Source of the DNA: an uncultured Limosilactobacillus sp.
GTDB lineage: Bacteria > Bacillota > Bacilli > Lactobacillales > Lactobacillaceae
Assembly (NCBI RefSeq): GCF_934202705.1
Contig: NZ_CAKPYE010000008.1
Coordinates: 12,528-76,527 of the forward strand
DNA: 64,000 nucleotides
Direction: 5' to 3'
The notes under the pieces are model-generated. The model worked only from the letters and a program-made list of their open reading frames with translations. It made no database searches and was not told the DNA's origin. Position numbers and translations under genes: made by a program. Numbering within the stretch: position 1 is the stretch's first letter; each line of letters begins with the position of its first letter. Of this stretch, positions 1-64,000 are shown piece after piece.

Positions 1-2
1 TG

Positions 3-869
3 TTGCGTCCATTGGAAGACCTGGAAAAGAATGAAGGCTTTAGAGTCACTTACCTGGATGTTGATGAAAACGGGCAGATTGATTTACAACAATTGAGAGA
101 TGCACTTGATGATGACACAATTTTAGTTTCCATTATGACCGTTAATAATGAGGTTGGTAGTCATTTGCCAATTCATGAAATCGGCGAAATTGTGAAGGAT
201 TCTAATGTTTGGTTCCATACTGATGCAGTGCAAGGGTACGGTGCAGTACCGATTGATGTTCAAGCTGATCATATTGACTTGCTTTCAGTTTCAGCTCATA
301 AAATTAACGGGCCCAAAATGATTGGTTTCCTATATCGACGCGATGGGATTAACTTTCCACCATTAATGCGAGGCGGCGATCAAGAGATGAAGCACCGTCC
401 GGGAACGGAAAATGTTCCAGCTGCAGTCTCCTTTGCTAAGGCAATTGAAATGCATTTTGCGGATGGTCAGCTTGAAAAGAACGCTGCCCATTATGTTGAA
501 TTAAAAAAGCAACTCATCCAAGGACTGGATGAAAGTCAGATTGATTACGAAATTAACGGTAATTTGACTGATAATATGGCGCCCCAAACGATCAACATTT
601 GGTTTAAGGGGATTCGTAATGATGCCTTGTTGGTTAATCTAGACCTGAACGGGATTGTTGGTGCCGCTGGTTCGGCATGTACCGCTGGCTCACTGGAACC
701 ATCGCACGTTTTAGTTGCTATGTATGGGGAGAACAGTCCGCGCATTCATGAATCACTGCGTTTTAGTCTTGGTATGACAAATACCGCCGATGATATTGGA
801 CGGTTGGTGACCGAATTACGTAAGATTATTCCGCAAATGAAAGTTGAAGCTGCTAAAAAAGTTGATTAA
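3..869 (+). CDS. cysteine desulfurase, class V aminotransferase family (NifS/IscS-like); 5' end cut by window edge
   Basis: ORF open at window start, stop at 867-869. SVSAHKINGPK (PLP-lysine context) and GSACTAGSLEPSHVL (catalytic Cys loop) are hallmark NifS/IscS motifs. Confidence 0.85.
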   Translation: MRPLEDLEKNEGFRVTYLDVDENGQIDLQQLRDALDDDTILVSIMTVNNEVGSHLPIHEIGEIVKDSNVWFHTDAVQGYGAVPIDVQADHIDLLSVSAHKINGPKMIGFLYRRDGINFPPLMRGGDQEMKHRPGTENVPAAVSFAKAIEMHFADGQLEKNAAHYVELKKQLIQGLDESQIDYEINGNLTDNMAPQTINIWFKGIRNDALLVNLDLNGIVGAAGSACTAGSLEPSHVLVAMYGENSPRIHESLRFSLGMTNTADDIGRLVTELRKIIPQMKVEAAKKVD

Positions 870-876
870 CCAAATA

Positions 877-914
877 AAATCGGTAATCCCAGAAATGGAG
901 TTACCGATTTTTTA
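877..914 (+). terminator. Rho-independent terminator
   Basis: 10-bp stem aaatcggtaa (877-886) / ttaccgattt (901-910) running into a T-run. Confidence 0.75.
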
Positions 915-944
915 CGTATTTATATTAATGAGGGGAGAGTACCA

Positions 945-1052
945 ATGGAAAAATTGGTTAACAACGATCCAGAACAGTTAGGCCAACTGATGCGCGAAGC
1001 TGGATATTCATTAGAAGAAATTGGACTGGTTCTCCAACTGGTCAAGGCATAA
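945..1052 (+). CDS. small hypothetical protein (35 aa), not in supplied ORF track
   Basis: ATG 945 preceded by aggggagag (931-939). Translation MEKLVNNDPEQLGQLMREAGYSLEEIGLVLQLVKA, TAA at 1050-1052. No family recognised. Confidence 0.35.
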   Translation: MEKLVNNDPEQLGQLMREAGYSLEEIGLVLQLVKA

Positions 1053-1079
1053 AAAAACGGTGCCGTTGACGACACCGTT
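1050..1079 (-). terminator. Rho-independent terminator for the minus-strand DUF554 gene
   Basis: Stem aacggtg (1056-1062) / caccgtt (1073-1079). The U-run is on the minus strand (plus-strand A-run 1050-1056). Confidence 0.6.
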
Positions 1080-1104
1080 CACATCCATTAGGGTTGTTAG
1101 TGGT

Positions 1105-1794
1105 TTATAATGCTTTTATCACGTCTAGAACAATAAAGAAAATCACCGGGACGAGTAATGCTGGAAGCATATCGACCGTTTTAAATTGGCGAATCTTTAA
1201 AAGTGAGAGTCCCGCTGCGACAATTAGGAATCCGCCAACAATTGACATTTCAATAATAAATGCCGGTGAGAAAAAGCTCGCGGAAAGAAACTTCGCAATC
1301 AGGTAGATTAAAGACAGCCAAATGAAGATTATTGGCGTTTCTAGTAACATTCCCCAACCAAAGCCAGCACCAAAGATAATGGCACAGACCAGGGTAAACA
1401 TGGCATTGGTATACAGCATGGTTTGGTTGCCGCTAGTTGCCGCATAGACTGGCCCGAGGATTGCGAGGGCACCAATACAGTCGAGAAAACTTGCGGTGGC
1501 GATTCCCTCACCAACTCGGGTGGAGAAACGGGAATTTAACCATTGATTTGACCGATCATCCAATTGAAGATAAGTTCCAATCGGAAAACCAATCGCCATA
1601 CTAATAATGAACAGGATGGGGTAGTGGCTTTTGGGGAGGTTTGCAACCACGGTCTGCATTCCTACACCCAACGCTGCAAAGCCTAGTACCATCCAAAGGG
1701 CATCTTTATAACGATCTGTCAGAAAATGCTTGACGATAACCCCAATTGCAGTACCAAAAACCACTGCTAACGTGTTTGCCAGAATTCCAATCAT
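1105..1794 (-). CDS. DUF554 (YqgA/YdfK-like) integral membrane protein
   Basis: Multi-TM protein. MIGILANT... start, ...SIVGGFLIVAAGLSLLKIRQFKTVDMLPALLVP resembles the YqgA C-terminal pattern (recollection). Track ORF trimmed to ATG at 1794, which has a GGAG SD upstream. Confidence 0.75.
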   Translation of the reverse strand: MIGILANTLAVVFGTAIGVIVKHFLTDRYKDALWMVLGFAALGVGMQTVVANLPKSHYPILFIISMAIGFPIGTYLQLDDRSNQWLNSRFSTRVGEGIATASFLDCIGALAILGPVYAATSGNQTMLYTNAMFTLVCAIIFGAGFGWGMLLETPIIFIWLSLIYLIAKFLSASFFSPAFIIEMSIVGGFLIVAAGLSLLKIRQFKTVDMLPALLVPVIFFIVLDVIKAL

Positions 1795-1980
1795 TTCTTT
1801 ACTCCATTCGTGAAAAAGCAATGATTTAATTTTACTAGAGCGGCAGTTTAAAAGCAACATTATTAGTAAGCAAATAAAATAATTATTATTGGCGGGCAAT
1901 TCCCCGACCTTTTCCGTTGACAGGACACAATGAAATTCGCTAAACTTTTCATGTAAATGTTTTCATTGGAGATGAGGATA

Positions 1981-2274
1981 ATGATGAAGCAAGTGTATCA
2001 GCTCACGACGAGTGGACAAGTTGTCATTGAACAAGCAGACGGGCAACAACTCACCTTTAGTAATGGTGGGGTTGACGGTGAATTTCAAGTCTTCGTGACC
2101 GACATTGATCCGGTGCCGGAACTGTTTGAGCAAGTTGGGGAGTTAGCCGACGGCGATTATGTGGTTAAGGGGATTGCCATCGGTAAAGATGTACCAGAAA
2201 TCAGCTTTCATGGTCATTATCTGGTTTATGGCAATCCAGAGGATGGCAATGTAATGATTGTCAAACGACCTTAA
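1981..2274 (+). CDS. hypothetical protein (~97 aa)
   Basis: Track ORF 1957..2274. The ATG pair at 1981/1984 follows ggagatgagga. No family recognised. Confidence 0.5.
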   Translation: MMKQVYQLTTSGQVVIEQADGQQLTFSNGGVDGEFQVFVTDIDPVPELFEQVGELADGDYVVKGIAIGKDVPEISFHGHYLVYGNPEDGNVMIVKRP

Positions 2275-2371
2275 TCTTGCGCTTTAGAAGCGAGAATGCT
2301 AAAACTAAAAGGGATGGAAACCGGCAATTTCCGTTGCTAATATTATTTGAAACAGAATGGAGAACTTTATT

Positions 2372-3124
2372 ATGGCAAAACACAATGCAAGTACAGCCCA
2401 AGACTATAACCAAAAGGGGATTAAGTTGGCGGCGACTGGGAACCCAAAAGAAGCTTTTGAACAATTTAATCAGGCAGTGAGCTTGAACTATAGTCCGCTT
2501 TATTTTGGCAATCGGGGAATGATTCAGTTCGCAGGAATGCCAACGGCAGGCGAAGACCGTAAGCACACCATGGAAGTTCATCCGGCACGGACGGCGGATG
2601 ACTTTATGGTAGCTGCGTTGCTCTTATTTGAACGGTATTCTGAAGTCAATGCCAAGGATCCGGTGACAAAAGGTCAAGCGGCCACTTGGGGTGCTGGAAT
2701 CATGACCTACCTTTATGGTGCAGGTTGCATGATGTTTATTGAAAATAATCCGCTGGTTAAACCAACGAGTGAAGATTATTACGCAGTGGACTACTTTAAG
2801 AATTACATGATTTCCTTTGTCACGGAAAAGGATGCTGCCCAAACCTTCAATTCATGGATTGATATGGATAAGGCCTTTGTCACTTTCTTAGCGAAGATGG
2901 CAGAAGATAATCATGATAAGCAACCGGTCTTTGATCAAATGACCAATGTCGCCTTACTGTATGCTAAGCGGTTGAAAGATCCAGAATATTTAAAGGCGGC
3001 TCGCGAAGATGTTAAGCAAGTCCTGGGTCATGGTAATCGAGTTGATGAATTGCGGGTGATGGACCGGACCCTCTTTGGTAATACGCACAAGGATGATGAA
3101 CTGTTCTTCAACCCAGAAAATTAA
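2372..3124 (+). CDS. hypothetical protein with TPR-like N-terminal motif
   Basis: Track ORF 2357..3124. ATG 2372 sits 8 nt after ggaga. N-terminus AQDYNQKGIKLAATGNPKEAFEQFNQAVSLN looks like a single TPR; the rest is unrecognised. Confidence 0.55.
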   Translation: MAKHNASTAQDYNQKGIKLAATGNPKEAFEQFNQAVSLNYSPLYFGNRGMIQFAGMPTAGEDRKHTMEVHPARTADDFMVAALLLFERYSEVNAKDPVTKGQAATWGAGIMTYLYGAGCMMFIENNPLVKPTSEDYYAVDYFKNYMISFVTEKDAAQTFNSWIDMDKAFVTFLAKMAEDNHDKQPVFDQMTNVALLYAKRLKDPEYLKAAREDVKQVLGHGNRVDELRVMDRTLFGNTHKDDELFFNPEN

Positions 3125-3174
3125 AAATAAATGAGAAAGCGGTTGACATTTTCTCATTTCAAGGTGTAAGATGC

Positions 3175-3451
3175 TTTCAACAATTTAATTAGATCAATAA
3201 TAAATTGTGATGGAGTCGCTAATTAGTGGAGCCACAGGGAGTACCAAGCACTGAGAAGGTATCTCAACTAGTTGGTTAAAGATTACAATTGTCAGCTCCC
3301 TTCCGAGGTAGCTTGGTAGCACCCAATATCGTGCAACGGATCGCGAATTAATTTGCTGTCCGTTTGAGGTTGCAGATGTGAGTCGGCAACGAAAAAAGGT
3401 GGTACCACGTGTGAACGTCCTTTGTTCTTGATGAACAGAGGGCATTTTTTT
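3175..3451 (+). promoter_or_regulatory. T-box riboswitch leader (tRNA-sensing transcription attenuator)
   Basis: Promoter-like ttgaca (3143-3148) / taagat (3167-3172). GA/K-turn-like gtgatggag near the 5' end. Conserved T-box core aaggtggtaccacg (3396-3409). Terminator cctttgttc (3419-3427) / gaacagagg (3433-3441) plus T-run to 3451. The aminotransferase gene starts at 3500. Confidence 0.8.
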
Positions 3452-3499
3452 ATTGATCCAGAAATATTTGAAATTTAATAGCTGAAGGAGGAAATTTCA

Positions 3500-4690
3500 A
3501 TGGTTAACTATCATTATTCAAAAGCAGTGCCACAAGATGGCGTCGATACCGTCGGTGAAATCTTAAAAGTTGCTGCTTCACCAGATGTGATTTCGTTTGC
3601 TGGTGGCTTACCCGCACCAGAACTGTTTCCAACTGATCAGCTGCAAACGGCTACTGATCGCGTCTATGAAACCGCAGCCCAATCGGCACTTCAATATACC
3701 AATTCCAATGGTTTCCTACCGCTTCGCAAAATCTTAGCGAAACGGATGGCCACGCGGGGAGTTGAATGTGATGCCGACAGTATCGCCATTACCACAGGCT
3801 CTCAACAGTCAATCGACCTCATTTCACGGATGTTTTTGAACCGTGGCGATACGATTCTGGTTGAAAAGCCAACCTACATGAGTGCTTTAGACGTCTTTCA
3901 TACTTATGGTGCCAAGATTGTTGGTGTGCCGATGGATGAGGACGGGTTAAAAATGGATGCTTTGGAGCAAGCGCTGCAGGACCATCCAGAAGCTAAATTC
4001 TTGTACACAGTGCCAACCTTCCAAAACCCAACTGGCCGAACGATGCCGGTTGAGCGACGGCAAAAGTTAGCGGAACTTGCCCGTCAGTACGATATTGTAA
4101 TCATTGAAGATGATCCGTATGGTCAATTGCGCTTTGCCGGGAAAACGGTTCCCGCAGTCAAGAGTTTTGATACCGATGGGCGGGTCTTTTATCTGAGTAC
4201 GTTCTCCAAGACGCTGACGCCCGGACTACGAACCGGTTGGGTAGTGGCTGATCATGATTTTATCAAACATTTTACGGTGATTAAGCAGTCAGCGGACCTC
4301 CATACGGATAATGTTTCCCAACAAGTCATTGCTCGGTTCCTCACAGATTTTGATCTGGATAAACACATTGCCAAGATTCGTAAGGTCTACCGACAACGGG
4401 AACAGTTAATGATTGATTGCATCGTCAAGTACTTCCCGGCTAACGTGGAATATACTCATCCAGAGGGTGGTTTGTTTATCTGGGTGGCAGTGCCTGGCAT
4501 TACAGATACTCAAGCGCTGTTTGATGAATGTATTAAAAATAATGTGGCCTTTGTGCCAGGAGAACCATTTTATCCAGATGAAGTGGTCCCTGGAACTTTC
4601 CGCTTGAATTTCTCGAACATGAGCGATGACAAGATTGAAGTGGGAATTCAACGGTTGGGACAGGTAATTGCTGATTTTCAGCAAAACTAA
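3500..4690 (+). CDS. PLP-dependent aminotransferase, class I/II (2-aminoadipate/aromatic aminotransferase-like)
   Basis: 396 aa, SD ggagga upstream. STFSKTLTPGLRTGW (PLP-lysine motif) and a typical fold-type I pattern (TTGSQQSIDL, EDDPYG). Confidence 0.85.
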   Translation: MVNYHYSKAVPQDGVDTVGEILKVAASPDVISFAGGLPAPELFPTDQLQTATDRVYETAAQSALQYTNSNGFLPLRKILAKRMATRGVECDADSIAITTGSQQSIDLISRMFLNRGDTILVEKPTYMSALDVFHTYGAKIVGVPMDEDGLKMDALEQALQDHPEAKFLYTVPTFQNPTGRTMPVERRQKLAELARQYDIVIIEDDPYGQLRFAGKTVPAVKSFDTDGRVFYLSTFSKTLTPGLRTGWVVADHDFIKHFTVIKQSADLHTDNVSQQVIARFLTDFDLDKHIAKIRKVYRQREQLMIDCIVKYFPANVEYTHPEGGLFIWVAVPGITDTQALFDECIKNNVAFVPGEPFYPDEVVPGTFRLNFSNMSDDKIEVGIQRLGQVIADFQQN

Positions 4691-4709
4691 ATCGGTAACA
4701 TTGCTTATG

Positions 4710-4739
4710 AAAAAAGGACCGCAAATGCGGTCCTTTTTG
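4710..4739. terminator. bidirectional Rho-independent terminator
   Basis: aggaccgca (4715-4723) / tgcggtcct (4726-4734), flanked by an A-run and a T-run, between convergent genes. Confidence 0.85.
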
Positions 4740-5306
4740 TTATTTCAGCTGGTAATGGTGAGCCATGTTAATGACCCGTTTGCGCAAATTAGCCACGGCT
4801 TGCCGCGAGATTCCTAATCTGGTCGCAATTTCGCTTGGTCGGTAGCCCAAATATAGCATTTGAACGTACCGGCGTTGTTGAGGAGTGAGTTGTTGCAAAA
4901 GTGACCGCATTAATTGGCTAATTTCGCAGTTAATAAATTTAACTTCAGCGGTTAAGTCGCGTAAAATTTTTTCCTGCTGCATTTGCGCGTCGCAATCGGC
5001 AAATTCCTTATCAAGTGACATTTCAATTTGCTGACGACGGCGCGTTTGATTTCTTAACTGATCAATTAGACGCCAGTAAAGGTGTTGATAAAGGTAACAG
5101 TAGCGAGGGTGATCATCATGATGTTCCGAACGATGCTGAGTATCATAGGACAGCATTCCCCGGGCCATGATAAGACGGGCTTCTTGTTCATAATCGGGCC
5201 GGTCAGGGTGATAGTGATCGATATGGAGTCGTTTAAGAACACCGAAAATAATGCATTGACATTCCGTGTCCTGGTAAGTGGTTTTTAGATAATCATTAAG
5301 TTGCAA
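4740..5306 (-). CDS. alternative sigma factor, ComX/SigH-like (sigma-70 region-4 HTH at C-terminus)
   Basis: 188 aa, TTG start at 5306 with aagga SD. C-terminus QRRYVQMLYLGYRPSEIATRLGISRQAVANLRKR is a sigma region-4 HTH. The N-terminal pattern (LHIDHY..DYEQEARL; YLYQHLYWRLIDQLRNQTRRRQ) resembles streptococcal ComX by eye. Confidence 0.5.
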   Translation of the reverse strand: MQLNDYLKTTYQDTECQCIIFGVLKRLHIDHYHPDRPDYEQEARLIMARGMLSYDTQHRSEHHDDHPRYCYLYQHLYWRLIDQLRNQTRRRQQIEMSLDKEFADCDAQMQQEKILRDLTAEVKFINCEISQLMRSLLQQLTPQQRRYVQMLYLGYRPSEIATRLGISRQAVANLRKRVINMAHHYQLK

Positions 5307-5616
5307 AATTAATTCATCCTTCAGTAATTTTCTCGGGCCCGGTAGGATGAATATTAGCGAACTATGTAACGGAAAACGATTAGTAGAAAATGGAAAAAAG
5401 GGTCTAAATTTGATGTTTTCAAGGCTAAAAGTGGCTGAATAGTTGGTAAATAATACCTGATACAGGATATTACCATTCGAAACGATGAAAGTGTGATTTG
5501 CTGAACGGCTGCTTAGTCAAATTAGTAGATTGATGATTGACAGTAGACCATCTTTCCCGTAAATTAATGGGCGTCAACTAAACCGGTTATTGACAGGAAA
5601 TTGTTAAAGGAGAGAA

Positions 5617-6360
5617 ATGATGACGGAATCGACGTTTAAAACGCCCACTTTTGCCACCATTGAGGAATTGAAGTCCGGCAAGATTGAGGTCGTCACACAA
5701 TATCGCTTAACTTGGAAGAATTTTTTAATCATTACTCGTTATGGTGAAGAACAAACCTTTGTCTTGCTGAGTAATGGCGAGCGGGTCATTATTGATCAGC
5801 CGCTCAAGGTTGCCATGCGTGAATTTTCTACTGTGAATCACTGTTATAGTCGGTGCAGCGTCCCGTATTATGAGCTATTAGGTGAACATCACCCAATTCG
5901 TGCCTATGTGGCCGGTCGTAATTTACTGGTGCCATCGATGGGGACGCAAAATGCGGAGATGGTGTACTACATGGTCAAGCCGATGACTGACCACTACTTT
6001 ACAAAGGACCAGCAGGGGATGATCTTGGCATTTGAAACCCCGCAATTATGCGTGAATGTGCGGGTACCAGCGTATCAGAAAAAATTTGAGAAAATTCTCC
6101 ATCAAGCCAATGCCATTTCTCAGATGCATTTGACCGAACTGCATGAAACGGTGCATCGGTACGGGCTTGAACAGGAGTGCGGATGCTATGGCAATCAGGA
6201 TTATGAACAGGCCCAGTTGACCGCTCGCGCCTTTGAAATTAAACGCCATGTTTATGGTTATGTCCTTAATACCCTGCATGAACGACTGTATGGCGAACGA
6301 TTGAGTGATGAGGCGATGCAGCATTTACTAGAAGTGTTATTTGATACTTTTAAACGATAA
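5617..6360 (+). CDS. hypothetical protein (247 aa); faint ComK-like pattern only
   Basis: SD aaaggagag. Promoter-like ttgaca...taaatt upstream. HHPIRAYVAGRNLLVPSMGTQNAEMVYYMV loosely recalls the ComK K.PI....ifFPT.S core. Not a secure assignment. Confidence 0.55.
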   Translation: MMTESTFKTPTFATIEELKSGKIEVVTQYRLTWKNFLIITRYGEEQTFVLLSNGERVIIDQPLKVAMREFSTVNHCYSRCSVPYYELLGEHHPIRAYVAGRNLLVPSMGTQNAEMVYYMVKPMTDHYFTKDQQGMILAFETPQLCVNVRVPAYQKKFEKILHQANAISQMHLTELHETVHRYGLEQECGCYGNQDYEQAQLTARAFEIKRHVYGYVLNTLHERLYGERLSDEAMQHLLEVLFDTFKR

Positions 6361-6452
6361 TTAACATTTGCAACGCTTTTCATTGATTAGTGACCTTTGC
6401 TATAATATCCCTATTTAAAATGGTTGCGACAACATTAAAGTAAGAGGAAATT

Positions 6453-7106
6453 ATGAAAGTTATCGATAATTCAGTAATCTTAAAGATGTTCAAGCTGACG
6501 GTAGATGATAAACAGCGCCGAGCTTTTAATGAAGTTGGTAAACGGAATATGGTGACATCGGTTACGATTGAAAATGGTACGTTAGCAATGTATCACACTG
6601 AAAATGAGCAAGGCCAGAATGTGATGCTGGAAGTTTATGATGGGGCCAAGGCCTATGATCAGCATCGACAATCACCACAGTTCAATGATTTTTTGAAGGT
6701 TGCTGAGGACGCCGTTCAAGACCAACAAAAATTTGAGTTAATCCCGCAATTTTTAGGTGAGCAGGAAGTTTCATTGAATGTCACCACCGATAATCAGATG
6801 CGGGTGAATATCGTTCATTTGACGGTTAAAGCTGGTTGTGATGCCAAGTTAAAAAAGCTGTTAACCGATTATTTAACACAGGCCATGCAAGCCGAAACGG
6901 AAATCTTGGTGTGCTATGTGGCGCAAAAGCAGGATCAGCCCAATCAATGGTTAACTTTCCAAGTTTTTCAAAATGAGGAGACCTTTAAGAACTACGTTAA
7001 TTCCGCTGGCTTTAAAGAAGTGCAAAAGCAAATGGCGCCGTTGTTAGATGGTCGGCAACTCGAACAGCTGGATGGTCGCGTGTTGATGAATAAAGGACAT
7101 TACTAG
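6453..7106 (+). CDS. tandem ABM (antibiotic-biosynthesis-monooxygenase-like) domain protein
   Basis: 217 aa with two ferredoxin-like halves: LKMFKLTVDD...EVYDGAKAYDQHRQSPQF and RVNIVHLTVKAG...FQVFQNEETFKNYVNSAGF. Confidence 0.55.
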   Translation: MKVIDNSVILKMFKLTVDDKQRRAFNEVGKRNMVTSVTIENGTLAMYHTENEQGQNVMLEVYDGAKAYDQHRQSPQFNDFLKVAEDAVQDQQKFELIPQFLGEQEVSLNVTTDNQMRVNIVHLTVKAGCDAKLKKLLTDYLTQAMQAETEILVCYVAQKQDQPNQWLTFQVFQNEETFKNYVNSAGFKEVQKQMAPLLDGRQLEQLDGRVLMNKGHY

Positions 7107-7112
7107 CAATGA

Positions 7113-7142
7113 ATGATCGTGCGGGAGCGCGGTCATTTTTTG
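7113..7142 (+). terminator. Rho-independent terminator
   Basis: atgatcgtgc (7113-7122) / gcgcggtcat (7127-7136) with two G-U pairs, then a T-run. Marks the left edge of the AT-rich island. Confidence 0.65.
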
Positions 7143-7380
7143 TAAAATAATTGAATAGTTACGGTTTATTTAAGGACATTCAGATTATATAATTTATTTA
7201 ATCATTAAAATTCAGCTTCATAGTAGAATTAAGGGATGTCAGAAAATAGTATATATTTGAAGGTGTTATGTTACGTAATTATTAGGAGAGACTATATTTA
7301 CTAAAATATGGAGATTTACTCAAACATTACTGCAAATGAGATACAGTATACATTTGGAAATTTTATGAGGAGTTTTACTT

Positions 7381-8913
7381 TTGGCAACTAAATCAAAAGA
7401 ATTAAATATTGAAGATAAATTATGGAAAGCAGCTGATGCATTACGAGGAAGCATGGATGCTTCAGAATACCGAAATGTTGTATTAGGATTAATTTTCTTG
7501 AAGTATGCTTCTGATTCATTTGAAGAGCGGCGTCAGGAATTATTGAAGACAGATTATCCCGATGACGCTGAAGATCCTGATATGTATCTTGAGAATAATA
7601 TTTTTTGGGTACCACAAGAAGCGCGTTGGAAGAAGATTGAGCATGCTGCTAAGACACCGCAGATCGGTGAAGTAATTGATGATGCCATGACAGCAATTGA
7701 AAAGAGTAATGATTCATTTCGAGGAATTCTGAGTAAGAACTATGCTTCTCCTGATTTGGACAAGACTCGTCTAGGAGAAGTAGTTGACTTAATCTCTGAT
7801 ATTAAGGTCGGCAATAAAGAGTCAATTGACAAAGATGTATTAGGCCGAGTATATGAATACTTCTTAAACGAATTTGCTAGTCAAGAAGGAAAGCACGGTG
7901 GTGAATTCTATACGCCACGATCAATTGTTAAGATTCTGGTTGAAATGATTGAACCGTATAAGGGACGAATTTATGATCCTTGTTGTGGTTCTGGCGGAAT
8001 GTTTGTTCAATCGGAAGAGTTCGTTAGACGCCACCAAGGGGAACTAAAGGATTTACATGTTTTCGGTGAAGAATCCAACCCAACAACTTGGAAATTAGCA
8101 AAAATGAATTTGGCTATTCGGGGAATTGACAGTGACCTAGGACCTCATCAAGGTGATACCTTTACTAATGACTTACATAAGGGTGTACGCTTTAACTACA
8201 TTCTGGCTAATCCACCATTTAACATTAAAAAGTGGGGTGGAGAAAAGCTACAAGATGATGCTCGGTGGAAGTATGGGGTTCCACCAACAGGAAATGCTAA
8301 CTATGCTTGGATTGAGCATATTATTAGTAAGCTAGCTCCTGATGGTAAGGCAGGCTTCGTTCTTGCTAATGGAGCATTGTCAACATCAAATAAGGAAGAG
8401 CTAGCAATTCGTAAAGCAATCCTAGAAGATGATAAGATTGATGCCATCGTTGCTTTGCCAGAAAAGATGTTTTATTCGACCGGAATTCCAGTTTCACTGT
8501 GGTTTGTCGATATGAACAAGGAATCAGCTGATGAGCGTTCACGGAAAGGTGAAACACTATTTATTGATGCTCGTAACCTCGGTGAAATGATTGATCGGAC
8601 TCACCGAGCATTTAATGCTGAAGATATTAAAAAGGTTGCTGATACTTATCACGCTTACCGTGGAACAAATAAGCAAGAATACAAAGATATTGCCGGATTT
8701 TGTAAAATTGCTAAATTAGATGAAATTGCGAAAAATGATTATGTATTAACACCGGGGCGTTATGTAGGGCTAGCTAAACAAGAAGACGATGGTGAGCCTT
8801 ATGAGGTTAAGATGAAACGTCTGACGGGTGAATTAAAGAAACAGTTTGAGGAGAGCAATAAACTGCAAGCTCAAATTAAAGATGTTTTGAAGGAGCTTGG
8901 TTATGAGATATAG
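7381..8913 (+). CDS. hsdM: Type I restriction-modification DNA methyltransferase subunit M
   Basis: 510 aa, TTG start after gaggag. HsdM N-terminal LWKAADALRG, SAM motif IYDPCCGSGGMF, catalytic LANPPFN. Confidence 0.95.
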   Translation: MATKSKELNIEDKLWKAADALRGSMDASEYRNVVLGLIFLKYASDSFEERRQELLKTDYPDDAEDPDMYLENNIFWVPQEARWKKIEHAAKTPQIGEVIDDAMTAIEKSNDSFRGILSKNYASPDLDKTRLGEVVDLISDIKVGNKESIDKDVLGRVYEYFLNEFASQEGKHGGEFYTPRSIVKILVEMIEPYKGRIYDPCCGSGGMFVQSEEFVRRHQGELKDLHVFGEESNPTTWKLAKMNLAIRGIDSDLGPHQGDTFTNDLHKGVRFNYILANPPFNIKKWGGEKLQDDARWKYGVPPTGNANYAWIEHIISKLAPDGKAGFVLANGALSTSNKEELAIRKAILEDDKIDAIVALPEKMFYSTGIPVSLWFVDMNKESADERSRKGETLFIDARNLGEMIDRTHRAFNAEDIKKVADTYHAYRGTNKQEYKDIAGFCKIAKLDEIAKNDYVLTPGRYVGLAKQEDDGEPYEVKMKRLTGELKKQFEESNKLQAQIKDVLKELGYEI

Positions 8914-9415
8914 GAATGTGTACCTTAAAGATATTGCAGAAATAGTAATGGGACAATCACCTAAGTCGACCTTCTATAACAATGAAGGGGATGGAATGCC
9001 TTTTTTACAAGGTGTAAGAACATTCGGTGAAAATTACCCGCAAATAGATACCTATACTACAGCTTTTAATCGAGTAGCTAGCTCAGGCGAGATCTTATTT
9101 AGCGTTAGGGCTCCGGTTGGTAGAGTAAATTGGGCCAATCAAAAAATAGCTATAGGTCGTGGATTAGCTAGCATAAAGGTAAAAAATGGTTATTCAAAAG
9201 AATATCTATATTATTTTTTTAAGAGAATAGGAGATCACTTAGATTCGATAGCAACGGGAACAGTATTTACGTCGATAAATAAGAAAGAATTAGAAGAACT
9301 TAAAATAAAAATTCCAGTTGAATTATGCGATCAAAAGAGAATAGCGAGATACTTAAGAAAAATTGATTTAAAAATTGAAAAGAATAATCAGATAAATGAT
9401 AATTTAGCGGCTTAA
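8903..9415 (+). CDS. hsdS: Type I R-M specificity subunit, half-length (TRD1-A plus central conserved region, stops 3 codons after NNQINDNL)
   Basis: ATG 8903 lies 7 nt after aaggag and overlaps the hsdM 3' end. One TRD plus ...KIEKNNQINDNLAA*. Compare the full-length paralog at 13232..14341, which continues NNQINDNLLELID... Confidence 0.85.
   Translation: MRYRNVYLKDIAEIVMGQSPKSTFYNNEGDGMPFLQGVRTFGENYPQIDTYTTAFNRVASSGEILFSVRAPVGRVNWANQKIAIGRGLASIKVKNGYSKEYLYYFFKRIGDHLDSIATGTVFTSINKKELEELKIKIPVELCDQKRIARYLRKIDLKIEKNNQINDNLAA
9383..9406 (+). repeat. 24-bp direct repeat, copy 1 (hsdS central conserved region, aataatcagataaatgataattta)
   Basis: The identical 24-mer occurs at 9383, 11546 and 13709 (spacing 2163 bp). 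Its last 14 nt (9393-9406) are an inverted repeat of 10018-10031. Confidence 0.95.
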
Positions 9416-10031
9416 AAGAATTTATTTAGTAAGTTTTTCTTTAACTTGACTAATTCTTTATTTTCAGTACTATTCGTATGAATTTGATCAAATATTGGCT
9501 GAGCAATGTTATTAAAACCATCTAATAAATCTTTTGTACTAGGTATTTTAATTTCTATGTTGCTAAAATCTGATTTATTTAAATTTTTGATAGTGGTACC
9601 ACCACTACCAAGATTTCCAATTTTATTTTTTAAGGATCTTAACTCAAGAAATACCCAATAGGTGTATTTATCATCAAGAATTAATGAATTAATCTGCTGA
9701 TTAGTTTGAACAGCTCTACCTGCTAATGAAACCAATCCTGGTGTTCCTATGCAACTAACCATTATTGTATTAGCAGGCAAATATTTATTTTTTTGTAAAT
9801 TAGCTCCCAATATAGAAAGATTTTGTGTGGTTTCATCTATAAATACTTTATTATGCATATCTGGAATTTTAACAAAAGGAACATCAGTGCCATAGTTTTC
9901 TCTAACCCTTGTGCTAGGTGTCTTCCCTGTAATAATATTTTTTGCTAATGCCTTTAAAGCGATTTTTCGACTAATATTGTGTCTATATTTATTCCAAATT
10001 AATGATATGAACTCAAGTAAATTATCATTTA
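9412..10031 (-). other. silent, promoterless inverted hsdS cassette (central region + TRD2-X + C-terminal conserved region), copy 1
   Basis: Minus-strand reading gives ...NDNLLEFISLIWNKY...GKTPSTRVRENYG...(TRD)...LKKNLLNKFF*. There is no TRD1 or credible start. The N-terminal 40 aa of track ORF 9412..10149 is antisense to the recombinase start region. Confidence 0.8.
10010..10031 (-). repeat. 22-bp inverted repeat (reverse complement of taaatgataatttacttgagtt), copy 1
   Basis: aactcaagtaaattatcattta is the exact reverse complement of 13719-13740, inside the active hsdS. Confidence 0.9.
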
Positions 10032-10086
10032 ATCCACAAAGCAACTCTATGTGGTGTATTATTTTTGAAAAACGGAGAATAATACA

Positions 10087-11061
10087 ATGCAAAGAGTGGA
10101 GTCGGAGAGAGTAATTCGGGAAATGTTGCCATATCTGAATAATAAGCAACTATTGCAACTGAAAAGTATATTAAGTGAATTGATGTCTACTTCTAATAAG
10201 AATGGTGATGATTCGAAGAATAATCAGCATTTGTTGCAGAAATATTTTGCTTCTAAGCGAGCTGAAGGATGTTCTGAGAAATCATTGAAGTATTATGAAA
10301 CTACTATTACTAAGGCTTTAGGTTCAATTGGAAAAGATGCTAAAGAGATTGTTACTGATGAGTTACGAAACTATTTAACTACTTATCAACGTACTCATAA
10401 TTCTAGTAAAGTTACGATTGACAATATTAGAAGAATCCTTTCTAGTTTTTTCAATTGGCTTGAAGATGAAGATTATATTATTAAAAGCCCAGTTAGACGA
10501 ATTCATAAGGTTAAGGTGTCAACAACTGTTAAGGAGACGTATTCCGATGAAGAATTGGAACGACTTCGTGATAATTGTGCTGAATTAAGAGATTTAGCGA
10601 TGGTTGATTTTTTAGCTTCAACTGGAATGCGGGTTGGTGAATTAGTATTACTTAATCGTGACGATATTAACTTTCAAGAACGAGAATGCATAGTGTTTGG
10701 TAAAGGTAATAAAGAACGAATCGCATATTTTGATGCTCGAGCCAAATTGCATTTACAGAAATATTTATATAGTCGAACAGATGATGAAAGTGCGCTATTT
10801 GTTTCTTTGTATGAAAAGCATACTCGTCTGACTATCGGCGGGGTAGAATCACGATTAAAACAATTGGGAAAACAAGTAGGGATAGCAAAAGTATATCCCC
10901 ATAAGTTTAGAAGAACGTTGGCAACAACTGCAATTGATAAGGGGATGCCAATAGAACAATTACAACGGCTTTTAGGACATAAACGAATAGATACGACCTT
11001 GCATTATGCAATGGTGAAGCAGCAGAATGTGAAGATAGCGCATAGAAAGTATATAGGGTGA
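10087..11061 (+). CDS. tyrosine site-specific recombinase (XerC/D-phage integrase family), shufflon recombinase copy 1
   Basis: 324 aa. Catalytic signature STGMRVGEL ... HKFRRTLAT ... LLGHKRIDTTLHY (R-H-R-Y). SD ggaga upstream. Confidence 0.9.
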   Translation: MQRVESERVIREMLPYLNNKQLLQLKSILSELMSTSNKNGDDSKNNQHLLQKYFASKRAEGCSEKSLKYYETTITKALGSIGKDAKEIVTDELRNYLTTYQRTHNSSKVTIDNIRRILSSFFNWLEDEDYIIKSPVRRIHKVKVSTTVKETYSDEELERLRDNCAELRDLAMVDFLASTGMRVGELVLLNRDDINFQERECIVFGKGNKERIAYFDARAKLHLQKYLYSRTDDESALFVSLYEKHTRLTIGGVESRLKQLGKQVGIAKVYPHKFRRTLATTAIDKGMPIEQLQRLLGHKRIDTTLHYAMVKQQNVKIAHRKYIG

Positions 11062-11068
11062 TTGAAAT

Positions 11069-11578
11069 TTGAAAGTAAAATTAAAAGATCTTGTAATTAT
11101 ATCTAACGATAGGGAACAAGTTGAGAATGTTAACTTAAATAATTATGTTAGTACGGAAAATCTCCTAGCTAATAGGAATGGCGTAAAATTCCCTGCTAAT
11201 AATATGCCATCAGCTAAAACAGTTAGCACCTATAAAAAAGGAGATATTTTAGTATCAAATATAAGACCATATTTTAAGAAAATTTGGAAAGCTAAATTTA
11301 ATGGCCCAAAATCAAATGATGTAATTGCTTTTAGAACGAATAGTCCAAGATTAATGCAAGATTACTTATATGTACTTTTGCAGTCTGATAATTTTTTTGA
11401 CTATGTAACTAGCACTGCTAAGGGTACTAAAATGCCTCGTGGTGATAAAAACGCAATAAGAAATTATACGTTTGAATTACCAAACTTAAATATTCAAAAG
11501 AAAATTGCTAATACTATTTTGGTAATAGAAGAAAAAGTAAAATTGAATAATCAGATAAATGATAATTTAGCGGCTTAA
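11069..11578 (+). CDS. hsdS: Type I R-M specificity subunit, half-length (TRD1-B plus central region, ...NNQINDNLAA*), product of the duplication junction
   Basis: TTG start 7 nt after the recombinase stop. Identical over 166 aa to the N-terminal half of 13232..14341 and ends at the same gcggcttaa junction as 8903..9415. Confidence 0.8.
   Translation: MKVKLKDLVIISNDREQVENVNLNNYVSTENLLANRNGVKFPANNMPSAKTVSTYKKGDILVSNIRPYFKKIWKAKFNGPKSNDVIAFRTNSPRLMQDYLYVLLQSDNFFDYVTSTAKGTKMPRGDKNAIRNYTFELPNLNIQKKIANTILVIEEKVKLNNQINDNLAA
11546..11569 (+). repeat. 24-bp direct repeat, copy 2
   Basis: aataatcagataaatgataattta, identical to 9383-9406. Confidence 0.95.
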
Positions 11579-12194
11579 AAGAATTTATTTAGTAAGTTTT
11601 TCTTTAACTTGACTAATTCTTTATTTTCAGTACTATTCGTATGAATTTGATCAAATATTGGCTGAGCAATGTTATTAAAACCATCTAATAAATCTTTTGT
11701 ACTAGGTATTTTAATTTCTATGTTGCTAAAATCTGATTTATTTAAATTTTTGATAGTGGTACCACCACTACCAAGATTTCCAATTTTATTTTTTAAGGAT
11801 CTTAACTCAAGAAATACCCAATAGGTGTATTTATCATCAAGAATTAATGAATTAATCTGCTGATTAGTTTGAACAGCTCTACCTGCTAATGAAACCAATC
11901 CTGGTGTTCCTATGCAACTAACCATTATTGTATTAGCAGGCAAATATTTATTTTTTTGTAAATTAGCTCCCAATATAGAAAGATTTTGTGTGGTTTCATC
12001 TATAAATACTTTATTATGCATATCTGGAATTTTAACAAAAGGAACATCAGTGCCATAGTTTTCTCTAACCCTTGTGCTAGGTGTCTTCCCTGTAATAATA
12101 TTTTTTGCTAATGCCTTTAAAGCGATTTTTCGACTAATATTGTGTCTATATTTATTCCAAATTAATGATATGAACTCAAGTAAATTATCATTTA
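11575..12194 (-). other. silent inverted hsdS cassette (TRD2-X), copy 2
   Basis: Translation identical to copy 1 (track ORFs 9412..10149 and 11575..12312 are identical). Confidence 0.8.
12173..12194 (-). repeat. 22-bp inverted repeat, copy 2
   Basis: Equals 10010-10031 shifted by 2163. Reverse complement of 13719-13740. Confidence 0.9.
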
Positions 12195-12249
12195 ATCCAC
12201 AAAGCAACTCTATGTGGTGTATTATTTTTGAAAAACGGAGAATAATACA

Positions 12250-13224
12250 ATGCAAAGAGTGGAGTCGGAGAGAGTAATTCGGGAAATGTTGCCATATCTG
12301 AATAATAAGCAACTATTGCAACTGAAAAGTATATTAAGTGAATTGATGTCTACTTCTAATAAGAATGGTGATGATTCGAAGAATAATCAGCATTTGTTGC
12401 AGAAATATTTTGCTTCTAAGCGAGCTGAAGGATGTTCTGAGAAATCATTGAAGTATTATGAAACTACTATTACTAAGGCTTTAGGTTCAATTGGAAAAGA
12501 TGCTAAAGAGATTGTTACTGATGAGTTACGAAACTATTTAACTACTTATCAACGTACTCATAATTCTAGTAAAGTTACGATTGACAATATTAGAAGAATC
12601 CTTTCTAGTTTTTTCAATTGGCTTGAAGATGAAGATTATATTATTAAAAGCCCAGTTAGACGAATTCATAAGGTTAAGGTGTCAACAACTGTTAAGGAGA
12701 CGTATTCCGATGAAGAATTGGAACGACTTCGTGATAATTGTGCTGAATTAAGAGATTTAGCGATGGTTGATTTTTTAGCTTCAACTGGAATGCGGGTTGG
12801 TGAATTAGTATTACTTAATCGTGACGATATTAACTTTCAAGAACGAGAATGCATAGTGTTTGGTAAAGGTAATAAAGAACGAATCGCATATTTTGATGCT
12901 CGAGCCAAATTGCATTTACAGAAATATTTATATAGTCGAACAGATGATGAAAGTGCGCTATTTGTTTCTTTGTATGAAAAGCATACTCGTCTGACTATCG
13001 GCGGGGTAGAATCACGATTAAAACAATTGGGAAAACAAGTAGGGATAGCAAAAGTATATCCCCATAAGTTTAGAAGAACGTTGGCAACAACTGCAATTGA
13101 TAAGGGGATGCCAATAGAACAATTACAACGGCTTTTAGGACATAAACGAATAGATACGACCTTGCATTATGCAATGGTGAAGCAGCAGAATGTGAAGATA
13201 GCGCATAGAAAGTATATAGGGTGA
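12250..13224 (+). CDS. tyrosine site-specific recombinase, copy 2 (identical translation to 10087..11061)
   Basis: The 324-aa translation in the track is identical to copy 1. Confidence 0.9.
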   Translation: MQRVESERVIREMLPYLNNKQLLQLKSILSELMSTSNKNGDDSKNNQHLLQKYFASKRAEGCSEKSLKYYETTITKALGSIGKDAKEIVTDELRNYLTTYQRTHNSSKVTIDNIRRILSSFFNWLEDEDYIIKSPVRRIHKVKVSTTVKETYSDEELERLRDNCAELRDLAMVDFLASTGMRVGELVLLNRDDINFQERECIVFGKGNKERIAYFDARAKLHLQKYLYSRTDDESALFVSLYEKHTRLTIGGVESRLKQLGKQVGIAKVYPHKFRRTLATTAIDKGMPIEQLQRLLGHKRIDTTLHYAMVKQQNVKIAHRKYIG

Positions 13225-13231
13225 TTGAAAT

Positions 13232-14341
13232 TTGAAAGTAAAATTAAAAGATCTTGTAATTATATCTAACGATAGGGAACAAGTTGAGAATGTTAACTTA
13301 AATAATTATGTTAGTACGGAAAATCTCCTAGCTAATAGGAATGGCGTAAAATTCCCTGCTAATAATATGCCATCAGCTAAAACAGTTAGCACCTATAAAA
13401 AAGGAGATATTTTAGTATCAAATATAAGACCATATTTTAAGAAAATTTGGAAAGCTAAATTTAATGGCCCAAAATCAAATGATGTAATTGCTTTTAGAAC
13501 GAATAGTCCAAGATTAATGCAAGATTACTTATATGTACTTTTGCAGTCTGATAATTTTTTTGACTATGTAACTAGCACTGCTAAGGGTACTAAAATGCCT
13601 CGTGGTGATAAAAACGCAATAAGAAATTATACGTTTGAATTACCAAACTTAAATATTCAAAAGAAAATTGCTAATACTATTTTGGTAATAGAAGAAAAAG
13701 TAAAATTGAATAATCAGATAAATGATAATTTACTTGAGTTAATTGATGTATATTTCTTAAAACTTTTAGATAATTCAACACTCATTGAAAAAACTATTAA
13801 TGACATTGGGAGTGTCGTTGGTGGTGGCACTCCTTCTAAGAAAAATAAAGATTATTGGAATGGTAGCATATCATGGATTACCCCTAAAGATCTCTCTCAG
13901 AATCCATCCGTTTTTACTTCGCATGGTGAAAACTTTATTACAGAATTAGGATTATCTAAAGGGAGTGCAAAGTTACTACCATCACACACAATTTTATTCA
14001 GTTCTCGAGCACCCATCGGTTATATTTCAATTGCTAAAAATAATATATCTACAAATCAGGGCTTTAAATCTATTATCCCTAATAAAAGATACTCATTTCA
14101 ATTTATTTATGAGTTAATGAAACATGAGACACAAGCAATCATAAATGAGGCTAATGGTTCAACATTTAAGGAAATATCAGGTAAAAGATTAAAGCAGCAT
14201 ATTGTTAAGGTCCCTCAAATAGAAAATATGGATAGATTCGATAAGCTAACATTACCGCTATTTAAACAAATAGAAAGTTTAGAAGAAGAAAATAGAAGTT
14301 TAGCAAAAATAAAAGAGCAATTACTAAACAAACTATTTTGA
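13232..14341 (+). CDS. hsdS: Type I R-M specificity subunit, full length (TRD1-B + central region + TRD2-Y + C-terminal region)
   Basis: 369 aa with two TRDs separated by KLNNQINDNLLELID, and C-terminal KEQLLNKLF. TTG start 7 nt after the recombinase stop. hsdR follows 52 nt downstream. Confidence 0.9.
   Translation: MKVKLKDLVIISNDREQVENVNLNNYVSTENLLANRNGVKFPANNMPSAKTVSTYKKGDILVSNIRPYFKKIWKAKFNGPKSNDVIAFRTNSPRLMQDYLYVLLQSDNFFDYVTSTAKGTKMPRGDKNAIRNYTFELPNLNIQKKIANTILVIEEKVKLNNQINDNLLELIDVYFLKLLDNSTLIEKTINDIGSVVGGGTPSKKNKDYWNGSISWITPKDLSQNPSVFTSHGENFITELGLSKGSAKLLPSHTILFSSRAPIGYISIAKNNISTNQGFKSIIPNKRYSFQFIYELMKHETQAIINEANGSTFKEISGKRLKQHIVKVPQIENMDRFDKLTLPLFKQIESLEEENRSLAKIKEQLLNKLF
13709..13740 (+). 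repeat. 24-bp direct repeat copy 3 (13709-13732) overlapping the 22-bp inverted-repeat arm (13719-13740)
   Basis: aataatcagataaatgataattta, then cttgagtt. taaatgataatttacttgagtt is mirrored at 10010-10031 and 12173-12194. Confidence 0.9.
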
Positions 14342-14393
14342 TTACTAAATTATCATTTATCCATCCAACCTAAAAGAAAGAGGTGATTAACCC

Positions 14394-17300
14394 ATGACAA
14401 GTTATTTTAATGAACAAGATGTTGAAGGAGTTGCTTTGCAATGCCTTGGTGATGTTGGTTATCAGGTGTATAAAAGTGCTAGTTATACGGGACCAAGCGT
14501 GATGATTGATGAAGAGCGAGATAATGATCATACTCAGGTTATCTTGAAAAAGAGACTAGCTAATGCTTTGCGAAAGATTAATCCCGGCTATAATGAGGAA
14601 ATTTACAAAAACGCAGTTCACCAGTTTGAACGATTAGCAGAAAGTCCAGATATGATGCTCAATAATCATAAGCTTCATCAACTTATTATCGGTGGTGCTA
14701 AGGTGAAGACATCTGACAATGGTGAAGACAGGACGTTTACCCTGTACCCGATTGACTTTAATAATGTCCATAATAATGATTTTATTGCGACTAACCAATT
14801 TACCGTCAAGCAAGGGGATCACGAGCGACGGCCAGATGTTACTCTCTTTATTAATGGCTTACCGTTAGTAACATTTGAGTTAAAAAATCCTGCTAATGTC
14901 AACGTAGGCATTCAGCAAGCCTTTGCACAACTGTCTACTTATAAATCAGAAATTCCAGAGTATATGCAATACAACGAAATTTTAATAATTTCGGATGGAA
15001 CTAATGCCCGTGCTGGTTCACTAACTGCGGGGATTGATCGTTTTATGCGTTGGCGTGAGCCAAGAGACGTTCAAGTTGATGAGTCGATGATGGAGCTTGA
15101 AATCTTAATTAAGTATATGCTTCGACCAGCTGATTTATTGAATTTAATTCAGAACTTTATTTTATTTGAAACTGACGGCGACAAGACTATTAAGATTCTT
15201 GCAGCGTACCACCAGTATTATATGGTAAACAAGGCGGTAAAACGGACTGCTAAGACGTTGAAGAACCCTGATGATGATCGAATTGGGGTCGTTTGGCATA
15301 CCACTGGTTCAGGCAAGTCATTATCAATGGTCTTTTATTCAGGGATTGTTGCACGCAAGCTTGGGAACCCAACAATCTTGGTAATTAATGACCGAAATGA
15401 TTTAGATGATCAGTTATACGGCACTTTTGCCTCGGCTCATGAATACTTACAGCAAAATCCGGATCATGCTGAATCTCGTGATGAAGTGCGCGAGTACATG
15501 AGTAAAAATTCTGGCGGGATTGTCTTTAGCACCATTCAAAAGTTTTCGCCTAGTTTTGAAGCTGGCGAAGAGCAGATGCCCGTATTAACTAATCGATCAA
15601 ACGTTATTGTCATGGTTGATGAAGCTCACCGTTCACAGTATGGAATGGAAGCAAAATTTACTGATAATGGTATTCGTTATGGCTATGCTAAATATTTACG
15701 GGAAGCCCTTCCCCATGCGTCATTTATTGGCTTTACTGGGACACCAATTAATAAGGCAGATAAATCGACAGTTGCAATGTTTGGTAATTATATTGATGTA
15801 TACGACATTACCCAAGCAGTTAACGATCACGCGACAGTTCGAATCTATTATGAAAGTCACGTGTTCCCGCTAAAGCTAAAGAAAAATGCAATTGCGGAAT
15901 ATCAGAAGTTAATCAAAGAAGCGGGGATTAATGATGATCCTAACCTGCGAGAAAATGAGCGGCGTAATCGGGCTTTCACTCGCTTAGAAGCTCTTGCTGG
16001 TGCTAAGCCACGTTTAGAGAAGATTGCCCAACACTTCGTTCACCATTTTGAAGCTCGTCAAAAAGAAGAATTTGGGAAGTCAATGATTGTTGAAATGTCC
16101 CGTCGGAATGCAATTAAGCTCTATAATGAAATTATTAAGCTACGACCTGAATGGGCAAGTGATGATATTAATAAGGGTAAAATCAAGGTTATTATGACCT
16201 CTAATGCTTCTGATGGTCCAGAGTTTGCTAAATTTAAGACGAGCAAGCAGGATCGTTTTACGCTGCAAAAACGGATGAAGGATAATCATGACGAACTACA
16301 AATTGTGATTGTCGTTGATATGTGGTTGACTGGCTTTGATGTGCCTAGTATGAATACAATGTATATTGATAAACCGATGCAGGGTCATAACTTAATTCAA
16401 GCAATTGCCCGGGTTAATCGGGTCTTCAAAAATAAGGATAGCGGCTTAATCGTTGACTATATCGGTATTGCCGATGCCCTTAAATTTGCTTTGAACGTTT
16501 ACTCGAAGGACGATCAAGGAAAAGTCGGCATCAATGTTGATCGGGCATTAATGTTGTTAAAAGAAAAGTACGATATTGTTAAAGAGGACTTCTTATACGG
16601 AATTGATTACTCTGGCTATGATTCAGAAGATAAGGCAACTAGACAAAAGGCAGTTAATAAGGCAGTTAATGAATTAGAAGCCGAGGACGATGAAACTAAG
16701 CAAAAATTCTTTGACGTTGTTACAGAATTGCAAAAAGCTTATGCCTTAGTATCAACTCAGCCCGAAGCCCAAGAATTAGGTGCTGAGATTGCCTTCTTTA
16801 AGATTGTAAAAGTATCGCTTACTAAACTTGATGCTACTGCTGAATATGATGGTAGCAATGGTGATCATCCCCATTCAGCGGTGGATTATCGAATGCAACA
16901 GTTATTAGATCAATCAATTATTTCCGAACCGAATGTGGATATTTACCGCGATTTAGGACTAGAACGGCCAAACTTGGATTTAATCTCTGATCAATTTTTG
17001 AAAAAAGTAAATGAGATTGAAGAAAAAGACGTTGCCGTTGCGTTACTTGAAAAGCTATTAAAAGGGCAAGTAAAGGCTTATCAGCGGACGAACATTGTAA
17101 AGGGTAAGAAGTTTGAAGAGCTACTACAAAAGTCGATTGACGATTACAATAAGCGGGGAATCACCAGTGAAATCGTAATCCGTAAGCTGATTGATATGGC
17201 AAAGGAAATCAATAAGGAACAACAGGAAGGAAAGAATCTGGGCCTTTCTAAAGAAGAAGTTGCTTTCTATGATGCCTTAGCCGATCATGAAAAAGCGGTT

Positions 17301-17528
17301 CAAGAATTAGGCGAGAAGAAACTACATTTAATTGCGGCAGAATTAGTTAAAACAGTTAAACAGCAGGCTGGTGTTGACTGGCAAAGACGGAGTAACGTTC
17401 GAGCAAAGATGCGGGTAGCTGTTAAACATTTATTACGTAAATATGGTTATCCACCTGACATTGCACCAGATGCCATTAAAACTGTAGTAAGTCAAGCAGA
17501 GCAAATGGCAACTAATGAAAATAATTAA
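14394..17528 (+). CDS. hsdR: Type I restriction enzyme R subunit (helicase-nuclease)
   Basis: 1044 aa. Walker A HTTGSGKSLSM, DEAH box VMVDEAHRSQ, later helicase motifs (GFTGTP, QAIARVNR). Confidence 0.95.
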   Translation: MTSYFNEQDVEGVALQCLGDVGYQVYKSASYTGPSVMIDEERDNDHTQVILKKRLANALRKINPGYNEEIYKNAVHQFERLAESPDMMLNNHKLHQLIIGGAKVKTSDNGEDRTFTLYPIDFNNVHNNDFIATNQFTVKQGDHERRPDVTLFINGLPLVTFELKNPANVNVGIQQAFAQLSTYKSEIPEYMQYNEILIISDGTNARAGSLTAGIDRFMRWREPRDVQVDESMMELEILIKYMLRPADLLNLIQNFILFETDGDKTIKILAAYHQYYMVNKAVKRTAKTLKNPDDDRIGVVWHTTGSGKSLSMVFYSGIVARKLGNPTILVINDRNDLDDQLYGTFASAHEYLQQNPDHAESRDEVREYMSKNSGGIVFSTIQKFSPSFEAGEEQMPVLTNRSNVIVMVDEAHRSQYGMEAKFTDNGIRYGYAKYLREALPHASFIGFTGTPINKADKSTVAMFGNYIDVYDITQAVNDHATVRIYYESHVFPLKLKKNAIAEYQKLIKEAGINDDPNLRENERRNRAFTRLEALAGAKPRLEKIAQHFVHHFEARQKEEFGKSMIVEMSRRNAIKLYNEIIKLRPEWASDDINKGKIKVIMTSNASDGPEFAKFKTSKQDRFTLQKRMKDNHDELQIVIVVDMWLTGFDVPSMNTMYIDKPMQGHNLIQAIARVNRVFKNKDSGLIVDYIGIADALKFALNVYSKDDQGKVGINVDRALMLLKEKYDIVKEDFLYGIDYSGYDSEDKATRQKAVNKAVNELEAEDDETKQKFFDVVTELQKAYALVSTQPEAQELGAEIAFFKIVKVSLTKLDATAEYDGSNGDHPHSAVDYRMQQLLDQSIISEPNVDIYRDLGLERPNLDLISDQFLKKVNEIEEKDVAVALLEKLLKGQVKAYQRTNIVKGKKFEELLQKSIDDYNKRGITSEIVIRKLIDMAKEINKEQQEGKNLGLSKEEVAFYDALADHEKAVQELGEKKLHLIAAELVKTVKQQAGVDWQRRSNVRAKMRVAVKHLLRKYGYPPDIAPDAIKTVVSQAEQMATNENN

Positions 17529-17825
17529 CTTGAATAATCCAGTAGTTGAAGCGATCCCTGTAGGTTGAACACTTTAATTAAGCAAATTTTTCTAAGGCAA
17601 GATTTCGGTTTTTAATCGGCACCTTGTCTTTTAATTTATGCTTGATTCAATCTTAACTGTAATGTTCAATCCACTCTTTCACGGCTTGAAAAAGTTATTT
17701 GGACTTACGTTGCTCCCAGCCTAATTTGTTTAGAGCCTCTATATAAAGTGCTGTTTACGATTATGAAAATTTTCTTTGCACATAAGTTATAATATATTTT
17801 AATTAAATATTTGGAGTAAAACGCA

Positions 17826-18746
17826 ATGAATAAAACTGACTATAAAAGAAGATCTGTTGAGAAAGCAATAGTTATGGCTCTAAGAGATTTGGGTGGCTCA
17901 GCAAGTCGAAAAGTCATTAGAAAATCAATGGCTGACAACGGATACGATGGATTAACCTACGATCAAGTTTTCTATACAAAACGAGGGAAAACAGGCACAT
18001 ATTCTCCTTTTATGTTTGACTTTAATTTTGGAATTAGAAACTTATATACAGTTGGCTATATTGAAAAACCAGAACGTGGGAAAGATATTGTATTAACAAA
18101 TCTCGGACAGAATAACAGTCTTAAAAGTTATCCAACAAAAGAGCAAGAACAAAGAATGGCTGAGTATTGGCACAAAAAAGATCAAGAGCGAGCTGAAAGA
18201 CATGCTTCCAAAGCCAAAATGGATATAAAAGAAAGTGAAGATGCCGCAACGGGGTCGGATGATCAAGAAGACACTGATAATTTAGGATGGAAATCTCAAT
18301 TATTAAATCAATTAATGAAATTTGATCCTGCAAAGTTTGAAAGTTTTTCACGGTTACTGATTTCAAAAATGGGAGTGACTATCGATAAAAAACGTGGGAT
18401 TGTCCGATCTGGAGATCATGGTATTGATGGTTTTGGATACTTTACCTCTGATGAATTTCGAACCAGTCGTGTAGCAATTCAATGTAAAAGGTACACAACT
18501 GGTGCAGTTTCCGAACCTGAAATTGATAAATTTAAAGGGGTAATGGATAGCTTTAATGCTGAATATGGAATTTTCATTACTACTAATTACTTTACGCCAC
18601 GGGCAAGATCTAAGGCGACGCAAGGTAATAACACCGTCACATTAATTGATGGGCAGGAATTAGCTGATCTTGTTGAAAAATATCAATTGCATATTACTCC
18701 TATCACCACATATGCATTAGATGATTATTATTTTGATTTAAAATAG
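17826..18746 (+). CDS. Mrr-like restriction endonuclease (N-terminal winged helix + C-terminal Mrr_cat PD-(D/E)xK domain)
   Basis: 306 aa. GDHGIDGFGYF...VAIQCKRYT...EPEIDKFKGVM...GIFITTNYFTPRA...LIDGQELADL matches the Mrr catalytic-domain pattern. Confidence 0.8.
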   Translation: MNKTDYKRRSVEKAIVMALRDLGGSASRKVIRKSMADNGYDGLTYDQVFYTKRGKTGTYSPFMFDFNFGIRNLYTVGYIEKPERGKDIVLTNLGQNNSLKSYPTKEQEQRMAEYWHKKDQERAERHASKAKMDIKESEDAATGSDDQEDTDNLGWKSQLLNQLMKFDPAKFESFSRLLISKMGVTIDKKRGIVRSGDHGIDGFGYFTSDEFRTSRVAIQCKRYTTGAVSEPEIDKFKGVMDSFNAEYGIFITTNYFTPRARSKATQGNNTVTLIDGQELADLVEKYQLHITPITTYALDDYYFDLK

Positions 18747-18752
18747 GGACTA

Positions 18753-19106
18753 TTGGAAACAGACTATACAACACTCAAACATCGAGAAGATGGTGTCATT
18801 AATCAAGATCCTCTGGGATTACAAAGGGTGTATGTTCAAGTGAAACGTTATGCATCTGACAACTCGGTGGGATGACCTGAGATAGCTGGATTTAGTGGAG
18901 TAATTAAATTGAAACACGCTAATCGTGGTGTGTTTATTACAACTTCTACATTTACAAGCGGAGCTGTACAGGTAGCCAGAGATTTAGATATTACTTTAGT
19001 TGATAGAGAAATGCTAACAAACTTAATGGTGAAGTATGGTGTGGGTGGCGAAGTGAAAAAACAGTATCGTACTTACCGTATTAATGCTGATGACTTTATT
19101 GAATAA
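18753..19106 (+). pseudogene. mrr remnant: 5'-truncated C-terminal Mrr_cat fragment with an in-frame TGA
   Basis: A single frame reads ...EDGVINQDPLGLQRVYVQVKRYASDNSVG*PEIAGFSGVIKLKHANRGVFITTSTFTSGAVQVARDLDITLVDREMLTNLM... The TGA is at 18873-18875, where Mrr proteins have VGRPEI (CGA->TGA). No N-terminal domain; starts right after the stop of 17826..18746. Confidence 0.75.
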
Positions 19107-19172
19107 ATGTGATTAATTTAAAAATACCTTCCATTAATGAATAATTAGAGATCTTCTTTTTAAAGAAAGTGG

Positions 19173-20573
19173 GTGAATTTTATCCGATTTTATAGCATAA
19201 GTAATGGTCAACAAGATCAATTAAAAAATATGGTAAAAAAGGGTCTTCTTGCTTGTTTACCAGATGGAGAACGGTGGATGATTTTATCCCTTAGCCAGAG
19301 TAACAATTCTAAAAGCATTTATGTTTATCTTTATAATGCAGGTAATATTTACCCAATTAGAGTATCTGATCATTCAACTTGGTTTCGATTTGTTGACACA
19401 GAGTATTTTAATATTAAAGTTGACTTAAAATGTGATATTCCATTAGTTGAACAAATAAAAGAACAGTTTGAAATAGCAACTGCTCCAACGGTGAAGCTGG
19501 ATCTTCCAGAATTTTTAATACTAGAAATGGTTTATTCAACCCATGAGGCTTATAATCCGATCGGTATTTTTATTCGTGATAATGGAACTTTAACGATAGA
19601 AAGAACAAATGAGGGTAAACCAGTTGCGATAAATAATTCGAATGTTTATCAAATTTTTGAAAAGTTAATAAAAATTAACTTGATTAAAGTTCATACAAAT
19701 GGCTATTTATCAGTAACTCATAATGGGTTAGATATTTTACGCAAGTATAAACGACTAAGATTAAGATCTTGGCCAAAATCAATTAGAGAGTATGATTGGT
19801 GGTCAACTCTTCATCAAGTATATTTAATTATTGATTCTAAAGGGTCTCATAAAAGTTATAGTAAAAACGCTAAACCAGATTATCATGAAGATTTAGATTA
19901 TTATTACGAATTGTTTAATCTTAAAAAGAATACTTCTACTAAAAAAGAAGGTATTCAAGCTAAGAAAGAATCACCTAAATTATGGAGAACTCAGCTTATT
20001 AATTGTCTAAAGGGCTCATTGCCTTATGGTTCAACCTTAGTTGCTATAACTTCTGTTACAAGAAAAAGAATTATATATGTTCAAATTATGGCTGGTGATC
20101 TTTTATATATGGTATGTTTCAGTTCTGATAGGAAAGAATGTATGGAAGATAGCCCAAACATCTGCATCCTACCAGATAAAATTTCAAATTTAAAAAAGCA
20201 TTTTACTAAAACATTCCCATTATATAATTTCAGGTATACAAAGGTAGATCAAAAATCACTTTTATGGCTTCGTTATTTGCAATTAATTAATGAATCAAAA
20301 AGAGAATATGTAATTAATTTGTCAAAGGAAAATGTGAATATAGAAGACCATAATCATATTTCTAGAGTCCTTCCAAAGCCAGAAGCTAAACGTTATCAAT
20401 TAATGGTTAAATTATGTTGGGTTGATGAATTGAACAATTTGGTTAGTATCTCTGATATTGGTAAACAAATACTTGAAAATTATTCAAAAACAATTATCAA
20501 TAAATCCATGTCTTGGAACTTGCAGATTCAAAGAATGAAACTAAAAACAATAGAGAATCTTTTGAATATATAG
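19173..20573 (+). CDS. hypothetical protein (466 aa) built from two homologous ~200-aa halves
   Basis: Start uncertain (GTG 19173 or ATG 19230). Half 1 LLACLPDGERWMILSLSQSNNSKSIYVYLYNAGNIYPIRVSDH...YQIFEKLIKINLIKVHTNGYLSVTHNGLDILRKY parallels half 2 LKGSLPYGSTLVAITSVTRKRIIYVQIMAGDLLYMVCFSSDR...YQLMVKLCWVDELNNLVSISDIGKQILENY. No family recognised. Confidence 0.6.
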   Translation: MNFIRFYSISNGQQDQLKNMVKKGLLACLPDGERWMILSLSQSNNSKSIYVYLYNAGNIYPIRVSDHSTWFRFVDTEYFNIKVDLKCDIPLVEQIKEQFEIATAPTVKLDLPEFLILEMVYSTHEAYNPIGIFIRDNGTLTIERTNEGKPVAINNSNVYQIFEKLIKINLIKVHTNGYLSVTHNGLDILRKYKRLRLRSWPKSIREYDWWSTLHQVYLIIDSKGSHKSYSKNAKPDYHEDLDYYYELFNLKKNTSTKKEGIQAKKESPKLWRTQLINCLKGSLPYGSTLVAITSVTRKRIIYVQIMAGDLLYMVCFSSDRKECMEDSPNICILPDKISNLKKHFTKTFPLYNFRYTKVDQKSLLWLRYLQLINESKREYVINLSKENVNIEDHNHISRVLPKPEAKRYQLMVKLCWVDELNNLVSISDIGKQILENYSKTIINKSMSWNLQIQRMKLKTIENLLNI

Positions 20574-20585
20574 GAGTTTTAATAA

Positions 20586-21191
20586 ATGATTGTATGGTCA
20601 ATCCAACCTTATGAAGTCTATGAACAATTGCTTACTAAGGGCACTTTCATTTGTGATCCAGCTAAGTCTATAAACTTGCAGAGTGATTTGGAATTCAATG
20701 TTCATGATTTTGAAAATGCCTATAATTGGATGATTAAACAAATGAATCGAAGAATTGGTAATCCTCCGAATGGTGTCACGTTACCTGTTTGGGTTTGGTA
20801 TAAGTATAATTATTCGCATCGTCATCCAGATTTTCGGACATATCGCGACTATGATAATCAAGTTTGCTTAGAGTTGAATATTCCAGAGAATCAAATACTT
20901 TTAAGCGATTATGATAACTGGCACTTTGTTTTAAATGACTGGTATTTAAATGATGCTAAAAGTGATGAAGAATGGCATAAGAAAGATGACTGGTTTGATA
21001 ATTTGTCTCCGCTTAAACAAAAACGAGTGAAAGAAAGATCTTGGCAACGTATATTTGACGTGACACCAAGAAAAGGTGAATGGACACAAAATGGTGCTTT
21101 TGTTCAAGGATGCTGTTGGTATTTTAAGAAAGACCAAATTAGCCATGTTTGGTATTCAAAGAAGGGACAACGTTGTCAGCAGATTTTGTAA
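20586..21191 (+). CDS. hypothetical protein, DUF3841-like (recollection only)
   Basis: 201 aa. SD aggag. 12-nt gap after the 466-aa gene. N-terminus MIVWSIQPYEVYEQLLTKGTFICD resembles the DUF3841 start pattern as remembered. Trp/Tyr-rich. Confidence 0.45.
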   Translation: MIVWSIQPYEVYEQLLTKGTFICDPAKSINLQSDLEFNVHDFENAYNWMIKQMNRRIGNPPNGVTLPVWVWYKYNYSHRHPDFRTYRDYDNQVCLELNIPENQILLSDYDNWHFVLNDWYLNDAKSDEEWHKKDDWFDNLSPLKQKRVKERSWQRIFDVTPRKGEWTQNGAFVQGCCWYFKKDQISHVWYSKKGQRCQQIL

Positions 21192-21224
21192 TTATTATGA
21201 GTGACTTGGCATTAATAATAAAAC

Positions 21225-21265
21225 CCTCATGTTGGAAGTGAACTCCAACATGAGGATTTTATTTT
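21225..21265. terminator. bidirectional Rho-independent terminator at right edge of island
   Basis: 12-bp perfect stem cctcatgttgga (21225-21236) / tccaacatgagg (21244-21255), with an A-run before and a T-rich run after. Confidence 0.85.
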
Positions 21266-21324
21266 GTCGATTCATGAAAACTAACAGAGATCATGATTGC
21301 CTGTCAATCGTTTAATCTCTTATC

Positions 21325-21720
21325 TTAATATACCAGCGGCGCCACTTTCTCCTGCAACCACTTAGCTGCCGCTTTGCTATCAATCCGCGTGAATGGTGCA
21401 GGGTGGATCAGTCGATCATCGACGTTAAAGAGTTTCAGTTGGCCCTTAACTTTAATTGGTTCAATCCAGTAGGAACCGCCTTTGGCAAATGACGCAATTT
21501 TCCATGCGTAGTAAACTCCTTTCGCATCTTCTCGTTGAATAATGTCATAAATTTTTGCCACGCACAGTGCATAACCCGGCACGGTCCCGTGAATTTTCTT
21601 TGCAGTATTACAAATTAGCAGGTCACCGCGGTACGGGGTACTCCAGGTCCGATATTCTTCAATTTTTTGGCCTAACATGATGTCCAAAGCCGCATCGGGC
21701 CGAATCGATAAAGCTTTCAT
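21325..21720 (-). CDS. ASCH (PUA-like) domain protein
   Basis: Track ORF trimmed to ATG 21720 (SD ggggagag). MKALSIRPDAALDIMLGQKIEEYRTWSTPYRGDLLIC is the typical ASCH N-terminal pattern. Confidence 0.65.
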   Translation of the reverse strand: MKALSIRPDAALDIMLGQKIEEYRTWSTPYRGDLLICNTAKKIHGTVPGYALCVAKIYDIIQREDAKGVYYAWKIASFAKGGSYWIEPIKVKGQLKLFNVDDRLIHPAPFTRIDSKAAAKWLQEKVAPLVY

Positions 21721-21847
21721 TGTCTCTCCCCATTTGTCAGTTTTTAAATCATTATAACAAGTTTGCGTCATATCATTACCTTTGTAATCGCTAACAATGT
21801 ATAATAAAAGTGTCTATAAATGTTACCAAATAAGGGAGGCTGACAAA

Positions 21848-22735
21848 ATGGAAATTAAAAATGTTGTTGTTGCCGGGGCTGGAGTGCTCGGTAGTCAGAT
21901 TGCCTTTCAGACTGCACGATGTGGTTTCCAAGTTAAAATTTGGAACCGGCACACTGACCGCGCTGAAAAGCGGCTTGCCAATATTAAAGCACCATTCATG
22001 AAAGATATGCATGCTACTGATGCTGATTATCAAAGGGCAATGGATAACATTGTCGACATCAGCAATGACCTTGCTGCCACGGTCAAGGATGCTGATTTGG
22101 TCATCGAATCGGTTTCGGAATCAGTTGATATCAAAAAGGCCTTCTATCACGACCTTGGCGAAGTTATGCCAGACCACACGATTGTGGCAAGTAATTCGTC
22201 AACGTTTGTCCCGAGCCAATTAGTGAAGTTTACGAACTTCCCCGAACGATTCTTACACATGCACTTTGCTAACCATATTTGGACGCACAATGTTGCCGAA
22301 ATTGTGGGGACGGACCAAACTTTACCAGAAGTAAAGGACGCCATTATTACGTTTGCCCGGGCAATTAAAATGGTACCAGTGGTTTTGAACAAAGAAAATC
22401 ATGGCTATGTCATGAATGCCTTATTGATTCCGCTTTTGAACGCCGCTCAAGCATTATGGGCAAACGGGATTGCTGATCCGCACACCATTGATAAGGACTG
22501 GATGATTTCGAACGGTTCACCAATGGGACCATTTATGATCTTAGACGTGGTGGGTCTCCGAACGGCTTATGAAATTGTTAACAATTCGTACCAACAAACG
22601 AACGATCCACTGGCGAAAAAGATTGCGGATAATCTGAAGAAGATGATTGACGAAGGTCACACCGGGGTTGAATCGGGCCAAGGTTTCTACCATTATCCAA
22701 ATCCTGAATACCAGGATCCTGATTTCTTTAAGTAA
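21848..22735 (+). CDS. 3-hydroxyacyl-CoA (3-hydroxybutyryl-CoA) dehydrogenase family protein
   Basis: ATG 21848 after aagggagg. Rossmann VVVAGAGVLGSQIA. SNSSTF and HFANH motifs plus the C-terminal dimerisation domain pattern. Confidence 0.8.
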   Translation: MEIKNVVVAGAGVLGSQIAFQTARCGFQVKIWNRHTDRAEKRLANIKAPFMKDMHATDADYQRAMDNIVDISNDLAATVKDADLVIESVSESVDIKKAFYHDLGEVMPDHTIVASNSSTFVPSQLVKFTNFPERFLHMHFANHIWTHNVAEIVGTDQTLPEVKDAIITFARAIKMVPVVLNKENHGYVMNALLIPLLNAAQALWANGIADPHTIDKDWMISNGSPMGPFMILDVVGLRTAYEIVNNSYQQTNDPLAKKIADNLKKMIDEGHTGVESGQGFYHYPNPEYQDPDFFK

Positions 22736-22793
22736 CGATCGTTGAACGAAATTAATTTTGATTGCACCAGGTTAAGAGAAAGAAGTGACAATC

Positions 22794-23828
22794 ATGAAGC
22801 AGTATCGCGTGATTATTTGGGGCCTCGGCAATGTTGGTCGGGCTGCAGTTCGGATGATTGGTGAACGCAAGTCAGTTAAACTGGTGGCTGCGGTGGATGT
22901 TGATCCCAATAAAATTGGCAAAGACGCTGCCGGCTTATTTGGCTTCCCCGATATTGGCGTCAAGGTGACTGATGATATTGATGCGGCCCTTAAGCTGGAT
23001 GCCGACTGTGTTCTCGTCTTTACACCATTGCGCCACGATTCAGATACTGGTGCCTTTACCCCAAGTGCCCAGGACATGGTGAAAGTTTTAAATGCCAAGA
23101 AGAACTGTATTACGACAATTCCACTTTATTATTCACAAGTTACTACGCCAAAGCTCTACAAGATGATTAATGATGCAGCAGTTGCCAATGGTGTTTCATT
23201 TATTCCGAGCGGATTGTTGCCGGGCTTCTATGCTTCACATTTGCCATTGTACCTTTGCAACTTAGTGGATCATGTTGATCAATTAACCGTGCAATCGGGT
23301 GAAGATGATCAACGGAACACTTCCAGCTGGGTAAAAGTCTTTGGCTATGGACTGGATCCTGACAAATTCCCTCAAGATAAGCTCAAGGCCGGAATTGCGG
23401 CTTACTACATTGCTGCGGTTTACGAAATGGGTGAACGGCTGGGCTTCAAGTTTGATGATGTCAAAGTCAATCACGAAGTCTTTACTGCGCCAGAAGACCT
23501 GCACCCAGAAGCATTTGGCCTAATTAAGAAGGGTACGATGATGGGTCACCGGTTTACCATGGCTGGTTATGTTGATGGCAAGCCAAAAGTGAGCCTGATC
23601 TATGTTCACAAGATCTGCGATGACATTGTAAAGGAACCAGCAATCGACAACCGGATTACGATTGATGGAATTCCAAAGATTGATGTTGAAGTTCATAACA
23701 TGATCCCGCTTGATGAAAGTTACGTGACTAGTGCTGCACCAGCGGTGGATGCGATTCCGCAGGCTGTTGAAGCAGCACCAGGTTACCAACACCTCTTGGA
23801 TCAACCGACGATGTTGCCACTGAAGTAA
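22794..23828 (+). CDS. NAD(P)-dependent amine dehydrogenase / DapB-N-like oxidoreductase (2,4-diaminopentanoate dehydrogenase-like)
   Basis: MKQYRVIIWGLGNVGRAAVRMI Rossmann start, typical of the DapB-N-terminal amine dehydrogenase family. The precise substrate is unknown. Confidence 0.55.
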   Translation: MKQYRVIIWGLGNVGRAAVRMIGERKSVKLVAAVDVDPNKIGKDAAGLFGFPDIGVKVTDDIDAALKLDADCVLVFTPLRHDSDTGAFTPSAQDMVKVLNAKKNCITTIPLYYSQVTTPKLYKMINDAAVANGVSFIPSGLLPGFYASHLPLYLCNLVDHVDQLTVQSGEDDQRNTSSWVKVFGYGLDPDKFPQDKLKAGIAAYYIAAVYEMGERLGFKFDDVKVNHEVFTAPEDLHPEAFGLIKKGTMMGHRFTMAGYVDGKPKVSLIYVHKICDDIVKEPAIDNRITIDGIPKIDVEVHNMIPLDESYVTSAAPAVDAIPQAVEAAPGYQHLLDQPTMLPLK

Positions 23829-23832
23829 TTTT

Positions 23833-23861
23833 AAAGAGGTTCCTAAATGGAGCCTCTTTTT
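23833..23861 (+). terminator. Rho-independent terminator
   Basis: aaagaggttcc (23833-23843) / ggagcctcttt (23849-23859) plus a T-run. Confidence 0.75.
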
Positions 23862-23935
23862 CATGCTAAATCAGTTGAAAATATTTGAATAAAAAAGAAG
23901 CTGCCCGTGAGCTAGTTGCCCACGGGTGGCTTAAT

Positions 23936-24274
23936 TTAGATCGTCATGCCAAAGAATGCTGTACAAATACCGCCAGCATATGAAAGGATCAAGTATAGCC
24001 AGAAGGCTGTCCATCGTCGTTCATCAATTAAGGAGACTAGTTCTGTATTAAAAGTGGAAAAGGTTGTGTAACCACCGAGGACACCGCTGCCCCAAAATGC
24101 TATTGATGGTTGCGTACTTCCTAAATGGTGAGTTAAGACGCCGAGCAAAAATGATCCGCTTAAATTAATCAAGAGGGTTGCCAACGGCCAATTTAGCTTC
24201 AGTTGTTTGAAGCTGATTGTCATCAGGTAACGGACCAGCGCGCCCAATGAGGCACCAATTCCAACGATGAGCAT
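23936..24274 (-). CDS. crcB: fluoride ion channel CrcB/FluC, paralog 2
   Basis: 112 aa, 4 TM, GGYTTFSTF motif. Start overlaps the stop of the upstream paralog (TAATG). Confidence 0.85.
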   Translation of the reverse strand: MLIVGIGASLGALVRYLMTISFKQLKLNWPLATLLINLSGSFLLGVLTHHLGSTQPSIAFWGSGVLGGYTTFSTFNTELVSLIDERRWTAFWLYLILSYAGGICTAFFGMTI

Positions 24275-24645
24275 TATTCTTCATCCCTCCCTAAGTTTCT
24301 GGCTAGTGCAAACCCCAGTAATGCCATGATGAGACCACCGAACGCACTAATTAGAAAATACATGCCAGCAGTCCAAACTTGGTGTTGAGCCAGTTTGACG
24401 GTGGTCGTTGCAAAAGTTGAGAAGGTGGTAAACGCCCCAATGAAACCGGTGCCTAAACCAGTGCTGAGCCATTCTGAAAAAATCCCCTGTTCGATGATGT
24501 AATAGGTGAGGAAGGCTAATAAAAAACTGCCAAATAAATTTGCAGACAGAATGCCATAAGTACTCCATCCAGTGCTTAACGACCAGCGTGTGCAGCCGCC
24601 TAAGAATGCAAAGACCAGCACACTAATGCAATTTTTGATTTTCAT
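24274..24645 (-). CDS. crcB: fluoride ion channel CrcB/FluC, paralog 1
   Basis: 123 aa, 4 TM, GAFTTFSTF motif. The tandem pair is typical of heterodimeric Fluc in Firmicutes. Confidence 0.85.
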   Translation of the reverse strand: MKIKNCISVLVFAFLGGCTRWSLSTGWSTYGILSANLFGSFLLAFLTYYIIEQGIFSEWLSTGLGTGFIGAFTTFSTFATTTVKLAQHQVWTAGMYFLISAFGGLIMALLGFALARNLGRDEE

Positions 24646-24998
24646 GATCTAATTTCCTTCCTAAAGATAATAAATCTCATCATAGCAAATCGCAGCCGAG
24701 AAAAGCAATGAGCATCATTCGTGATCAAAATTTCATATGAACACTAATAATATTTTAATGTATCAAACGATAACCGTATTTGCTGATTCTGTTAAATGCT
24801 GATAAATCGGATTTGAGCGGATGTTTATCAAAAACAGCCATTAGTATTGAACAAAATAGGCAATTAATTCTATAAAACTATTATTGATGAGCTTGAAAGC
24901 GTTATAATTTAGCGCTACACTTAAAACGAAATTATTAATACTTATTAAGCACTTGATAATTGCATTTTGTCGCACTGCTTACGAGGGAGGAATTAACA

Positions 24999-26432
24999 AT
25001 GAACATTGTTAGTTTAGCGCGTTTCCAGTTTGCAATGACGACCGTTTTCCACTTTTTCTTTGTACCTTTCTCAATTGGAACGGTCTTTGTTGTTGCAATC
25101 ATGGAAAGCATGTATGTTCATACCAAGAATGACCTCTATAAAAAGATGGCAAAATTCTGGGGGAACATTTTTATGTTAAGCTTTGCCGTCGGCGTGGTCA
25201 CCGGACTGATTCAAGAATTCCAATTCGGCATGAACTGGTCAGACTATTCCCGGTTTATGGGGGATATCTTTGGTGCGCCACTGGCGTTTGAAGCTTTACT
25301 GTCATTCTTTATTGAATCGACTTTTATTGGCTTATGGGTCTTTACTTGGGATCGCGTTAAGAAAGGTTTGCACTTATTCTTTATTTGGATGATTGTCTTT
25401 GGGACAATGACCTCCGCGCTTTGGATCCTGACCGCAAACTCATTTATGCAGCACCCAGTTGGCTATACTTTACGGAACGGTCGTGCGGAAATGGCCAGCT
25501 TTGGGGCATTACTCACGAATCCGCAAGTTCTATTTGAACTTAGTCACGTTTTGATGGGGGCATTATTGACCGGCGCGACGATTATTTGTGGCTTGACTGC
25601 TTTCCAACTACTTAAGAAGCGGTCATTATCTGATGAAAACAAACAGATTTACCACAAAACGATGCGGATTGGCCTTTGGTTAATGCTGATCTTCTCACTG
25701 GGGAGCATTACCGCCGGTGACTTGCAAATGCAATACTTAATTAAGGAACAACCAATGAAGTTTGCGGCCACCGAAATGGTTTATAAAACCACAGGTGATA
25801 AGGCCCCGTGGACCGTGGTTGGTGTTGCTAATCCAAAGACTCATAAGGTCTATGGCAACATTGATATTCCAGATATGCTGAGTGTCCTTTCCTATCACAA
25901 GACGACCGGTGCCGTTAAGGGGATGGACGAAGTTAATGCGCAATTAGAAAAGAAGTATGGCACGAAGATTGCTAATCATCAAATGAATTACTATGTTCCA
26001 GTTAATACGCTCTTCTGGAGTTTCCGGGTTATGGCTGGTTTTGGCGCTTTGATGGCCTTAGTAGCTATTGTCGGCTTGATTCTAACGCGACGGGACAAAC
26101 AGACACTTTATGAACATCGTTGGTGTCTATGGGTGATGGCCTTAATGACCTTCACACCGTTCCTGGCAAACACCGCTGGTTGGCTAATTACTGAATTAGG
26201 TCGGGCCCCATGGACGGTCTACGGACTCTTTACCATTGCGCAAAGTGTTTCGCCAGACGTTTCAGTGGCTTCGTTATTAACCTCAAATATTATTTACTTC
26301 TTGTTATTTACCACTTTGGCAATTATTCTGATTGGTTTGATTGTCCGCTTCTTGCGTAATGACCCGGTCGAATACGCGGCTGCGCAAGCTGACAAGAAGG
26401 CAACTGATCCATTTGCAAAGGGGGCCTTTTAA
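24999..26432 (+). CDS. cydA: cytochrome bd quinol oxidase subunit I
   Basis: ATG 24999 after gagggagg. RFQFAMTTVFHFFFVPFSIG and ELGRAPWTVYG (GRQPW-type) motifs. Confidence 0.95.
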   Translation: MNIVSLARFQFAMTTVFHFFFVPFSIGTVFVVAIMESMYVHTKNDLYKKMAKFWGNIFMLSFAVGVVTGLIQEFQFGMNWSDYSRFMGDIFGAPLAFEALLSFFIESTFIGLWVFTWDRVKKGLHLFFIWMIVFGTMTSALWILTANSFMQHPVGYTLRNGRAEMASFGALLTNPQVLFELSHVLMGALLTGATIICGLTAFQLLKKRSLSDENKQIYHKTMRIGLWLMLIFSLGSITAGDLQMQYLIKEQPMKFAATEMVYKTTGDKAPWTVVGVANPKTHKVYGNIDIPDMLSVLSYHKTTGAVKGMDEVNAQLEKKYGTKIANHQMNYYVPVNTLFWSFRVMAGFGALMALVAIVGLILTRRDKQTLYEHRWCLWVMALMTFTPFLANTAGWLITELGRAPWTVYGLFTIAQSVSPDVSVASLLTSNIIYFLLFTTLAIILIGLIVRFLRNDPVEYAAAQADKKATDPFAKGAF

Positions 26433-27452
26433 ATGTCATTTCTCCAAGGATTATGGTTCTTACTAATTGGCGTCCTCTTTAGTGGCTTCTTTTTCTTAGA
26501 TGGCTTCGACTATGGAGTCGGGATGGCCGTTGAAACGTTGGGCCACGATGAGGCGGAAAAGACGCAAATTATCCGAACCATCGGCCCAGTTTGGGATGGT
26601 AACGAAGTTTGGTTAATTACCGCTGGTGGGGCGATGTTTGCCTCATTCCCATATTGGTACGCAACCTTATTTTCTGGATATTATTTGATTCTCTTATTTA
26701 TTTTGATGGGGTTAATTTTACGGGGCGTTTCGTTTGAGTTTCGCGCGAAGAGCCCAATGACAAAGAAACCAATTTGGGACAGAGTGATGGCAATTTCTTC
26801 TGCCGTTGTTCCATTCCTGTTTGGTGTGATGTTCATTTCCATGATTAAAGGAATGCCAATTGACGCGCAAGGTAATATTTCCGCCCACTTCTTTGACTAC
26901 TTTAACTGGTTCTCAGTTGTTGGTGGCGTGGCGCTAACTCTATTAACTTACTTGCACGGTCTGAATTACATTACGTTAAAGACTGTCGGGCCAGTTTCAG
27001 AACGCGCCCAAAACTATGCGCACGCCCTTTATTGGGTTCTGTATCTCGGTGAAGTGATCTTTGCATTACTGCTCCTCTTCCAAACCGACTTCTTACATGT
27101 TCACCCAATCTTAACCTTGCTTTGCCTAGCATTAATTGTCGGCTTTTCAATTTGGGCCCATGCTGCTACTTTCCAGGATCATCAAGGTCATGCCTTTATC
27201 GCTAGCGGCTTGACGTTGATTTCACTAGTTGCTTTGATTTTCTGTGGATTATTCCCACGGGTCATGATTTCATCGATCAGTAGTCAATATGATCTGGTCA
27301 TCAAGACTGCTTCATCATCCAATTACACGTTAATTGTGATGACGGTTGCGACAGTGATCTTGGTACCCTGCGTCCTGGCCTACACGATTTGGGCATACTG
27401 GATTTTCCGAAAACGAATTGAAATGCCCGCGATTGGGAGGACCGATGGATGA
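26433..27452 (+). CDS. cydB: cytochrome bd quinol oxidase subunit II
   Basis: Immediately follows cydA. GPVWDGNEVWLI motif, multi-TM. Confidence 0.95.
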   Translation: MSFLQGLWFLLIGVLFSGFFFLDGFDYGVGMAVETLGHDEAEKTQIIRTIGPVWDGNEVWLITAGGAMFASFPYWYATLFSGYYLILLFILMGLILRGVSFEFRAKSPMTKKPIWDRVMAISSAVVPFLFGVMFISMIKGMPIDAQGNISAHFFDYFNWFSVVGGVALTLLTYLHGLNYITLKTVGPVSERAQNYAHALYWVLYLGEVIFALLLLFQTDFLHVHPILTLLCLALIVGFSIWAHAATFQDHQGHAFIASGLTLISLVALIFCGLFPRVMISSISSQYDLVIKTASSSNYTLIVMTVATVILVPCVLAYTIWAYWIFRKRIEMPAIGRTDG

Positions 27453-29164
27453 TTGATCGACACCTATTTGAACTCGCAGGTGCTCAATCCATTGCCAAAC
27501 GGCTTGCGGGACTCAATGTTCTGCAAGCCGTTTTCATTATTGGCCAGGCATTAAGCCTCAGCTGGTTATTAACGGGATTATGGCAAGGTCATCGATTAGA
27601 TTGGCTGATGTTAATAGCATTTGGTGCTTGCTTTACGGGACGGCAAGCGTTGAATTGGTTGAGCGAACACTGGTTAGATCACTATGCGGCCCAGACTAGT
27701 CAGCAACTGCGGAGTCAACTATTGCAAAAAGTATTTGAATTAGGACCGGCCCTGGTACAAAAGCAGGGGACAGGGAGCACGATCACGATGGTGATGGACG
27801 GGATTAGTGAGGTCCGTGACTATATTAAGCTCATGTTTACCAAAGTGCTGACCATGATGATTGTACCAATCCTGATTTTAGCCACAATGGTCTGGCTTGA
27901 CTGGCGCTCTGCACTGATTTTATTGTGCATGTACCCTTTAATCGTGATTTTTATGATTATTTTGGGTCGGGCTGCGCAGGCTAAGGCCATTAAGCAGTTT
28001 GGTAACTTTCAGAAATTGTCCAATAACTTTATTGACTCCCTGCGGGGCATTGGTACTCTAAAGTATTTGGGCCAGAGTAAACGTTATTCGCAAAGTATTT
28101 TTAGTTCTAGTGAGTTGTTCCGTCATCGAACCATGCGAGTTTTAAAGATTGCCATGCTGTCGACCTTTGCACTAGACTTTTTCACAACCCTTTCGATTGC
28201 TGTGATTGCGGTCTTCTTAGGCTTTGATTTGATTAACGGTCGGATGAGTCTTTTCTCGGCGCTCGGGATTTTAATTCTCGCACCGGAATATTTCCTACCG
28301 ATTCGAAATTTTGCGGGTGACTTTCATGCAACTTTAAACGGCAAGAACGCGTTTAGGCGGATTCGCGAATTAATCCAGCTGCCGGCTCCACAAACCGCAA
28401 TGGTGTCGTTACATCCCTGGACTAAGGACGATGAGCTAGTGATGAAGCAACTGACGTTTCGATACCCGCACGGAATGGTCTTGCAGCCATTCTCTTTACG
28501 GATTAAGGGCAACGAGATGATTGGTATTATCGGGATGAGCGGTTCTGGTAAAACGACGCTGATTAATTTATTGAGTGGCTTTTTGACGCCCCAATCAGGA
28601 AAGTTGATTATTCAGGGACAACCCGCGTCCACCCTCAACATTGTTGACTGGCATCGCCAAATGACTTATATTCCACAAACACCGTATGTGTTCACCGCGA
28701 CCTTACGCGATAATATTGCTTTTTACACCCCGCAGGTTAGTGACCAACAAGTCAAAGAGGCGATTCACGTAGTCGGCCTGGATGACCTTTTAGCAGAATT
28801 ACCAGCTGGCTTAGACACGGTCATTGGTTCGGGAAAACGGACATTATCTGGGGGCCAAGCACAGCGGATCGCACTAGCGCGGGCCTTTCTGGATCAGCAA
28901 CGAAAAGTAATGTTCTTTGATGAGCCGACTGCTCATTTGGACATTGAAACTGAATTAGATTTGAAACAGCGGATGTTACCACTAATGGCCAATCATTTGG
29001 TCTTCTTTGCAACCCACCGGCTCCACTGGATGCGACAAATGGATTATATTCTGGTAATGGATCACGGCCAACTGGTTGAACAGGGGACTTATGATGAGCT
29101 ATTGGCTCGTCATGGTGACTTTACCAAACTCATTCAACGAATGCGAGGTGAGACCAATGTTTAA
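27449..29164 (+). CDS. cydD: thiol reductant ABC exporter subunit CydD
   Basis: ATGA overlap with cydB. 6-TM domain plus ABC ATPase (GMSGSGKTT, LSGGQAQR, FFDEPTAHLD). Confidence 0.85.
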   Translation: MIDRHLFELAGAQSIAKRLAGLNVLQAVFIIGQALSLSWLLTGLWQGHRLDWLMLIAFGACFTGRQALNWLSEHWLDHYAAQTSQQLRSQLLQKVFELGPALVQKQGTGSTITMVMDGISEVRDYIKLMFTKVLTMMIVPILILATMVWLDWRSALILLCMYPLIVIFMIILGRAAQAKAIKQFGNFQKLSNNFIDSLRGIGTLKYLGQSKRYSQSIFSSSELFRHRTMRVLKIAMLSTFALDFFTTLSIAVIAVFLGFDLINGRMSLFSALGILILAPEYFLPIRNFAGDFHATLNGKNAFRRIRELIQLPAPQTAMVSLHPWTKDDELVMKQLTFRYPHGMVLQPFSLRIKGNEMIGIIGMSGSGKTTLINLLSGFLTPQSGKLIIQGQPASTLNIVDWHRQMTYIPQTPYVFTATLRDNIAFYTPQVSDQQVKEAIHVVGLDDLLAELPAGLDTVIGSGKRTLSGGQAQRIALARAFLDQQRKVMFFDEPTAHLDIETELDLKQRMLPLMANHLVFFATHRLHWMRQMDYILVMDHGQLVEQGTYDELLARHGDFTKLIQRMRGETNV

Positions 29165-30926
29165 AAAAATTCCATTATTGAAGGCACTTCAACATGACCG
29201 ATGGATCAAGCCGTTTTTGAAACGTTATCGTTGGACATTAGTTCTTGCCATTGGTTTAGGGATTGTGACCTTTATTTGTGGCGCCGGTTTAATGTTTTCT
29301 GCCGGTTTCTTGATTAGCAAGTCGGCGACCCGTCCGGAAAACATTTTGCTGGTTTACGTCCCCATTGTTCTTACTCGGGCATTTGGAATTGCTCGGCCAG
29401 CATTGCGGTATGTGGAACGCTTAGTTAGCCATAACTGGGTTTTGAAGATGACCTCGCAGCTTCGGCGAAAGCTATATGATTCACTCGAACACGATGCGGT
29501 CTTTTTCCACAGTAAATATCAATTAGGCGATATTTTAGGGCTCTTATCTGATGATGTTCATCATATTCAAAATTTATATTTAAGAACCCTCTTCCCAATG
29601 TTTGTGGCGTGGGGTCTATATGCACTAATTGTCGTGGCGTTTGGTGTTTTATCACCATTGATGGGGTTATGGATGCTCATTGTTTTCGGCTTAATTATTT
29701 TCGGTATTCCAATCTGGTCAATTTTGGTCAACGGAGCGCGGCAAGAACGCGCTAAACAGCTAAAGGACCAGCTTTACGTCGATTTGACAGATAATGTCAT
29801 GGGCGTGACTGACTGGATTTTAGCTGGACGTAATCAACAATACCTGACGCGCCGTCAACAGAGTGAAACTGCAGACCAGAAAAATGCTACTGCACTTCAC
29901 AGCTTTGAACACGTTCGCGACTTTTTATTGCAGATGTTATATCTTTCAATGATCGTCAGTGTGATTCTCTGGGGTGCCAGTAAATTTGGTGGCCACTTTG
30001 GCGGTCCTGCCAACTGGATTGCGGCATTTGTGCTCGCTTGGTTCCCGTTAGTCGATGCATTTATTCAATTATCGACAGCGGCTCAAGAAACCAATGTTTA
30101 TACAAATTCGATCACTCGATTAAATGAACTTAGTCATTCAGATGAACCAGCTGGCAACCAAATAAAATTGCATCGCCCATTCAAACTGCAAATTAATGAC
30201 GTTCACTTTTGTTATGCGCCAACGCAGCGTGAAGTCCTATCAGGTATTAGTTTAAAATTAGCACCTGGTGAAAAGGTGGCTTTACTTGGCCGGAGCGGTT
30301 CTGGAAAAAGTACTTTGGCATCGCTCATTCGGGGAGATTTAACACCCACCAAAGGCGCCGTGAAATTAAATGACGTTGCTACCAGTCAATTTGGTGATCA
30401 GATTGCTGATTACATTGGGGTGATTAATCAAACCCCATACCTCTTTAACACGACAATTGCCAATAATGTCCGGCTGGGGGATGAAACAGCCGGTGATGAA
30501 CGAATTTGGTCGGTGCTGGAACGGGTTGGTTTAGCTGACATGGTTCACCAGCTTCCGGATGGCATTAATACGAAAGTGGACGAAGCTGGTCTGCGTTTCT
30601 CCGGTGGCGAACGACACCGTTTAGCACTTGCGAGAATCTTGTTGAAAGATACGCCAATTGTCTTACTGGATGAACCAACGGTTGGCCTCGATCCGATTAC
30701 TGAACAAGCGGTGATTGATACATTTATGAATCAGCTGCAAGATAAAACGGTAATTTGGATTACTCATCACCTTCAAGGAATTGATCAATTTGATCAGGTC
30801 ATCTTTATTGAAGCTGGTCAGCTCGCTATGCATGGCTCACCTAGTGAACTGTGGAAAAATAACGACCGCTTCCGGCAATTAAAAAAGGCTGATCAGGGAA
30901 TCATTCCTGATCAACCAATTAATTAA
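29157..30926 (+). CDS. cydC: thiol reductant ABC exporter subunit CydC
   Basis: Track ORF trimmed to ATG 29157 (8-nt overlap with cydD). GRSGSGKST, FSGGERHR, LLDEPTVGLD. Confidence 0.85.
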   Translation: MFKKIPLLKALQHDRWIKPFLKRYRWTLVLAIGLGIVTFICGAGLMFSAGFLISKSATRPENILLVYVPIVLTRAFGIARPALRYVERLVSHNWVLKMTSQLRRKLYDSLEHDAVFFHSKYQLGDILGLLSDDVHHIQNLYLRTLFPMFVAWGLYALIVVAFGVLSPLMGLWMLIVFGLIIFGIPIWSILVNGARQERAKQLKDQLYVDLTDNVMGVTDWILAGRNQQYLTRRQQSETADQKNATALHSFEHVRDFLLQMLYLSMIVSVILWGASKFGGHFGGPANWIAAFVLAWFPLVDAFIQLSTAAQETNVYTNSITRLNELSHSDEPAGNQIKLHRPFKLQINDVHFCYAPTQREVLSGISLKLAPGEKVALLGRSGSGKSTLASLIRGDLTPTKGAVKLNDVATSQFGDQIADYIGVINQTPYLFNTTIANNVRLGDETAGDERIWSVLERVGLADMVHQLPDGINTKVDEAGLRFSGGERHRLALARILLKDTPIVLLDEPTVGLDPITEQAVIDTFMNQLQDKTVIWITHHLQGIDQFDQVIFIEAGQLAMHGSPSELWKNNDRFRQLKKADQGIIPDQPIN

Positions 30927-31911
30927 CGCGTTTGAGGAGCTGCTTGGCCAGACGATCCAGTTGGTCACGTGCGGGGCTGTCTGGGAGGTATTGCAAGTGA
31001 TCTAATGCGCGGTTAGTAAATTTTGTTGCTAACCGTTGACTTTGCACCAAGGCATTCGAATTGATAATCATTTGCTTGATTTTTTGCATGTCATTCATTG
31101 TTAACTGGTATTTTTTAGTCAACAAAGGTTTAAGCGATGCCTGAGTGCGTGGATCCTGCAGGGCAAATAGCATTGGTAATGAATAAACCCCAGTGCTTAA
31201 GTCTTCCATTGTTGGTTTGGTTAACTGGCTGGTACCAGTATAATCGAGGATGTCGTCGAGCATTTGAAAGGCGATCCCAAGATTTTGACCAAACTTAGCA
31301 GCGTGGACGGTTTGACTAGCGTTCGCTCCAGCAAAATGAGCACCTTCGCGAGCCGCTAGTTGAAAGAGGGCCGCTGTTTTACCATTAACGTTGCGCAAGT
31401 ATTGATGAATTGTCTGTGTTGTATCAAAACGCCGGGCCATTTGACCCAGTTCACCATTGAGGAGCCGTTGCATAATGGTGGCGTTGACTTGCAAGTATTG
31501 ATTATCATCATGAAGATTCGTGATCAGTAAGTCAAAGAAGATGGTAAAAAGATAGTCGCCAGCATAGACGGCGGTGTCTTTACCAAAACGGGACTGGATG
31601 CTGACTTGACCCCGCCGCATCGGTGAATCATCGATAATATCATCGTGGATCAAGGATGCCATGTGTAAGATTTCGATTGAGGCAGCTAATTGGGTGAGCT
31701 GGTGAGTATGGCGTTCTGATGAGCCAATTGCTTTGCTGACCATCAGCAATAACGCTGGCCGCAGATATTTGCCCCCATGGTTAGCCATCGCGATGAGGGC
31801 TGCTTGTAAGCGCGGATTTGCCGCATTAATATGAGTTTGTAGGATTTGATTAACGGTGTTCAGCTCATTTTGAATGAGCGGATAGTGGTACCGAGCAGGT
31901 GAATTAATCAT
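30919..31911 (-). CDS. trans-polyprenyl diphosphate synthase (HepT/IspB/DmkB-like)
   Basis: 330 aa. The two aspartate-rich motifs LIHDDIIDD and MLDDILD. Confidence 0.85.
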   Translation of the reverse strand: MINSPARYHYPLIQNELNTVNQILQTHINAANPRLQAALIAMANHGGKYLRPALLLMVSKAIGSSERHTHQLTQLAASIEILHMASLIHDDIIDDSPMRRGQVSIQSRFGKDTAVYAGDYLFTIFFDLLITNLHDDNQYLQVNATIMQRLLNGELGQMARRFDTTQTIHQYLRNVNGKTAALFQLAAREGAHFAGANASQTVHAAKFGQNLGIAFQMLDDILDYTGTSQLTKPTMEDLSTGVYSLPMLFALQDPRTQASLKPLLTKKYQLTMNDMQKIKQMIINSNALVQSQRLATKFTNRALDHLQYLPDSPARDQLDRLAKQLLKRVN

Positions 31912-31965
31912 TTGTTTGGTGTCCTTTAAATATTATTTAATCAGTGGAGAAAGGATTGGAATTGA

Positions 31966-32868
31966 ATGTCAGTTGATGTTTTTTTGGAACTCGTGGAAAT
32001 CAAGGCGAAAACTGCAAGCGTGATCCCGTTTTTGCTAGGAGTTTGCTTTAGTGCCTATTATTTGCACAGCGTTAACCCAGTTCTGGCAGTTGTCTTCTTT
32101 ATTGCCATGTTGCTCTTTAATATGGCAGTGGACATGCTGGACAACTATAATGACTACCGACATGCCATTGACAAGGTGAACTATCAGCAAAAGACTAACA
32201 TTATTGGTCGCGAGCATCTATCACCACGGCTAGTCTTAGCGTTGCTCGTGACGTTTTCCGTGATTGCCGCCCTGATGGGCCTTTGGTTAGTCATGAAGGC
32301 GGGGCTTCCAGTATTATGGATGGGCATCTTCTGTTTTGCAGTTGGAATTCTGTATTCGTCCGGACCGCATCCGTTATCTAGTTTACCGCTTGGTGAGTTG
32401 TTTTCAGGATTTACGATGGGTTTTATGATTCTACTGATCAGTGTTTATCTGAACAGTTATCAGGTCTTCGCTTGGAACTGGGCGAATCTTTGGCGCACCT
32501 TTCTGGTGGCACTGCCGGATGAGTTATGGATTTCCAACCTGATGCTGGCCAATAACCTCTGTGACGCGGATGAAGATGAACGAAACCAGCGAACCACGAT
32601 TATTCACTACATTGGAATCCCTAATGGTCTGCGGGTATTTACCATGAAAAATATCTTGGCCATGCTGGTAATTATTTTATCACCCTTTATCCGGATTGCC
32701 CCATTTACGGTTTGGCTGACACTCGTAATTGTACCCTTTGTTTATAAGCAGAACAAGCGATTGATGGCAAAGCAAGTGAAAAGCGAAACCTTCTCCAGTG
32801 GAGTAAAAATTCTCCTGGTTGGTTCAGGAGTTTACTTGCTGACGTACTTTCTCGGGATCATCTTTTAA
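31966..32868 (+). CDS. menA: 1,4-dihydroxy-2-naphthoate polyprenyltransferase (UbiA family; MenA/DmkA-like)
   Basis: 300 aa, about 8 TM. UbiA-type motif VDMLDNYNDYRHAID. Divergent from the polyprenyl synthase gene. Confidence 0.75.
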   Translation: MSVDVFLELVEIKAKTASVIPFLLGVCFSAYYLHSVNPVLAVVFFIAMLLFNMAVDMLDNYNDYRHAIDKVNYQQKTNIIGREHLSPRLVLALLVTFSVIAALMGLWLVMKAGLPVLWMGIFCFAVGILYSSGPHPLSSLPLGELFSGFTMGFMILLISVYLNSYQVFAWNWANLWRTFLVALPDELWISNLMLANNLCDADEDERNQRTTIIHYIGIPNGLRVFTMKNILAMLVIILSPFIRIAPFTVWLTLVIVPFVYKQNKRLMAKQVKSETFSSGVKILLVGSGVYLLTYFLGIIF

Positions 32869-32887
32869 TGAATTGTGAGGGATTATT

Positions 32888-34108
32888 ATGAAAAAAATTG
32901 TTGTACTAGGAGCTGGATACGCAGGTCTAAAGACCGTGGTTGCATTGCAAAAGAAGATTAAAGGGGTGGCGGACATTACCCTGGTTGATCAGAATGATTA
33001 TCATTATGAAGCAACTGATCTGCATGAAGTGGCCTCTGGTAACCTGCCAGCCAGCAAAATTACGTACCCGATTAAAGACGTACTTGATCCAGCAGTTACA
33101 ACCTTTGTTCAGGATCGGGTAATTAAATTAAACGCAGCCGATAAAACAGTGGAGTTAGCTAATCATGCACCGTTAAATTATGACTACTGTGTGATGGCGC
33201 TCGGCTTTGTTTCAGAAAATTTCGGGATCAAAGGGGCGACCGCAAATAGTCTGCCAATGGCAAATGTGGACGAAGCCAAGGCGATTCATGAGCACCTCGT
33301 TACTGTCATGAAGCATTATCGGCAAAGTCAAGATGTCAACGACCTTAAAATTATCATTTGCGGGGCTGGCTTTACCGGAATTGAATTGGCTGGTGCATTG
33401 GATGACGCTAAAAAACGCCTGGCAGGAATTGCTGGCGTAAATGCAGATGACATTCAGATTACGCTGATTGATGCTTCTAATCGGTTATTGCCGATGTTTG
33501 ATGAAAAGCTCGCTAATTATGGGGTTAATTTATTAAACAAGCTGCACATCCAAATTATCAAAGGGGCATTGATTAACGAAATTCAACCAGGAAAGGTACT
33601 GTATAAGAAACAGGGTGAAGCCGACGATGCAGCTTTGCATGAAGAAAGTGCCAACACGATTATCTGGACAACTGGGGTTAGCGGCAGCCCAGTGGTCGGC
33701 GAATCTGGATTGCCGCAGCGTCGTGGTCGGGTAATGGATACTGAGCATTTGACGGCACCGGATGACGATCAGCTATACATGGTCGGTGACGTTGCAGCTG
33801 TTATGCCACCAGATGGAAAACGTCCATACCCAACCACGGCCCAAATTTCACTATCAATGGCTAATTATGTTGCCAAAGACTTAAGCGCTCGAGTGAAAGG
33901 CGGTCAGCGCCCTAGAGCCTACACGTATAAATCATTAGGAACGGTTGCGTCAGTTGGAAATACGCGAGCATTTGGAGTGGCCATGGGTGGTCATTACCGT
34001 GGCTACCCAGCCTCGTTTATCAAAAAGATGATTATGAATAAGTCCTTACTAGAAACTGGTGGAATGAAGGAATTGATGGCGAAGGGTCGATTCGATTTAT
34101 ATCACTAG
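32888..34108 (+). CDS. ndh: type II NADH:quinone oxidoreductase (NDH-2)
   Basis: 406 aa. Two dinucleotide-binding motifs, VVLGAGYAGL and IICGAGFTGIE. Confidence 0.85.
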   Translation: MKKIVVLGAGYAGLKTVVALQKKIKGVADITLVDQNDYHYEATDLHEVASGNLPASKITYPIKDVLDPAVTTFVQDRVIKLNAADKTVELANHAPLNYDYCVMALGFVSENFGIKGATANSLPMANVDEAKAIHEHLVTVMKHYRQSQDVNDLKIIICGAGFTGIELAGALDDAKKRLAGIAGVNADDIQITLIDASNRLLPMFDEKLANYGVNLLNKLHIQIIKGALINEIQPGKVLYKKQGEADDAALHEESANTIIWTTGVSGSPVVGESGLPQRRGRVMDTEHLTAPDDDQLYMVGDVAAVMPPDGKRPYPTTAQISLSMANYVAKDLSARVKGGQRPRAYTYKSLGTVASVGNTRAFGVAMGGHYRGYPASFIKKMIMNKSLLETGGMKELMAKGRFDLYH

Positions 34109-34116
34109 AAGTAAGC

Positions 34117-34145
34117 AAAAAGTCTCCACATGATGGAGACTTTTT
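34117..34145 (+). terminator. Rho-independent terminator
   Basis: agtctcca (34121-34128) / tggagact (34134-34141) plus a T-run. Confidence 0.8.
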
Positions 34146-34309
34146 AATCACAAGTTTCAAAGCTGTTTGATTATTGCCCATTAAATTACAATCATAGTGT
34201 TCCATTTATCGGAGATCTATAGATACAAGATCAAGCATCGATTATAGTTTAAATTAGAAAATGATTAGAAAATGCTTGACGAATTTTAATTAAACGAGTA
34301 AGGTAGATA

Positions 34310-34598
34310 CCAATCAAACGGTATGAACAACCACTTAGAATAGGAAATTAGCTCAATGTTGCCTAGTCAGCGAACCCAAGTTAGTGCGAGTGGGGATTGG
34401 CTCAGAGAGTGAAAGTAGCCTAGGAGTGGCTAAGGTGAGAACAATTGTAGCTTTAGCCGGGTACGCCCGTTATCGCGTCAACGTATCTAGATGACTATGT
34501 ACGGGGTAAGGGAGTAATAGTAATATTGCTCTAAAGTAAGGTGGTAACGCGCGTGAAGGCGTCCTTATAAGCATTGAGCTTATAGGGGCGCCTTTTTT
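34310..34598 (+). promoter_or_regulatory. T-box riboswitch leader upstream of brnQ
   Basis: Promoter ttgacg (34276-34281), 17 nt, taaggt (34299-34304). AGAGAG/GAAAGTA boxes at about 34404-34417. T-box core aaggtggtaacgcg (34538-34551). Terminator aggcgtccttataagc / gcttataggggcgcct plus T6 (34557-34598). Confidence 0.75.
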
Positions 34599-34640
34599 CA
34601 TACCATAATGATAACAATTTAAATAGGGGGATTGATTAAA

Positions 34641-36008
34641 ATGAAAACAATCAAGGCAAGTATTCAACAGTCGATCATTATTGCATCTCTGATTTTTGGA
34701 ATGTTATTTGGGGCGGGAAACTTGATTTTTCCGGTTCATTTGGGCCAATTAGCTGGTCGTCATTGGTTAATGGCCAGTAGCGGTTTCCTGATTTCTGGTG
34801 TGTTGTTACCATTAATAGCATTACTGGCAATCAGTATCACTAGATCGAATGGAATTTACGACTTAGCCTTGCCTAACGGTCGTTATTATGCTTTGATCTT
34901 TTTAATTCTTGTTCACGCCACGTTAGGACCATTATTTGCAACCCCACGGACGGCAACGGTGCCTTATGAGATCGGAATTTCCCAACATTTACCTGCTACA
35001 GCGAATGGTTGGGGACTGTTGATTTATTCGGCAATGTTCTTTGGTTTGGTTTATCGATTTTCCAATCACGAAGGAAAAATTACGACACTGATTGGGAAAG
35101 TTTTAAATCCATTATTCCTCTTACTGCTTTTTATCATTTTTCTATTAGCATTTATGCACCCACTCGGCGCTGCCAAGTCAGCAAGCGAAACTGGAACATA
35201 TCTTAGTCATGCTTTTACGAATGGCTTTTTGCAAGGGTATAACACCATGGATGGGCTGGCTTCATTAGCGTTTGGCATTACGGTAATTACGGCGGTTAAG
35301 GGGCTAGGAATCAAAAAGCCACAACAGATTTCGTTAGCGACCGCCAAGAGTGGGACCCTTGGGATTGCAGGAATTGCCATTATTTATCTGATTTTAATTT
35401 GGCTAGGTGCAACGAGCCTGCATCACTTTAGTCTCGCTGCTAATGGTGGCATTACCCTTGCCCAAATTTCTAATTACTACTTAGGAACAGTTGGTAATGC
35501 CATTTTGGCGGTTTTAGCAACGATTACTTGTATGACGTCAGCGATGGGGTTAGTAATCGCTTTTTCACAAGACTTTCATCGCCGTTTTCCACGAATTAGT
35601 TATCGGACATTTCTCCGCGCTAATTGTGGTTTATCATTTCTGTTTGCCAATTTGGGTCTCAACCAAATTATTACTTGGTCAACGCCAATTTTGATGTTCC
35701 TTTATCCATTAGCGATTACCCTCATCATTTTAGGACTGCTTTCGCCATTGTTTAAACATGACCGGATTGTTTATCAGGTTACGACTGGGCTAACTTTGAT
35801 TCCAGCATTCTTTGATATGATTCATGCATTACCAACGGGGCTGCAAAAAAGCGAATTAGTGCAAATGTTAGTTGAATTTGCACAGCATTACTTTCCATTC
35901 TTTAAACTCGGCTTTGGCTGGTTAACCTTTGCGCTAATTGGACTGATAATTGGGTTAGTCGGCCATACTCTGAAAATATGCAAACAAACAATGCTGGTTG
36001 ATGAGTAG
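34641..36008 (+). CDS. brnQ: branched-chain amino acid transport system II carrier (LIVCS family)
   Basis: ATG 34641, 10 nt after aggggg. GMLFGAGNLIFPVHLG N-terminal signature, 12 TM. Confidence 0.9.
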   Translation: MKTIKASIQQSIIIASLIFGMLFGAGNLIFPVHLGQLAGRHWLMASSGFLISGVLLPLIALLAISITRSNGIYDLALPNGRYYALIFLILVHATLGPLFATPRTATVPYEIGISQHLPATANGWGLLIYSAMFFGLVYRFSNHEGKITTLIGKVLNPLFLLLLFIIFLLAFMHPLGAAKSASETGTYLSHAFTNGFLQGYNTMDGLASLAFGITVITAVKGLGIKKPQQISLATAKSGTLGIAGIAIIYLILIWLGATSLHHFSLAANGGITLAQISNYYLGTVGNAILAVLATITCMTSAMGLVIAFSQDFHRRFPRISYRTFLRANCGLSFLFANLGLNQIITWSTPILMFLYPLAITLIILGLLSPLFKHDRIVYQVTTGLTLIPAFFDMIHALPTGLQKSELVQMLVEFAQHYFPFFKLGFGWLTFALIGLIIGLVGHTLKICKQTMLVDE

Positions 36009-36248
36009 GGAAAATCAGTGCAGTACATTGACTAAATTATCCCGTCATGGATTTTTAAATAGCGCATTTGAATACTAACCTTAAAAAGAATTTAGATTAA
36101 TAAATTGGTAAAACAATGCATGGCCCGCGGACCTTTGTGAGCTTCTTTGACCAGACTATTTTTTCAGTTATAACCTATTGAATGATAAATCTACTAATGG
36201 TACGATTAATTGGTTAATGATAAGTACTATTAGGAGGATCATTGTTCA

Positions 36249-39200
36249 ATGAGTAGTAATAATCGAAAAGAATTAGTACGTAAAATGACAGAACAACGCC
36301 AACGGTTTGCTCTACGCAAGTACACTGTGGGGGTTGCATCAGTATTGATCGGCTTAACCTTTGTAGGGGGGGTAACGGGTCACGCTGATGTTGCGCATGA
36401 ACCAGTTAGTGAAACGAGCGTTAGTCAGCAAAATCAAAATGCAACGAATAAAGCTTCTGATATCGATAGTCATCAGGTAGCGCAGGATACTGACAAAGGG
36501 ACAACTGTATCCGCAACAAGTACGGATCATAAACAGCCAGTTACTACTAATGACACGAACCCAGCAAATAATCAGACAACGTTAGTAGTCAAGAATAAAA
36601 CAACGAACCAGCAGAATGCGGAACATCCTGTTCCTGACCTTTCTGTAAGCAAGACCGCAAGTCGCTATAATGTTAATGATTGGGGTTATTCAACTACCAG
36701 TGATGGAATTATACTGGGTAATTATATTGGTCAGGGAACTGATTTTTATATTCCCAATGCCAAGTCTTTTCGTGATGCTGGTAAGATTACAGCCGGCCAA
36801 AAAGTCTATTTGCGATATGACTTTATCCGTAACCTTGTTCAAACGAGGGGTGCCACCAGCATTTCGATTGAACGGGCAGCGGATGCTAATGACAAGGTTG
36901 TCGCAGTTGGTTACCAGCCTAGCGGTACAAACCTTAATAAGTTGAATGCGGCTTTTGGCGATCCAAATTATTACCATTTTTCTGGTGATCACGCCGAATC
37001 TGGTAATAATATAAGATTGAAAAGTGTCGACTTAGCTGGATTAGATGTCTCGAACATTACCGATATGTCTGGCTTATTTGCTAATGATCAACATCTAGAA
37101 AGTGTTACGGGGTTAGATACTTGGAAATTTTCACCTAACATGGGCGCCGTGGGCCACATGTTTGCCTTTGACACAAATTTAAAGACAATTCAAGGAATTG
37201 AAAATTGGGATACTTCGAACTTTAAATATATCGATAACTTAGTAGTTGGCGATACCAATCTGACCAATTTAAACCTAGGTAATTGGAAGACTGATCAAGT
37301 AATTTTGGCTAACGATATGTTTAATGGCGCTAGTCAATTAACGAATGTTGGTGATCTCTCAGGATGGCAATTAAACAATGCTACTTCGACTGCCAACATG
37401 TTTAAGAAAACTCAAGCCCTGCACAGCGTAGGTAATTTGAGTAGGTGGGGTCTGGCTAAGGATGAATACCTGAACAATATGTTTACTGGTTCTGGTATTA
37501 CTGCGGTCAATGTATCTAACTGGAATCTTAAGAACGGTATTCAGGCCAATGACATGTTTACTGATCTGAAGAACAAGGCCAAGATTACTATGAATGGTGA
37601 TCAGTGGGCTAATGCTGGATTAAAGGCCACAGATTTTAGTGGTAATCAACCATTAATTGTGATTTCTAATGCCTTAAGTCAAGATTTGAACACCCAAAAC
37701 ATCGGTAATAATCAAAAGGGGCATCCAGCGAACACAGTTCATTTCTACGGACGGAATACTAATGGTGCCTCTGAAGAACTTGGCAGTCAGCAAGAGAACT
37801 TCGTTTTTTCTTCCGAGGATGCTTTAGCTGATCAATTAGCTAAAATTGGCCAAAATCCCAACGTGAAAAAAGTGATCTCCAATACTTTATCCGATCAGAC
37901 GATTGCAGAGCCGGAAGGAAACACTGATTTCGATAAATTGGCTGGTAATTACCAGGTGATGGAATCAGTTCATCGTCAATATCGAGTAATTGAAGATTAT
38001 CCTGGAAACATTCATCCAATCCTGACTTTTAATGGTTCTTTTGAACGTCCGATGATTAAAAATGCTGATGGAACATTCACTTATCCAAACTTTGCTGAAC
38101 CTAATGCCACTAATGGGATGAAAGTGGTTGGTAGCTGGACTGATAAAGATGGTCATAATGCACAATATCAAAGTGATCAGACAGCTGGTCAGACAATTTA
38201 TGATTTAGCACCTGATGGTTACACGTTACATTTTCCAAATGGTGCTGACCGTGAACAAATTAATCAAAAGCGGTGGGCAGAAGTGGAACAACCAATTTGG
38301 CTCAAGAATTGGTATGTTCGTGATCATGTCAATGCAGACTGGAAGAAAGACAACCATTTGACGGTTGACATTTTCCAAGGGTCTGAATCGGTTGCTGAAA
38401 TGCCAACGGATCAAGATTTCCATATTACGTACACCGCAAATCCGCAATCAATTCAGTACCAATTCGTTGATGATGATAAAAAGGATTCTCAGGGTAATCC
38501 CACACCAGTTAAATCGTTTACCGTTACTGGTGTAACTCATCAAACGGTTGACCCAAGCCAGACGGTTAAGGTTCCTGATAACTACAAATTAGCTGCTGGT
38601 GAATCAATTCCGACTAATTATAAATTTAAGGCATCAAATAATGAACCAGTAACGATCCGCTTGGTTCATAAAACACAAGATGTTACTACGGCCGAAAAGA
38701 ATGATCCGGTAACGTCAACTTTCCATATTATTGAAAACTTGCCAGATGGTACTCAGAAGACAATCTGGACACTGATAACGACTCAGTATCGGCAGGCTAC
38801 CAAAGACTTGGTAACTGGCAAAATCACTTATGGTAAGTACACGGATGTTTCAGGTAAGGGTGAAGATCCGAATAACTCATATGAAATGAGAGGGCAGGAT
38901 TGGCATCAAGGTCGAACAACCGCGCCAAATGATGGAACCGCTGGAACTGGTTCATACGATGTTATTAATGGTTACACTGCTCAATTAAATGAGAACAAGC
39001 TTCCTGCAGCGTCCACGCCGTTACACATTACTTACAATCAATCTAATCACACCTTTTACGTAGACGTTTACTATGGACAGCAACCAGTTGATGAATTCCC
39101 GAAGAGTAAAGATTTCTATATTGACTACGTTGGCAATGATACTCATCAGGACTACCGCTATCTTTACACTGATCGGGATGGTCATCAACATGTGATCGGT

Positions 39201-40565
39201 AGCGATGGTCAGGTTATGACAGATCCTAATGCGATTTCGACAACCGTACATGGTAAGACGGGTGCAGAGATTTCTGTTCCTTCTTTACCGGCTGGCTGGG
39301 TAACTGAAGATGGTAAAGCAGTTTCCGGTGGTAAGTTCAAACCACAAAATGAGGAAACAACGATTCAAGTTAGAGTTAAGCATAACCAAATCCCTGTAAC
39401 ACCGGATCAAGTAACCAAGGATCATCCTTTGAAGGGTGACGGCACCAAGGTTCCTGGTGATGATAAGGCTAAAGACGACATTACCTATAGTGACTTGCAT
39501 AAGACGATTACGCGGACAATTACGATCACTAAGCCAGGTAAACAACCATATTCAAAGACGCAAACTGTTACGTTAACACGAAATGCAACGATTGATGATG
39601 TTACTGGCGATGTTCACTACGGTGCTTGGTCAACAGATACCTTCCCAGAATTTGATGAGGTGCCAGCTGTTCCAGGCTACACAGCATCGCAAACTAAAGT
39701 AGATGCTGCATCAGCTAGTGTTCAGACTGGTGATCAGGTCGTTAACATTAGTTATACGGCTAACGATCAAACTGGGAAGATTTCCTACGTAGATGATCAA
39801 GGTAACGAAGTTGGATCAACACTATTAACGGGGAAGACTGGCGAGCAAGTACCAGTTAATGTGCAAATTCCAGCCGGTTGGCGTCAAGTAGATGGTCAAC
39901 GTGTTCCTGACCATGTTACGGTCGGCGCTGATGGTGTACCAACTGTTTCCGTTAAGGTTGAACATGCTAGAGTTACCGTGCAACCGACTGATCCAAAGAC
40001 GGCAGCCGACAAATTGCCAGATAATCCAGCTAAGCGGTACCCAAGTGGAGTTAGTCATGATGACTTAAATAAGACGATTACGCGGACAATCACGATTGTA
40101 AAACCAGATGGGACTCAAGAAAGTCATCAGCAAAGTGCCCACTTAACGCGGACAGCAACCGTGGACGAAGTTACTGGTAAAGTCACGTATGGCCAATGGA
40201 GTACGGGGCATTGGGATGACTATGCAGTTCCAGAAGTCCCTGGTTATGTGCCGAGCCAAAACGTAGTTGCTGGTCAGGACGTAACTATTAATACCGTTAG
40301 TGGCTCAACTAAGATTCATTACACTGCGAACTTTCAAGGGCACGACAATGGTTCTACTCGCAATGATAATAATGGTCAGTCTCAGCTTAATCACAGTACT
40401 GATACTAAATCTGTTCTAGCTAAGAGCAGTGGTACGCAATCTCAACATCAATTACCACAAACGGGTAATGACCAAGATGCTCGTCTAGGAGCAGTTGGAT
40501 TAACCCTTGCTAGCTTGACTGGTCTCTTCGGTTTGGCCAAGCTTGGTAAAAAGAAAACGGATTAG
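36249..40565 (+). CDS. LPXTG-anchored cell-surface adhesin with BspA/DUF285-type LRRs and MucBP / Mub-B2-like repeats
   Basis: 1438 aa. Signal RFALRKYTVGVASVLIGLTF. LRR block at about aa 260-440 (NITDMSGLFAN, NLGNWKTDQV). MucBP-like ITYTANPQSIQYQFVDDD and ISYTANDQTGKISYVDDQGNEV. Two ~75-aa repeats (DLHKTITRTITITKP... / DLNKTITRTITIVKP...). LPQTG + hydrophobic stretch + KKKTD. Confidence 0.85.
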   Translation: MSSNNRKELVRKMTEQRQRFALRKYTVGVASVLIGLTFVGGVTGHADVAHEPVSETSVSQQNQNATNKASDIDSHQVAQDTDKGTTVSATSTDHKQPVTTNDTNPANNQTTLVVKNKTTNQQNAEHPVPDLSVSKTASRYNVNDWGYSTTSDGIILGNYIGQGTDFYIPNAKSFRDAGKITAGQKVYLRYDFIRNLVQTRGATSISIERAADANDKVVAVGYQPSGTNLNKLNAAFGDPNYYHFSGDHAESGNNIRLKSVDLAGLDVSNITDMSGLFANDQHLESVTGLDTWKFSPNMGAVGHMFAFDTNLKTIQGIENWDTSNFKYIDNLVVGDTNLTNLNLGNWKTDQVILANDMFNGASQLTNVGDLSGWQLNNATSTANMFKKTQALHSVGNLSRWGLAKDEYLNNMFTGSGITAVNVSNWNLKNGIQANDMFTDLKNKAKITMNGDQWANAGLKATDFSGNQPLIVISNALSQDLNTQNIGNNQKGHPANTVHFYGRNTNGASEELGSQQENFVFSSEDALADQLAKIGQNPNVKKVISNTLSDQTIAEPEGNTDFDKLAGNYQVMESVHRQYRVIEDYPGNIHPILTFNGSFERPMIKNADGTFTYPNFAEPNATNGMKVVGSWTDKDGHNAQYQSDQTAGQTIYDLAPDGYTLHFPNGADREQINQKRWAEVEQPIWLKNWYVRDHVNADWKKDNHLTVDIFQGSESVAEMPTDQDFHITYTANPQSIQYQFVDDDKKDSQGNPTPVKSFTVTGVTHQTVDPSQTVKVPDNYKLAAGESIPTNYKFKASNNEPVTIRLVHKTQDVTTAEKNDPVTSTFHIIENLPDGTQKTIWTLITTQYRQATKDLVTGKITYGKYTDVSGKGEDPNNSYEMRGQDWHQGRTTAPNDGTAGTGSYDVINGYTAQLNENKLPAASTPLHITYNQSNHTFYVDVYYGQQPVDEFPKSKDFYIDYVGNDTHQDYRYLYTDRDGHQHVIGSDGQVMTDPNAISTTVHGKTGAEISVPSLPAGWVTEDGKAVSGGKFKPQNEETTIQVRVKHNQIPVTPDQVTKDHPLKGDGTKVPGDDKAKDDITYSDLHKTITRTITITKPGKQPYSKTQTVTLTRNATIDDVTGDVHYGAWSTDTFPEFDEVPAVPGYTASQTKVDAASASVQTGDQVVNISYTANDQTGKISYVDDQGNEVGSTLLTGKTGEQVPVNVQIPAGWRQVDGQRVPDHVTVGADGVPTVSVKVEHARVTVQPTDPKTAADKLPDNPAKRYPSGVSHDDLNKTITRTITIVKPDGTQESHQQSAHLTRTATVDEVTGKVTYGQWSTGHWDDYAVPEVPGYVPSQNVVAGQDVTINTVSGSTKIHYTANFQGHDNGSTRNDNNGQSQLNHSTDTKSVLAKSSGTQSQHQLPQTGNDQDARLGAVGLTLASLTGLFGLAKLGKKKTD

Positions 40566-40601
40566 CAAATTAATCATGTTGCTTTTTCGCTGATTTTTAA
40601 A

Positions 40602-40637
40602 ACGACTCAAGAGGATCTGACTCTTGGGTCGTTTTTT
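40602..40637 (+). terminator. Rho-independent terminator
   Basis: acgactcaagag (40602-40613) / ctcttgggtcgt (40621-40632) plus T-run. Confidence 0.85.
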
Positions 40638-40700
40638 GTGGGTTGATTTAGTATAATAAGTTATTGTGAACGCATTCAGGTTGTAAAAGGAGGAACTGTA

Positions 40701-41936
40701 ATGCAATATGCAGGGAAATCACCAGCTTTATGGAAAGCAATTCGGCACGAAGAAGAACGTCAACAATCCACAATTGAGTTAATTGCTTCTGAAAATATTG
40801 TATCTGACGCTGTTCGCGAAGCGCAAGGATCAGTATTAACTAATAAGTATGCGGAAGGTTATCCAGAGAAGCGTTATTACGGTGGTTGTCAGTACATTGA
40901 CCAAGTTGAACAGTTGGCGATTGATGAAGCCAAAAAATTATTTGGTGCTAAGTTTGCCAATGTTCAGCCACACTCTGGATCACAAGCTAACATGGCGGTT
41001 TACCAGGCCCTTTTAAAACCGGGTGATACGATTTTAGGCATGGGGATGGATGCTGGCGGACACTTAACCCATGGTTCCAAAGTCAATTTTTCTGGGAAAA
41101 TTTATCAATCGTATGGCTATGGCTTAAATCCAGACACTGAGGAGCTTGATTTTGACGAAATTCGTGAACTGGCTGAGAACGTCCAGCCACAATTAATTGT
41201 TGCTGGAGCTTCGGCTTACAGTAAAATTATTGATTGGCAGAAATTCCGCGACATTGCGGACGAAGTTGGGGCTTACCTAATGGTTGATATGGCGCACATT
41301 GCTGGTTTAGTTGCCGCTGGCTATCACCCAAGCCCAGTGCCGGTTGCAGACGTAGTGACGACGACTACTCATAAGACGCTTCGGGGTCCCCGCGGCGGAA
41401 TGATTTTAAGTAATTCATTGGAAATTGGCAAAAAGATTAATTCGGCACTTTTCCCAGGAATTCAAGGTGGCCCGTTAGAACACGTCATTGCAGGAAAGGC
41501 ACAAGCATTTTATGAAGACCTGCAACCTCAATTTAAGGATTATATTGGTCAAGTGGTGAAAAATGCTACGGCCATGGCAGATGAGTTTGACCAAGCAACC
41601 AATTTGCGCGTTGTTTCTGGCGGAACAGAAAATCATTTACTTGTTTTGGACATTACCAAAACTGGATTAACTGGTAAAGACGCTCAGGCGTTGCTAGATC
41701 ATGTGCACATTACAACCAATAAAGAGGCGATTCCGAATGATCCACGGAGTCCCTTTGTAACCAGCGGGTTACGAATTGGGACGCCTGCGATTACCAGTCG
41801 TGGTTTCGTAGAAAGTGATGTTCGTAAAGTAGCCGACTTAATTGCTCAAATCTTAAATGATCCGGAAAACACGGCAGTTCAAAAATCAGTTGCTAAAGGA
41901 GTTCAAGCCTTAACCAATCGATACCCAATTAACTAA
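40701..41936 (+). CDS. glyA: serine hydroxymethyltransferase
   Basis: 411 aa. [21 protein letters not shown]-lysine motif. SD aaaggagga. Confidence 0.95.
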
Positions 41937-41949
41937 AAGCGAGTTAGTC

Positions 41950-42579
41950 ATGACAAGAAAAGAAGAAGCGTATGAGTATATTCGTGGTGCCATTGTGCAT
42001 AACGAATTTCATCCTAATGAAGTTATTTCCGAAAACCAAATTACTGATCAATTGAATATGAGTCGGACTCCGGTGAGGGAAGCGTTAAAGCAATTAGAAT
42101 CAGATGGTCTGATTGAAATGCGAGGACGAGAAAACATTGTGACTCCATTAACTGTTGATGCAGTCCAGGAGGTTTATGAATTACGCAGTCTCTTAGAAAC
42201 TTTCGCCCTTAAAAAGACAATTAATTTAATTCCAATTGTGCGGTTAAATGAGTTGGAAGAGCATTTTGAGCAGGCAGCTGCCAAAAATGATTGGGACGAA
42301 TATCTCCAGGTGGACACCGCTTTTCATGAACTCATTACGCATATTGCAGGACATCCGCGGCTGGCCCAGTTTTTAGGGATTCTTAAGGCCCAGACGGCCC
42401 GAACCCGGCACGTAAGTTCATATAATCCTAACCGGATGAGTCGGTCGCTGGAGGAACACAAGGAAATTATCAAGTGGTTACGGCAACGGAACCTGGATGA
42501 AGCAGAAAAAGCCCTTGCCTATCATTTACAACGGGTTTATGATTCTGTTCGTTCGTATCTAAACTATCTGAATGACTAG
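41950..42579 (+). CDS. GntR-family transcriptional regulator (FadR/FCD subfamily)
   Basis: N-terminal wHTH SENQITDQLNMSRTPVREALKQLESDGLI. Helical FCD-type C-terminal domain. Confidence 0.85.
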   Translation: MTRKEEAYEYIRGAIVHNEFHPNEVISENQITDQLNMSRTPVREALKQLESDGLIEMRGRENIVTPLTVDAVQEVYELRSLLETFALKKTINLIPIVRLNELEEHFEQAAAKNDWDEYLQVDTAFHELITHIAGHPRLAQFLGILKAQTARTRHVSSYNPNRMSRSLEEHKEIIKWLRQRNLDEAEKALAYHLQRVYDSVRSYLNYLND

Positions 42580-42593
42580 AAAAGGGTTTTAAT

Positions 42594-43361
42594 ATGTTTA
42601 CCATTCCATCGGTTGGGACAATTTGTTACTTAGTATTTGGCGGTGTCATTGCTGGGATCTTAGCTTCAGCAGCGTCCTTCGCGTCACTGGCATCATACCC
42701 ATTATTGCTGAGTGTGGGGGTGCCGCCAGTCTTAGCTAACGTTACTAATGACGGAGCATTAATCTGGGGAAGTTTGGGCTCAATTCTCGGCTCACTCCGT
42801 GAATTACATGGTTACTGGCGTCAAGTGTTATATTATGCCTTGTTTACGGTGATTGGTTCGGCGATTGGTTGCTGGTTATTGTTAGCTTTTCCAAGTGCCA
42901 TTTTTGAAAAGGTCGTTCCTTTCTTTATTCTCATTGCCGGGACATTGGTTTTAGTATCTGGAAAGCATCAGCCCAACCCACAGCGCCAGCATTCCATTGG
43001 GGAACGTTGTTTCTACACAATTTGCTTAGTGCTAGTAGGAATTTATGCTGGTTACTTTGGTGCCGCTAGCGGAATTGTGGTGCTGGTTTTACTGACGTAC
43101 TTAACAGAAGAAAAATTTGTGGTTGTCAATGCTTTAAAGAACGCAGTCGGGGCGTTCACTAATTTAGCAGCTTTGATCATCTATGCGTTTACTTCCCATA
43201 TTCTCTGGTGGGATGCGATTCCAATGGCGGTGGGGATGTTCATTGGCGGTTATTTGGGACCAATTGTGGTTCGACATGTTTCCGCCAAACTAATGCGATG
43301 GATTATTGCGATTTTAGCGGTTACCCAAGCCCTAATTTATTTCAAACAAGCCTATCTTTAA
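42594..43361 (+). CDS. TauE/SafE-family anion (sulfite) exporter
   Basis: 255 aa, about 8 TM with an internal two-fold pattern typical of TauE/SafE (DUF81). Confidence 0.75.
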   Translation: MFTIPSVGTICYLVFGGVIAGILASAASFASLASYPLLLSVGVPPVLANVTNDGALIWGSLGSILGSLRELHGYWRQVLYYALFTVIGSAIGCWLLLAFPSAIFEKVVPFFILIAGTLVLVSGKHQPNPQRQHSIGERCFYTICLVLVGIYAGYFGAASGIVVLVLLTYLTEEKFVVVNALKNAVGAFTNLAALIIYAFTSHILWWDAIPMAVGMFIGGYLGPIVVRHVSAKLMRWIIAILAVTQALIYFKQAYL

Positions 43362-43533
43362 TTGGCTGAATAATTGATCACGCTTTGCTCAAGTGATGAG
43401 TGAGGCGTTTTTTATTTCGTGAAATTCTCAACTTGTTTAGCTTAACAATCGCTGGTTACGCTAAAGTTTGTGAAAAGCTCCACAAAAATTATTAGAAAGG
43501 GTTGAAATATTAATATTATTTGTTAGTATATTG

Positions 43534-43545
43534 CTTGTATACAAG
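43534..43545. promoter_or_regulatory. perfect 12-bp palindrome cttgtatacaag, candidate GntR-type operator at the promoter of the AEC transporter operon
   Basis: Lies just 3' of the promoter-like ttgaaa (43502-43507)...tatatt. The GT-N-AC core fits the FadR/GntR operator consensus. A GntR gene is 1 kb upstream. Confidence 0.4.
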
Positions 43546-43645
43546 TTGTCGACACAATGTATTTATTTAAAGAAATATTATTGCATCGCAATAACAGCAA
43601 TTATTTTTAGTATTAAATCATTATCTAATCTCAGGGGGACAGATT

Positions 43646-44719
43646 ATGAATATCGGTAGCGCCATTGTTAAGACGTTCACTAACCAGGCGATCGTCAGTG
43701 CAATTACTTCAACGATTTTTATTATTTTACTTGGTTTCTTTCTTCGCAAACGGGGAGTTTTCGGTCCAAAATTTGGTAAAGTTTTGACGAAAGTTGTTCT
43801 GTCGGTTGCGATTGCTGCTCTATCCTTTAATTCCTTCATGCAACCAATTAATGAAAAATCGATGCATCAAGGAATTGGGGTGCTCGTTTGGGGATTTATC
43901 ATTTACATTTTGTTGATCTTTATTTCACCACTGCTTTATTCAGGACAAAAGCGTGATCGGAAAGAAGTTATGGGAATTTTGACGACTTTTGGCTCCACGA
44001 CTTTCTTTGGAATTCCGATCGTTGGGGCAATTTATGGTGCCGAAGGGGTTCTCTACAGTTCAATCTTTAACATCGGTTATCGGATCTTCCTATACTCATA
44101 CGCCTACATTAAGATGTCTGGTTTAAAGATGGAAAAGGACAACATTAAAAAGATGTTCTTAAACCCAATTGTGATCGCTACCTTGCTTGGTTTTATTCTT
44201 TGGCTGATTCAACCATTAATGCCAACAGTCACGGTCCCATTGATGAAGAATGGGGTTGCTGCTGGTGGATTAACTCAAGTAGCTTTCTACCGAATCGATC
44301 AAACTGCCGTTTGGCTGTGGCGGCCATTGAACTATCTATCATCCCTTGCTTCACCACTAGCATGGTTAGCCATTGGTTGTACATTAGGTTCAATTTCTAT
44401 TAAGGAAGCTGTTACTAACAAATTATCTTGGTACTACTCATTCAACAAGGTTATTATCGTTCCATTACTAAACTTAGTAATCTTACTAATCTTAAACGCA
44501 ATGCACATCTTGCCATTAAACTATGTTGCGATTGCAACCGTAGTTATTATGATGGCGACACCTACAGCGACGGTCGCAGCTGCATACGCCATTAGTTATG
44601 ACCGGGAAGCTATTTTGACTTCTAACTCATCATTGCTATCGACGGTTTCTGCGGTTATTATGATGCCAATTTGGATTGCGCTATTAGGGATTTTACAATC
44701 CGCCGGAATTTTCCACTAA
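43646..44719 (+). CDS. AEC (auxin efflux carrier) family transporter, malate/organic-acid permease-like
   Basis: 357 aa, about 10 TM in two halves. SD aggggga. Confidence 0.8.
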   Translation: MNIGSAIVKTFTNQAIVSAITSTIFIILLGFFLRKRGVFGPKFGKVLTKVVLSVAIAALSFNSFMQPINEKSMHQGIGVLVWGFIIYILLIFISPLLYSGQKRDRKEVMGILTTFGSTTFFGIPIVGAIYGAEGVLYSSIFNIGYRIFLYSYAYIKMSGLKMEKDNIKKMFLNPIVIATLLGFILWLIQPLMPTVTVPLMKNGVAAGGLTQVAFYRIDQTAVWLWRPLNYLSSLASPLAWLAIGCTLGSISIKEAVTNKLSWYYSFNKVIIVPLLNLVILLILNAMHILPLNYVAIATVVIMMATPTATVAAAYAISYDREAILTSNSSLLSTVSAVIMMPIWIALLGILQSAGIFH

Positions 44720-44750
44720 GCTTTAATTGTTCTAGAAAGGAAGTTACATC

Positions 44751-45752
44751 ATGAAGATTGTTTGTTATGGGGTTCGTCCAATTGAAGAACCATACTTCAA
44801 AAAATTAAACAAGTATGATTTCGATCTGAAGCTAGTTACTGAATTTTTAACTGATGACAATGTTGATGAAGCAAAAGGGATGGACGCAGTTCTGATTCGT
44901 GGTAACTGTGCAGCCTCAGCGAAGAACTTGCGGATTTTTGCTGAAGATTATGGGATTAAATATGTCTTTACGCGGTCAGTCGGTTACAACCATATTGATT
45001 TAAAAGCAGCGAAGAAGTTAGGAATCCAGATTGCTCGAGTACCAAACTATTCACCATATGCGGTTGCTGAATTAGCAATGACTCTGGGCATGCAATTATT
45101 CCGTCATACGAATATTGCCACGACTGATAGTGCGGTGGGTAACTTTACTGTGACACCAAAGTTATTTAGCAAAGAAATCCATTCATCAACCGTTGGAATT
45201 ATCGGTGCTGGTAAGATTGGGACTGCTGAAGCACGCTTGTATGCAGGCATGGGGACAAAGGTCTTGGCTTCAGATGCACATCCATCCAAGCAAGCCGGTG
45301 AATATGTCGAATTTAAGCCATTAGATGAGGTCTTAGCTGAGAGTGACATTGTTTCAGTCCATATTCCATACTTTCCAGGCGAAAATGAAAACTTCATTGA
45401 TGCTGATTTCTTGAAAAAGATGAAGCCTTCAGCAATTCTAGTTAATACTGCCCGGGGAGAGATTGCAGATACTAAAGCAATTGCCAATGCCGTGAAAAAC
45501 GGTGAAATTGCTGGCTATGCTGGCGACGTTACTGTTGACGAAAAGGATATCATGGGACACCAGTTCAATTCGGTTGATGAAATTCCAAACGCTGACGTTC
45601 GTGATTTAGCAAAGTTATATCCAAAGGTATTGCTGACCCCGCACATGGGTTCATTTACTGAACCAGCGCTGGAGGATATGATTTCAATTAGTTTTGAAAA
45701 TTTCCATGAAACCTTTACGACCGGGACTAATCAGAATGTTTTAGAGGCTTAG
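44751..45752 (+). CDS. D-isomer-specific 2-hydroxyacid dehydrogenase (D-lactate dehydrogenase-like)
   Basis: 333 aa. NAD motif GIIGAGKIGTA. Catalytic region NTARGE...TPHMGSFT. Confidence 0.85.
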   Translation: MKIVCYGVRPIEEPYFKKLNKYDFDLKLVTEFLTDDNVDEAKGMDAVLIRGNCAASAKNLRIFAEDYGIKYVFTRSVGYNHIDLKAAKKLGIQIARVPNYSPYAVAELAMTLGMQLFRHTNIATTDSAVGNFTVTPKLFSKEIHSSTVGIIGAGKIGTAEARLYAGMGTKVLASDAHPSKQAGEYVEFKPLDEVLAESDIVSVHIPYFPGENENFIDADFLKKMKPSAILVNTARGEIADTKAIANAVKNGEIAGYAGDVTVDEKDIMGHQFNSVDEIPNADVRDLAKLYPKVLLTPHMGSFTEPALEDMISISFENFHETFTTGTNQNVLEA

Positions 45753-45802
45753 TTACTCAATCAGTAATTTAAGTTATGGCAAAGTCATTTTAAATGTTGT
45801 GG

Positions 45803-45932
45803 TTGATTTAAAAATAACAATATAGTAGAATCTTTGTGTAATCTTTTTTAAAGACGTCTAGTATTGATGAACTTAATACTAACACGGGGAGCAGGGGGTA
45901 CCTATCTATAACCAGATAGGTACTCCTTTTTT
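45803..45932 (+). promoter_or_regulatory. promoter + leader + intrinsic terminator (candidate attenuator) upstream of MFS exporter
   Basis: ttgatt (45803-45808), 17 nt, tagaat (45826-45831). Hairpin tagtatt (45859-45865) / aatacta (45875-45881). 14-codon ORF 45867-45911. Terminator gtacctatct (45898-45907) / agataggtac (45914-45923) plus T6 to 45932. The MFS ATG at 45969 has no room for its own promoter. Confidence 0.55.
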
Positions 45933-45968
45933 GTGTCTTCAAATAATTGAAAAGAGGTTATCAAATCA

Positions 45969-47369
45969 ATGAATCAAAAAATTAAGCATCCCTATTTAGT
46001 GATCTCTGGCATGTTATTGGGAGCATTTGTCGGTATGTTTAGCGAGACTTCATTAAACATTGCTTTACCGACATTGGTAAGAAGTTTTGCGATCTCCACA
46101 TCCACCGTTCAATGGTTAGTGACAGGTTATATGCTAGTGATTGGAATTATCTTACCGTTATCCAGTATTATTGCCAAATGGTTTACAACCCGCCAGATCA
46201 TCGAATTTGCATTAATTGATTTTATAACTGGCGCGGTTATTTCTGCCTTGGCACCTAATTTTTTGATTTTATTATTGGGACGGATGATTCAAGGGGTGGG
46301 AACTGGCTTGATTCTTCCGCTTATGTTTGCAGTAACTATGCAAGTCTTTCCGCCCGATAAAATTGGGACAGCGATTGGCATAAATGGGCTGGTAATTATG
46401 TTTGCTCCGGCCATTGGTCCAACCTTAACTGGATTTATTTTAGGACACCTTTCCTGGAATTGGGTTTTCTGGTTGTTTGTTCCGTTCCTAGTCATTGCCT
46501 TATTATTTACAATGAAGTTCTTAGTTAACATTGAGCAGATTACCCGACCGCGAGTTGATAAACTATCTATTACTGAATCTGCAGTCGGTTGTTCGTGCAT
46601 CGTAGTAGGGGTCAGTTTTGCGAGCGCTTTTGGCTGGCAATCATGGCAAGTATTGATTCTGTTGGCAATTGGCATCATTGTGTTGGCTGCTTATACCGTT
46701 CGCCAGATTAAATTGCCAGTACCAATTCTTAAATTGCAGACCTTGAAAAATAAGAACTTTGCAATCTGTGTCATGATTGTGATGCTTGATTTTGGCATGA
46801 TGCTTTCAGCAATGTATTTATTACCAATGTATCTGCAAAATAGTTTACTAATTCCGGTAGCTGTAACGGGAATTATTATGTTGCCAGGTGGGATTATAAA
46901 TGCCTTAACATCTGCCGTTGCTGGTCGAATTTATGATAGTATCGGTTTTAGAAAACCAGCCATTTTTGGCTTTATCATTGCCTTAGTTGGGGCAATTATG
47001 TTGGCTTTTACTACCATTCATTCTTCAATTTTTTATATCATTACGGCTAATGTGATTTTAATGATTGGCGGGCCATTGGCCATGTCGCCAGTCCAAAGTG
47101 GTGCTTTGAGTTCACTGTCTGCAACTGATTCGGGTGATGGTTCAACAATCCTCAACACAGTTCAACAGATTTTTGGTGCAATATGTACGGCCATTGCTAC
47201 GAGCCTTTTAGGAATTGGTGAGCGATCAGTTAGTGGGCGGACTGCAGTTAAGTTTGTGGTTGGTTTTCATTATGGCATCGGATTTACGATTTTTGTGATA
47301 ATCTTAGGAATCATTTTGGTTGCCTTAACTAAAGAACATAAAGAGACAACCAATGTCAAGCCTAATTAA
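45969..47369 (+). CDS. MFS transporter, DHA2 (EmrB/QacA, 14-TM) drug:H+ antiporter family
   Basis: 466 aa, about 14 TM. GRMIQGVGTGLILP motif. Confidence 0.85.
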   Translation: MNQKIKHPYLVISGMLLGAFVGMFSETSLNIALPTLVRSFAISTSTVQWLVTGYMLVIGIILPLSSIIAKWFTTRQIIEFALIDFITGAVISALAPNFLILLLGRMIQGVGTGLILPLMFAVTMQVFPPDKIGTAIGINGLVIMFAPAIGPTLTGFILGHLSWNWVFWLFVPFLVIALLFTMKFLVNIEQITRPRVDKLSITESAVGCSCIVVGVSFASAFGWQSWQVLILLAIGIIVLAAYTVRQIKLPVPILKLQTLKNKNFAICVMIVMLDFGMMLSAMYLLPMYLQNSLLIPVAVTGIIMLPGGIINALTSAVAGRIYDSIGFRKPAIFGFIIALVGAIMLAFTTIHSSIFYIITANVILMIGGPLAMSPVQSGALSSLSATDSGDGSTILNTVQQIFGAICTAIATSLLGIGERSVSGRTAVKFVVGFHYGIGFTIFVIILGIILVALTKEHKETTNVKPN

Positions 47370-47414
47370 TGGAGGCAGTCACCTGGCTTTAAAAATATAA
47401 TTTTGATCAAATAA

Positions 47415-47445
47415 AAACCTAGTGTTCTATTTGAACACTGGGTTT
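47415..47445. terminator. bidirectional Rho-independent terminator
   Basis: aaacctagtgttc (47415-47427) / gaacactgggttt (47433-47445), between convergent genes. Confidence 0.75.
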
Positions 47446-47459
47446 AATTATTAATTGAT

Positions 47460-47783
47460 TCAAATGAAGTGAAGGCACAACATATAAAAACCGGTCCCTA
47501 TTAAAATCGAGAGGGGCATATTATGTTTCCAAAGATGAATGAAGAGGGTCACGATGCCGGCACTAATTGCAATCAATGCTTTGCTCGGGACAGCGAAGGA
47601 TAAGTTACGGTAACAATAGACGACTAAGACGCCCATGATTGCTGCTGGTAAAAATTTGCCTAATTGTTCTAAGTATGGCGAAAGCCCTTTTGATTGATTA
47701 AACATTAAAAAGGGGATAAATCGTGTCGCCATGGTAACTAACGCAGCAATTAAAATTGAAAGAATTTGTTGAGTTGTCGTCAT
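47460..47783 (-). CDS. azlD: branched-chain amino acid exporter small subunit AzlD
   Basis: 107 aa, 3-4 TM. 4-nt overlap with the upstream azlC-like gene. Confidence 0.75.
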   Translation of the reverse strand: MTTTQQILSILIAALVTMATRFIPFLMFNQSKGLSPYLEQLGKFLPAAIMGVLVVYCYRNLSFAVPSKALIAISAGIVTLFIHLWKHNMPLSILIGTGFYMLCLHFI

Positions 47784-48466
47784 TGAAGGACACCTCGTTT
47801 TCTAAAATAATTGATTGAAAATAGTCCAACTAGTACTAATAATGCTACGAGTAAAAAAGTATCAGTTCCACAGAACAGACGACAAATCCAGGCAGTGACT
47901 AAACCAATTAGTGCGTTGCGTTGGGAGGTTGGCTTAGTTAATTGATCAGTAAAAAGGACAATAAACAGGGCTGTCATGACAAAGCCTAAACCGGTGAGTT
48001 TTAAATGAATCAGTGTTCCTAAGAGACCGCCTAATCCAGCACCACAAACCCAACTAAAGTAATTCAAAGCAGTAATGTAGAAATAAACTAGTGATCGATT
48101 GAGTGTTTTGGGGACATCCAGTGTTGCATTGAGTGAAAAAGATTCGTCACACATGCCAAAAATTAAAATTGGTTTGAGTTTTCCTGCCTGCGAATATTTT
48201 TTCAACATGGTAATTCCATAAAAGATGTGTCGAGAATTGATCAGTAATGTGAGCACGAGGACGGTTAATGGCTGAAAACTTTGCACTAATAAGTTAGCAA
48301 TAATAAATTCAATTGAACCTGCAAAAATGATGGCAGCCATTAATAATGGATAGACAAAACTGAACCCTAATTTGTGCATGTACATTCCATAGCTAATGCC
48401 GAGGAAAATAAAGCCGAGCATCACTGGGAAAGTTTTTTGAAAAGCAAAACGTGCTTCTTTACGCAT
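47780..48466 (-). CDS. azlC: branched-chain amino acid exporter AzlC
   Basis: Track ORF trimmed to ATG 48466 (SD aaggagg). MRKEARFAFQKTFPVMLGFIFLGISYG is the AzlC N-terminal pattern. Confidence 0.8.
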   Translation of the reverse strand: MRKEARFAFQKTFPVMLGFIFLGISYGMYMHKLGFSFVYPLLMAAIIFAGSIEFIIANLLVQSFQPLTVLVLTLLINSRHIFYGITMLKKYSQAGKLKPILIFGMCDESFSLNATLDVPKTLNRSLVYFYITALNYFSWVCGAGLGGLLGTLIHLKLTGLGFVMTALFIVLFTDQLTKPTSQRNALIGLVTAWICRLFCGTDTFLLVALLVLVGLFSINYFRKRGVLQ

Positions 48467-48568
48467 TGCGTCCAACCTCCTTAGAATAAAAATTTGACTT
48501 AATCTTAGTGGACTTTTAATATGCATACAAGAGATAAATTGTATGCATTACAAAAAAGAGGTTTGACA

Positions 48569-49969
48569 ATGCCAATTAATGATTTTAGTCATCATCAGCT
48601 GACGTGGTATCCAGATAAAACTAAACTCAAACGACCGCTTTATCGCAGTCTGCTTAAACAATTAACGTCAGCGATCAATAATGGCCAGTTAAAACCAGGT
48701 ACTCAGTTACCACCACAGAGGGAACTGGCTGACTTTTTAGATATTAATTTCACCACGGTGACGCGAACTTATAAGTTAAGCGCCCAGTATGGACTAACTT
48801 ATGGAATTCATGGTAAGGGAACGTTTGTCAGTTCGAACGGCATTGATCCATTAACTGTTAATACCAAACGATTACCAATGATTGAGCTGGGGTTTGTGGC
48901 TTCCTTTGAGCAAACTAACCATTTACTTGATGGCATCATCAAACAAACGGTCAAAGAAGGAGCTAGTCAGCTACTTACTTATGATGATCCGACTGGGCGG
49001 TTGGTAGATAAAGAGGCCTTTTTAGAATATTTAAATTGGCTCGGGATTAGTCTGAACACTAGTCAACGGGTAATTGTTACGCCTGGTGGAGAAAATTCAT
49101 TAACGTTGCTCTTAATGACAATGTTTTCGAGTGGTGACCGAATTGCTGTCGATGAATTTACTTATGGCAATCTGATTGCGACAGCGCAGCTGAATAATAT
49201 CCACTTAGTGGCGGTTCAAAATGATCATTTGGGAATGATTCCAGATCAATTAGAAAAGGCGTGTCTAAATAATCATTTGGCAGGGATCTATCTGATGCCG
49301 GAGTATAGCAATCCACTAGGGATTACCATGCCAATCGCCCGACGGCAAAAACTCGCAGCAATCATGAAAAAGCACCATCTCAAAGTTATTGAAGATGATT
49401 ACATGAGCTTTTTAACTAAGTTTAATCCAGACCATCCAGTAAAATTAATGCAGCTTCTACCACAGCAAACTTTCTATGTTTGTAGCATGTCCAAAGTGGT
49501 TGCCTCAGGATTGCGCATTAGCTATCTTGTTTTTCCGCGACAGTTTCAATCACAAGTGGAAAATGGCTTCTTTAATACGATGGTTAAAACCTCAACCCTT
49601 AACAGTGCCATAGCAACCAATATTATTAAACAGGGGTTAGTCTATCAAATTATTGATCATAAATTATCCTTAGCCAAACAAGCTAACCATATTTTTGACC
49701 AGATTTATGGACAAAGTTCACCAAATGAGATCACTGAATTGGCCTATTTTCGTAATTTACCAGTCAGTGCTCGCTCAGAAGGTCAGGATATTGAAGCAGA
49801 TCTACTAAAAAAGGGAATTCGTTGCTTTAGTTCCAAGCGTTTTAAAGTCAATGCAGGTAACCAGCACGACTTTTTACGGGTCTCCTTGTCTGGAACCAAA
49901 TCCATGAATGAATTGTCGCGGGGGTTGAAGCTTCTACAACAGTATTTAGAGCAAAATTGTTTAATTTAG
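48569..49969 (+). CDS. MocR-type regulator (GntR wHTH fused to aminotransferase-fold domain)
   Basis: ATG 48569 after aaagagg. wHTH LPPQRELADFLDINFTTVTRTYKL. PLP-lysine context SMSKVVASGLRISY. Divergent from azlCD. Confidence 0.8.
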   Translation: MPINDFSHHQLTWYPDKTKLKRPLYRSLLKQLTSAINNGQLKPGTQLPPQRELADFLDINFTTVTRTYKLSAQYGLTYGIHGKGTFVSSNGIDPLTVNTKRLPMIELGFVASFEQTNHLLDGIIKQTVKEGASQLLTYDDPTGRLVDKEAFLEYLNWLGISLNTSQRVIVTPGGENSLTLLLMTMFSSGDRIAVDEFTYGNLIATAQLNNIHLVAVQNDHLGMIPDQLEKACLNNHLAGIYLMPEYSNPLGITMPIARRQKLAAIMKKHHLKVIEDDYMSFLTKFNPDHPVKLMQLLPQQTFYVCSMSKVVASGLRISYLVFPRQFQSQVENGFFNTMVKTSTLNSAIATNIIKQGLVYQIIDHKLSLAKQANHIFDQIYGQSSPNEITELAYFRNLPVSARSEGQDIEADLLKKGIRCFSSKRFKVNAGNQHDFLRVSLSGTKSMNELSRGLKLLQQYLEQNCLI

Positions 49970-49976
49970 CATGATG

Positions 49977-50005
49977 AAATCACCCAATTAGCGGGTGATT
50001 TTTTG
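49977..50005 (+). terminator. Rho-independent terminator
   Basis: aaatcaccc (49977-49985) / gggtgattt (49993-50001) plus T-run. Confidence 0.8.
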
Positions 50006-50010
50006 CTTCA

Positions 50011-50024
50011 CGAACAGGCGTTTA
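50011..50024. promoter_or_regulatory. Cheo/LexA-type SOS box 1 (CGAAC-AGGC-GTTTA)
   Basis: Matches the Gram-positive LexA consensus CGAAC-RNRY-GTTYC at all but the last position. Lies just upstream of tataat (50030-50035). Confidence 0.55.
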
Positions 50025-50040
50025 TGATATATAATACATA

Positions 50041-50056
50041 AGAACAAATGTTTGCG
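50041..50056. promoter_or_regulatory. Cheo/LexA-type SOS box 2 (aGAAC-AAAT-GTTTg), 16-mer identical to 60289-60304
   Basis: agaacaaatgtttgcg lies 5 nt downstream of tataat and 12 nt upstream of the polymerase ATG. The identical 16-mer precedes the second Y-family polymerase. Confidence 0.6.
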
Positions 50057-50067
50057 GAGGCGAGTTA

Positions 50068-51366
50068 ATGATTACTCAAGAAGAACCAGCGGGAGTGTTT
50101 GCATTTATTGATAACAAGTCTTTTTATGCAACTGTCGAATGTACTGAACGTGGCTTAGATCCGCTGACGACTCCGCTAGTGGTCATGTCTGAAGCGGCAA
50201 ATACGGGGAGTGGGCTTGTTTTAGCATCTTCACCAATGGCTAAACAGTTGTATCATATCACCAATGTGAACCGACGACGGGACCTGCCAGATGACCCTAA
50301 TCTGATTGTGGTACCACCGCGAATGAACCTCTATATTGAAAAAAACATGGCTGTGAACCAGATTTTTAATGAGTATGTTGCTGATGAAGACTTGATGCCG
50401 TATTCGATTGACGAATCATTATTGGACCTGACCCATTCCTGGCGGTTATTCGGTAATAATCTTCTCGAAGTCATTCGAAAAATTCAACGGGAAGTTTTAG
50501 AGCGCGAGCAATTAGTATTAACGGTTGGTTTAGGAAACAACCCAATCCAGGCAAAGATTGCACTAGATTGTTATGCAAAGCATAATCGCGAATTAATTGG
50601 GGTAATTACTAATCATACTGTTCGTTCGAAAATCTGGCGGATTAAGCATTTAACTGATGTTTGGGGAATTAACAAACGAACTGAAGTCCGCTTAAATCGT
50701 CTTAACATTTATTCTGTTGACGATTTAGCGCATGCAGATCCGTTTTACTTAAAATCACAACTAGGGATTATTGGCACCCAATTATACGCGACAGCTTGGG
50801 GTATTGACCGTACCCAAATGACGCAAACCATGCACATTCGACACCAAAGTATTGGTAATTCGCAGGTTTTACCGCGTGATTATCGCCAGCGGGACGAGAT
50901 TGAGGTGGTCTTAAAAGAGATTGGTGCTCAGGTAGCAGCGCGACTCCGTGCTCAGAATAAGCAGTGTCAAGGGATCCATTTATATGTTGGCTATTCCATG
51001 GGGGTGCTCGATAAGAATGGTCAAACTGGCTTTGCTCATTCACTAAAGTTGCCCGTTTCCACTGCTGAAACCAACCAGATTAATGATCAATTAATTTGGC
51101 TCTTTGAAAAATATTGGGATCAGCACGCCACCATTCGCCATTTAGGGGTGGCATGCACGAGGCTATCATCCCGTTTTGGTGAGCAGCTAGATCTTTTCCA
51201 TCCTAAGGTGACTCAGCGAATGCAATTGGAAAGTACGATGGACACGCTACGCCATCGGTTTGGTAAAACAGCAATTGTTCGAGCCTCAAGCTTAGAAAAA
51301 GGAGCAACTTTTATTGCTAGAAGTAAATTGGTAGGTGGCCACAATGGTGGACAAAGTTTGGACTAA
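50068..51366 (+). CDS. Y-family DNA polymerase (UmuC/ImpB/UvrX-like)
   Basis: 432 aa. FAFIDNKSFYATVE and YSIDESLLDL catalytic motifs. Confidence 0.85.
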   Translation: MITQEEPAGVFAFIDNKSFYATVECTERGLDPLTTPLVVMSEAANTGSGLVLASSPMAKQLYHITNVNRRRDLPDDPNLIVVPPRMNLYIEKNMAVNQIFNEYVADEDLMPYSIDESLLDLTHSWRLFGNNLLEVIRKIQREVLEREQLVLTVGLGNNPIQAKIALDCYAKHNRELIGVITNHTVRSKIWRIKHLTDVWGINKRTEVRLNRLNIYSVDDLAHADPFYLKSQLGIIGTQLYATAWGIDRTQMTQTMHIRHQSIGNSQVLPRDYRQRDEIEVVLKEIGAQVAARLRAQNKQCQGIHLYVGYSMGVLDKNGQTGFAHSLKLPVSTAETNQINDQLIWLFEKYWDQHATIRHLGVACTRLSSRFGEQLDLFHPKVTQRMQLESTMDTLRHRFGKTAIVRASSLEKGATFIARSKLVGGHNGGQSLD

Positions 51367-51667
51367 AAAAGCTGGTCAAAAAATTATTGAACAGCTTGAT
51401 CAGCATTTTAAAAATAATATCGTTCTGGTTCGTTATTGGATTATTGTTAATCACTATTCACCAAAACACGGATATACCTTTTTTTTCAATATTCAACGAC
51501 CACACCATTTTACGCGATCGATTCCGATTGGGACGGTAGGCGATTGTACTTTTGACGAATTGATAGTCATTTTGAATGAGATTAGGACTAAGTATCACTT
51601 TACTTTTCGTTATTATAATTTTGCCATTTCAGAATACCAAAGATTGTCACGGGAGGTGAGCCAATAA
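51344..51667 (+). CDS. hypothetical protein (~107 aa) between polymerase and YolD-like ORF
   Basis: Track ORF 51335..51667. ATG 51344 after ggtaggtgg. Overlaps the polymerase 3' end by 23 nt. No family recognised. Confidence 0.45.
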   Translation: MVDKVWTKKAGQKIIEQLDQHFKNNIVLVRYWIIVNHYSPKHGYTFFFNIQRPHHFTRSIPIGTVGDCTFDELIVILNEIRTKYHFTFRYYNFAISEYQRLSREVSQ

Positions 51668-51834
51668 TGCGCTATTATACTGATTATGAGGCTTTAAAGG
51701 TGGCCGAAAATTTTTTCAAGTACTACTACCATGATCGAGGCAAGATAAAGTGGGGCGGCTTTATTCTTTCGGAGCATCGCAAGGCCATCCGTGATTTTCA
51801 CCAAATCCAGGCTAACGAAGGGCCACAAGGATAA
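51667..51834 (+). CDS. short YolD-like protein (55 aa), not in supplied track
   Basis: TAATG overlap with the preceding ORF. MRYYTDYEALKVAENFFKYYYHDRGKIKWGGFILSEHRKAIRDF... The DRG.IKW..F.L.EH core is the YolD-like signature seen next to Firmicute Y-family polymerases. Confidence 0.5.
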   Translation: MRYYTDYEALKVAENFFKYYYHDRGKIKWGGFILSEHRKAIRDFHQIQANEGPQG

Positions 51835-51943
51835 AATAAAAAGAGCCCTCATAGCGGATAGAACAGTCCACCAGGCTCCTTTTATGAAAGTAGTATGTCA
51901 TCTGTCTATTATATTATCATGGTAACGCTTTCACTGCAACATT

Positions 51944-52057
51944 TTAATTTTCTTTTGCCGTTACCTTTTGTAAGGTATCACCAATTACATACCCTAGACT
52001 CGTTGAGATACTCAAAATTAATGTATTTTTCAAAATTTGTTTTGCTTCGTTTTTCAT
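51944..52057 (-). CDS. small hypothetical protein (37 aa) with strong SD, not in supplied track
   Basis: Minus strand ggagga, 8 nt, ATG (52057). MKNEAKQILKNTLILSISTSLGYVIGDTLQKVTAKEN, TAA at 51946-51944. Single amphipathic/hydrophobic core. Confidence 0.35.
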   Translation of the reverse strand: MKNEAKQILKNTLILSISTSLGYVIGDTLQKVTAKEN

Positions 52058-52256
52058 AATTAATTCCTCCAGCTAAGTAAGAACCTTAGCATTCTCACTA
52101 ATTACGACTCCATTCTACTAAACCGGCGCGATAATATTACAGAACCGTTACAGACTTTATAGAAATTTAGTAATTATCAAAGAATTATTTAGAAAACGTT
52201 TTCAAAAAATATGGAATATGATAATCTGAAAACAACCATGAAAGGAATAGGAAATT

Positions 52257-52682
52257 ATGACAAAAAATGAAGAAACATTAGTTTTAGTAAAACCGGACGG
52301 CGTTAAAACTCACCATATTGGTGACATCATTTCACGAATTGAACGAAAGGATTATCAAATTGTCGCCTTGAAAATGATGCAGCCTTCTGCTGAAAAGCTT
52401 CGCCAACACTACTTCGATAAGGTTAATCAGCCGTTTTTCCCAGAGTTGTTGAATTACATGATGGAGGGACCAATTGTTGGCATCATTATTGCAGGTACGA
52501 ACGTGGTCGAATCGATCCATAGAATGGCAGGAGCCACTAACCCAGGTAAAGCTGCTTGGGGCACCATTCGTGGCGATTATGGACGAGAATGGCCAGATGG
52601 AGTCCTACGCAGTATTATCCATACTTCTGATAATACTGCGAATGCGCAACGCGAAATCAAAATTTGGTTTCCGGAATACTAA
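52257..52682 (+). CDS. ndk: nucleoside-diphosphate kinase
   Basis: 141 aa. LVLVKPDGV and active-site His context IIHTSD. Confidence 0.9.
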   Translation: MTKNEETLVLVKPDGVKTHHIGDIISRIERKDYQIVALKMMQPSAEKLRQHYFDKVNQPFFPELLNYMMEGPIVGIIIAGTNVVESIHRMAGATNPGKAAWGTIRGDYGREWPDGVLRSIIHTSDNTANAQREIKIWFPEY

Positions 52683-52684
52683 AA

Positions 52685-52713
52685 AAAGATCGAACCGGTT
52701 GGTTCGATCTTTT
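52685..52713 (+). terminator. Rho-independent terminator
   Basis: aaagatcgaacc (52685-52696) / ggttcgatcttt (52701-52712). Confidence 0.85.
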
Positions 52714-53105
52714 ATAGATTGATTACTAATTTCCACGTGGCTATATTGTAGAAACTAGTACCAATCCAAAACTGAATGTCAATATTCAGTGGCTAATATT
52801 ATTCTACTAACAAGGATCGGGGATGAGCCTTGTCAGGTGGCTTTATTTCTTAACCACGATAGATATAATACAACCATACACATTTAAAATAAAGTCAAAA
52901 ACTAAAAAAATTCAAATTTTTAGTGAGAATTTTCTGAGAAAAAATTAAATTAAGAATATTTGTCAATTATCTTATAATAAAATAGTCATTTATTATCAAT
53001 GACCCAATGGCGGTGATTATGGAAGTTATATTTGAACGAGATGGTTTCTTCGCGCAATCTTAGAAAGTGGTTATCTCAAAGAGGCAGAAATTGACTTATT
53101 ATATT

Positions 53106-53115
53106 TACAACTGTA
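53106..53115. promoter_or_regulatory. cop box (TACAnnTGTA) operator
   Basis: tacaactgta sits between ttgact (53091-53096) and tagact (53114-53119), the predicted copY promoter. Confidence 0.65.
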
Positions 53116-53139
53116 GACTTAAAGAAATGAGGTGAAAAT

Positions 53140-53568
53140 ATGAATAAGGGTTTAGAAATTAGTCCTGCAGAATGGCAGGTCATGAGAATTGCCTGGACAC
53201 TCAATCAGGTTACCAGTACGCAGGTCATTGAAATTTTACAACGCAAAGTTGATTGGAAACCAGCGACGATTAAAACCTTGTTGCGCCGGTTAGTTCAGAA
53301 AAAGGCGTTAAAAACCACCCAGCAAGGACGGCGATTTATTTATGAACCATTAGTTGCAGAGCAAAGTACTATGGATATGGCAGTTGATGAGCTTTTTGGC
53401 AGTCTTTGTGAAATGCATATCGGCTCAACCCTGCTCCATGTGATTGAAAAGCACCAACTAAGTCAGGCTGATATAAAAAAATTACAAATATTATTACAAG
53501 AAAAAGCTAAAACAGCGCCGAAAATGGTTGATTGTAACTGTGTTCCTGGAGGTCAGCGTTGTCAGTAA
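53140..53568 (+). CDS. copY: CopY/TcrY-family copper-responsive repressor (BlaI/MecI wHTH)
   Basis: 142 aa. ISPAEWQVMRIAW...TIKTLLRRLVQKKAL wHTH. C-terminal Cys cluster CNCVPGGQRC. Confidence 0.8.
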   Translation: MNKGLEISPAEWQVMRIAWTLNQVTSTQVIEILQRKVDWKPATIKTLLRRLVQKKALKTTQQGRRFIYEPLVAEQSTMDMAVDELFGSLCEMHIGSTLLHVIEKHQLSQADIKKLQILLQEKAKTAPKMVDCNCVPGGQRCQ

Positions 53569-53598
53569 AACGGGAAATCATTCTATGACTTCCCGTTT
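53566..53598. terminator. bidirectional Rho-independent terminator
   Basis: aaaacgggaa (53566-53575) / ttcccgtttt (53589-53598), between convergent genes. Confidence 0.8.
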
Positions 53599-53601
53599 TG
53601 A

Positions 53602-55317
53602 TTAATGTTTATTTTTCCACCGTTGGTGAAGGGTGGAGATGACCAGAAATAGTGCCACGATAATTGCAATTAGCCAACCGGTAACCCCCAAGCGGTAGAT
53701 AAATCGGTCACGACTGCCGACCACCAGAATCGACGACGACAAAATCAGTGACGCTAACATAATGACAACCAATAAGCGATTTAATAATTTGTTGAATTGG
53801 TTTAAGACTTTTTTTTGGCCAACATAATGGAGATTGATGCGAGCCTCGCCACTAGTGACTTGATCGAGTGTTCTGGTTAATTTTTGGGGTAATTGGGCAG
53901 TGGCTTTGATCCCATTGTAAGCCGTCCCAGCATGTTCAATGAAAGAGTTTTTTATATCAAAGTGTTCTTTAAAGTAGTGCCAAGCAAACGGTTTGGCAAC
54001 TTCCATCATCGACAAGGATGGATCTAATCTGGCGATGGTCCCTTCTAAAGTACCAAAGGCTTTAAATAGCAACGTTACTTCTGGACGTAATTGTAAATGG
54101 TTATCATGACACAATTGTGTAATCGAATAGATAAAATTAGGGATATCAAGCGTCGCCAATTGTGCGTTTAAATAGGGCTGCAGGAAACGACTAAATTCAC
54201 GAATGAATTTTTGTTCATCAACTTCACCAGTCCGGTTGCAGACGTTTAAAACGGCTTGACTGATTTGATAATTATCCTTAGTTGGTAAGGCCAGAACAAT
54301 TTTAGCAATGCCATCGGCCATTGCTTTGGAGAGGGTACCCATCATCCCAAAATCGAGATAAACCAGTCGGTAAGGCGGCAAGACATGGTGGGTACTAAAG
54401 TGAACCTCAGTCTTACCAAAAGTTTTATCATATTCATGATCGGGGATTGTTTGATCGTCGGGCACTTGATAGAAGAGGATATTTCCAGGATGCGGATCAG
54501 CATGGAAAAAACGATCTTCAAATACTTGTTTAATAAAATTCTTCACTAAAATTTGCGCAACGTTTTTTTGCAGCTCTTTTAATTGTTGAGCTTGCTCATG
54601 ATCATCCGGAACGGGCTTGCTCATGAGGTATTTGATACTTTTACCTGGCATCGCTTCGTTCACCAAAATCTTTGGATGACATTCTTTAATAAAAACTCGG
54701 GGAACTTCGATAATGCCGTCGCCATGATTCAGCTGGTAAAATTTTTCGCCATTTTCAGCTTCGTGCATGGTATTGACTTCGCTCAAAATTGAGGCGGCGA
54801 GTTGGTCCATGACGGCATTAAAATCAACGACGCTGAAATCACCAGGAACATACTTTATGAGTCGAACAGCTTTTTTAAACAATGCTAAGTCCACCTTAAT
54901 GAGCCGGCTTACAGCTGGGTGTTGAATTTTTACGACAACTTTAGTGCCGTTAGGTAAGGTTGCGTAATGACATTGACCAACTGATGCAGAAGCAAATGGG
55001 TGTTTCGCAAAAGTTTTGAAAGTTTGATCAATTGTTTTGCCGGTCTCATCTAGAAATACTTTGGCAACGGTTTGATAATCATCAGCAGGAACCTTATCCT
55101 GCAATGTCCGCAACGCCTTAATGTACTCTGGTGAAACCAGGTCAGGGCGTGTGGATAGCATTTGCCCCAATTTAATGAAAGTCGGTCCTAGTTCATGAAA
55201 GGTTGCCAAAACCTCATCTGGATTAGTCTGATGATAGAAATTGCTAATGAAAGAGTGACGTCGTAAAACGCTCATGATTTCCTTGATTCGTTCAGCTTGG
55301 GAAATTGGCTTGGTCAT
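53602..55317 (-). CDS. ABC1/UbiB-family atypical protein kinase
   Basis: 571 aa. ASASVGQCHYA, FFHADPHPGNILF, and two C-terminal TM helices. Confidence 0.85.
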   Translation of the reverse strand: MTKPISQAERIKEIMSVLRRHSFISNFYHQTNPDEVLATFHELGPTFIKLGQMLSTRPDLVSPEYIKALRTLQDKVPADDYQTVAKVFLDETGKTIDQTFKTFAKHPFASASVGQCHYATLPNGTKVVVKIQHPAVSRLIKVDLALFKKAVRLIKYVPGDFSVVDFNAVMDQLAASILSEVNTMHEAENGEKFYQLNHGDGIIEVPRVFIKECHPKILVNEAMPGKSIKYLMSKPVPDDHEQAQQLKELQKNVAQILVKNFIKQVFEDRFFHADPHPGNILFYQVPDDQTIPDHEYDKTFGKTEVHFSTHHVLPPYRLVYLDFGMMGTLSKAMADGIAKIVLALPTKDNYQISQAVLNVCNRTGEVDEQKFIREFSRFLQPYLNAQLATLDIPNFIYSITQLCHDNHLQLRPEVTLLFKAFGTLEGTIARLDPSLSMMEVAKPFAWHYFKEHFDIKNSFIEHAGTAYNGIKATAQLPQKLTRTLDQVTSGEARINLHYVGQKKVLNQFNKLLNRLLVVIMLASLILSSSILVVGSRDRFIYRLGVTGWLIAIIVALFLVISTLHQRWKNKH

Positions 55318-55383
55318 TAGTTCATACTCCTTAAAAAAGCCGTACTACCGATAATGGTAGGACGGCTTGATTCATTAGTGATT

Positions 55384-55911
55384 TTATTCAAGATTTAGTT
55401 CGTAGGCGACCCGCAAGTCATCATCAGATGGGCCAGTGTAAACTTTCCCACGTTGAACAAAGCCAAAGTCTAATACTAAATTATGAACTCGCTTATTCTT
55501 TTCGTGAGTTGAGATCCGTAAATCACGAACACCGTTGGCATATGCAAGTGAAATCAAAGTTGACATAATGTAACGGGCAAAGTGCTTACCACGGTAACCA
55601 CTAGAAATAGCAATCCGATTAATAGTACCAAATGGGTGACCAGCATGATTCCACTTACCATCAACAATGTAAGCATAGTGAGTATCACCTTGGAGCATTA
55701 ATGTACCAGTACCAACAATTGTGTGACCGTACATCAAGAGGTAGCAAGAATTAGCTTCAATATCCTGCTGCATACTAAGCTTTGAAGGGTAGCCCTTTTG
55801 CCATTGGTCACTGCCGTCTTCCTTTAATAATTGGCGGGCATTTTCAATAATTGCATAGACTGCATCCAAGTCATCTAAAGTGGCTTTTCGCATGTAAATA
55901 GGTTCTCCCAT
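55384..55911 (-). CDS. GNAT-family N-acetyltransferase
   Basis: Track ORF trimmed to ATG 55911 (SD aggagg, 9-nt spacer). IAISSGYRGKHFARYIM acetyl-CoA-binding pattern. Confidence 0.8.
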   Translation of the reverse strand: MGEPIYMRKATLDDLDAVYAIIENARQLLKEDGSDQWQKGYPSKLSMQQDIEANSCYLLMYGHTIVGTGTLMLQGDTHYAYIVDGKWNHAGHPFGTINRIAISSGYRGKHFARYIMSTLISLAYANGVRDLRISTHEKNKRVHNLVLDFGFVQRGKVYTGPSDDDLRVAYELNLE

Positions 55912-55995
55912 AATTTGATTCCTCCTGTTCAATAAAAGCACTCAACTAAATTATAACGGGATTGTTGTTTAATTAACACCGTTAAATGTAATAAA

Positions 55996-56397
55996 TTATT
56001 TATTTTTGTAAAAGCATATTTCAATGAGGTTTTGATCAGGATCGCGCAAGTAAAGCGAAGTCATGTCACCTTCAGCACCTTGGTTAGGTTGCGGTTTGCG
56101 AATAACGTCCACATAATACGATCTTAAGTGATGAAGAACATCCTCAGGATCATCCCCAGAAACCAAACAGAGATCCGCTGAACCTGGGGTGGGATGACTA
56201 GCCTGCAATTGGTTTTGTGGCCGTTTAGTATCCTGAAGACGGATTAATTGGTGACCACAACGTAAAGTCACAATATGTTCATTTTGTTTGGCTTGATTGT
56301 TTACGATTGGCATATCGAAGACTTCATGGTAGAAGCGACGTGACGCTTCTAAGTCATTAACCGTTAATACAATATGATCAATCCTGCGCATTTTCAT
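55996..56397 (-). CDS. VOC (glyoxalase/bleomycin-resistance/dioxygenase) family protein
   Basis: 133 aa. RIDHIVLTVNDLEASRRFY N-terminal VOC motif. Confidence 0.8.
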   Translation of the reverse strand: MKMRRIDHIVLTVNDLEASRRFYHEVFDMPIVNNQAKQNEHIVTLRCGHQLIRLQDTKRPQNQLQASHPTPGSADLCLVSGDDPEDVLHHLRSYYVDVIRKPQPNQGAEGDMTSLYLRDPDQNLIEICFYKNK

Positions 56398-56693
56398 AAT
56401 TCATTTACCTCACTTTTTGCAAATCAACTTTAATTTTAAAGTAAACGTCCTCAATTGTGAAGTTAGAAGTAGTCAAGATCAATCCTGGAAAGCGGAACCT
56501 GTAAAAGACATATGATAACTTACATAAATTAAATAAGTAATCGCTTTCAGAATTAAAATTTAAGAAAATAAGACATTATTGACGCTTTGATATGTTTTTT
56601 TACGAATATCTGACGACACTTCCTTCAATCAGTCGTATAATATGATTGAAGCATTTATAGACATTTTATTTTTATACAGAGGAGCGAAAAATA

Positions 56694-58208
56694 ATGTCAA
56701 ATAAAAAACAAATTGGCCTGGCCAGTTTGGTCCTGATGGTCTTTACGACCGTGTTCGGGTTCGCCAACTCACCAGTTGCCTTTTACCAAATGGGTTATGC
56801 TTCCATTTTTTGGTATGTTGTTGCAGCGATCTTCTTCTTCCTGCCAGCAGCTTTAATGATTGCCGAATATGGTTCAGCAATGCCCAATGCCGAAGGGGGA
56901 ATTTTCTCCTGGCTGGAATTTTCAGTTAGTGAACGGTTCGCGTTCGTTGGGACCTTTATTTGGTTAGCTAACTGGCTGATCTGGATGGTATCAACTTCAT
57001 CAAAGATTTGGATTCCAATGTCTTCGTTGATCTTTGGATCCGACAAGACCACTACTTGGGCATTCTTCGGCTTGACAGCAACCCAATTTGTTGGGATCTT
57101 AGCCATTCTTTGGATGGTTGTATGTACTTTTACCGCATCACACGGTGTTGATAAAATTCAAAAAATCGGTTCCCTGGGTGGGACGATGGTTTCTATCATG
57201 TCTGCATTATTCGTTGTGATTGCGATTGTGATTTGGATCGCCCAAAAAGGAATGGTTCTGGAACCAATCCATGGAATTAAGAGCTTCTTCATTTCACCAA
57301 ACCCGAACTTCCAATCCCCAATTGCACTTCTTTCATTTGTTGTTTATGCAATCTTTGCTTATGGTGGGATTGAATCAATGGGTACTTTGACGGACTCAAT
57401 GAAGGATCCTGCCAAGACATTCCCTAAAGGGATGGTTATTTCCATGATTGTCATCACGGTTCTGTACTCATTCATGATCTTCTTCTGGGGTGTCTGCACC
57501 AACTGGCAACAAGTGCTTAGTGGTAAGGATGTTACCTTAGGGAACATTACATATGTCATGATGAACAATGCCGGGGTTGTTATGGGAGATGCTTTAGGGC
57601 TTTCACATGGCACTGCATTAGTTATTGGTAACCTGCTAACCCGGTTTGCTGGTTTAGGAATGTTCTGTGCTTATGTTGGTTCCTTCTTCGTTATGGTTTA
57701 CTCACCGCTGAAGGCCTTAGTTCTTGGTTCAGATAAGCGGTTATGGCCAGAACGGATGACGAAATTAAACAAGCATGGGATGCCATCATTTGCAATGTGG
57801 ATCCAATTCTGGGTAATTGCAATTTTGATTTTTGCGATTTCATTTGGTGGTTCTGGTGCACAAAAGTTCTACCAAATCTTGACGAACATGGCTAACGTTG
57901 CATCATCTGCACCATACCTGTTCATCGTCGGTGCCTTTCCATTCTTCAAGAAGCGTAATGGAATTGATCGTCCATTTGTTTTCTTCAAGAGTCAAGCATC
58001 AGCTAACGCAATTTCCATCTTTGTGTTCTGTGTTGTTGCCTTTGGGATTATCTTTACCTGCTTGAACCCAATCTTGACGGGTGATTACCAAACAGCATTC
58101 TGGACGATCTTCGGTCCGGTCTTCTTTGGATTGGTTGCATTGTTCTTCTACAATCACCAAGCTAAGAAGCACCATGTTGCTAACACAAATACAATTAACA
58201 AAGACTAG
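56694..58208 (+). CDS. APC-superfamily amino acid permease (YjeM / glutamate-GABA antiporter-like)
   Basis: 504 aa, about 12-13 TM. SD agaggag. Confidence 0.8.
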   Translation: MSNKKQIGLASLVLMVFTTVFGFANSPVAFYQMGYASIFWYVVAAIFFFLPAALMIAEYGSAMPNAEGGIFSWLEFSVSERFAFVGTFIWLANWLIWMVSTSSKIWIPMSSLIFGSDKTTTWAFFGLTATQFVGILAILWMVVCTFTASHGVDKIQKIGSLGGTMVSIMSALFVVIAIVIWIAQKGMVLEPIHGIKSFFISPNPNFQSPIALLSFVVYAIFAYGGIESMGTLTDSMKDPAKTFPKGMVISMIVITVLYSFMIFFWGVCTNWQQVLSGKDVTLGNITYVMMNNAGVVMGDALGLSHGTALVIGNLLTRFAGLGMFCAYVGSFFVMVYSPLKALVLGSDKRLWPERMTKLNKHGMPSFAMWIQFWVIAILIFAISFGGSGAQKFYQILTNMANVASSAPYLFIVGAFPFFKKRNGIDRPFVFFKSQASANAISIFVFCVVAFGIIFTCLNPILTGDYQTAFWTIFGPVFFGLVALFFYNHQAKKHHVANTNTINKD

Positions 58209-58227
58209 TATTATAAAATTGCTTCAC

Positions 58228-58260
58228 AAAAAGCCTGGCCACTATTGGTCAGGCTTTTTC
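58228..58260. terminator. bidirectional Rho-independent terminator
   Basis: aaaaagcctggcca...tggtcaggcttttt, between convergent genes. Confidence 0.8.
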
Positions 58261-58262
58261 GT

Positions 58263-58715
58263 TTAAGCATTTTCTGAAAGATTTCGAATACTTCTGATAT
58301 TGGCAAGGGGAATGGCATAATGTTTAGCAGGATCGTGCCGATCATTAAAATTAGCTTTTCCTGCAGTCCAATCTACTTTCATAAAGGTTGTTTGGATCGT
58401 TTCATAGTATCCTGAATCGGCATTAAAATAATTGACTTCAACTGGTGATTGCCCAGATAGTTGCCGAAGTTCTTCATGCAATCTTTGTGTCTGCTGCTTG
58501 GTCTGGTATTGCTTGTGCTGATAGTTTTGTGCAGTTTGATCAATGAGCTGATGGTAGCCGGTTAAAGCAGAGAAGGGAGCAAACTGGCCAGCTCGATCGT
58601 GACGACTCATGGGAAGGTGAGCTTTCGATTGGTGTCGAGGCAAGTCAATAATGTCTTGGTAGCGCGAAGTATCTGCAAAAAGGTGGTTTTCAATGATTTC
58701 TTTTTCGTGGTCCAT
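58263..58715 (-). CDS. YolD-like protein
   Basis: 150 aa. RHDRAGQFAPFSALTGY core. Start overlaps the stop of the upstream Y-family polymerase. Confidence 0.7.
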   Translation of the reverse strand: MDHEKEIIENHLFADTSRYQDIIDLPRHQSKAHLPMSRHDRAGQFAPFSALTGYHQLIDQTAQNYQHKQYQTKQQTQRLHEELRQLSGQSPVEVNYFNADSGYYETIQTTFMKVDWTAGKANFNDRHDPAKHYAIPLANIRSIRNLSENA

Positions 58716-60235
58716 TAGATATGATGACCTCCAATTTGGTTATTTCGTTCTCGAACAGTGGAACCCGGCAGCAAGTCGGAGCCATGGATAATGATATTCT
58801 TATTGCCGGTATCTCGTTGGAGTTTAACGATTAGCTTTTGTAACTGATGGTTTTGCTGACGTTTTTCCTTAGCGACCTGGTCTTCTTGAACGGCTTGCTC
58901 TACATTTGAAAAAAGGTCCGTCTGCTCGTAACGAGCTTCTTGTTCAGCGACGCTGACGGGGGTCAGATGATGGGCAATTAACGTTAGTTTACGCACTAAT
59001 AAGTGCTGGTTAACGGTCTGCTTAAATAATTCTTCATAAATTTTACGTAACTCAGGTGCCGAGTCAGTTAACGCGCGCAGCTTATACTTCGCATGATCTG
59101 GCTTGGGAGTTTGTCGACCATAAAAATCTTCGCTGATTGCGCCGCTATAATTTTCAGCATAGGTAAGGCTTTGGACGTCATATTGAATTACAATTTCGAT
59201 ACTGTCAGTCATCATCCCTCGTTTAACAAGTGTTAATGCGAGATCATCAGCCATCCCATTCACAACTATGCAGGTTTCTTTCGGTTTATAGGGATGCATT
59301 AATACTTGACCGGAGTAAATTCCATGTTCATCAGAGGTATATGATTTGATGTCAGCAATCGTTGCCGATTCATAACCCCAAGCGTGATCAATCAAGAGTT
59401 CAGCATTCTTGCCAAATTCTCGATACAAGACTTCTTCATTCAACGGATCGGATAGCTTGCCAAGAGAGCAGCGTGCAATATCGCCCATTGTGTGTAAGCC
59501 CAATTTTTCTAAACGTTTAGCGTAACCCTTACCAAGACGCCAGAAATCAGTTAGCGGGGTATGTGCCCAGAGATAGTGACGATATTGGGCTTCATTCATC
59601 TGGGCAATCCGCACACCATCTTGATCACCAGGGATTCTTTTAGCAACGATATCCATCGCTACTTTTGCTAAGTACAGGTTAGTGCCAATCCCGGCAGTTG
59701 CGGTGATATGCGTTTCTGCTTGAATTTGTTGAATAATGTTTTTGGCTAAATCATGTGCTGAGATTTGGTGTTCATGGAGATAATCTGTCACATCCATGAA
59801 CACCTCATCAATTGAGTAGACATGAATGTTGTTTGGTTTAATATAACGTAAATAAATTTCAAAAATTTTTGCAGAAATTTGCATATAGTATTCCATTCGT
59901 GGCTTGGCAATTTTAAATGTAACCCGTAAGTTTGGCGATTTTAACAACTTACCGCGATAGATTGACGAATGGGTCGATAGATGATGATATGTAGCATGCT
60001 GAGCGCGTTCACGATTAATCTCATGAATCCGTTGGCGGACTTCAAAAAGACGTGGTCGTCCTGGAACACCAAATTTTTTTAGAGCAGGGGACACCGCCAG
60101 ACAGATTGTTTTGTCTGATCGCGAGGCATCAGCAACTACTAAATTAGCATTGAGCGGATCCAAATGCCGCGCTGCACATTCTGCAGATGCATAAAATGAT
60201 TTTAAATCAATTGCTAAAAAAATCCGTGCCCTCAT
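58715..60235 (-). CDS. Y-family DNA polymerase (UvrX/ImpB/MucB-like)
   Basis: Track ORF trimmed to ATG 60235 (SD aaagga). FLAIDLKSFYASAE and YSIDEVFMDV catalytic motifs. Confidence 0.85.
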   Translation of the reverse strand: MRARIFLAIDLKSFYASAECAARHLDPLNANLVVADASRSDKTICLAVSPALKKFGVPGRPRLFEVRQRIHEINRERAQHATYHHLSTHSSIYRGKLLKSPNLRVTFKIAKPRMEYYMQISAKIFEIYLRYIKPNNIHVYSIDEVFMDVTDYLHEHQISAHDLAKNIIQQIQAETHITATAGIGTNLYLAKVAMDIVAKRIPGDQDGVRIAQMNEAQYRHYLWAHTPLTDFWRLGKGYAKRLEKLGLHTMGDIARCSLGKLSDPLNEEVLYREFGKNAELLIDHAWGYESATIADIKSYTSDEHGIYSGQVLMHPYKPKETCIVVNGMADDLALTLVKRGMMTDSIEIVIQYDVQSLTYAENYSGAISEDFYGRQTPKPDHAKYKLRALTDSAPELRKIYEELFKQTVNQHLLVRKLTLIAHHLTPVSVAEQEARYEQTDLFSNVEQAVQEDQVAKEKRQQNHQLQKLIVKLQRDTGNKNIIIHGSDLLPGSTVRERNNQIGGHHI

Positions 60236-60288
60236 CAAAACATCCTTTCCGGAAATTGGTATTAACATTATAACGAAAATCGTTTTAA

Positions 60289-60304
60289 AGAACAAATGTT
60301 TGCG
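60289..60304. promoter_or_regulatory. Cheo/LexA-type SOS box (16-mer identical to 50041-50056) overlapping the -35 of the polymerase promoter
   Basis: agaacaaatgtttgcg. On the minus strand, ttgttc (60295-60290), 17 nt, tataat (60272-60267). Confidence 0.6.
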
Positions 60305-60381
60305 ACAAACTTTTAGTTGAAATTTGACTTAAAAAGGTTCAAAATTAACTAACGAATAGTAAGGATAAGGAGTGATCGAAG

Positions 60382-60936
60382 ATGAAAACGACAATTTTAT
60401 TATTTCATCCGCACATGGATCAATCACGGGTGAACAAGGCTTTGGCGAAAGCGGCGGTCGCGGCCGGCTTTGAAGTCCGTGATATGTATGATCTCTATCC
60501 AGACTTTAGGATTGACGTTGCTAAGGAACGGCAAATTTTAGAAAAAACTGATCGTATTGTTTTCCAATTCCCTGTTTATTGGTACTCAAGCCCAGCATTA
60601 GTTAAACAATATGAAGATGCTGTCTTTACAGGCAACTGGGCCTACAATGGTGGCCAGGCTTTGCTTAACCATGAATGGCTGTTGGCGGTTTCTCCCGGTG
60701 CTGATCAGGATGCTTACACTAAGGATGGCCGTGTTCACTTTACAATGCCTGATTTACTACATCCATATCAGGCAACTAGTATCCTCATTAAGACGAAGTT
60801 TATGACGCCGTTTATTAGTTATAACGCTTCGAATATGTCTGATGAAGAACTCAATCTGCGGGCCCAACAGTATGTCCAGTATCTCCAGCAGCCCGATTTA
60901 AAAGTTGCTGACCGCTATGGGTTGAGTGAAGCATAA
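60382..60936 (+). CDS. flavodoxin-like-fold NAD(P)H oxidoreductase (YwrO/KefG/general stress protein 14-like)
   Basis: 184 aa. LLFHPHMDQSRVNKAL ... IVFQFPVYWYSSPALVKQY pattern. Confidence 0.8.
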   Translation: MKTTILLFHPHMDQSRVNKALAKAAVAAGFEVRDMYDLYPDFRIDVAKERQILEKTDRIVFQFPVYWYSSPALVKQYEDAVFTGNWAYNGGQALLNHEWLLAVSPGADQDAYTKDGRVHFTMPDLLHPYQATSILIKTKFMTPFISYNASNMSDEELNLRAQQYVQYLQQPDLKVADRYGLSEA

Positions 60937-60989
60937 TATTCAGTGATTACAAGAAAAGTGAGGTTGAGTAAAAATACTCAATCTCACTT

Positions 60990-61700
60990 TTAGTTTGTCG
61001 CAATTTTTTCTTTACGAGTGTGTAAATATTCAATTAATTTATAAATGGCAATGGCACCAATAATGATGACAAGGGCGATAATGATCCGCTTCAGATCACC
61101 TTTGATAATCGCATCCCCACCAAATGCATATAAGTAAGAGGTTGGTAGCATTCCAATAATTACCATGGCCAGGAATCGTTTGCGTGAAACGCCCATTTGA
61201 ACCACCGCATAATTAACCAGTGCACTAGGAATGATAGGAATCATGTAACCAATTGTTAAAGTTATTAATGGATGTTTGGTATTGGTTAGATGTTTTAGGG
61301 ATTTGCTATGCTTAAACCGTTCAGAAAAATGAATGTGGGTAATTAATCCTGCCACAAGACAGTTCCCGGTAATATTGCCAATCCAATTGATTAAAAGTCC
61401 TGCAATCGGTCCATAGCAGACTCCGGCAAAAATACAAACGACGGAATTTGACATTCCTGGAATAGCGTTCATCATTGCAATAATGACAATCAACATGCCC
61501 ATATCGCGGTATGAATGGGCGCGAATTAGATGTAATAATTGACCTTGATAACGATGATTATAATGTAATATTAAATTTAATTCTGGCTTAAAGTCATGAT
61601 AAATACCAATTAACGCGACAACTATAATAATGACTGCCAAGCTGATCAATAAGGTTTTACTAACGTAATGCGGGCGTGGTCGGTCTTGATTTTCTTTCAT
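60990..61700 (-). CDS. TVP38/TMEM64 (DedA-related) family membrane protein
   Basis: 236 aa, about 5-6 TM. 4-nt overlap with the upstream DUF2075 gene. Confidence 0.7.
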   Translation of the reverse strand: MKENQDRPRPHYVSKTLLISLAVIIIVVALIGIYHDFKPELNLILHYNHRYQGQLLHLIRAHSYRDMGMLIVIIAMMNAIPGMSNSVVCIFAGVCYGPIAGLLINWIGNITGNCLVAGLITHIHFSERFKHSKSLKHLTNTKHPLITLTIGYMIPIIPSALVNYAVVQMGVSRKRFLAMVIIGMLPTSYLYAFGGDAIIKGDLKRIIIALVIIIGAIAIYKLIEYLHTRKEKIATN

Positions 61701-62947
61701 TTTTCCCCGTTCCTTCGATTTTCTCTTATCATCTGATGATACAACCCAACCAAGGTTTCTCGCAAGCGAGGATCATGAGCGTAAAGATAAGTCCCTTTGA
61801 CGCCGCGCTTTAAAATCACGTTTAGGGCATTTAAGAGCATTCTTTCTTCAAGCGTTTTGATTTCTACTGGGTCTGATAAGTCAGCACGCTTTTTAAAAGC
61901 TTCAACATCCGTAAACTTGTCTAAGTAGATCGCTAATTCAGAACTAGACGGCTCTTGACCAAAAATGGGGCCAATAATAATTCCAGCGTAATTAAGATCA
62001 AAGCCCTGACAGGTATAAATTGACCCAACCTCATTAATGGTTGCAGGAATTTCCGCCCATGGGGTAGCCGTGAAGTTATACTGGTCCCATGGCATTTTAA
62101 AGTTGCCTTCTCGGATATAATGTTTACCGCCATCCAGAGTAGAAGGATATCCAGACGTTGAAAGAATTCGTGAAAGGCCAACTTCTTGGTTGCGCTTGAT
62201 AATTGCTTGCCGCATTTCTTCGGCATCGTCATATATCCGAAAATCATAATGATTACGACTATCAAGCGGTAATGGACGAATCTGGCCATCAGTTAAGTCG
62301 TTCATCCATTGAATTAGATTATCGCTTGCGGTCATCCGAAATTGGTGTTGTAAATGATATTCCGCATGCGGATACGGCTTGACCAATTTTTGCAAACGTT
62401 CTGGCGTCCAAAGACTCTTCATTCTTAATACCTGATAACGGTCAAAAACGATGACCACGATCTTGGCTCGCTTGATGATTTCAGCTAGTTGATTATGATA
62501 GTAAAAATTATTGTAGTGATCTGGTTTGGAAAGGAGCAAGTGCGCTTCATCAATCACAGCAACATCAATGGTCGCATTCAACTTATCTAATTGATTGATT
62601 AGCGAGGTCGGACGCATAAAATCTTTCTTAAGTAAATGGGGCTGGTGGCCCGCAATTTCACGATAGACCTTTAAAATTTCCGGATGATTAACTAGAAACT
62701 TATTTTTGGTATGATATAGCGGACTGCTTTTGTCGGTACGGGCAGCCGTTTGGAGAATGTTAAATAGGTGAGAAAGCACGACGCTTTTACCTGTTCCGGC
62801 ATCACCATAGATTGTAAAAATGGCAGGAACGTCCTGAGATTGAAGATGCTCCGTTGTGAAATTAACAATTTGGTTAACTAACGCTTGTTGCTCATCAGTT
62901 AATGTTTTTAATGGAGAGAGTTTCTCCGTTGCTTCATTTTTTAACAT
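61697..62947 (-). CDS. DUF2075-type P-loop NTPase (helicase-like)
   Basis: 416 aa. Walker A YGDAGTGKSV, Walker B VAVIDEAHLL. QFRM and SIYTCQGFDLNYAGIIIG are typical of DUF2075. Confidence 0.75.
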   Translation of the reverse strand: MLKNEATEKLSPLKTLTDEQQALVNQIVNFTTEHLQSQDVPAIFTIYGDAGTGKSVVLSHLFNILQTAARTDKSSPLYHTKNKFLVNHPEILKVYREIAGHQPHLLKKDFMRPTSLINQLDKLNATIDVAVIDEAHLLLSKPDHYNNFYYHNQLAEIIKRAKIVVIVFDRYQVLRMKSLWTPERLQKLVKPYPHAEYHLQHQFRMTASDNLIQWMNDLTDGQIRPLPLDSRNHYDFRIYDDAEEMRQAIIKRNQEVGLSRILSTSGYPSTLDGGKHYIREGNFKMPWDQYNFTATPWAEIPATINEVGSIYTCQGFDLNYAGIIIGPIFGQEPSSSELAIYLDKFTDVEAFKKRADLSDPVEIKTLEERMLLNALNVILKRGVKGTYLYAHDPRLRETLVGLYHQMIRENRRNGEK

Positions 62948-63116
62948 AATTACACTTTTCTCCCTTAATAGGTTAATGCTAACGAGATTTGTTTCTCACG
63001 TCAATCTTAGGATGATGTTCACAGTAATCTTTAAGGTGAGCGGTTTCGTATCCTAAAAACATGGTGTAAAATAGATAAGAATAGTTAGAGAAGGATTAAG
63101 TTAAGGAGTGGGGTAC

Positions 63117-64000
63117 ATGAATCTTCATCCAGATTATCTTTTAAATGACGTTGAGGAGCCCGAAGATATTAAAGGGATGTCCTTGGATCAACTACACGAA
63201 CTTGCTGACGAAATGCGTCAGTTGATTTTGGAACGTGACGAGAAAATTGGTGGTCACGTTGGACCAAACTTGGGCATTGTAGAAACGACGATTGCTTACC
63301 ACTATGTTTTTGATTCACCACATGATAAAGTCGTTTGGGATGTTTCCCACCAGTCATATCCGCACAAGATGCTGACCGGACGAGCTCAAGGTTTCTTAGA
63401 TCCAGACCATTATGAAGATGTTTCTGGTTTTACTTCACCTGAAGAAAGTGATCATGACTTTTTTGAAGTTGGCCATACTTCCACTTCCATTGCTTTGGCA
63501 ATTGGTATGGCCCAGGCGCGCGATCTGCAAAATAAGCATGAAAACGTTGTGGCAATTATTGGTGATGGCTCGCTTAGTGGTGGATTAGCTTTTGAAGGCT
63601 TAAACAATGCGGCCAAGCTTCACTCGAACCTGATCATCGTGGTTAATGATAATAATATGTCAATTGATCATAATCAGGGTGGCCTTTACCAAGGCTTGAA
63701 AGAATTGCGCGACACCAAAGGCCAGTCAGCAAATAACATTTTTAAATTTATGGGGCTGGATTACCGTTATGTTCCCGATGGCAATGATTTGCAAGCAATG
63801 ATTAATGTCTTTAAAGATGTCAAAGATATTGATCACCCCATCGTGCTCCATGTCCATACTCTAAAAGGAGCTGGCTATCAACCAGCCATTGATAATGAAA
63901 TGGCTTATCATTGGCGCGGACCTTTTGATGGTGCTACTGGCAAGAGTACTACCCCACAGCCCAAGGAATCATACAGTGAAGCAGTAATTGATGAACTATT
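63117..64000 (+). CDS. dxs: 1-deoxy-D-xylulose-5-phosphate synthase; 3' end cut by window edge (absent from supplied track)
   Basis: ATG 63117 after aaggag. Open to the window end. GGHVGPNLG, GHTSTS, IIGDGSLSGGLAFEGLNN (ThDP-binding GDG...N) and VNDNNMSI motifs. Confidence 0.9.
   Translation, partial: MNLHPDYLLNDVEEPEDIKGMSLDQLHELADEMRQLILERDEKIGGHVGPNLGIVETTIAYHYVFDSPHDKVVWDVSHQSYPHKMLTGRAQGFLDPDHYEDVSGFTSPEESDHDFFEVGHTSTSIALAIGMAQARDLQNKHENVVAIIGDGSLSGGLAFEGLNNAAKLHSNLIIVVNDNNMSIDHNQGGLYQGLKELRDTKGQSANNIFKFMGLDYRYVPDGNDLQAMINVFKDVKDIDHPIVLHVHTLKGAGYQPAIDNEMAYHWRGPFDGATGKSTTPQPKESYSEAVIDEL

Follow-up and report, generated by a model that had tools for sequence, protein, structure and literature searches.

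[quoted passage not shown] The Type I methyltransferase subunit gene hsdM (7381–8913, plus strand; 510 aa; Pfam N6_Mtase, 370 bits; HsdM_N, 109 bits) is 96–97% identical at the amino acid level to hsdM of loci L002 and L003. It is followed by a half hsdS (8897/8903–9415, plus strand; Pfam Methylase_S, 78 bits) that encodes TRD1-A and the start of the central helix and ends in ...NDNL-AA*; its open reading frame (ORF) stops two codons past a 14-nt core, S1 (TAAATGATAATTTA; 9393–9406, plus strand), because the tail of an inverted cassette follows. This cassette, TRD2-X (9407–10017, or to 10031 with its core; minus strand; Methylase_S, 66 bits on ORF 9412–10149), points its tail towards TRD1-A and its head towards the upstream region of the recombinase. 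Core S2 (10018–10031, minus strand) is followed by the tyrosine recombinase gene (10087–11061, plus strand; 324 aa; Pfam Phage_integrase, 111 bits, and SAM_4), the product of which scored 230 bits on NCBIfam NF040815 (cut-off, 220), with its conserved motif blocks, which include the residues R, K, HxxR, H, and Y, aligned with the solved structure of P. abyssi XerA (4a8e). Downstream lies a second half hsdS, carrying TRD1-B (11069–11578, plus strand; Methylase_S, 32 bits), which is identical to residues 1–167 of the full hsdS and is truncated because the X-tail follows at junction J3 (B|core|X-tail; 11545–11578), where core S3 is located (11556–11569, plus strand). A second TRD2-X cassette (11570–12180, or to 12194 with its core; minus strand), core S4 (12181–12194, minus strand), and a second recombinase gene (12250–13224, plus strand) come next, cassette and gene both being identical to their first copies. 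The full-length hsdS (13232–14341, plus strand; 369 aa; Methylase_S, 98 bits) combines TRD1-B, the central region, and TRD2-Y, and its closest relative is P0121 (72% identity over 96% of its length). Core S5 (13719–13732, plus strand) lies within its central conserved region and codes for NDNL, and the non-coding core S6 (14346–14359, minus strand) is located 4 nt past its stop codon and 34 nt ahead of hsdR (14394–17528, plus strand; 1044 aa; Pfam HSDR_N, SWI2_SNF2, and T1RH-like_C; NCBIfam TIGR00348, 585 bits).

The hsdM, hsdS, and hsdR genes are intact with uninterrupted ORFs, and the Pfam matches for all three subunits and for the recombinase, as well as the NCBIfam match for HsdR, exceeded the curated cut-offs. 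The 369-aa HsdS is a two-TRD subunit, with two Methylase_S stretches around a central conserved helix (...NNQINDNLLEL...) that contains the core. The TRD assignments made in a sequence-only reading of this DNA held against the Methylase_S models at the scores given above, and the four TRDs are distinct (A/B, 25% identity; X/Y, 27%); full-length HsdS proteins combining A-like and X-like domains are known in relatives (P0001, 75% identity; P0002, 73%). The core is present at every module boundary in six exact copies, compared with 0.18 expected by chance, and this number was reached in 0 of 100 shuffles. The modules had been said to share ...AAATGATAATTTA... in either orientation; the shared element is the 14-nt core, which does occur in both orientations, three copies per strand, and the copy at S6 had been overlooked. 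As this sixth core lies just past the hsdS stop codon, each TRD2 cassette is placed between inverted cores 611 or 613 nt apart. The locus thus contains several hsdS sequences, inverted repeats within or beside hsdS, and its own site-specific recombinase with conserved catalytic motifs, as do phase-variable (inverting) Type I loci, or epigenetic invertons. Promoter-like sites were not enriched (35 found versus 47.5 expected), and a search for terminator-like sites at the locus found none.

Positions 9382–11569 and 11545–13732 are identical over 2188 nt without a mismatch, at a period of 2163 nt, and therefore the inverted TRD2-X cassette, the recombinase gene, and TRD1-B are each present twice. 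The duplicated stretch (9382–13732) consists of two 2163-nt units (9382–11544 and 11545–13707), each composed of inverted X, core, recombinase, TRD1-B, and core, and has at its boundaries the 25-nt sequence GAATAATCAGATAAATGATAATTTA, which includes the core and occurs in three direct copies, the third copy occupying 13708–13732. Every part named in the sequence-only reading (hsdM, half hsdS, inverted X cassette, recombinase, B+Y hsdS, and hsdR) was confirmed, but its list was incomplete, omitting the TRD1-B half hsdS, the second X cassette, and the second recombinase; in the sequence as assembled, the exact repeat is at odds with a single copy of each of X, recombinase, and TRD1-B. Taking an LsrA-type family to be defined operationally by the order M-S-rec-S-R and four cores of TAAAYRATAATTTA arranged + - + -, the window has this order, and its core exactly matches the one found in Lactobacillaceae members. 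It carries six cores (+ - + - + -) instead of four because one unit is duplicated, and taking out one unit restores the canonical four.

To the sequence-only reading, the placement of M and R outside and of S genes and recombinase inside appeared distinctive. This order is instead the norm, found in about 60 of 80 recombinase relatives from Lactobacillaceae and Clostridia, and has been described for L. reuteri and E. faecalis T8; a megaplasmid locus of L. salivarius has it too. Four cores in the order + - + - were present in 45 of these roughly 60 loci; 38 of the 45 pair a single full-length hsdS with a single truncated one, and 22 are in the same state as the window. In 6 loci, the recombinase gene has the opposite orientation to M or R. 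On an L. salivarius plasmid (NZ_CP020859), gene layout and state are as in the window, with a variant core, TAAATACTAATTT, present at least three times. Natural isoforms were evident in four metagenome contigs (L091, L097, L100, and L085), which are 99–100% identical per segment and have four arrangements, with breakpoints inside 14–20 nt containing the core; the pairs L086/L090, L092/L096, and L093/L101 vary in a like manner. The core is kept across the surveyed relatives, mostly Bacillota with a few metagenome-assembled genomes assigned to other phyla, including its non-coding copies past stop codons and upstream of the recombinase. Its outer arms (TAAAY/ATTTA) are constant, and its central bases vary between loci and agree within a locus as exact inverted-repeat pairs, a pattern expected of a tyrosine-recombinase crossover site.

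These features suggest that the recombinase encoded at the locus acts at the core. Rearrangement by host homologous recombination, or by replication slippage at the 14–25 nt repeats, seems quite improbable given the retention of the core even where it is non-coding, its constant arms and locus-specific centre, and the synteny of the recombinase gene in about 60 loci. The 25-nt direct repeat could nonetheless support slippage, and short-repeat recombination at the spnIII locus of pneumococcus is reported to be independent of all known pneumococcal site-specific recombinases (PMC6620402).

In the design of the family, a single 14-nt core, TAAAYRATAATTTA, appears four times in the order + - + -, and a 3' TRD cassette, running from head through stop codon to tail, is enclosed by two inverted cores. 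Four ports are open to cassette ends: P1, the TRD1-A end beside hsdM; P3, the TRD1-B end; and two dead ends, P2 upstream of the recombinase and P4 upstream of hsdR. A full-length hsdS requires a TRD1 port joined to a cassette head, and an hsdS lacking a head ends just past the core, in -AA* when opposite the X-tail; such truncated genes may yield functional half-length subunits. In the state of the window, with cassette heads facing inward, TRD1-A is truncated, X would be silent, and B+Y would be expressed. Inversion of the segment from S2 to the plus-strand core that follows, which holds the recombinase and TRD1-B, is predicted to generate B+X in one step; A+X or A+Y would require either the flipping of a cassette or excision followed by reintegration. 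The suggestion that the locus is a recombinase-associated hsdS shufflon, able in principle to encode A+X, A+Y, B+X, and B+Y as well as half-length forms, is supported by this module layout, by the same layout with clone-to-clone TRD rearrangement in L. reuteri LreRMII, and by the metagenome loci with four arrangements.

The duplication looks like a by-product of the locus recombinase, and direct-core recombination probably produced it, either through unequal exchange between sister copies or through an excised circle that integrated again. There is a considerable, if less than even, chance that it is an assembly artefact, the true chromosome having the canonical four-core locus and the assembler having threaded twice through a graph tangled by a minority junction from an excised circle or a rare isoform. 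More than four cores occurred in none of 97 related loci (80 + 17), the two copies are 100% identical, and a circle together with a chromosome looks like a tandem duplication in a short-read graph. Among public contigs, a single one (93,465 nt) has the 169-aa B-half product on record, and a second public assembly of apparently the same strain (214-kb contig) has the A-half, X, and B+Y but apparently no B-half gene and therefore apparently no duplication. However, the junction B|core|X-tail must exist in the reads for an assembler to output it, and the strain was also assembled independently from short reads in metagenome ERZ28625501 (100% identity), with contig ends that likewise point to this junction. 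There, the locus is split into contigs ending at 9436, 10018, 11569, and 14305, and a de Bruijn simulation at K=55, the assumed k-mer size of the assembler on which the argument rests, matched these ends only when the canonical locus was supplemented with two junctions, B|core|X-tail and Y-tail|core|P2; neither inversions, nor circles combined with deletions, nor the duplication of the window by itself reproduced them. The two direct-core junctions, J3 and J7, fit circles or tandem duplications alike in such a graph, and the simulated states "canon+circ1+circ2" and "canon+dupJ3+dupJ7" gave the same contig ends. Circles entail reciprocal deletion junctions, and none was found among the ERZ28625501 contig ends; duplications are therefore favoured over circles. 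The duplication probably exists in real molecules.

The only rearrangement junctions that can be deduced for this strain from the contig ends lie between direct, not inverted, cores. Junctions of the types A|head and P4|head were absent from these ends, so that cassette flips and the large inversion from S1 to the last core left no sign there, and the predicted A+X, A+Y, and B+X proteins were absent from about 15 billion public proteins. Both observations speak for a frozen relic, in which the arrangement, duplication included, is fixed and specificity switches, if at all, too rarely to matter biologically. We consider such a relic unlikely, since both recombinase copies are intact with aligned catalytic motifs, all six cores are perfect, two different direct-core junctions appear to be present in the same strain, the contig ends are compatible with inversion of the module, and rearrangement occurs in close relatives and in L. 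reuteri. Switching in this strain is probable. Collectively, our findings indicated with high probability that this is an LsrA-type, phase-variable Type I shufflon, with direct-repeat recombination either past or ongoing. We put forward more tentatively, as a possibility about which we remain rather doubtful, that, throughout the family, the fourfold use of a single 14-nt core restricts a locus to exactly one full-length HsdS at any moment, that each of two long-range inversions switches the 3' TRD, and that the locus passes between "TRD1-B active" and "TRD1-A active" through direct-core recombination (excision and reintegration, or unequal exchange), not through single-cassette flips. The window would then have captured an intermediate step or a side product of this pathway, in the form of tandemly amplified recombinase-bearing units, with the second junction, Y-tail|core|rec-upstream, in the same strain.

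If the locus switches, the methylome of a gut-type lactobacillus, and the range of phages and plasmids that it restricts, could change within a clone, with a bearing on strain transformability and phage resistance. The general phenomenon and the M-S-rec-S-R layout are already documented; to these, the window contributes a possible trace of recombination between direct repeats, the tandem duplication of a recombinase module, at an inverting-type locus, and the comparison adds a family picture of a conserved 14-nt core, four sites, and nearly always one full and one truncated hsdS. The family rules predict, testably, which specificities are one recombination step apart. As a practical warning, assemblies of such loci for one strain can differ (fragmented, canonical, or duplicated).

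The locus shares recombinase-associated shuffling of hsdS TRDs, altering methylation specificity, with the SpnD39III/ivr (cod) system of S. pneumoniae and its recombinase CreX/PsrA. In pneumococcus, the genes are arranged hsdR-hsdM-hsdS-creX-hsdS'-hsdS''; a single hsdS is expressed, the partial copies are inverted and silent, and the inverted repeats fall into three classes of 15, 85, and 333 bp, whereas the window has two co-directional hsdS positions around the recombinase and one core type. At a second pneumococcal locus, SpnIV/tvr, TvrR mediates direct-repeat recombination in hsdS with circular intermediates, excision, and reintegration (Kwun et al. 2018, PMC6265443). The duplication in the window and the deduced junctions J3 and J7 would be direct-repeat products of the same formal kind. 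In tvr, however, direct repeats are the main mode, and toxin-antitoxin and attenuator control of the recombinase is present, whereas the window has direct and inverted pairs of one core, its duplicated unit includes the recombinase gene itself, and a circle is only hypothetical.

Closer counterparts are found among the "epigenetic invertons" (Huang et al. 2020, PMC7672463), which include the E. faecalis T8-type order hsdM-hsdSA-efiA-hsdSB-hsdR, that is, M-S-rec-S-R, and which, like the window, combine a Type I locus with two or more hsdS sequences, a tyrosine recombinase of their own, and inverted repeats that lie within hsdS. The plasmid locus of L. salivarius ZLS006 in that study has the architecture and state of the window, whereas the E. 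faecalis loci have inverted repeats of 15–60 bp, unlike the single 14-nt core of the window, which flanks 3' TRD cassettes only. The five-gene layout of L. reuteri LreRMII/LsrA (LAR_1343-1347; hsdM, hsdS, tyrosine recombinase, hsdS, hsdR), for which TRD combinations were seen experimentally to differ between clones of strain 6475 (Ortiz-Velez et al. 2018, PMC6122466), has the same gene set and order as the window. The L. reuteri representative L002, compared in place of 6475, has a recombinase 87%, an hsdM 96%, and an hsdR 87% identical to those of the window, the same 14-nt core in the order + - + -, and likewise a truncated hsdS1 and a full hsdS2. All four TRDs differ, however, and the specificities therefore differ; the flanking genes are not syntenic, and the window, unlike L002, has six cores and two recombinase copies through the tandem duplication. 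The locus is an ordinary case within a known class, the bacterial restriction systems that change their DNA target through recombinase-driven shuffling of gene pieces, and its single unusual point is that 2.2 kb carrying the recombinase module are duplicated exactly and in tandem.

The open reading frame listing and Pfam/NCBIfam scans resolved the hsd locus into hsdM (7381-8913), a 172-aa half hsdS with TRD1-A (8897-9415), an inverted cassette of central region and TRD2-X (first copy, minus strand, 9407-10031), a 324-aa tyrosine recombinase (first copy, 10087-11061), a 169-aa half hsdS with TRD1-B (11069-11578), a second copy of the inverted X cassette (minus strand, 11570-12194), a second recombinase copy (12250-13224), a full hsdS of 369 aa joining TRD1-B to TRD2-Y (13232-14341), and hsdR (14394-17528), with all genes other than the cassettes on the plus strand. 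All parts named in the sequence-only reading were present, but an exact tandem duplication and a sixth core had been overlooked, and its count of one X cassette, one recombinase, and one TRD1-B must be revised to include a second X cassette and recombinase and a separate B-half. Positions 9382-11569 and 11545-13732 constitute this perfect tandem duplication (2188 nt, 0 mismatches, period 2163), bounded by three direct copies of GAATAATCAGATAAATGATAATTTA. The TRD pairs are mutually distant (A/B, 25% identity; X/Y, 27% identity), and the recombinase can be aligned with solved XerA (structure 4a8e) across its conserved motif blocks, which contain R, K, HxxR, H, and Y. The RNA feature scan found no tRNA genes and no Rfam match within the hsd locus.

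The sequence previously noted as common to all modules in both orientations proved to be a 14-nt core, TAAATGATAATTTA, with six exact copies in the window, located on the plus strand at 9393, 11556, and 13719 (S1, S3, and S5) and on the minus strand at 10018, 12181, and 14346 (S2, S4, and S6). Only 0.18 copies were expected, and none of 100 dinucleotide-preserving shuffles reached six. Inverted cores flank each TRD2 cassette at a separation of 611 or 613 nt; the plus-strand cores encode the NDNL of the central helix, and S6 is non-coding, directly past the hsdS stop codon. A recombinase search using one genome per species returned 147 relatives, of which 80 were kept, and throughout this family the core TAAAYRATAATTTA is retained, with L. 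salivarius ZLS006 carrying the variant TAAATACTAATTT, in which the outer arms are unchanged and the central bases differ. A tyrosine-recombinase crossover site would be expected to show constant arms and a centre that co-varies among the sites of one locus, and we infer from the sequence comparison that the core may be such a site. The core sequence was absent from any relevant paper in our literature search.

Directly 3′ of the core, opposite many cassette tails from Lactobacillaceae to Clostridia, GCGGCTTA(A/G) was also observed, both in the window (9407-9415 and 11570-11578) and in relatives (e.g., L022, L030, L033, L046, and L070), and the truncated HsdS proteins at these sites all terminate in ...NDNL-AA*. 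The window's Y cassette does not carry this motif, and a flipped Y would append a 25-residue hydrophobic tail instead. The motif might reflect selection for clean termination or form part of the recombinase binding site. Cores S2 and S4 are each directly followed by a weak promoter-like match (TCCACA, 18-nt spacer, TATTAT; 10033-10062 and 12196-12225), which lies approximately 25 nt 5′ of the recombinase start codon; recombinase transcription would then begin beside the recombination site, provided that the match is genuine. Promoter-like matches were not enriched across the region, and the promoter/terminator scan was uninformative.

The best recombinase matches were found in Lactobacillaceae (L. 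reuteri, 87%), followed by Clostridia (62-69%), with a few relatives in metagenome-assembled genomes labelled Prevotella, Bacteroidales, or Treponema. The order hsdM-hsdS-rec-hsdS-hsdR was present in about 60 of the 80 relatives, and 6 of these carry the recombinase in inverted orientation with respect to hsdM or hsdR. Exactly four cores in + - + - order, two on either side of the recombinase, were found in 45 loci, and none of the 80 exceeded four. Two relatives look, from their sequences, like scars of past deletions or rearrangements within the same family: in L079, a 23-aa piece from the recombinase C-terminus (6648-6716) separates hsdM from the first hsdS, and L012 (7779-8819) is missing both the first hsdS and codons 1-48 of the recombinase.

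In our working model, each TRD2 cassette would have a head (its N-terminal side) and a tail (the stop codon and a few bases), and its ends could face four ports, namely P1 (the TRD1-A end, beside hsdM), P2 (a dead end upstream of the recombinase), P3 (the TRD1-B end), and P4 (a dead end upstream of hsdR). A full-length hsdS would form only where a head meets a TRD1 port; hsdS opposite an X-tail terminates as ...NDNL-AA*. Judging from this geometry, in the heads-inward state seen in the window, a flip of the module (recombinase plus TRD1-B) between its two cores would convert B+Y to B+X in one step, and with the heads facing outward, an inversion from one outermost core to the other would swap the TRD2 attached to TRD1-A. 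Among the 45 relatives with the canonical four cores (+ - + -), the first hsdS is truncated and the second full, as in the window, in 22, and the reverse holds in 16; both genes are full in 2 and both truncated in 1. Therefore, one full-length specificity gene at any time is the rule among canonical relatives.

Natural isoforms were recovered from a metagenome scan with a 24-nt core-plus-flank query, which returned 17 loci. Four of the related loci (L091, L097, L100, and L085) are 99-100% identical per segment and occur in four arrangements, with breakpoints inside the 14-20 nt containing the core: relative to L091, both cassettes are flipped in L097, both cassettes and the module are flipped in L100, and the two cassettes are exchanged in L085. 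Further arrangement variants were L086/L090, L092/L096, and L093/L101. Different TRD combinations have also been sequenced in clonal derivatives of L. reuteri 6475 (PMC6122466). The proposal of a recombinase-associated hsdS shufflon is partly supported: the anatomy, the isoforms in relatives, and the L. reuteri 6475 clones agree with it, and this reading is well supported for the family. The junctions deduced for the window's own strain join direct rather than inverted cores.

Exact-sequence look-ups placed the B+Y protein on two public contigs (the longest, 214 kb), the A-half protein on three, and the B-half, whose product depends on the duplication junction, on a single 93-kb contig. Because the B-half is confined to this contig, a second public assembly apparently lacks the duplication, the content of the 93-kb and 214-kb contigs being derived from protein cluster tables. 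The predicted A+X, A+Y, and B+X proteins (with two alternative starts for the A forms) were absent from the public protein collection; B+Y, X, and B-half were not on record in the contig index, and exact-protein look-ups gave only metagenome fragments. The same strain also occurs, at 100% identity, in a third assembly, metagenome ERZ28625501, where the locus is fragmented: one contig ends at 9436, one spans exactly 10018-11569, and one starts at 14305. The ends at 9436 and 14305 both fall exactly 55 nt inside a shared region, suggesting a K=55 de Bruijn graph, and graphs with this assumed k-mer size were simulated for twelve molecule mixtures. Only the canonical locus plus two extra junctions reproduced the three observed ends exactly: J7 (Y-tail|core|P2) and J3 (TRD1-B|core|X-tail), which is also the junction in the window's duplication. 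Adding module inversion to J3 and J7 left the ends the same, so such an inversion may also be present. The canonical locus alone, the J3 duplication alone, and circles plus deletions predicted different ends, as did module inversion, X flip, Y flip, and inversion from S1 to the last core. J3 and J7 are the expected products of plus-core by plus-core and minus-core by minus-core recombination in the canonical locus, and according to the simulations they could be tandem duplications or circles without reciprocal deletions. The modeling makes it very likely that the duplication junction exists in real DNA of the window's strain, and we lean somewhat toward a chromosome carrying the two units as written in the window.

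Because only the restriction-modification genes of the window match L. reuteri (70-83% DNA identity), the host is a species other than L. reuteri, and synteny confined to these genes makes the hsd locus look horizontally mobile. A plasmid origin found no support: when the whole locus was compared with plasmids by megablast, the only hit was a 76% match of hsdM on an L. salivarius megaplasmid. Directly downstream of hsdR, the same listing and scans placed an Mrr-type (Type IV, methyl-directed) endonuclease gene on the plus strand (17826-18746; Pfam Mrr_cat, 103 bits; PADLOC mREase_IV), which forms a small defence cluster with the Type I system. The 65-aa open reading frame that comes next (18909-19106) matches Mrr_cat over the C-terminal end of that domain alone and probably represents what is left of a second Mrr-type copy. 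Right after the restriction genes, a 466-aa open reading frame with no Pfam or PADLOC match (19173-20573) and a DUF3841 protein gene (20586-21191) may belong to the same defence island. Elsewhere, a gene for a branched-chain amino acid transporter (Pfam Branch_AA_trans; 34632-36008) is preceded by a T-box leader at 34327-34569, whose Rfam RF00230 score of 93.3 bits narrowly clears the gathering threshold of 93. A 1438-aa surface protein (36249-40565) combines a YSIRK signal peptide and DUF285 repeats with two mucus-binding MucB2 domains, a makeup that suggests a gut-type lactobacillus living in association with a host.

Collectively, the locus is a recombinase-associated hsdS shufflon of known, common layout. 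The placement of hsdM and hsdR outside the specificity genes, once regarded as distinctive, is common among the relatives and has been explicitly described, as M-S-rec-S-R, for E. faecalis T8 (PMC7672463). The locus on the L. salivarius ZLS006 megaplasmid, named as a plasmid-borne inverton by Huang et al. 2020 (PMC7672463), has the same layout and state as the window, and the LreRMII system of L. reuteri 6475 is ordered hsdR-hsdSA-lsrA-hsdSB-hsdM (PMC6122466). The direct-core-bounded duplication and the family-wide pattern of one core, four sites, and one full hsdS are the only points that go slightly beyond the literature searched, and direct-repeat recombination in the pneumococcal tvr locus (PMC6265443) is formally the same chemistry as that of J3 and J7.

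Follow-up and report, generated by a model that had tools for sequence, protein, structure and literature searches.

An internally duplicated protein and a DUF3841 protein encoded by a low-GC gene pair at the edge of a Limosilactobacillus restriction hot spot

Introduction

In E. coli, the hsd-mrr-mcrBC genes form the 'immigration control region'. The window examined here, a 64,000-nucleotide stretch of DNA from an uncultured Limosilactobacillus, likewise carries a Type I restriction-modification (R-M) locus followed by Mrr on one strand, and a pair of genes, encoding a protein of 466 aa and a DUF3841 protein of 201 aa, lies behind them. To our knowledge, no accessory protein of the DUF3841 kind features in descriptions of how Mrr and GmrSD work. 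A DUF3841 gene occurs repeatedly within a few nucleotides downstream of Mrr or GmrSD genes, an adjacency that makes it a putative Type IV accessory.

Other described systems offer partial parallels. DUF3841 resembles members of the DarT/ADP-ribosyltransferase (ART) superfamily in size (about 200 aa) and perhaps in its predicted split-sheet alpha/beta architecture, but the TM is about 0.3, there is no sequence-profile similarity, and neither the canonical His/Arg of strand beta-1 nor the catalytic Glu can be identified. Furthermore, DarG, the macrodomain partner in DarTG, is absent beside DUF3841 and, unlike the DarT toxin, DUF3841 is tolerated alone. Tandem-domain nucleic-acid binders (tandem winged-helix, dsRBD and HIN proteins) share with the 466-aa protein its basic character and its two homologous modules of ~200 residues, but give no significant structural or sequence match with it; tandem dsRBD and HIN-200 proteins appear among the fold matches of its model at noise level. 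Finally, the pair has in common with the PDC/HEC 'guilt by association' candidates of PADLOC a low GC content, relaxed selection and a variable island context, whereas a large share of DUF3841 genes stand solo in ordinary neighbourhoods and neither protein matches a model of that collection.

Results

Organization of the gene pair

The gene of the 466-aa protein occupies positions 19173-20573 of the forward strand (GTG start, TAG stop) and is followed on the same strand by the single-domain DUF3841 gene (PF12952; 20586-21191, ATG start). These ORF coordinates are identical to those of an earlier note on this DNA, which had described a co-oriented pair separated by 12 nt. An AGGAG Shine-Dalgarno motif on the forward strand (20572-20576), 9 nt before the ATG of the DUF3841 gene, overlaps the TAG stop of the upstream gene (junction between stop and start: TAGGAGTTTTAATAAATG). 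Since the motif overlaps this stop codon, translational coupling of the two genes is likely; in the relatives, the 466-family gene and the DUF3841 gene overlap by 4 nt. Upstream of the pair, a weak sigma-70-like promoter match is found on the forward strand (19117-19145, TTTAAA-17-AATAAT, 9/12 positions), in an AT-rich region where promoter-like sites are not enriched (10 found vs 16.6 expected) and have no statistical support. At the 3' side, the terminator announced in the earlier note is present as an intrinsic-terminator hairpin with a 12-bp stem (21225-21265, the hairpin itself at 21225-21255), preceded by an A-tract and followed by a T-tract; five terminator-like sites were found across the region vs 1.4 expected. 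This terminator, located between the convergent DUF3841 and ASCH genes, is probably bidirectional. An Rfam search at this position returned merely a generic hairpin below threshold, no RNA genes were found in the region and no repeats flank the pair. The pair reads as an operon of low GC content that ends in a terminator and has a coupled ribosome-binding site between its genes.

The GC content is 0.288 for the 466-aa gene and 0.348 for the DUF3841 gene vs 0.44-0.47, as is also the case in relatives, and the base composition of both genes is foreign. The claim that the pair lies in the AT-richest part of the island is nearly right: the 11-12 kb bin is as low (0.283) as the 466-aa gene.

Flanking genes and variable site

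The upstream part of the island carries HsdM, hsdS cassettes, HsdR, Mrr and an mrr relic, which reproduces the previously reported succession of a Type I R-M system, Mrr and an mrr remnant. The intact Mrr-type enzyme (306 aa, forward strand, 17826-18746) is a Type IV, modification-dependent restriction endonuclease, with a strong match to Pfam Mrr_cat (E=1.9e-29), a weak match to Pfam Mrr_N and a PADLOC mREase_IV match (E=5e-20). The relic (forward strand, 18792-19106) retains the C-terminal ~100 codons of a second, different mrr gene, interrupted by an in-frame stop. In tblastn alignments, within which the stop falls, it is 38% identical to the intact Mrr (residues 204-286) and 36% identical to the Mrr of locus L010, and its 65-aa ORF matches Mrr_cat (Pfam, E=3.6e-7). 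The relic ends 66 nt before the start of the 466-aa gene. On the other side, an ASCH-domain gene on the reverse strand (21325-21771, Pfam ASCH E=2.5e-5) delimits the variable region on the right. With 86-91% identity across relatives, a dN/dS of 0.02-0.05 and a GC content of 0.447, it is a conserved backbone neighbour outside the module.

The pair, next to ASCH, occupies the inner end of a variable hot spot of restriction/defence genes. At the same site, relatives carry GmrSD, a degraded GmrSD together with a Type I R-M system, or a GIY-YIG/Schlafen-type helicase. All three lineages that bear the 466-family gene have a Type IV gene, or what is left of one, immediately upstream of it in the same orientation: an mrr relic (the window), GmrSD (L001) and a degraded GmrSD (L004).

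Selection and divergence

Both are genuine, intact genes that evolve under purifying selection, with dN/dS values of 0.26-0.31 (466-aa gene) and 0.11-0.32 (DUF3841) vs 0.02-0.04 for the backbone at comparable dS. Their coupling is conserved in the three lineages across about 50% protein divergence. At the site of the pair, identity is 64-66% vs 92-95% for the flanking genes; at a second site (L049, L092 and L055), DUF3841 is 57-74% identical vs 93-98% for rlmCD. At both of these separate sites, DUF3841 diverges far faster than the genes around it. A horizontal replacement of the pair was considered and dismissed: its dS is the same as for the backbone and its nucleotide identity falls off gradually, which indicates that the pair was inherited vertically and that its proteins evolve fast.

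The 466-aa protein is an internal duplication

The two homologous halves proposed in the earlier note are borne out by profile alignment and by the repeated predicted secondary structure. Since BLASTP of one half against the other gave no signal (best E=4.7), profiles were needed to reveal the duplication. Indeed, hhalign of a 10-sequence profile of the N-half against an 8-sequence profile of the C-half gave a probability of 97.2% (E=4e-11, score 75) over 185 collinear columns with 13% identity, and 30 column-shuffled controls and one reversed control scored <=16.6. In the AlphaFold model, the order of secondary-structure elements is identical in both halves, which are joined by a disordered linker. 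The internal duplication is real, though invisible to BLASTP.

Family alignments, hhalign and the model delimit the N-terminal repeat to residues 1-225 (19173-19847, forward strand), where per-residue pLDDT is mostly 80-90. This repeat carries the motif W-x-I-x-S-x-S...S-x-Y-x-Y-L-Y...I-R-x-S-D-H, followed by a helix/hairpin block ending in V-T-H-N-G-x-D-x-L-x-K-Y...W-P; residues S48, Y50, Y52, R63, H67, G185 and W200 are near-invariant in the family alignments. Residues 226-265 (19848-19967, forward strand) form a predicted disordered linker, with pLDDT <50 at 224-264, and it is within this linker that a frameshift splits the 466-family gene of one relative (L129). The C-terminal repeat, delimited by hhalign and the model, comprises residues 266-466 (19968-20573 with the TAG stop, forward strand) and is a degenerate copy of the N-half: L-P-Y-G...R-K-R-x-x-Y-x-Q...W-L-R-Y...G-W-V...I-G-x-Q-I-L-x-N-Y...S-W. 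The polar motif R-x-S-D-H, kept in the N-repeat, is not retained in the C-repeat.

The protein is basic (pI 9.3) and, as stated before, carries no catalytic motif recognised by Pfam, NCBIfam, PADLOC or PHROGs. The winged-helix-like block of the earlier note finds weak backing in a below-threshold HTH_45 match (Pfam, E=0.05, 14 bits vs a cut-off of 25.5) and a fold match to MarR (2qww_D, probability 0.63, E=0.57). No relation of the halves to Mrr_N (probability <=2%) or to DUF3841 was detected by hhalign. Sequence searches gave no match among Pfam families, PADLOC models or PDB chains, nor a match in the viral-structure collection BFVD. With Foldseek, the model returned only noise from PDB (best E=0.07) and BFVD, where three matches at E<0.001 had a TM of merely about 0.1.

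The 466-aa protein is almost an orphan: its true relatives number about nine in 1.84 billion representatives, and this tiny family includes frameshifted and truncated members. A pattern scan of GTDB genomes found no member, and in tblastn searches neither protein of the pair was found in GenBank phages, the 466-aa protein being also absent from plasmids. The single-half homologues P0021 (N-half) and P0024 (C-half) were rejected as proof of modularity, being one gene split by a frameshift, and P0022 (1,007 aa, with Sushi repeats) is a spurious match.

DUF3841 family and its genomic neighbourhoods

The 201-aa protein, previously called DUF3841-like, is a full-length member of PF12952 (E=1.2e-29, 103.7 bits vs a gathering score of 27), its residues 3-185 aligning to profile positions 2-177 of 178. 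It is Trp-rich (12 W), with a pI of 6.6 (family median 5.9). Its conserved core consists of Y46, W48, P67, W69, W71, P81, D82, R84, D108, W112, H113, N117, S152, W153, Q174 and W178, and the PF12952 family core (Y46, W48, P-x-W-x-W, D108, W112, H113, N117 and Q174) is common to it. The family comprises at least 686 protein clusters. DUF3841 proteins are about 190 aa long, widespread, fast-evolving and stand-alone, and no match to DUF3841 was obtained at E<=1e-3 in 50,697 GenBank phage records. Neither protein of the pair matches any PADLOC family at E<=1 (PADLOC-DB v2, 5,027 models including candidate families), or any PHROGs or NCBIfam entry, and a literature search returned no mention of DUF3841 or PF12952.

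Mrr is followed by DUF3841 after 2-21 nt in L049, L092, L010/L053 and L130, whose Mrr proteins are mutually only 65-73% identical. GmrSD precedes DUF3841 in L098 and follows it in L050, and a GIY-YIG/Schlafen-type helicase precedes it in L036. Type IV genes occupy the position immediately beside DUF3841 (+/-1) in 5/86 cases, and the remaining positions of these loci in 1/327 (Fisher p=0.002, or p=0.03 when loci of the same site count as one event; the lineages are not fully independent). Other immediate neighbours of defence type are AbiH, NOV_C, PD-T4-1 (E=2e-66), PDC-S01 (E=3e-153), PDC-S36 and GajB-like helicases, bringing the defence-type share to roughly 10-12/86. The neighbourhood check proposed earlier thus came out in favour of an enrichment of DUF3841, in general, next to defence genes. 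On plasmids and phages, a DNA methyltransferase gene adjoins DUF3841 in B. breve pMP7017 (overlapping), in Photobacterium, and in L135 and L138, and an integrase or recombinase gene does so in L131 and L141. Type IV genes and mobile-element methyltransferases as neighbours of DUF3841 are a new observation.

Most neighbours are heterogeneous. Many close homologues stand solo among housekeeping genes, namely RNA methyltransferase genes (rlmCD in three lineages, and rlmH), sugar genes and the nucleoside operon deo; no mrr relics were found in the gaps upstream of these solo genes. The DUF3841 genes of L092 and L098 contain in-frame stops beside intact nucleases, so that DUF3841 is dispensable there, unless the stops are assembly errors. 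Since Mrr and GmrSD are unrelated nucleases, their shared neighbour argues against a specific protein-protein partnership of either with DUF3841.

The pairing is restricted to one clade and one site

The check on co-occurrence of homologs turned out against recurrent pairing. The two genes are found together only in one Limosilactobacillus clade, in three lineages and at one orthologous chromosomal site. Since all occurrences are orthologous, between the variable region and ASCH, the pairing is effectively one evolutionary event. A 466-family gene was present in none of the other DUF3841 loci (0/80 metagenomic and 0/21 viral, or 0/101), and no DUF3841 gene was found in the flanks, which are short, of the distant 466-family genes. 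L036 has an intact DUF3841 gene at this site but no 466-aa gene, and the homology breakpoint falls exactly at the DUF3841 start codon. Each gene is thus also found intact without the other, which argues against both a conserved two-gene system and a toxin-antitoxin pair.

The DUF3841 model weakly resembles ADP-ribosyltransferases

The model of DUF3841 is confident and alpha/beta (pLDDT 87.9, pTM 0.81). Foldseek on predicted models, run as had been suggested, gave noise for the 466-aa protein and weak ART-fold matches for DUF3841. Every non-antibody top match of DUF3841 in PDB has the ADP-ribosyltransferase fold: DarT (five times), pertussis toxin S1, PltA, TreX, CC0527 (DUF952) and BC2332. The best DarT match reached E=0.024, probability 0.75 and TM 0.34, and none was at E<=1e-3. 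By its model, DUF3841 would thus weakly resemble ADP-ribosyltransferases such as DarT. For the triad expected in the order beta-1, beta-2/3, beta-5 (H-Y-E, R-S-E or H-H-h), neither the canonical H-Y-E nor R-S-E could be placed: strand beta-1 shows W4-[ST]5-x-Q7 in place of H or R, and distant members do not keep E96. Q174 is found in all members. Weak Pfam matches over 14 members revealed no recurrent family of the ART clan, and searches of PDB chains by sequence, with the single sequence or with profiles of 14 and 60 sequences, gave no match.

A separate lead to NAD+ comes from a viral contig (L143) with the gene order Nmnat-Nudix, Nampt, DUF3841, where DUF3841 overlaps the Nampt stop; Nmnat-Nudix with Nampt constitutes the NARP2 pathway (bioRxiv 10.1101/2024.02.11.579819). 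Among about 150 other DUF3841 or 466-family loci, no further NAD+ genes were found beyond the PnuC gene next to L013/L014.

Discussion

We favour, tentatively and with less than even confidence, a lineage-specific operon of two conflict-type genes, acting in defence or in its control, at the promoter-distal end of a modified-DNA restriction locus. Under this reading, the pair is not a self-contained, widely conserved two-gene system. In the proposed mechanism, DUF3841 would have an ART-like split beta-sheet whose conserved Trp, Tyr, Gln and Asp residues line a cleft that could bind NAD+ or a (possibly modified) nucleotide; its target may be nucleic acid or the neighbouring nuclease, so that it would modulate restriction or add an effector to it. 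A basic pseudo-dimer, with one ~200-residue module present twice per chain, is the form proposed for the 466-aa protein; in the Limosilactobacillus clade its gene presumably came to lie between those of the nuclease and DUF3841 by insertion and was coupled to the translation of DUF3841. By its charge and the weak winged-helix hints it would probably bind DNA, and its part would be targeting or control. A bolder and rather unlikely extension would place DUF3841 on both sides of modified-DNA conflict, as a so far unrecognised class of small ART-like proteins that depend on NAD+: an accessory effector or switch of chromosomal Type IV enzymes (Mrr, GmrSD), and, on phages and plasmids, a partner of protective methyltransferases and NAD+ reconstitution. 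The 466-aa protein would then be a pseudo-dimeric DNA sensor of new fold recruited in Limosilactobacillus.

Several other readings account for part of these data. DUF3841 could be a restraint or anti-restriction factor that shields self DNA from Mrr or GmrSD and, on plasmids and phages, blocks Type IV enzymes drawn by methylation, with the 466-aa protein as an added regulator. Its position downstream of Mrr or GmrSD within one operon, the methyltransferases beside it on four independent mobile elements, the proximity of the L143 copy to NARP2, a known counter-defence cassette, the tolerance of solo copies, as for orphan antitoxin-like genes, and its fast evolution would all fit. However, Mrr (PD-(D/E)xK) and GmrSD (DUF262/DUF1524) are so different that a shared inhibitor family must act on DNA rather than on the enzyme, neither the protein nor its family is acidic like DNA mimics, the GenBank phage records lack it, and intact nucleases persist next to stop-bearing DUF3841 genes in L092 and L098; we regard this reading as improbable. 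An equally doubtful one denies any conflict role: DUF3841 would belong to the flexible genome as a minor protein of nucleic-acid or nucleotide metabolism, the 466-aa gene would be a lineage-specific passenger in decay, and both would lie next to restriction genes only because defence islands insert at shared hot spots. The solo copies near rlmCD, rlmH, the deo operon and sugar genes, the heterogeneous neighbours and the tiny 466-aa family with its damaged members point that way. Yet the identity gaps to the flanking genes at both sites are unlike those of housekeeping enzymes, Type IV genes are concentrated at +/-1 and not merely nearby, the 2-3 nt gaps between Mrr and DUF3841 indicate co-translation, and both genes are under purifying selection.

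The earlier note had proposed a candidate defence or accessory module, possibly a nucleic-acid-binding sensor with a small partner; as a model, the 466-aa protein would be the sensor and DUF3841 the effector of an autonomous new two-gene anti-phage system. Part of this stands, since the genes are real, intact and in a restriction/defence hot spot; a recurrent, self-contained module is not supported. The tight coupling kept in three lineages despite their divergence, the island location with low GC and relaxed selection, and the lack of a known function for either protein speak for it, but the three occurrences amount to one event, the other DUF3841 loci lack a 466-family gene, the distant 466-family genes lack DUF3841 nearby and in L036 the 466-aa gene was lost or never there, which leaves such a system distinctly unlikely. 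Highly implausible is a DarTG-like toxin-antitoxin pair, in which the 466-aa protein would be the antitoxin to DUF3841, a toxin that would ADP-ribosylate DNA as DarT does. DarT is indeed the best fold match of DUF3841, and an upstream gene is coupled to a downstream one as in toxin-antitoxin operons. On the other hand, many genomes carry DUF3841 as a solo gene, and L036 keeps it intact and conserved without the 466-aa gene, a state impossible for a free toxin, and this strongly suggests that DUF3841 would be non-toxic when expressed alone. Moreover, Pfam detects no macrodomain or other known antitoxin domain in the 466-aa protein, and there is no PADLOC match to DarT or DarG and no PDB DarT chain found by sequence or profile.

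Under the favoured reading of two conflict-type genes at a modified-DNA restriction locus, both are good candidates for phage-defence experiments, their defence role being putative. The 466-aa near-orphan, with no structural relative in PDB or BFVD, is a clean target for structure determination. If DUF3841 truly works with modification-dependent restriction enzymes, it would be an added component for those enzymes, and a function would be assigned to a whole protein family. An ART-like, NAD+-linked activity of DUF3841, if true, would join the restriction of modified DNA to NAD+-centred immunity and counter-immunity, an active field. In the gut and food bacteria of the genus Limosilactobacillus, the variable restriction hot spot to which the locus belongs will affect transformability and phage sensitivity.

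The pair in the window and its surroundings

Both open reading frames lie on the forward strand where the earlier note had placed them, the 466-aa gene at 19173-20573 (GTG start, 466 aa) and the DUF3841 gene at 20586-21191 (ATG start, 201 aa), with an intergenic gap of 12 nt. An AGGAG ribosome-binding site overlaps the TAG stop codon of the former and is located 9 nt 5' of the ATG of the latter. The 201-aa product is a full-length DUF3841 protein (PF12952; E=1.2e-29). Between the DUF3841 gene and a convergent ASCH-domain gene on the reverse strand (21325-21771) stands a hairpin with a 12-bp stem and a T-run (21225-21265); a search of this region against Rfam matched the hairpin alone, below threshold. 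ASCH is a PUA-like fold, and the gene is kept in all relatives with 86-91% identity and a dN/dS of 0.02-0.05; it marks the fixed right border of a variable region. The GC content is 0.288 in the 466-aa gene and 0.348 in the DUF3841 gene (GC3 0.20 and 0.30), and 0.44-0.47 in the three genes beyond the pair. A GC dip is also seen at 24-25 kb.

On the 5' side, a Type I restriction-modification (R-M) locus with HsdM, several hsdS cassettes, two integrases and HsdR is followed by an intact Mrr and then by a relic of another mrr gene, different from the first. This relic is 38% identical to the intact Mrr, carries an in-frame stop and ends 66 nt 5' of the 466-aa gene. The Type I locus itself (7381-17528) looks phase-variable; hsdS fragments and inverted hsdS genes are situated 3' of HsdM, and then comes HsdR. 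It contains a 2,163-bp tandem duplication (9361-9660 versus 11524-11823, 97% identical) that includes two copies of a tyrosine integrase gene (10087-11061 and 12250-13224), and a third, partial copy lies at 13687.

The 466-aa protein is a duplicated, nearly orphan protein

The proposal that the 466-aa protein is built of two homologous halves is borne out by profile comparison, shuffle controls and an AlphaFold model; the duplication is real. BLASTP of the N-half against the C-half gave no match. Using a family alignment built from the ten matches of an exhaustive search, query counted, the profiles of the two halves aligned with a score of 75 (probability 97.2%, E=4e-11) over 185 collinear columns at 13% identity, and the controls, 30 column-shuffles and a reversal, all scored 16.6 or less. 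In the model (pLDDT 75 overall, mostly 80-90 in the domains), the element order H-EEEE-H-H-EEE-H-EE-H occurs on either side of a disordered linker (residues 224-264). A polar motif (S48, Y50, Y52, R63, D66, H67) is kept in the N-half and absent from the C-half. Two apparent single-half homologues, P0021 (N-half) and P0024 (C-half), were rejected as such, being separately catalogued ORFs of one gene with a frameshift in the linker (L129, 2-1545).

The 466-aa protein, which is basic (pI 9.3), is close to an orphan. A word-index search of 5.8 billion proteins found only three clusters, and among 1.84 billion representatives there were only ten matches, including the query itself and a Sushi-repeat protein that was discarded as spurious. 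The protein was not found in Pfam, NCBIfam, PADLOC or PHROGs, nor in GenBank phage records, PLSDB plasmid records or IMG/VR contigs, and it matched no PDB chain by sequence. Fold searches gave nothing meaningful in the PDB (best E=0.07), and the three matches with E<0.001 in BFVD had a TM-score of only about 0.1. The sole domain fusion observed in the family is P0026, a distant metagenomic member of 678 aa whose C-terminal part is a putative nitroreductase domain of the TM1586 type (PF14512, E=3e-23).

The pairing is seen at one chromosomal site

The backbone gene 3' of the pair is 93% identical to its counterpart in Ca. L. excrementigallinarum, which places the window in Limosilactobacillus. 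In the relatives L001 and L004-L009, which carry 50%-identical homologues of the 466-aa protein, the order is 466-aa gene, DUF3841, ASCH (reverse strand), 3HCDH and a DapB_N-domain gene, and the first two genes overlap by 4 nt. The 5' genes vary: L001 has GmrSD, and L004 has Type I R-M together with a degraded GmrSD. At the same site in L036 (Ca. Limosilactobacillus excrementigallinarum), DUF3841 is present and the 466-aa gene is replaced by a gene for a 549-aa GIY-YIG and Schlafen-group-3 helicase (DUF2075; 7068-8717); homology with the window starts precisely at the DUF3841 start codon. A 1,596-aa protein encoded 5' of this helicase gene is read as adhesin-like, with a C-terminal LPXTG-type anchor. 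Two genes past the DapB_N-domain gene, a Gp49/HTH_3 pair resembling the HigB/HigA toxin-antitoxin is found in L001 (7245-7879), with an equivalent in L004-L009. About 6-9 kb 3' of the pair, the cydA, cydB and cydCD ABC-transporter genes are called as several fragments in the strains bearing P0003 (L004, L006-L008), which suggests that respiration genes of this lineage have become pseudogenes; the cytochrome bd and cydCD genes are intact in L001.

The two-gene module of the earlier note proved narrower than proposed. DUF3841 forms a family of at least 686 clusters, all single-domain and of about 190 aa. None of 80 metagenomic DUF3841 loci (489 ORFs) carried a 466-family gene, nor did any viral contig scanned, 21 of which have DUF3841, and the short flanks of distant 466-family genes contained no DUF3841. 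Close DUF3841 homologues are often solo amid housekeeping genes, 3' of gatCAB-DAGK-rlmCD in three lineages and 3' of rlmH in one. Since the pairing is not general and DUF3841 often stands alone, a toxin-antitoxin relationship, in either direction, is very unlikely.

Both genes evolve rapidly

Between the window and its relatives, protein identity is 92-95% for the backbone, 64-66% for DUF3841 and 50% for the 466-aa protein. Nucleotide identity declines gradually (0.80, 0.72, 0.65) and dS is similar throughout, which fits vertical descent with rapid protein evolution rather than replacement of the pair by transfer. The 466-aa gene has a dN/dS ratio of 0.26-0.31, DUF3841 one of 0.11-0.32, and backbone genes have 0.02-0.04. 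Both genes of the pair are functional and evolve under relaxed or partly diversifying selection. At the rlmCD site of three relatives, rlmCD is 93-98% identical, whereas the DUF3841 alleles are only 57-74% identical.

Structural and contextual leads for DUF3841

The DUF3841 model is confident (pLDDT 87.9, pTM 0.81). Its fold search against the PDB gave no match at E≤1e-3; the non-antibody matches near the top all have the ADP-ribosyltransferase (ART) fold, namely DarT from three organisms, pertussis toxin S1, PltA, TreX, CC0527 and BC2332, the best with E=0.024, probability 0.75 and TM 0.34. Sequence profiles gave no match, and the canonical ART triad could not be placed. The universal residues (Y46, W48, P67-x-W69-x-W71, D108, W112, H113, N117, Q174) are aromatic or polar and lie on strands. 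In the viral contig L143 (IMGVR_UViG_3300050821_007648, 2411-5636), DUF3841 follows Nmnat-Nudix and Nampt, the NARP2 pathway of phage NAD+ reconstitution (bioRxiv 10.1101/2024.02.11.579819), and overlaps the Nampt stop codon by 4 nt; a 111-aa ORF and a phrog_1250 protein come next. This cassette context was seen at this single locus and did not recur among about 150 loci. P0018 is a full-length homologue of the 466-aa protein, with 28% identity to it; its gene (L013/L014) is just 5' of a PnuC NMN/nicotinamide-riboside transporter gene, which may be a second NAD+-related context, perhaps a coincidental one. In L014, the P0018 gene is directly 3' of a 107-aa Terminase_2-like ORF. A link of DUF3841 to ART or NAD+ chemistry should be regarded as a lead rather than a finding.

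DUF3841 recurs beside modification-dependent restriction genes

In L049, L092, L010/L053 and L130, Mrr immediately precedes DUF3841 on the same strand at a distance of 2-21 nt, and these Mrr proteins share only 65-73% identity. GmrSD lies immediately 5' of DUF3841 in L098 and immediately 3' in L050. When the window, L001/L004 and L036 are counted as well, DUF3841 is associated, at no fewer than two chromosomal sites, with two Type IV families that are unrelated to each other and with a GIY-YIG helicase. In the sampled loci, Type IV genes occupy the positions immediately flanking DUF3841 in 5/86 cases versus 1/327 elsewhere (p=0.002; p=0.03 after same-site loci were collapsed). Its other immediate neighbours include AbiH, NOV_C, PD-T4-1, PDC-S01, PDC-S36 and GajB-like helicases. 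On mobile elements, L131 and L141 have an integrase or recombinase gene next to DUF3841, and an RNA-repair HAD domain is also adjacent in L141. In L092 (4001-4600, by an intact Mrr) and L098 (4001-4597, by an intact GmrSD), DUF3841 contains in-frame stops or frameshifts; either these copies are decaying or the assemblies are in error. Neither pair protein is present in PADLOC, and the literature search found no paper naming DUF3841 or PF12952. Two observations are new, the association with Type IV genes and the duplication verified in an orphan fold.

The best explanation, which we hold tentatively, is that DUF3841 contributes an activity to the restriction locus. The same proximity to Mrr and GmrSD could reflect a gene that holds Type IV enzymes in check, which we consider unlikely. 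That DUF3841 is a mere bystander at a hot spot of insertion appears improbable to a similar degree. The autonomous two-gene system first proposed is less probable still, as it fits the distribution data poorly, and a DarTG-like toxin-antitoxin pair, in spite of the DarT-like fold matches, also fits them poorly and is highly improbable.

In our view, this is a restriction locus to which uncharacterised, putatively accessory genes are attached. We read the pair, tentatively, as the distal part of a locus directed at modified DNA, and the 466-aa pseudo-dimer as a clade-specific addition that is probably coupled to DUF3841 in translation. On mobile elements (pMP7017, Photobacterium, L135, L138), DUF3841 adjoins DNA methyltransferases. 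DUF3841 may be a fast-evolving conflict gene; it keeps company with Type IV nucleases in chromosomes and with methyltransferases on mobile elements.
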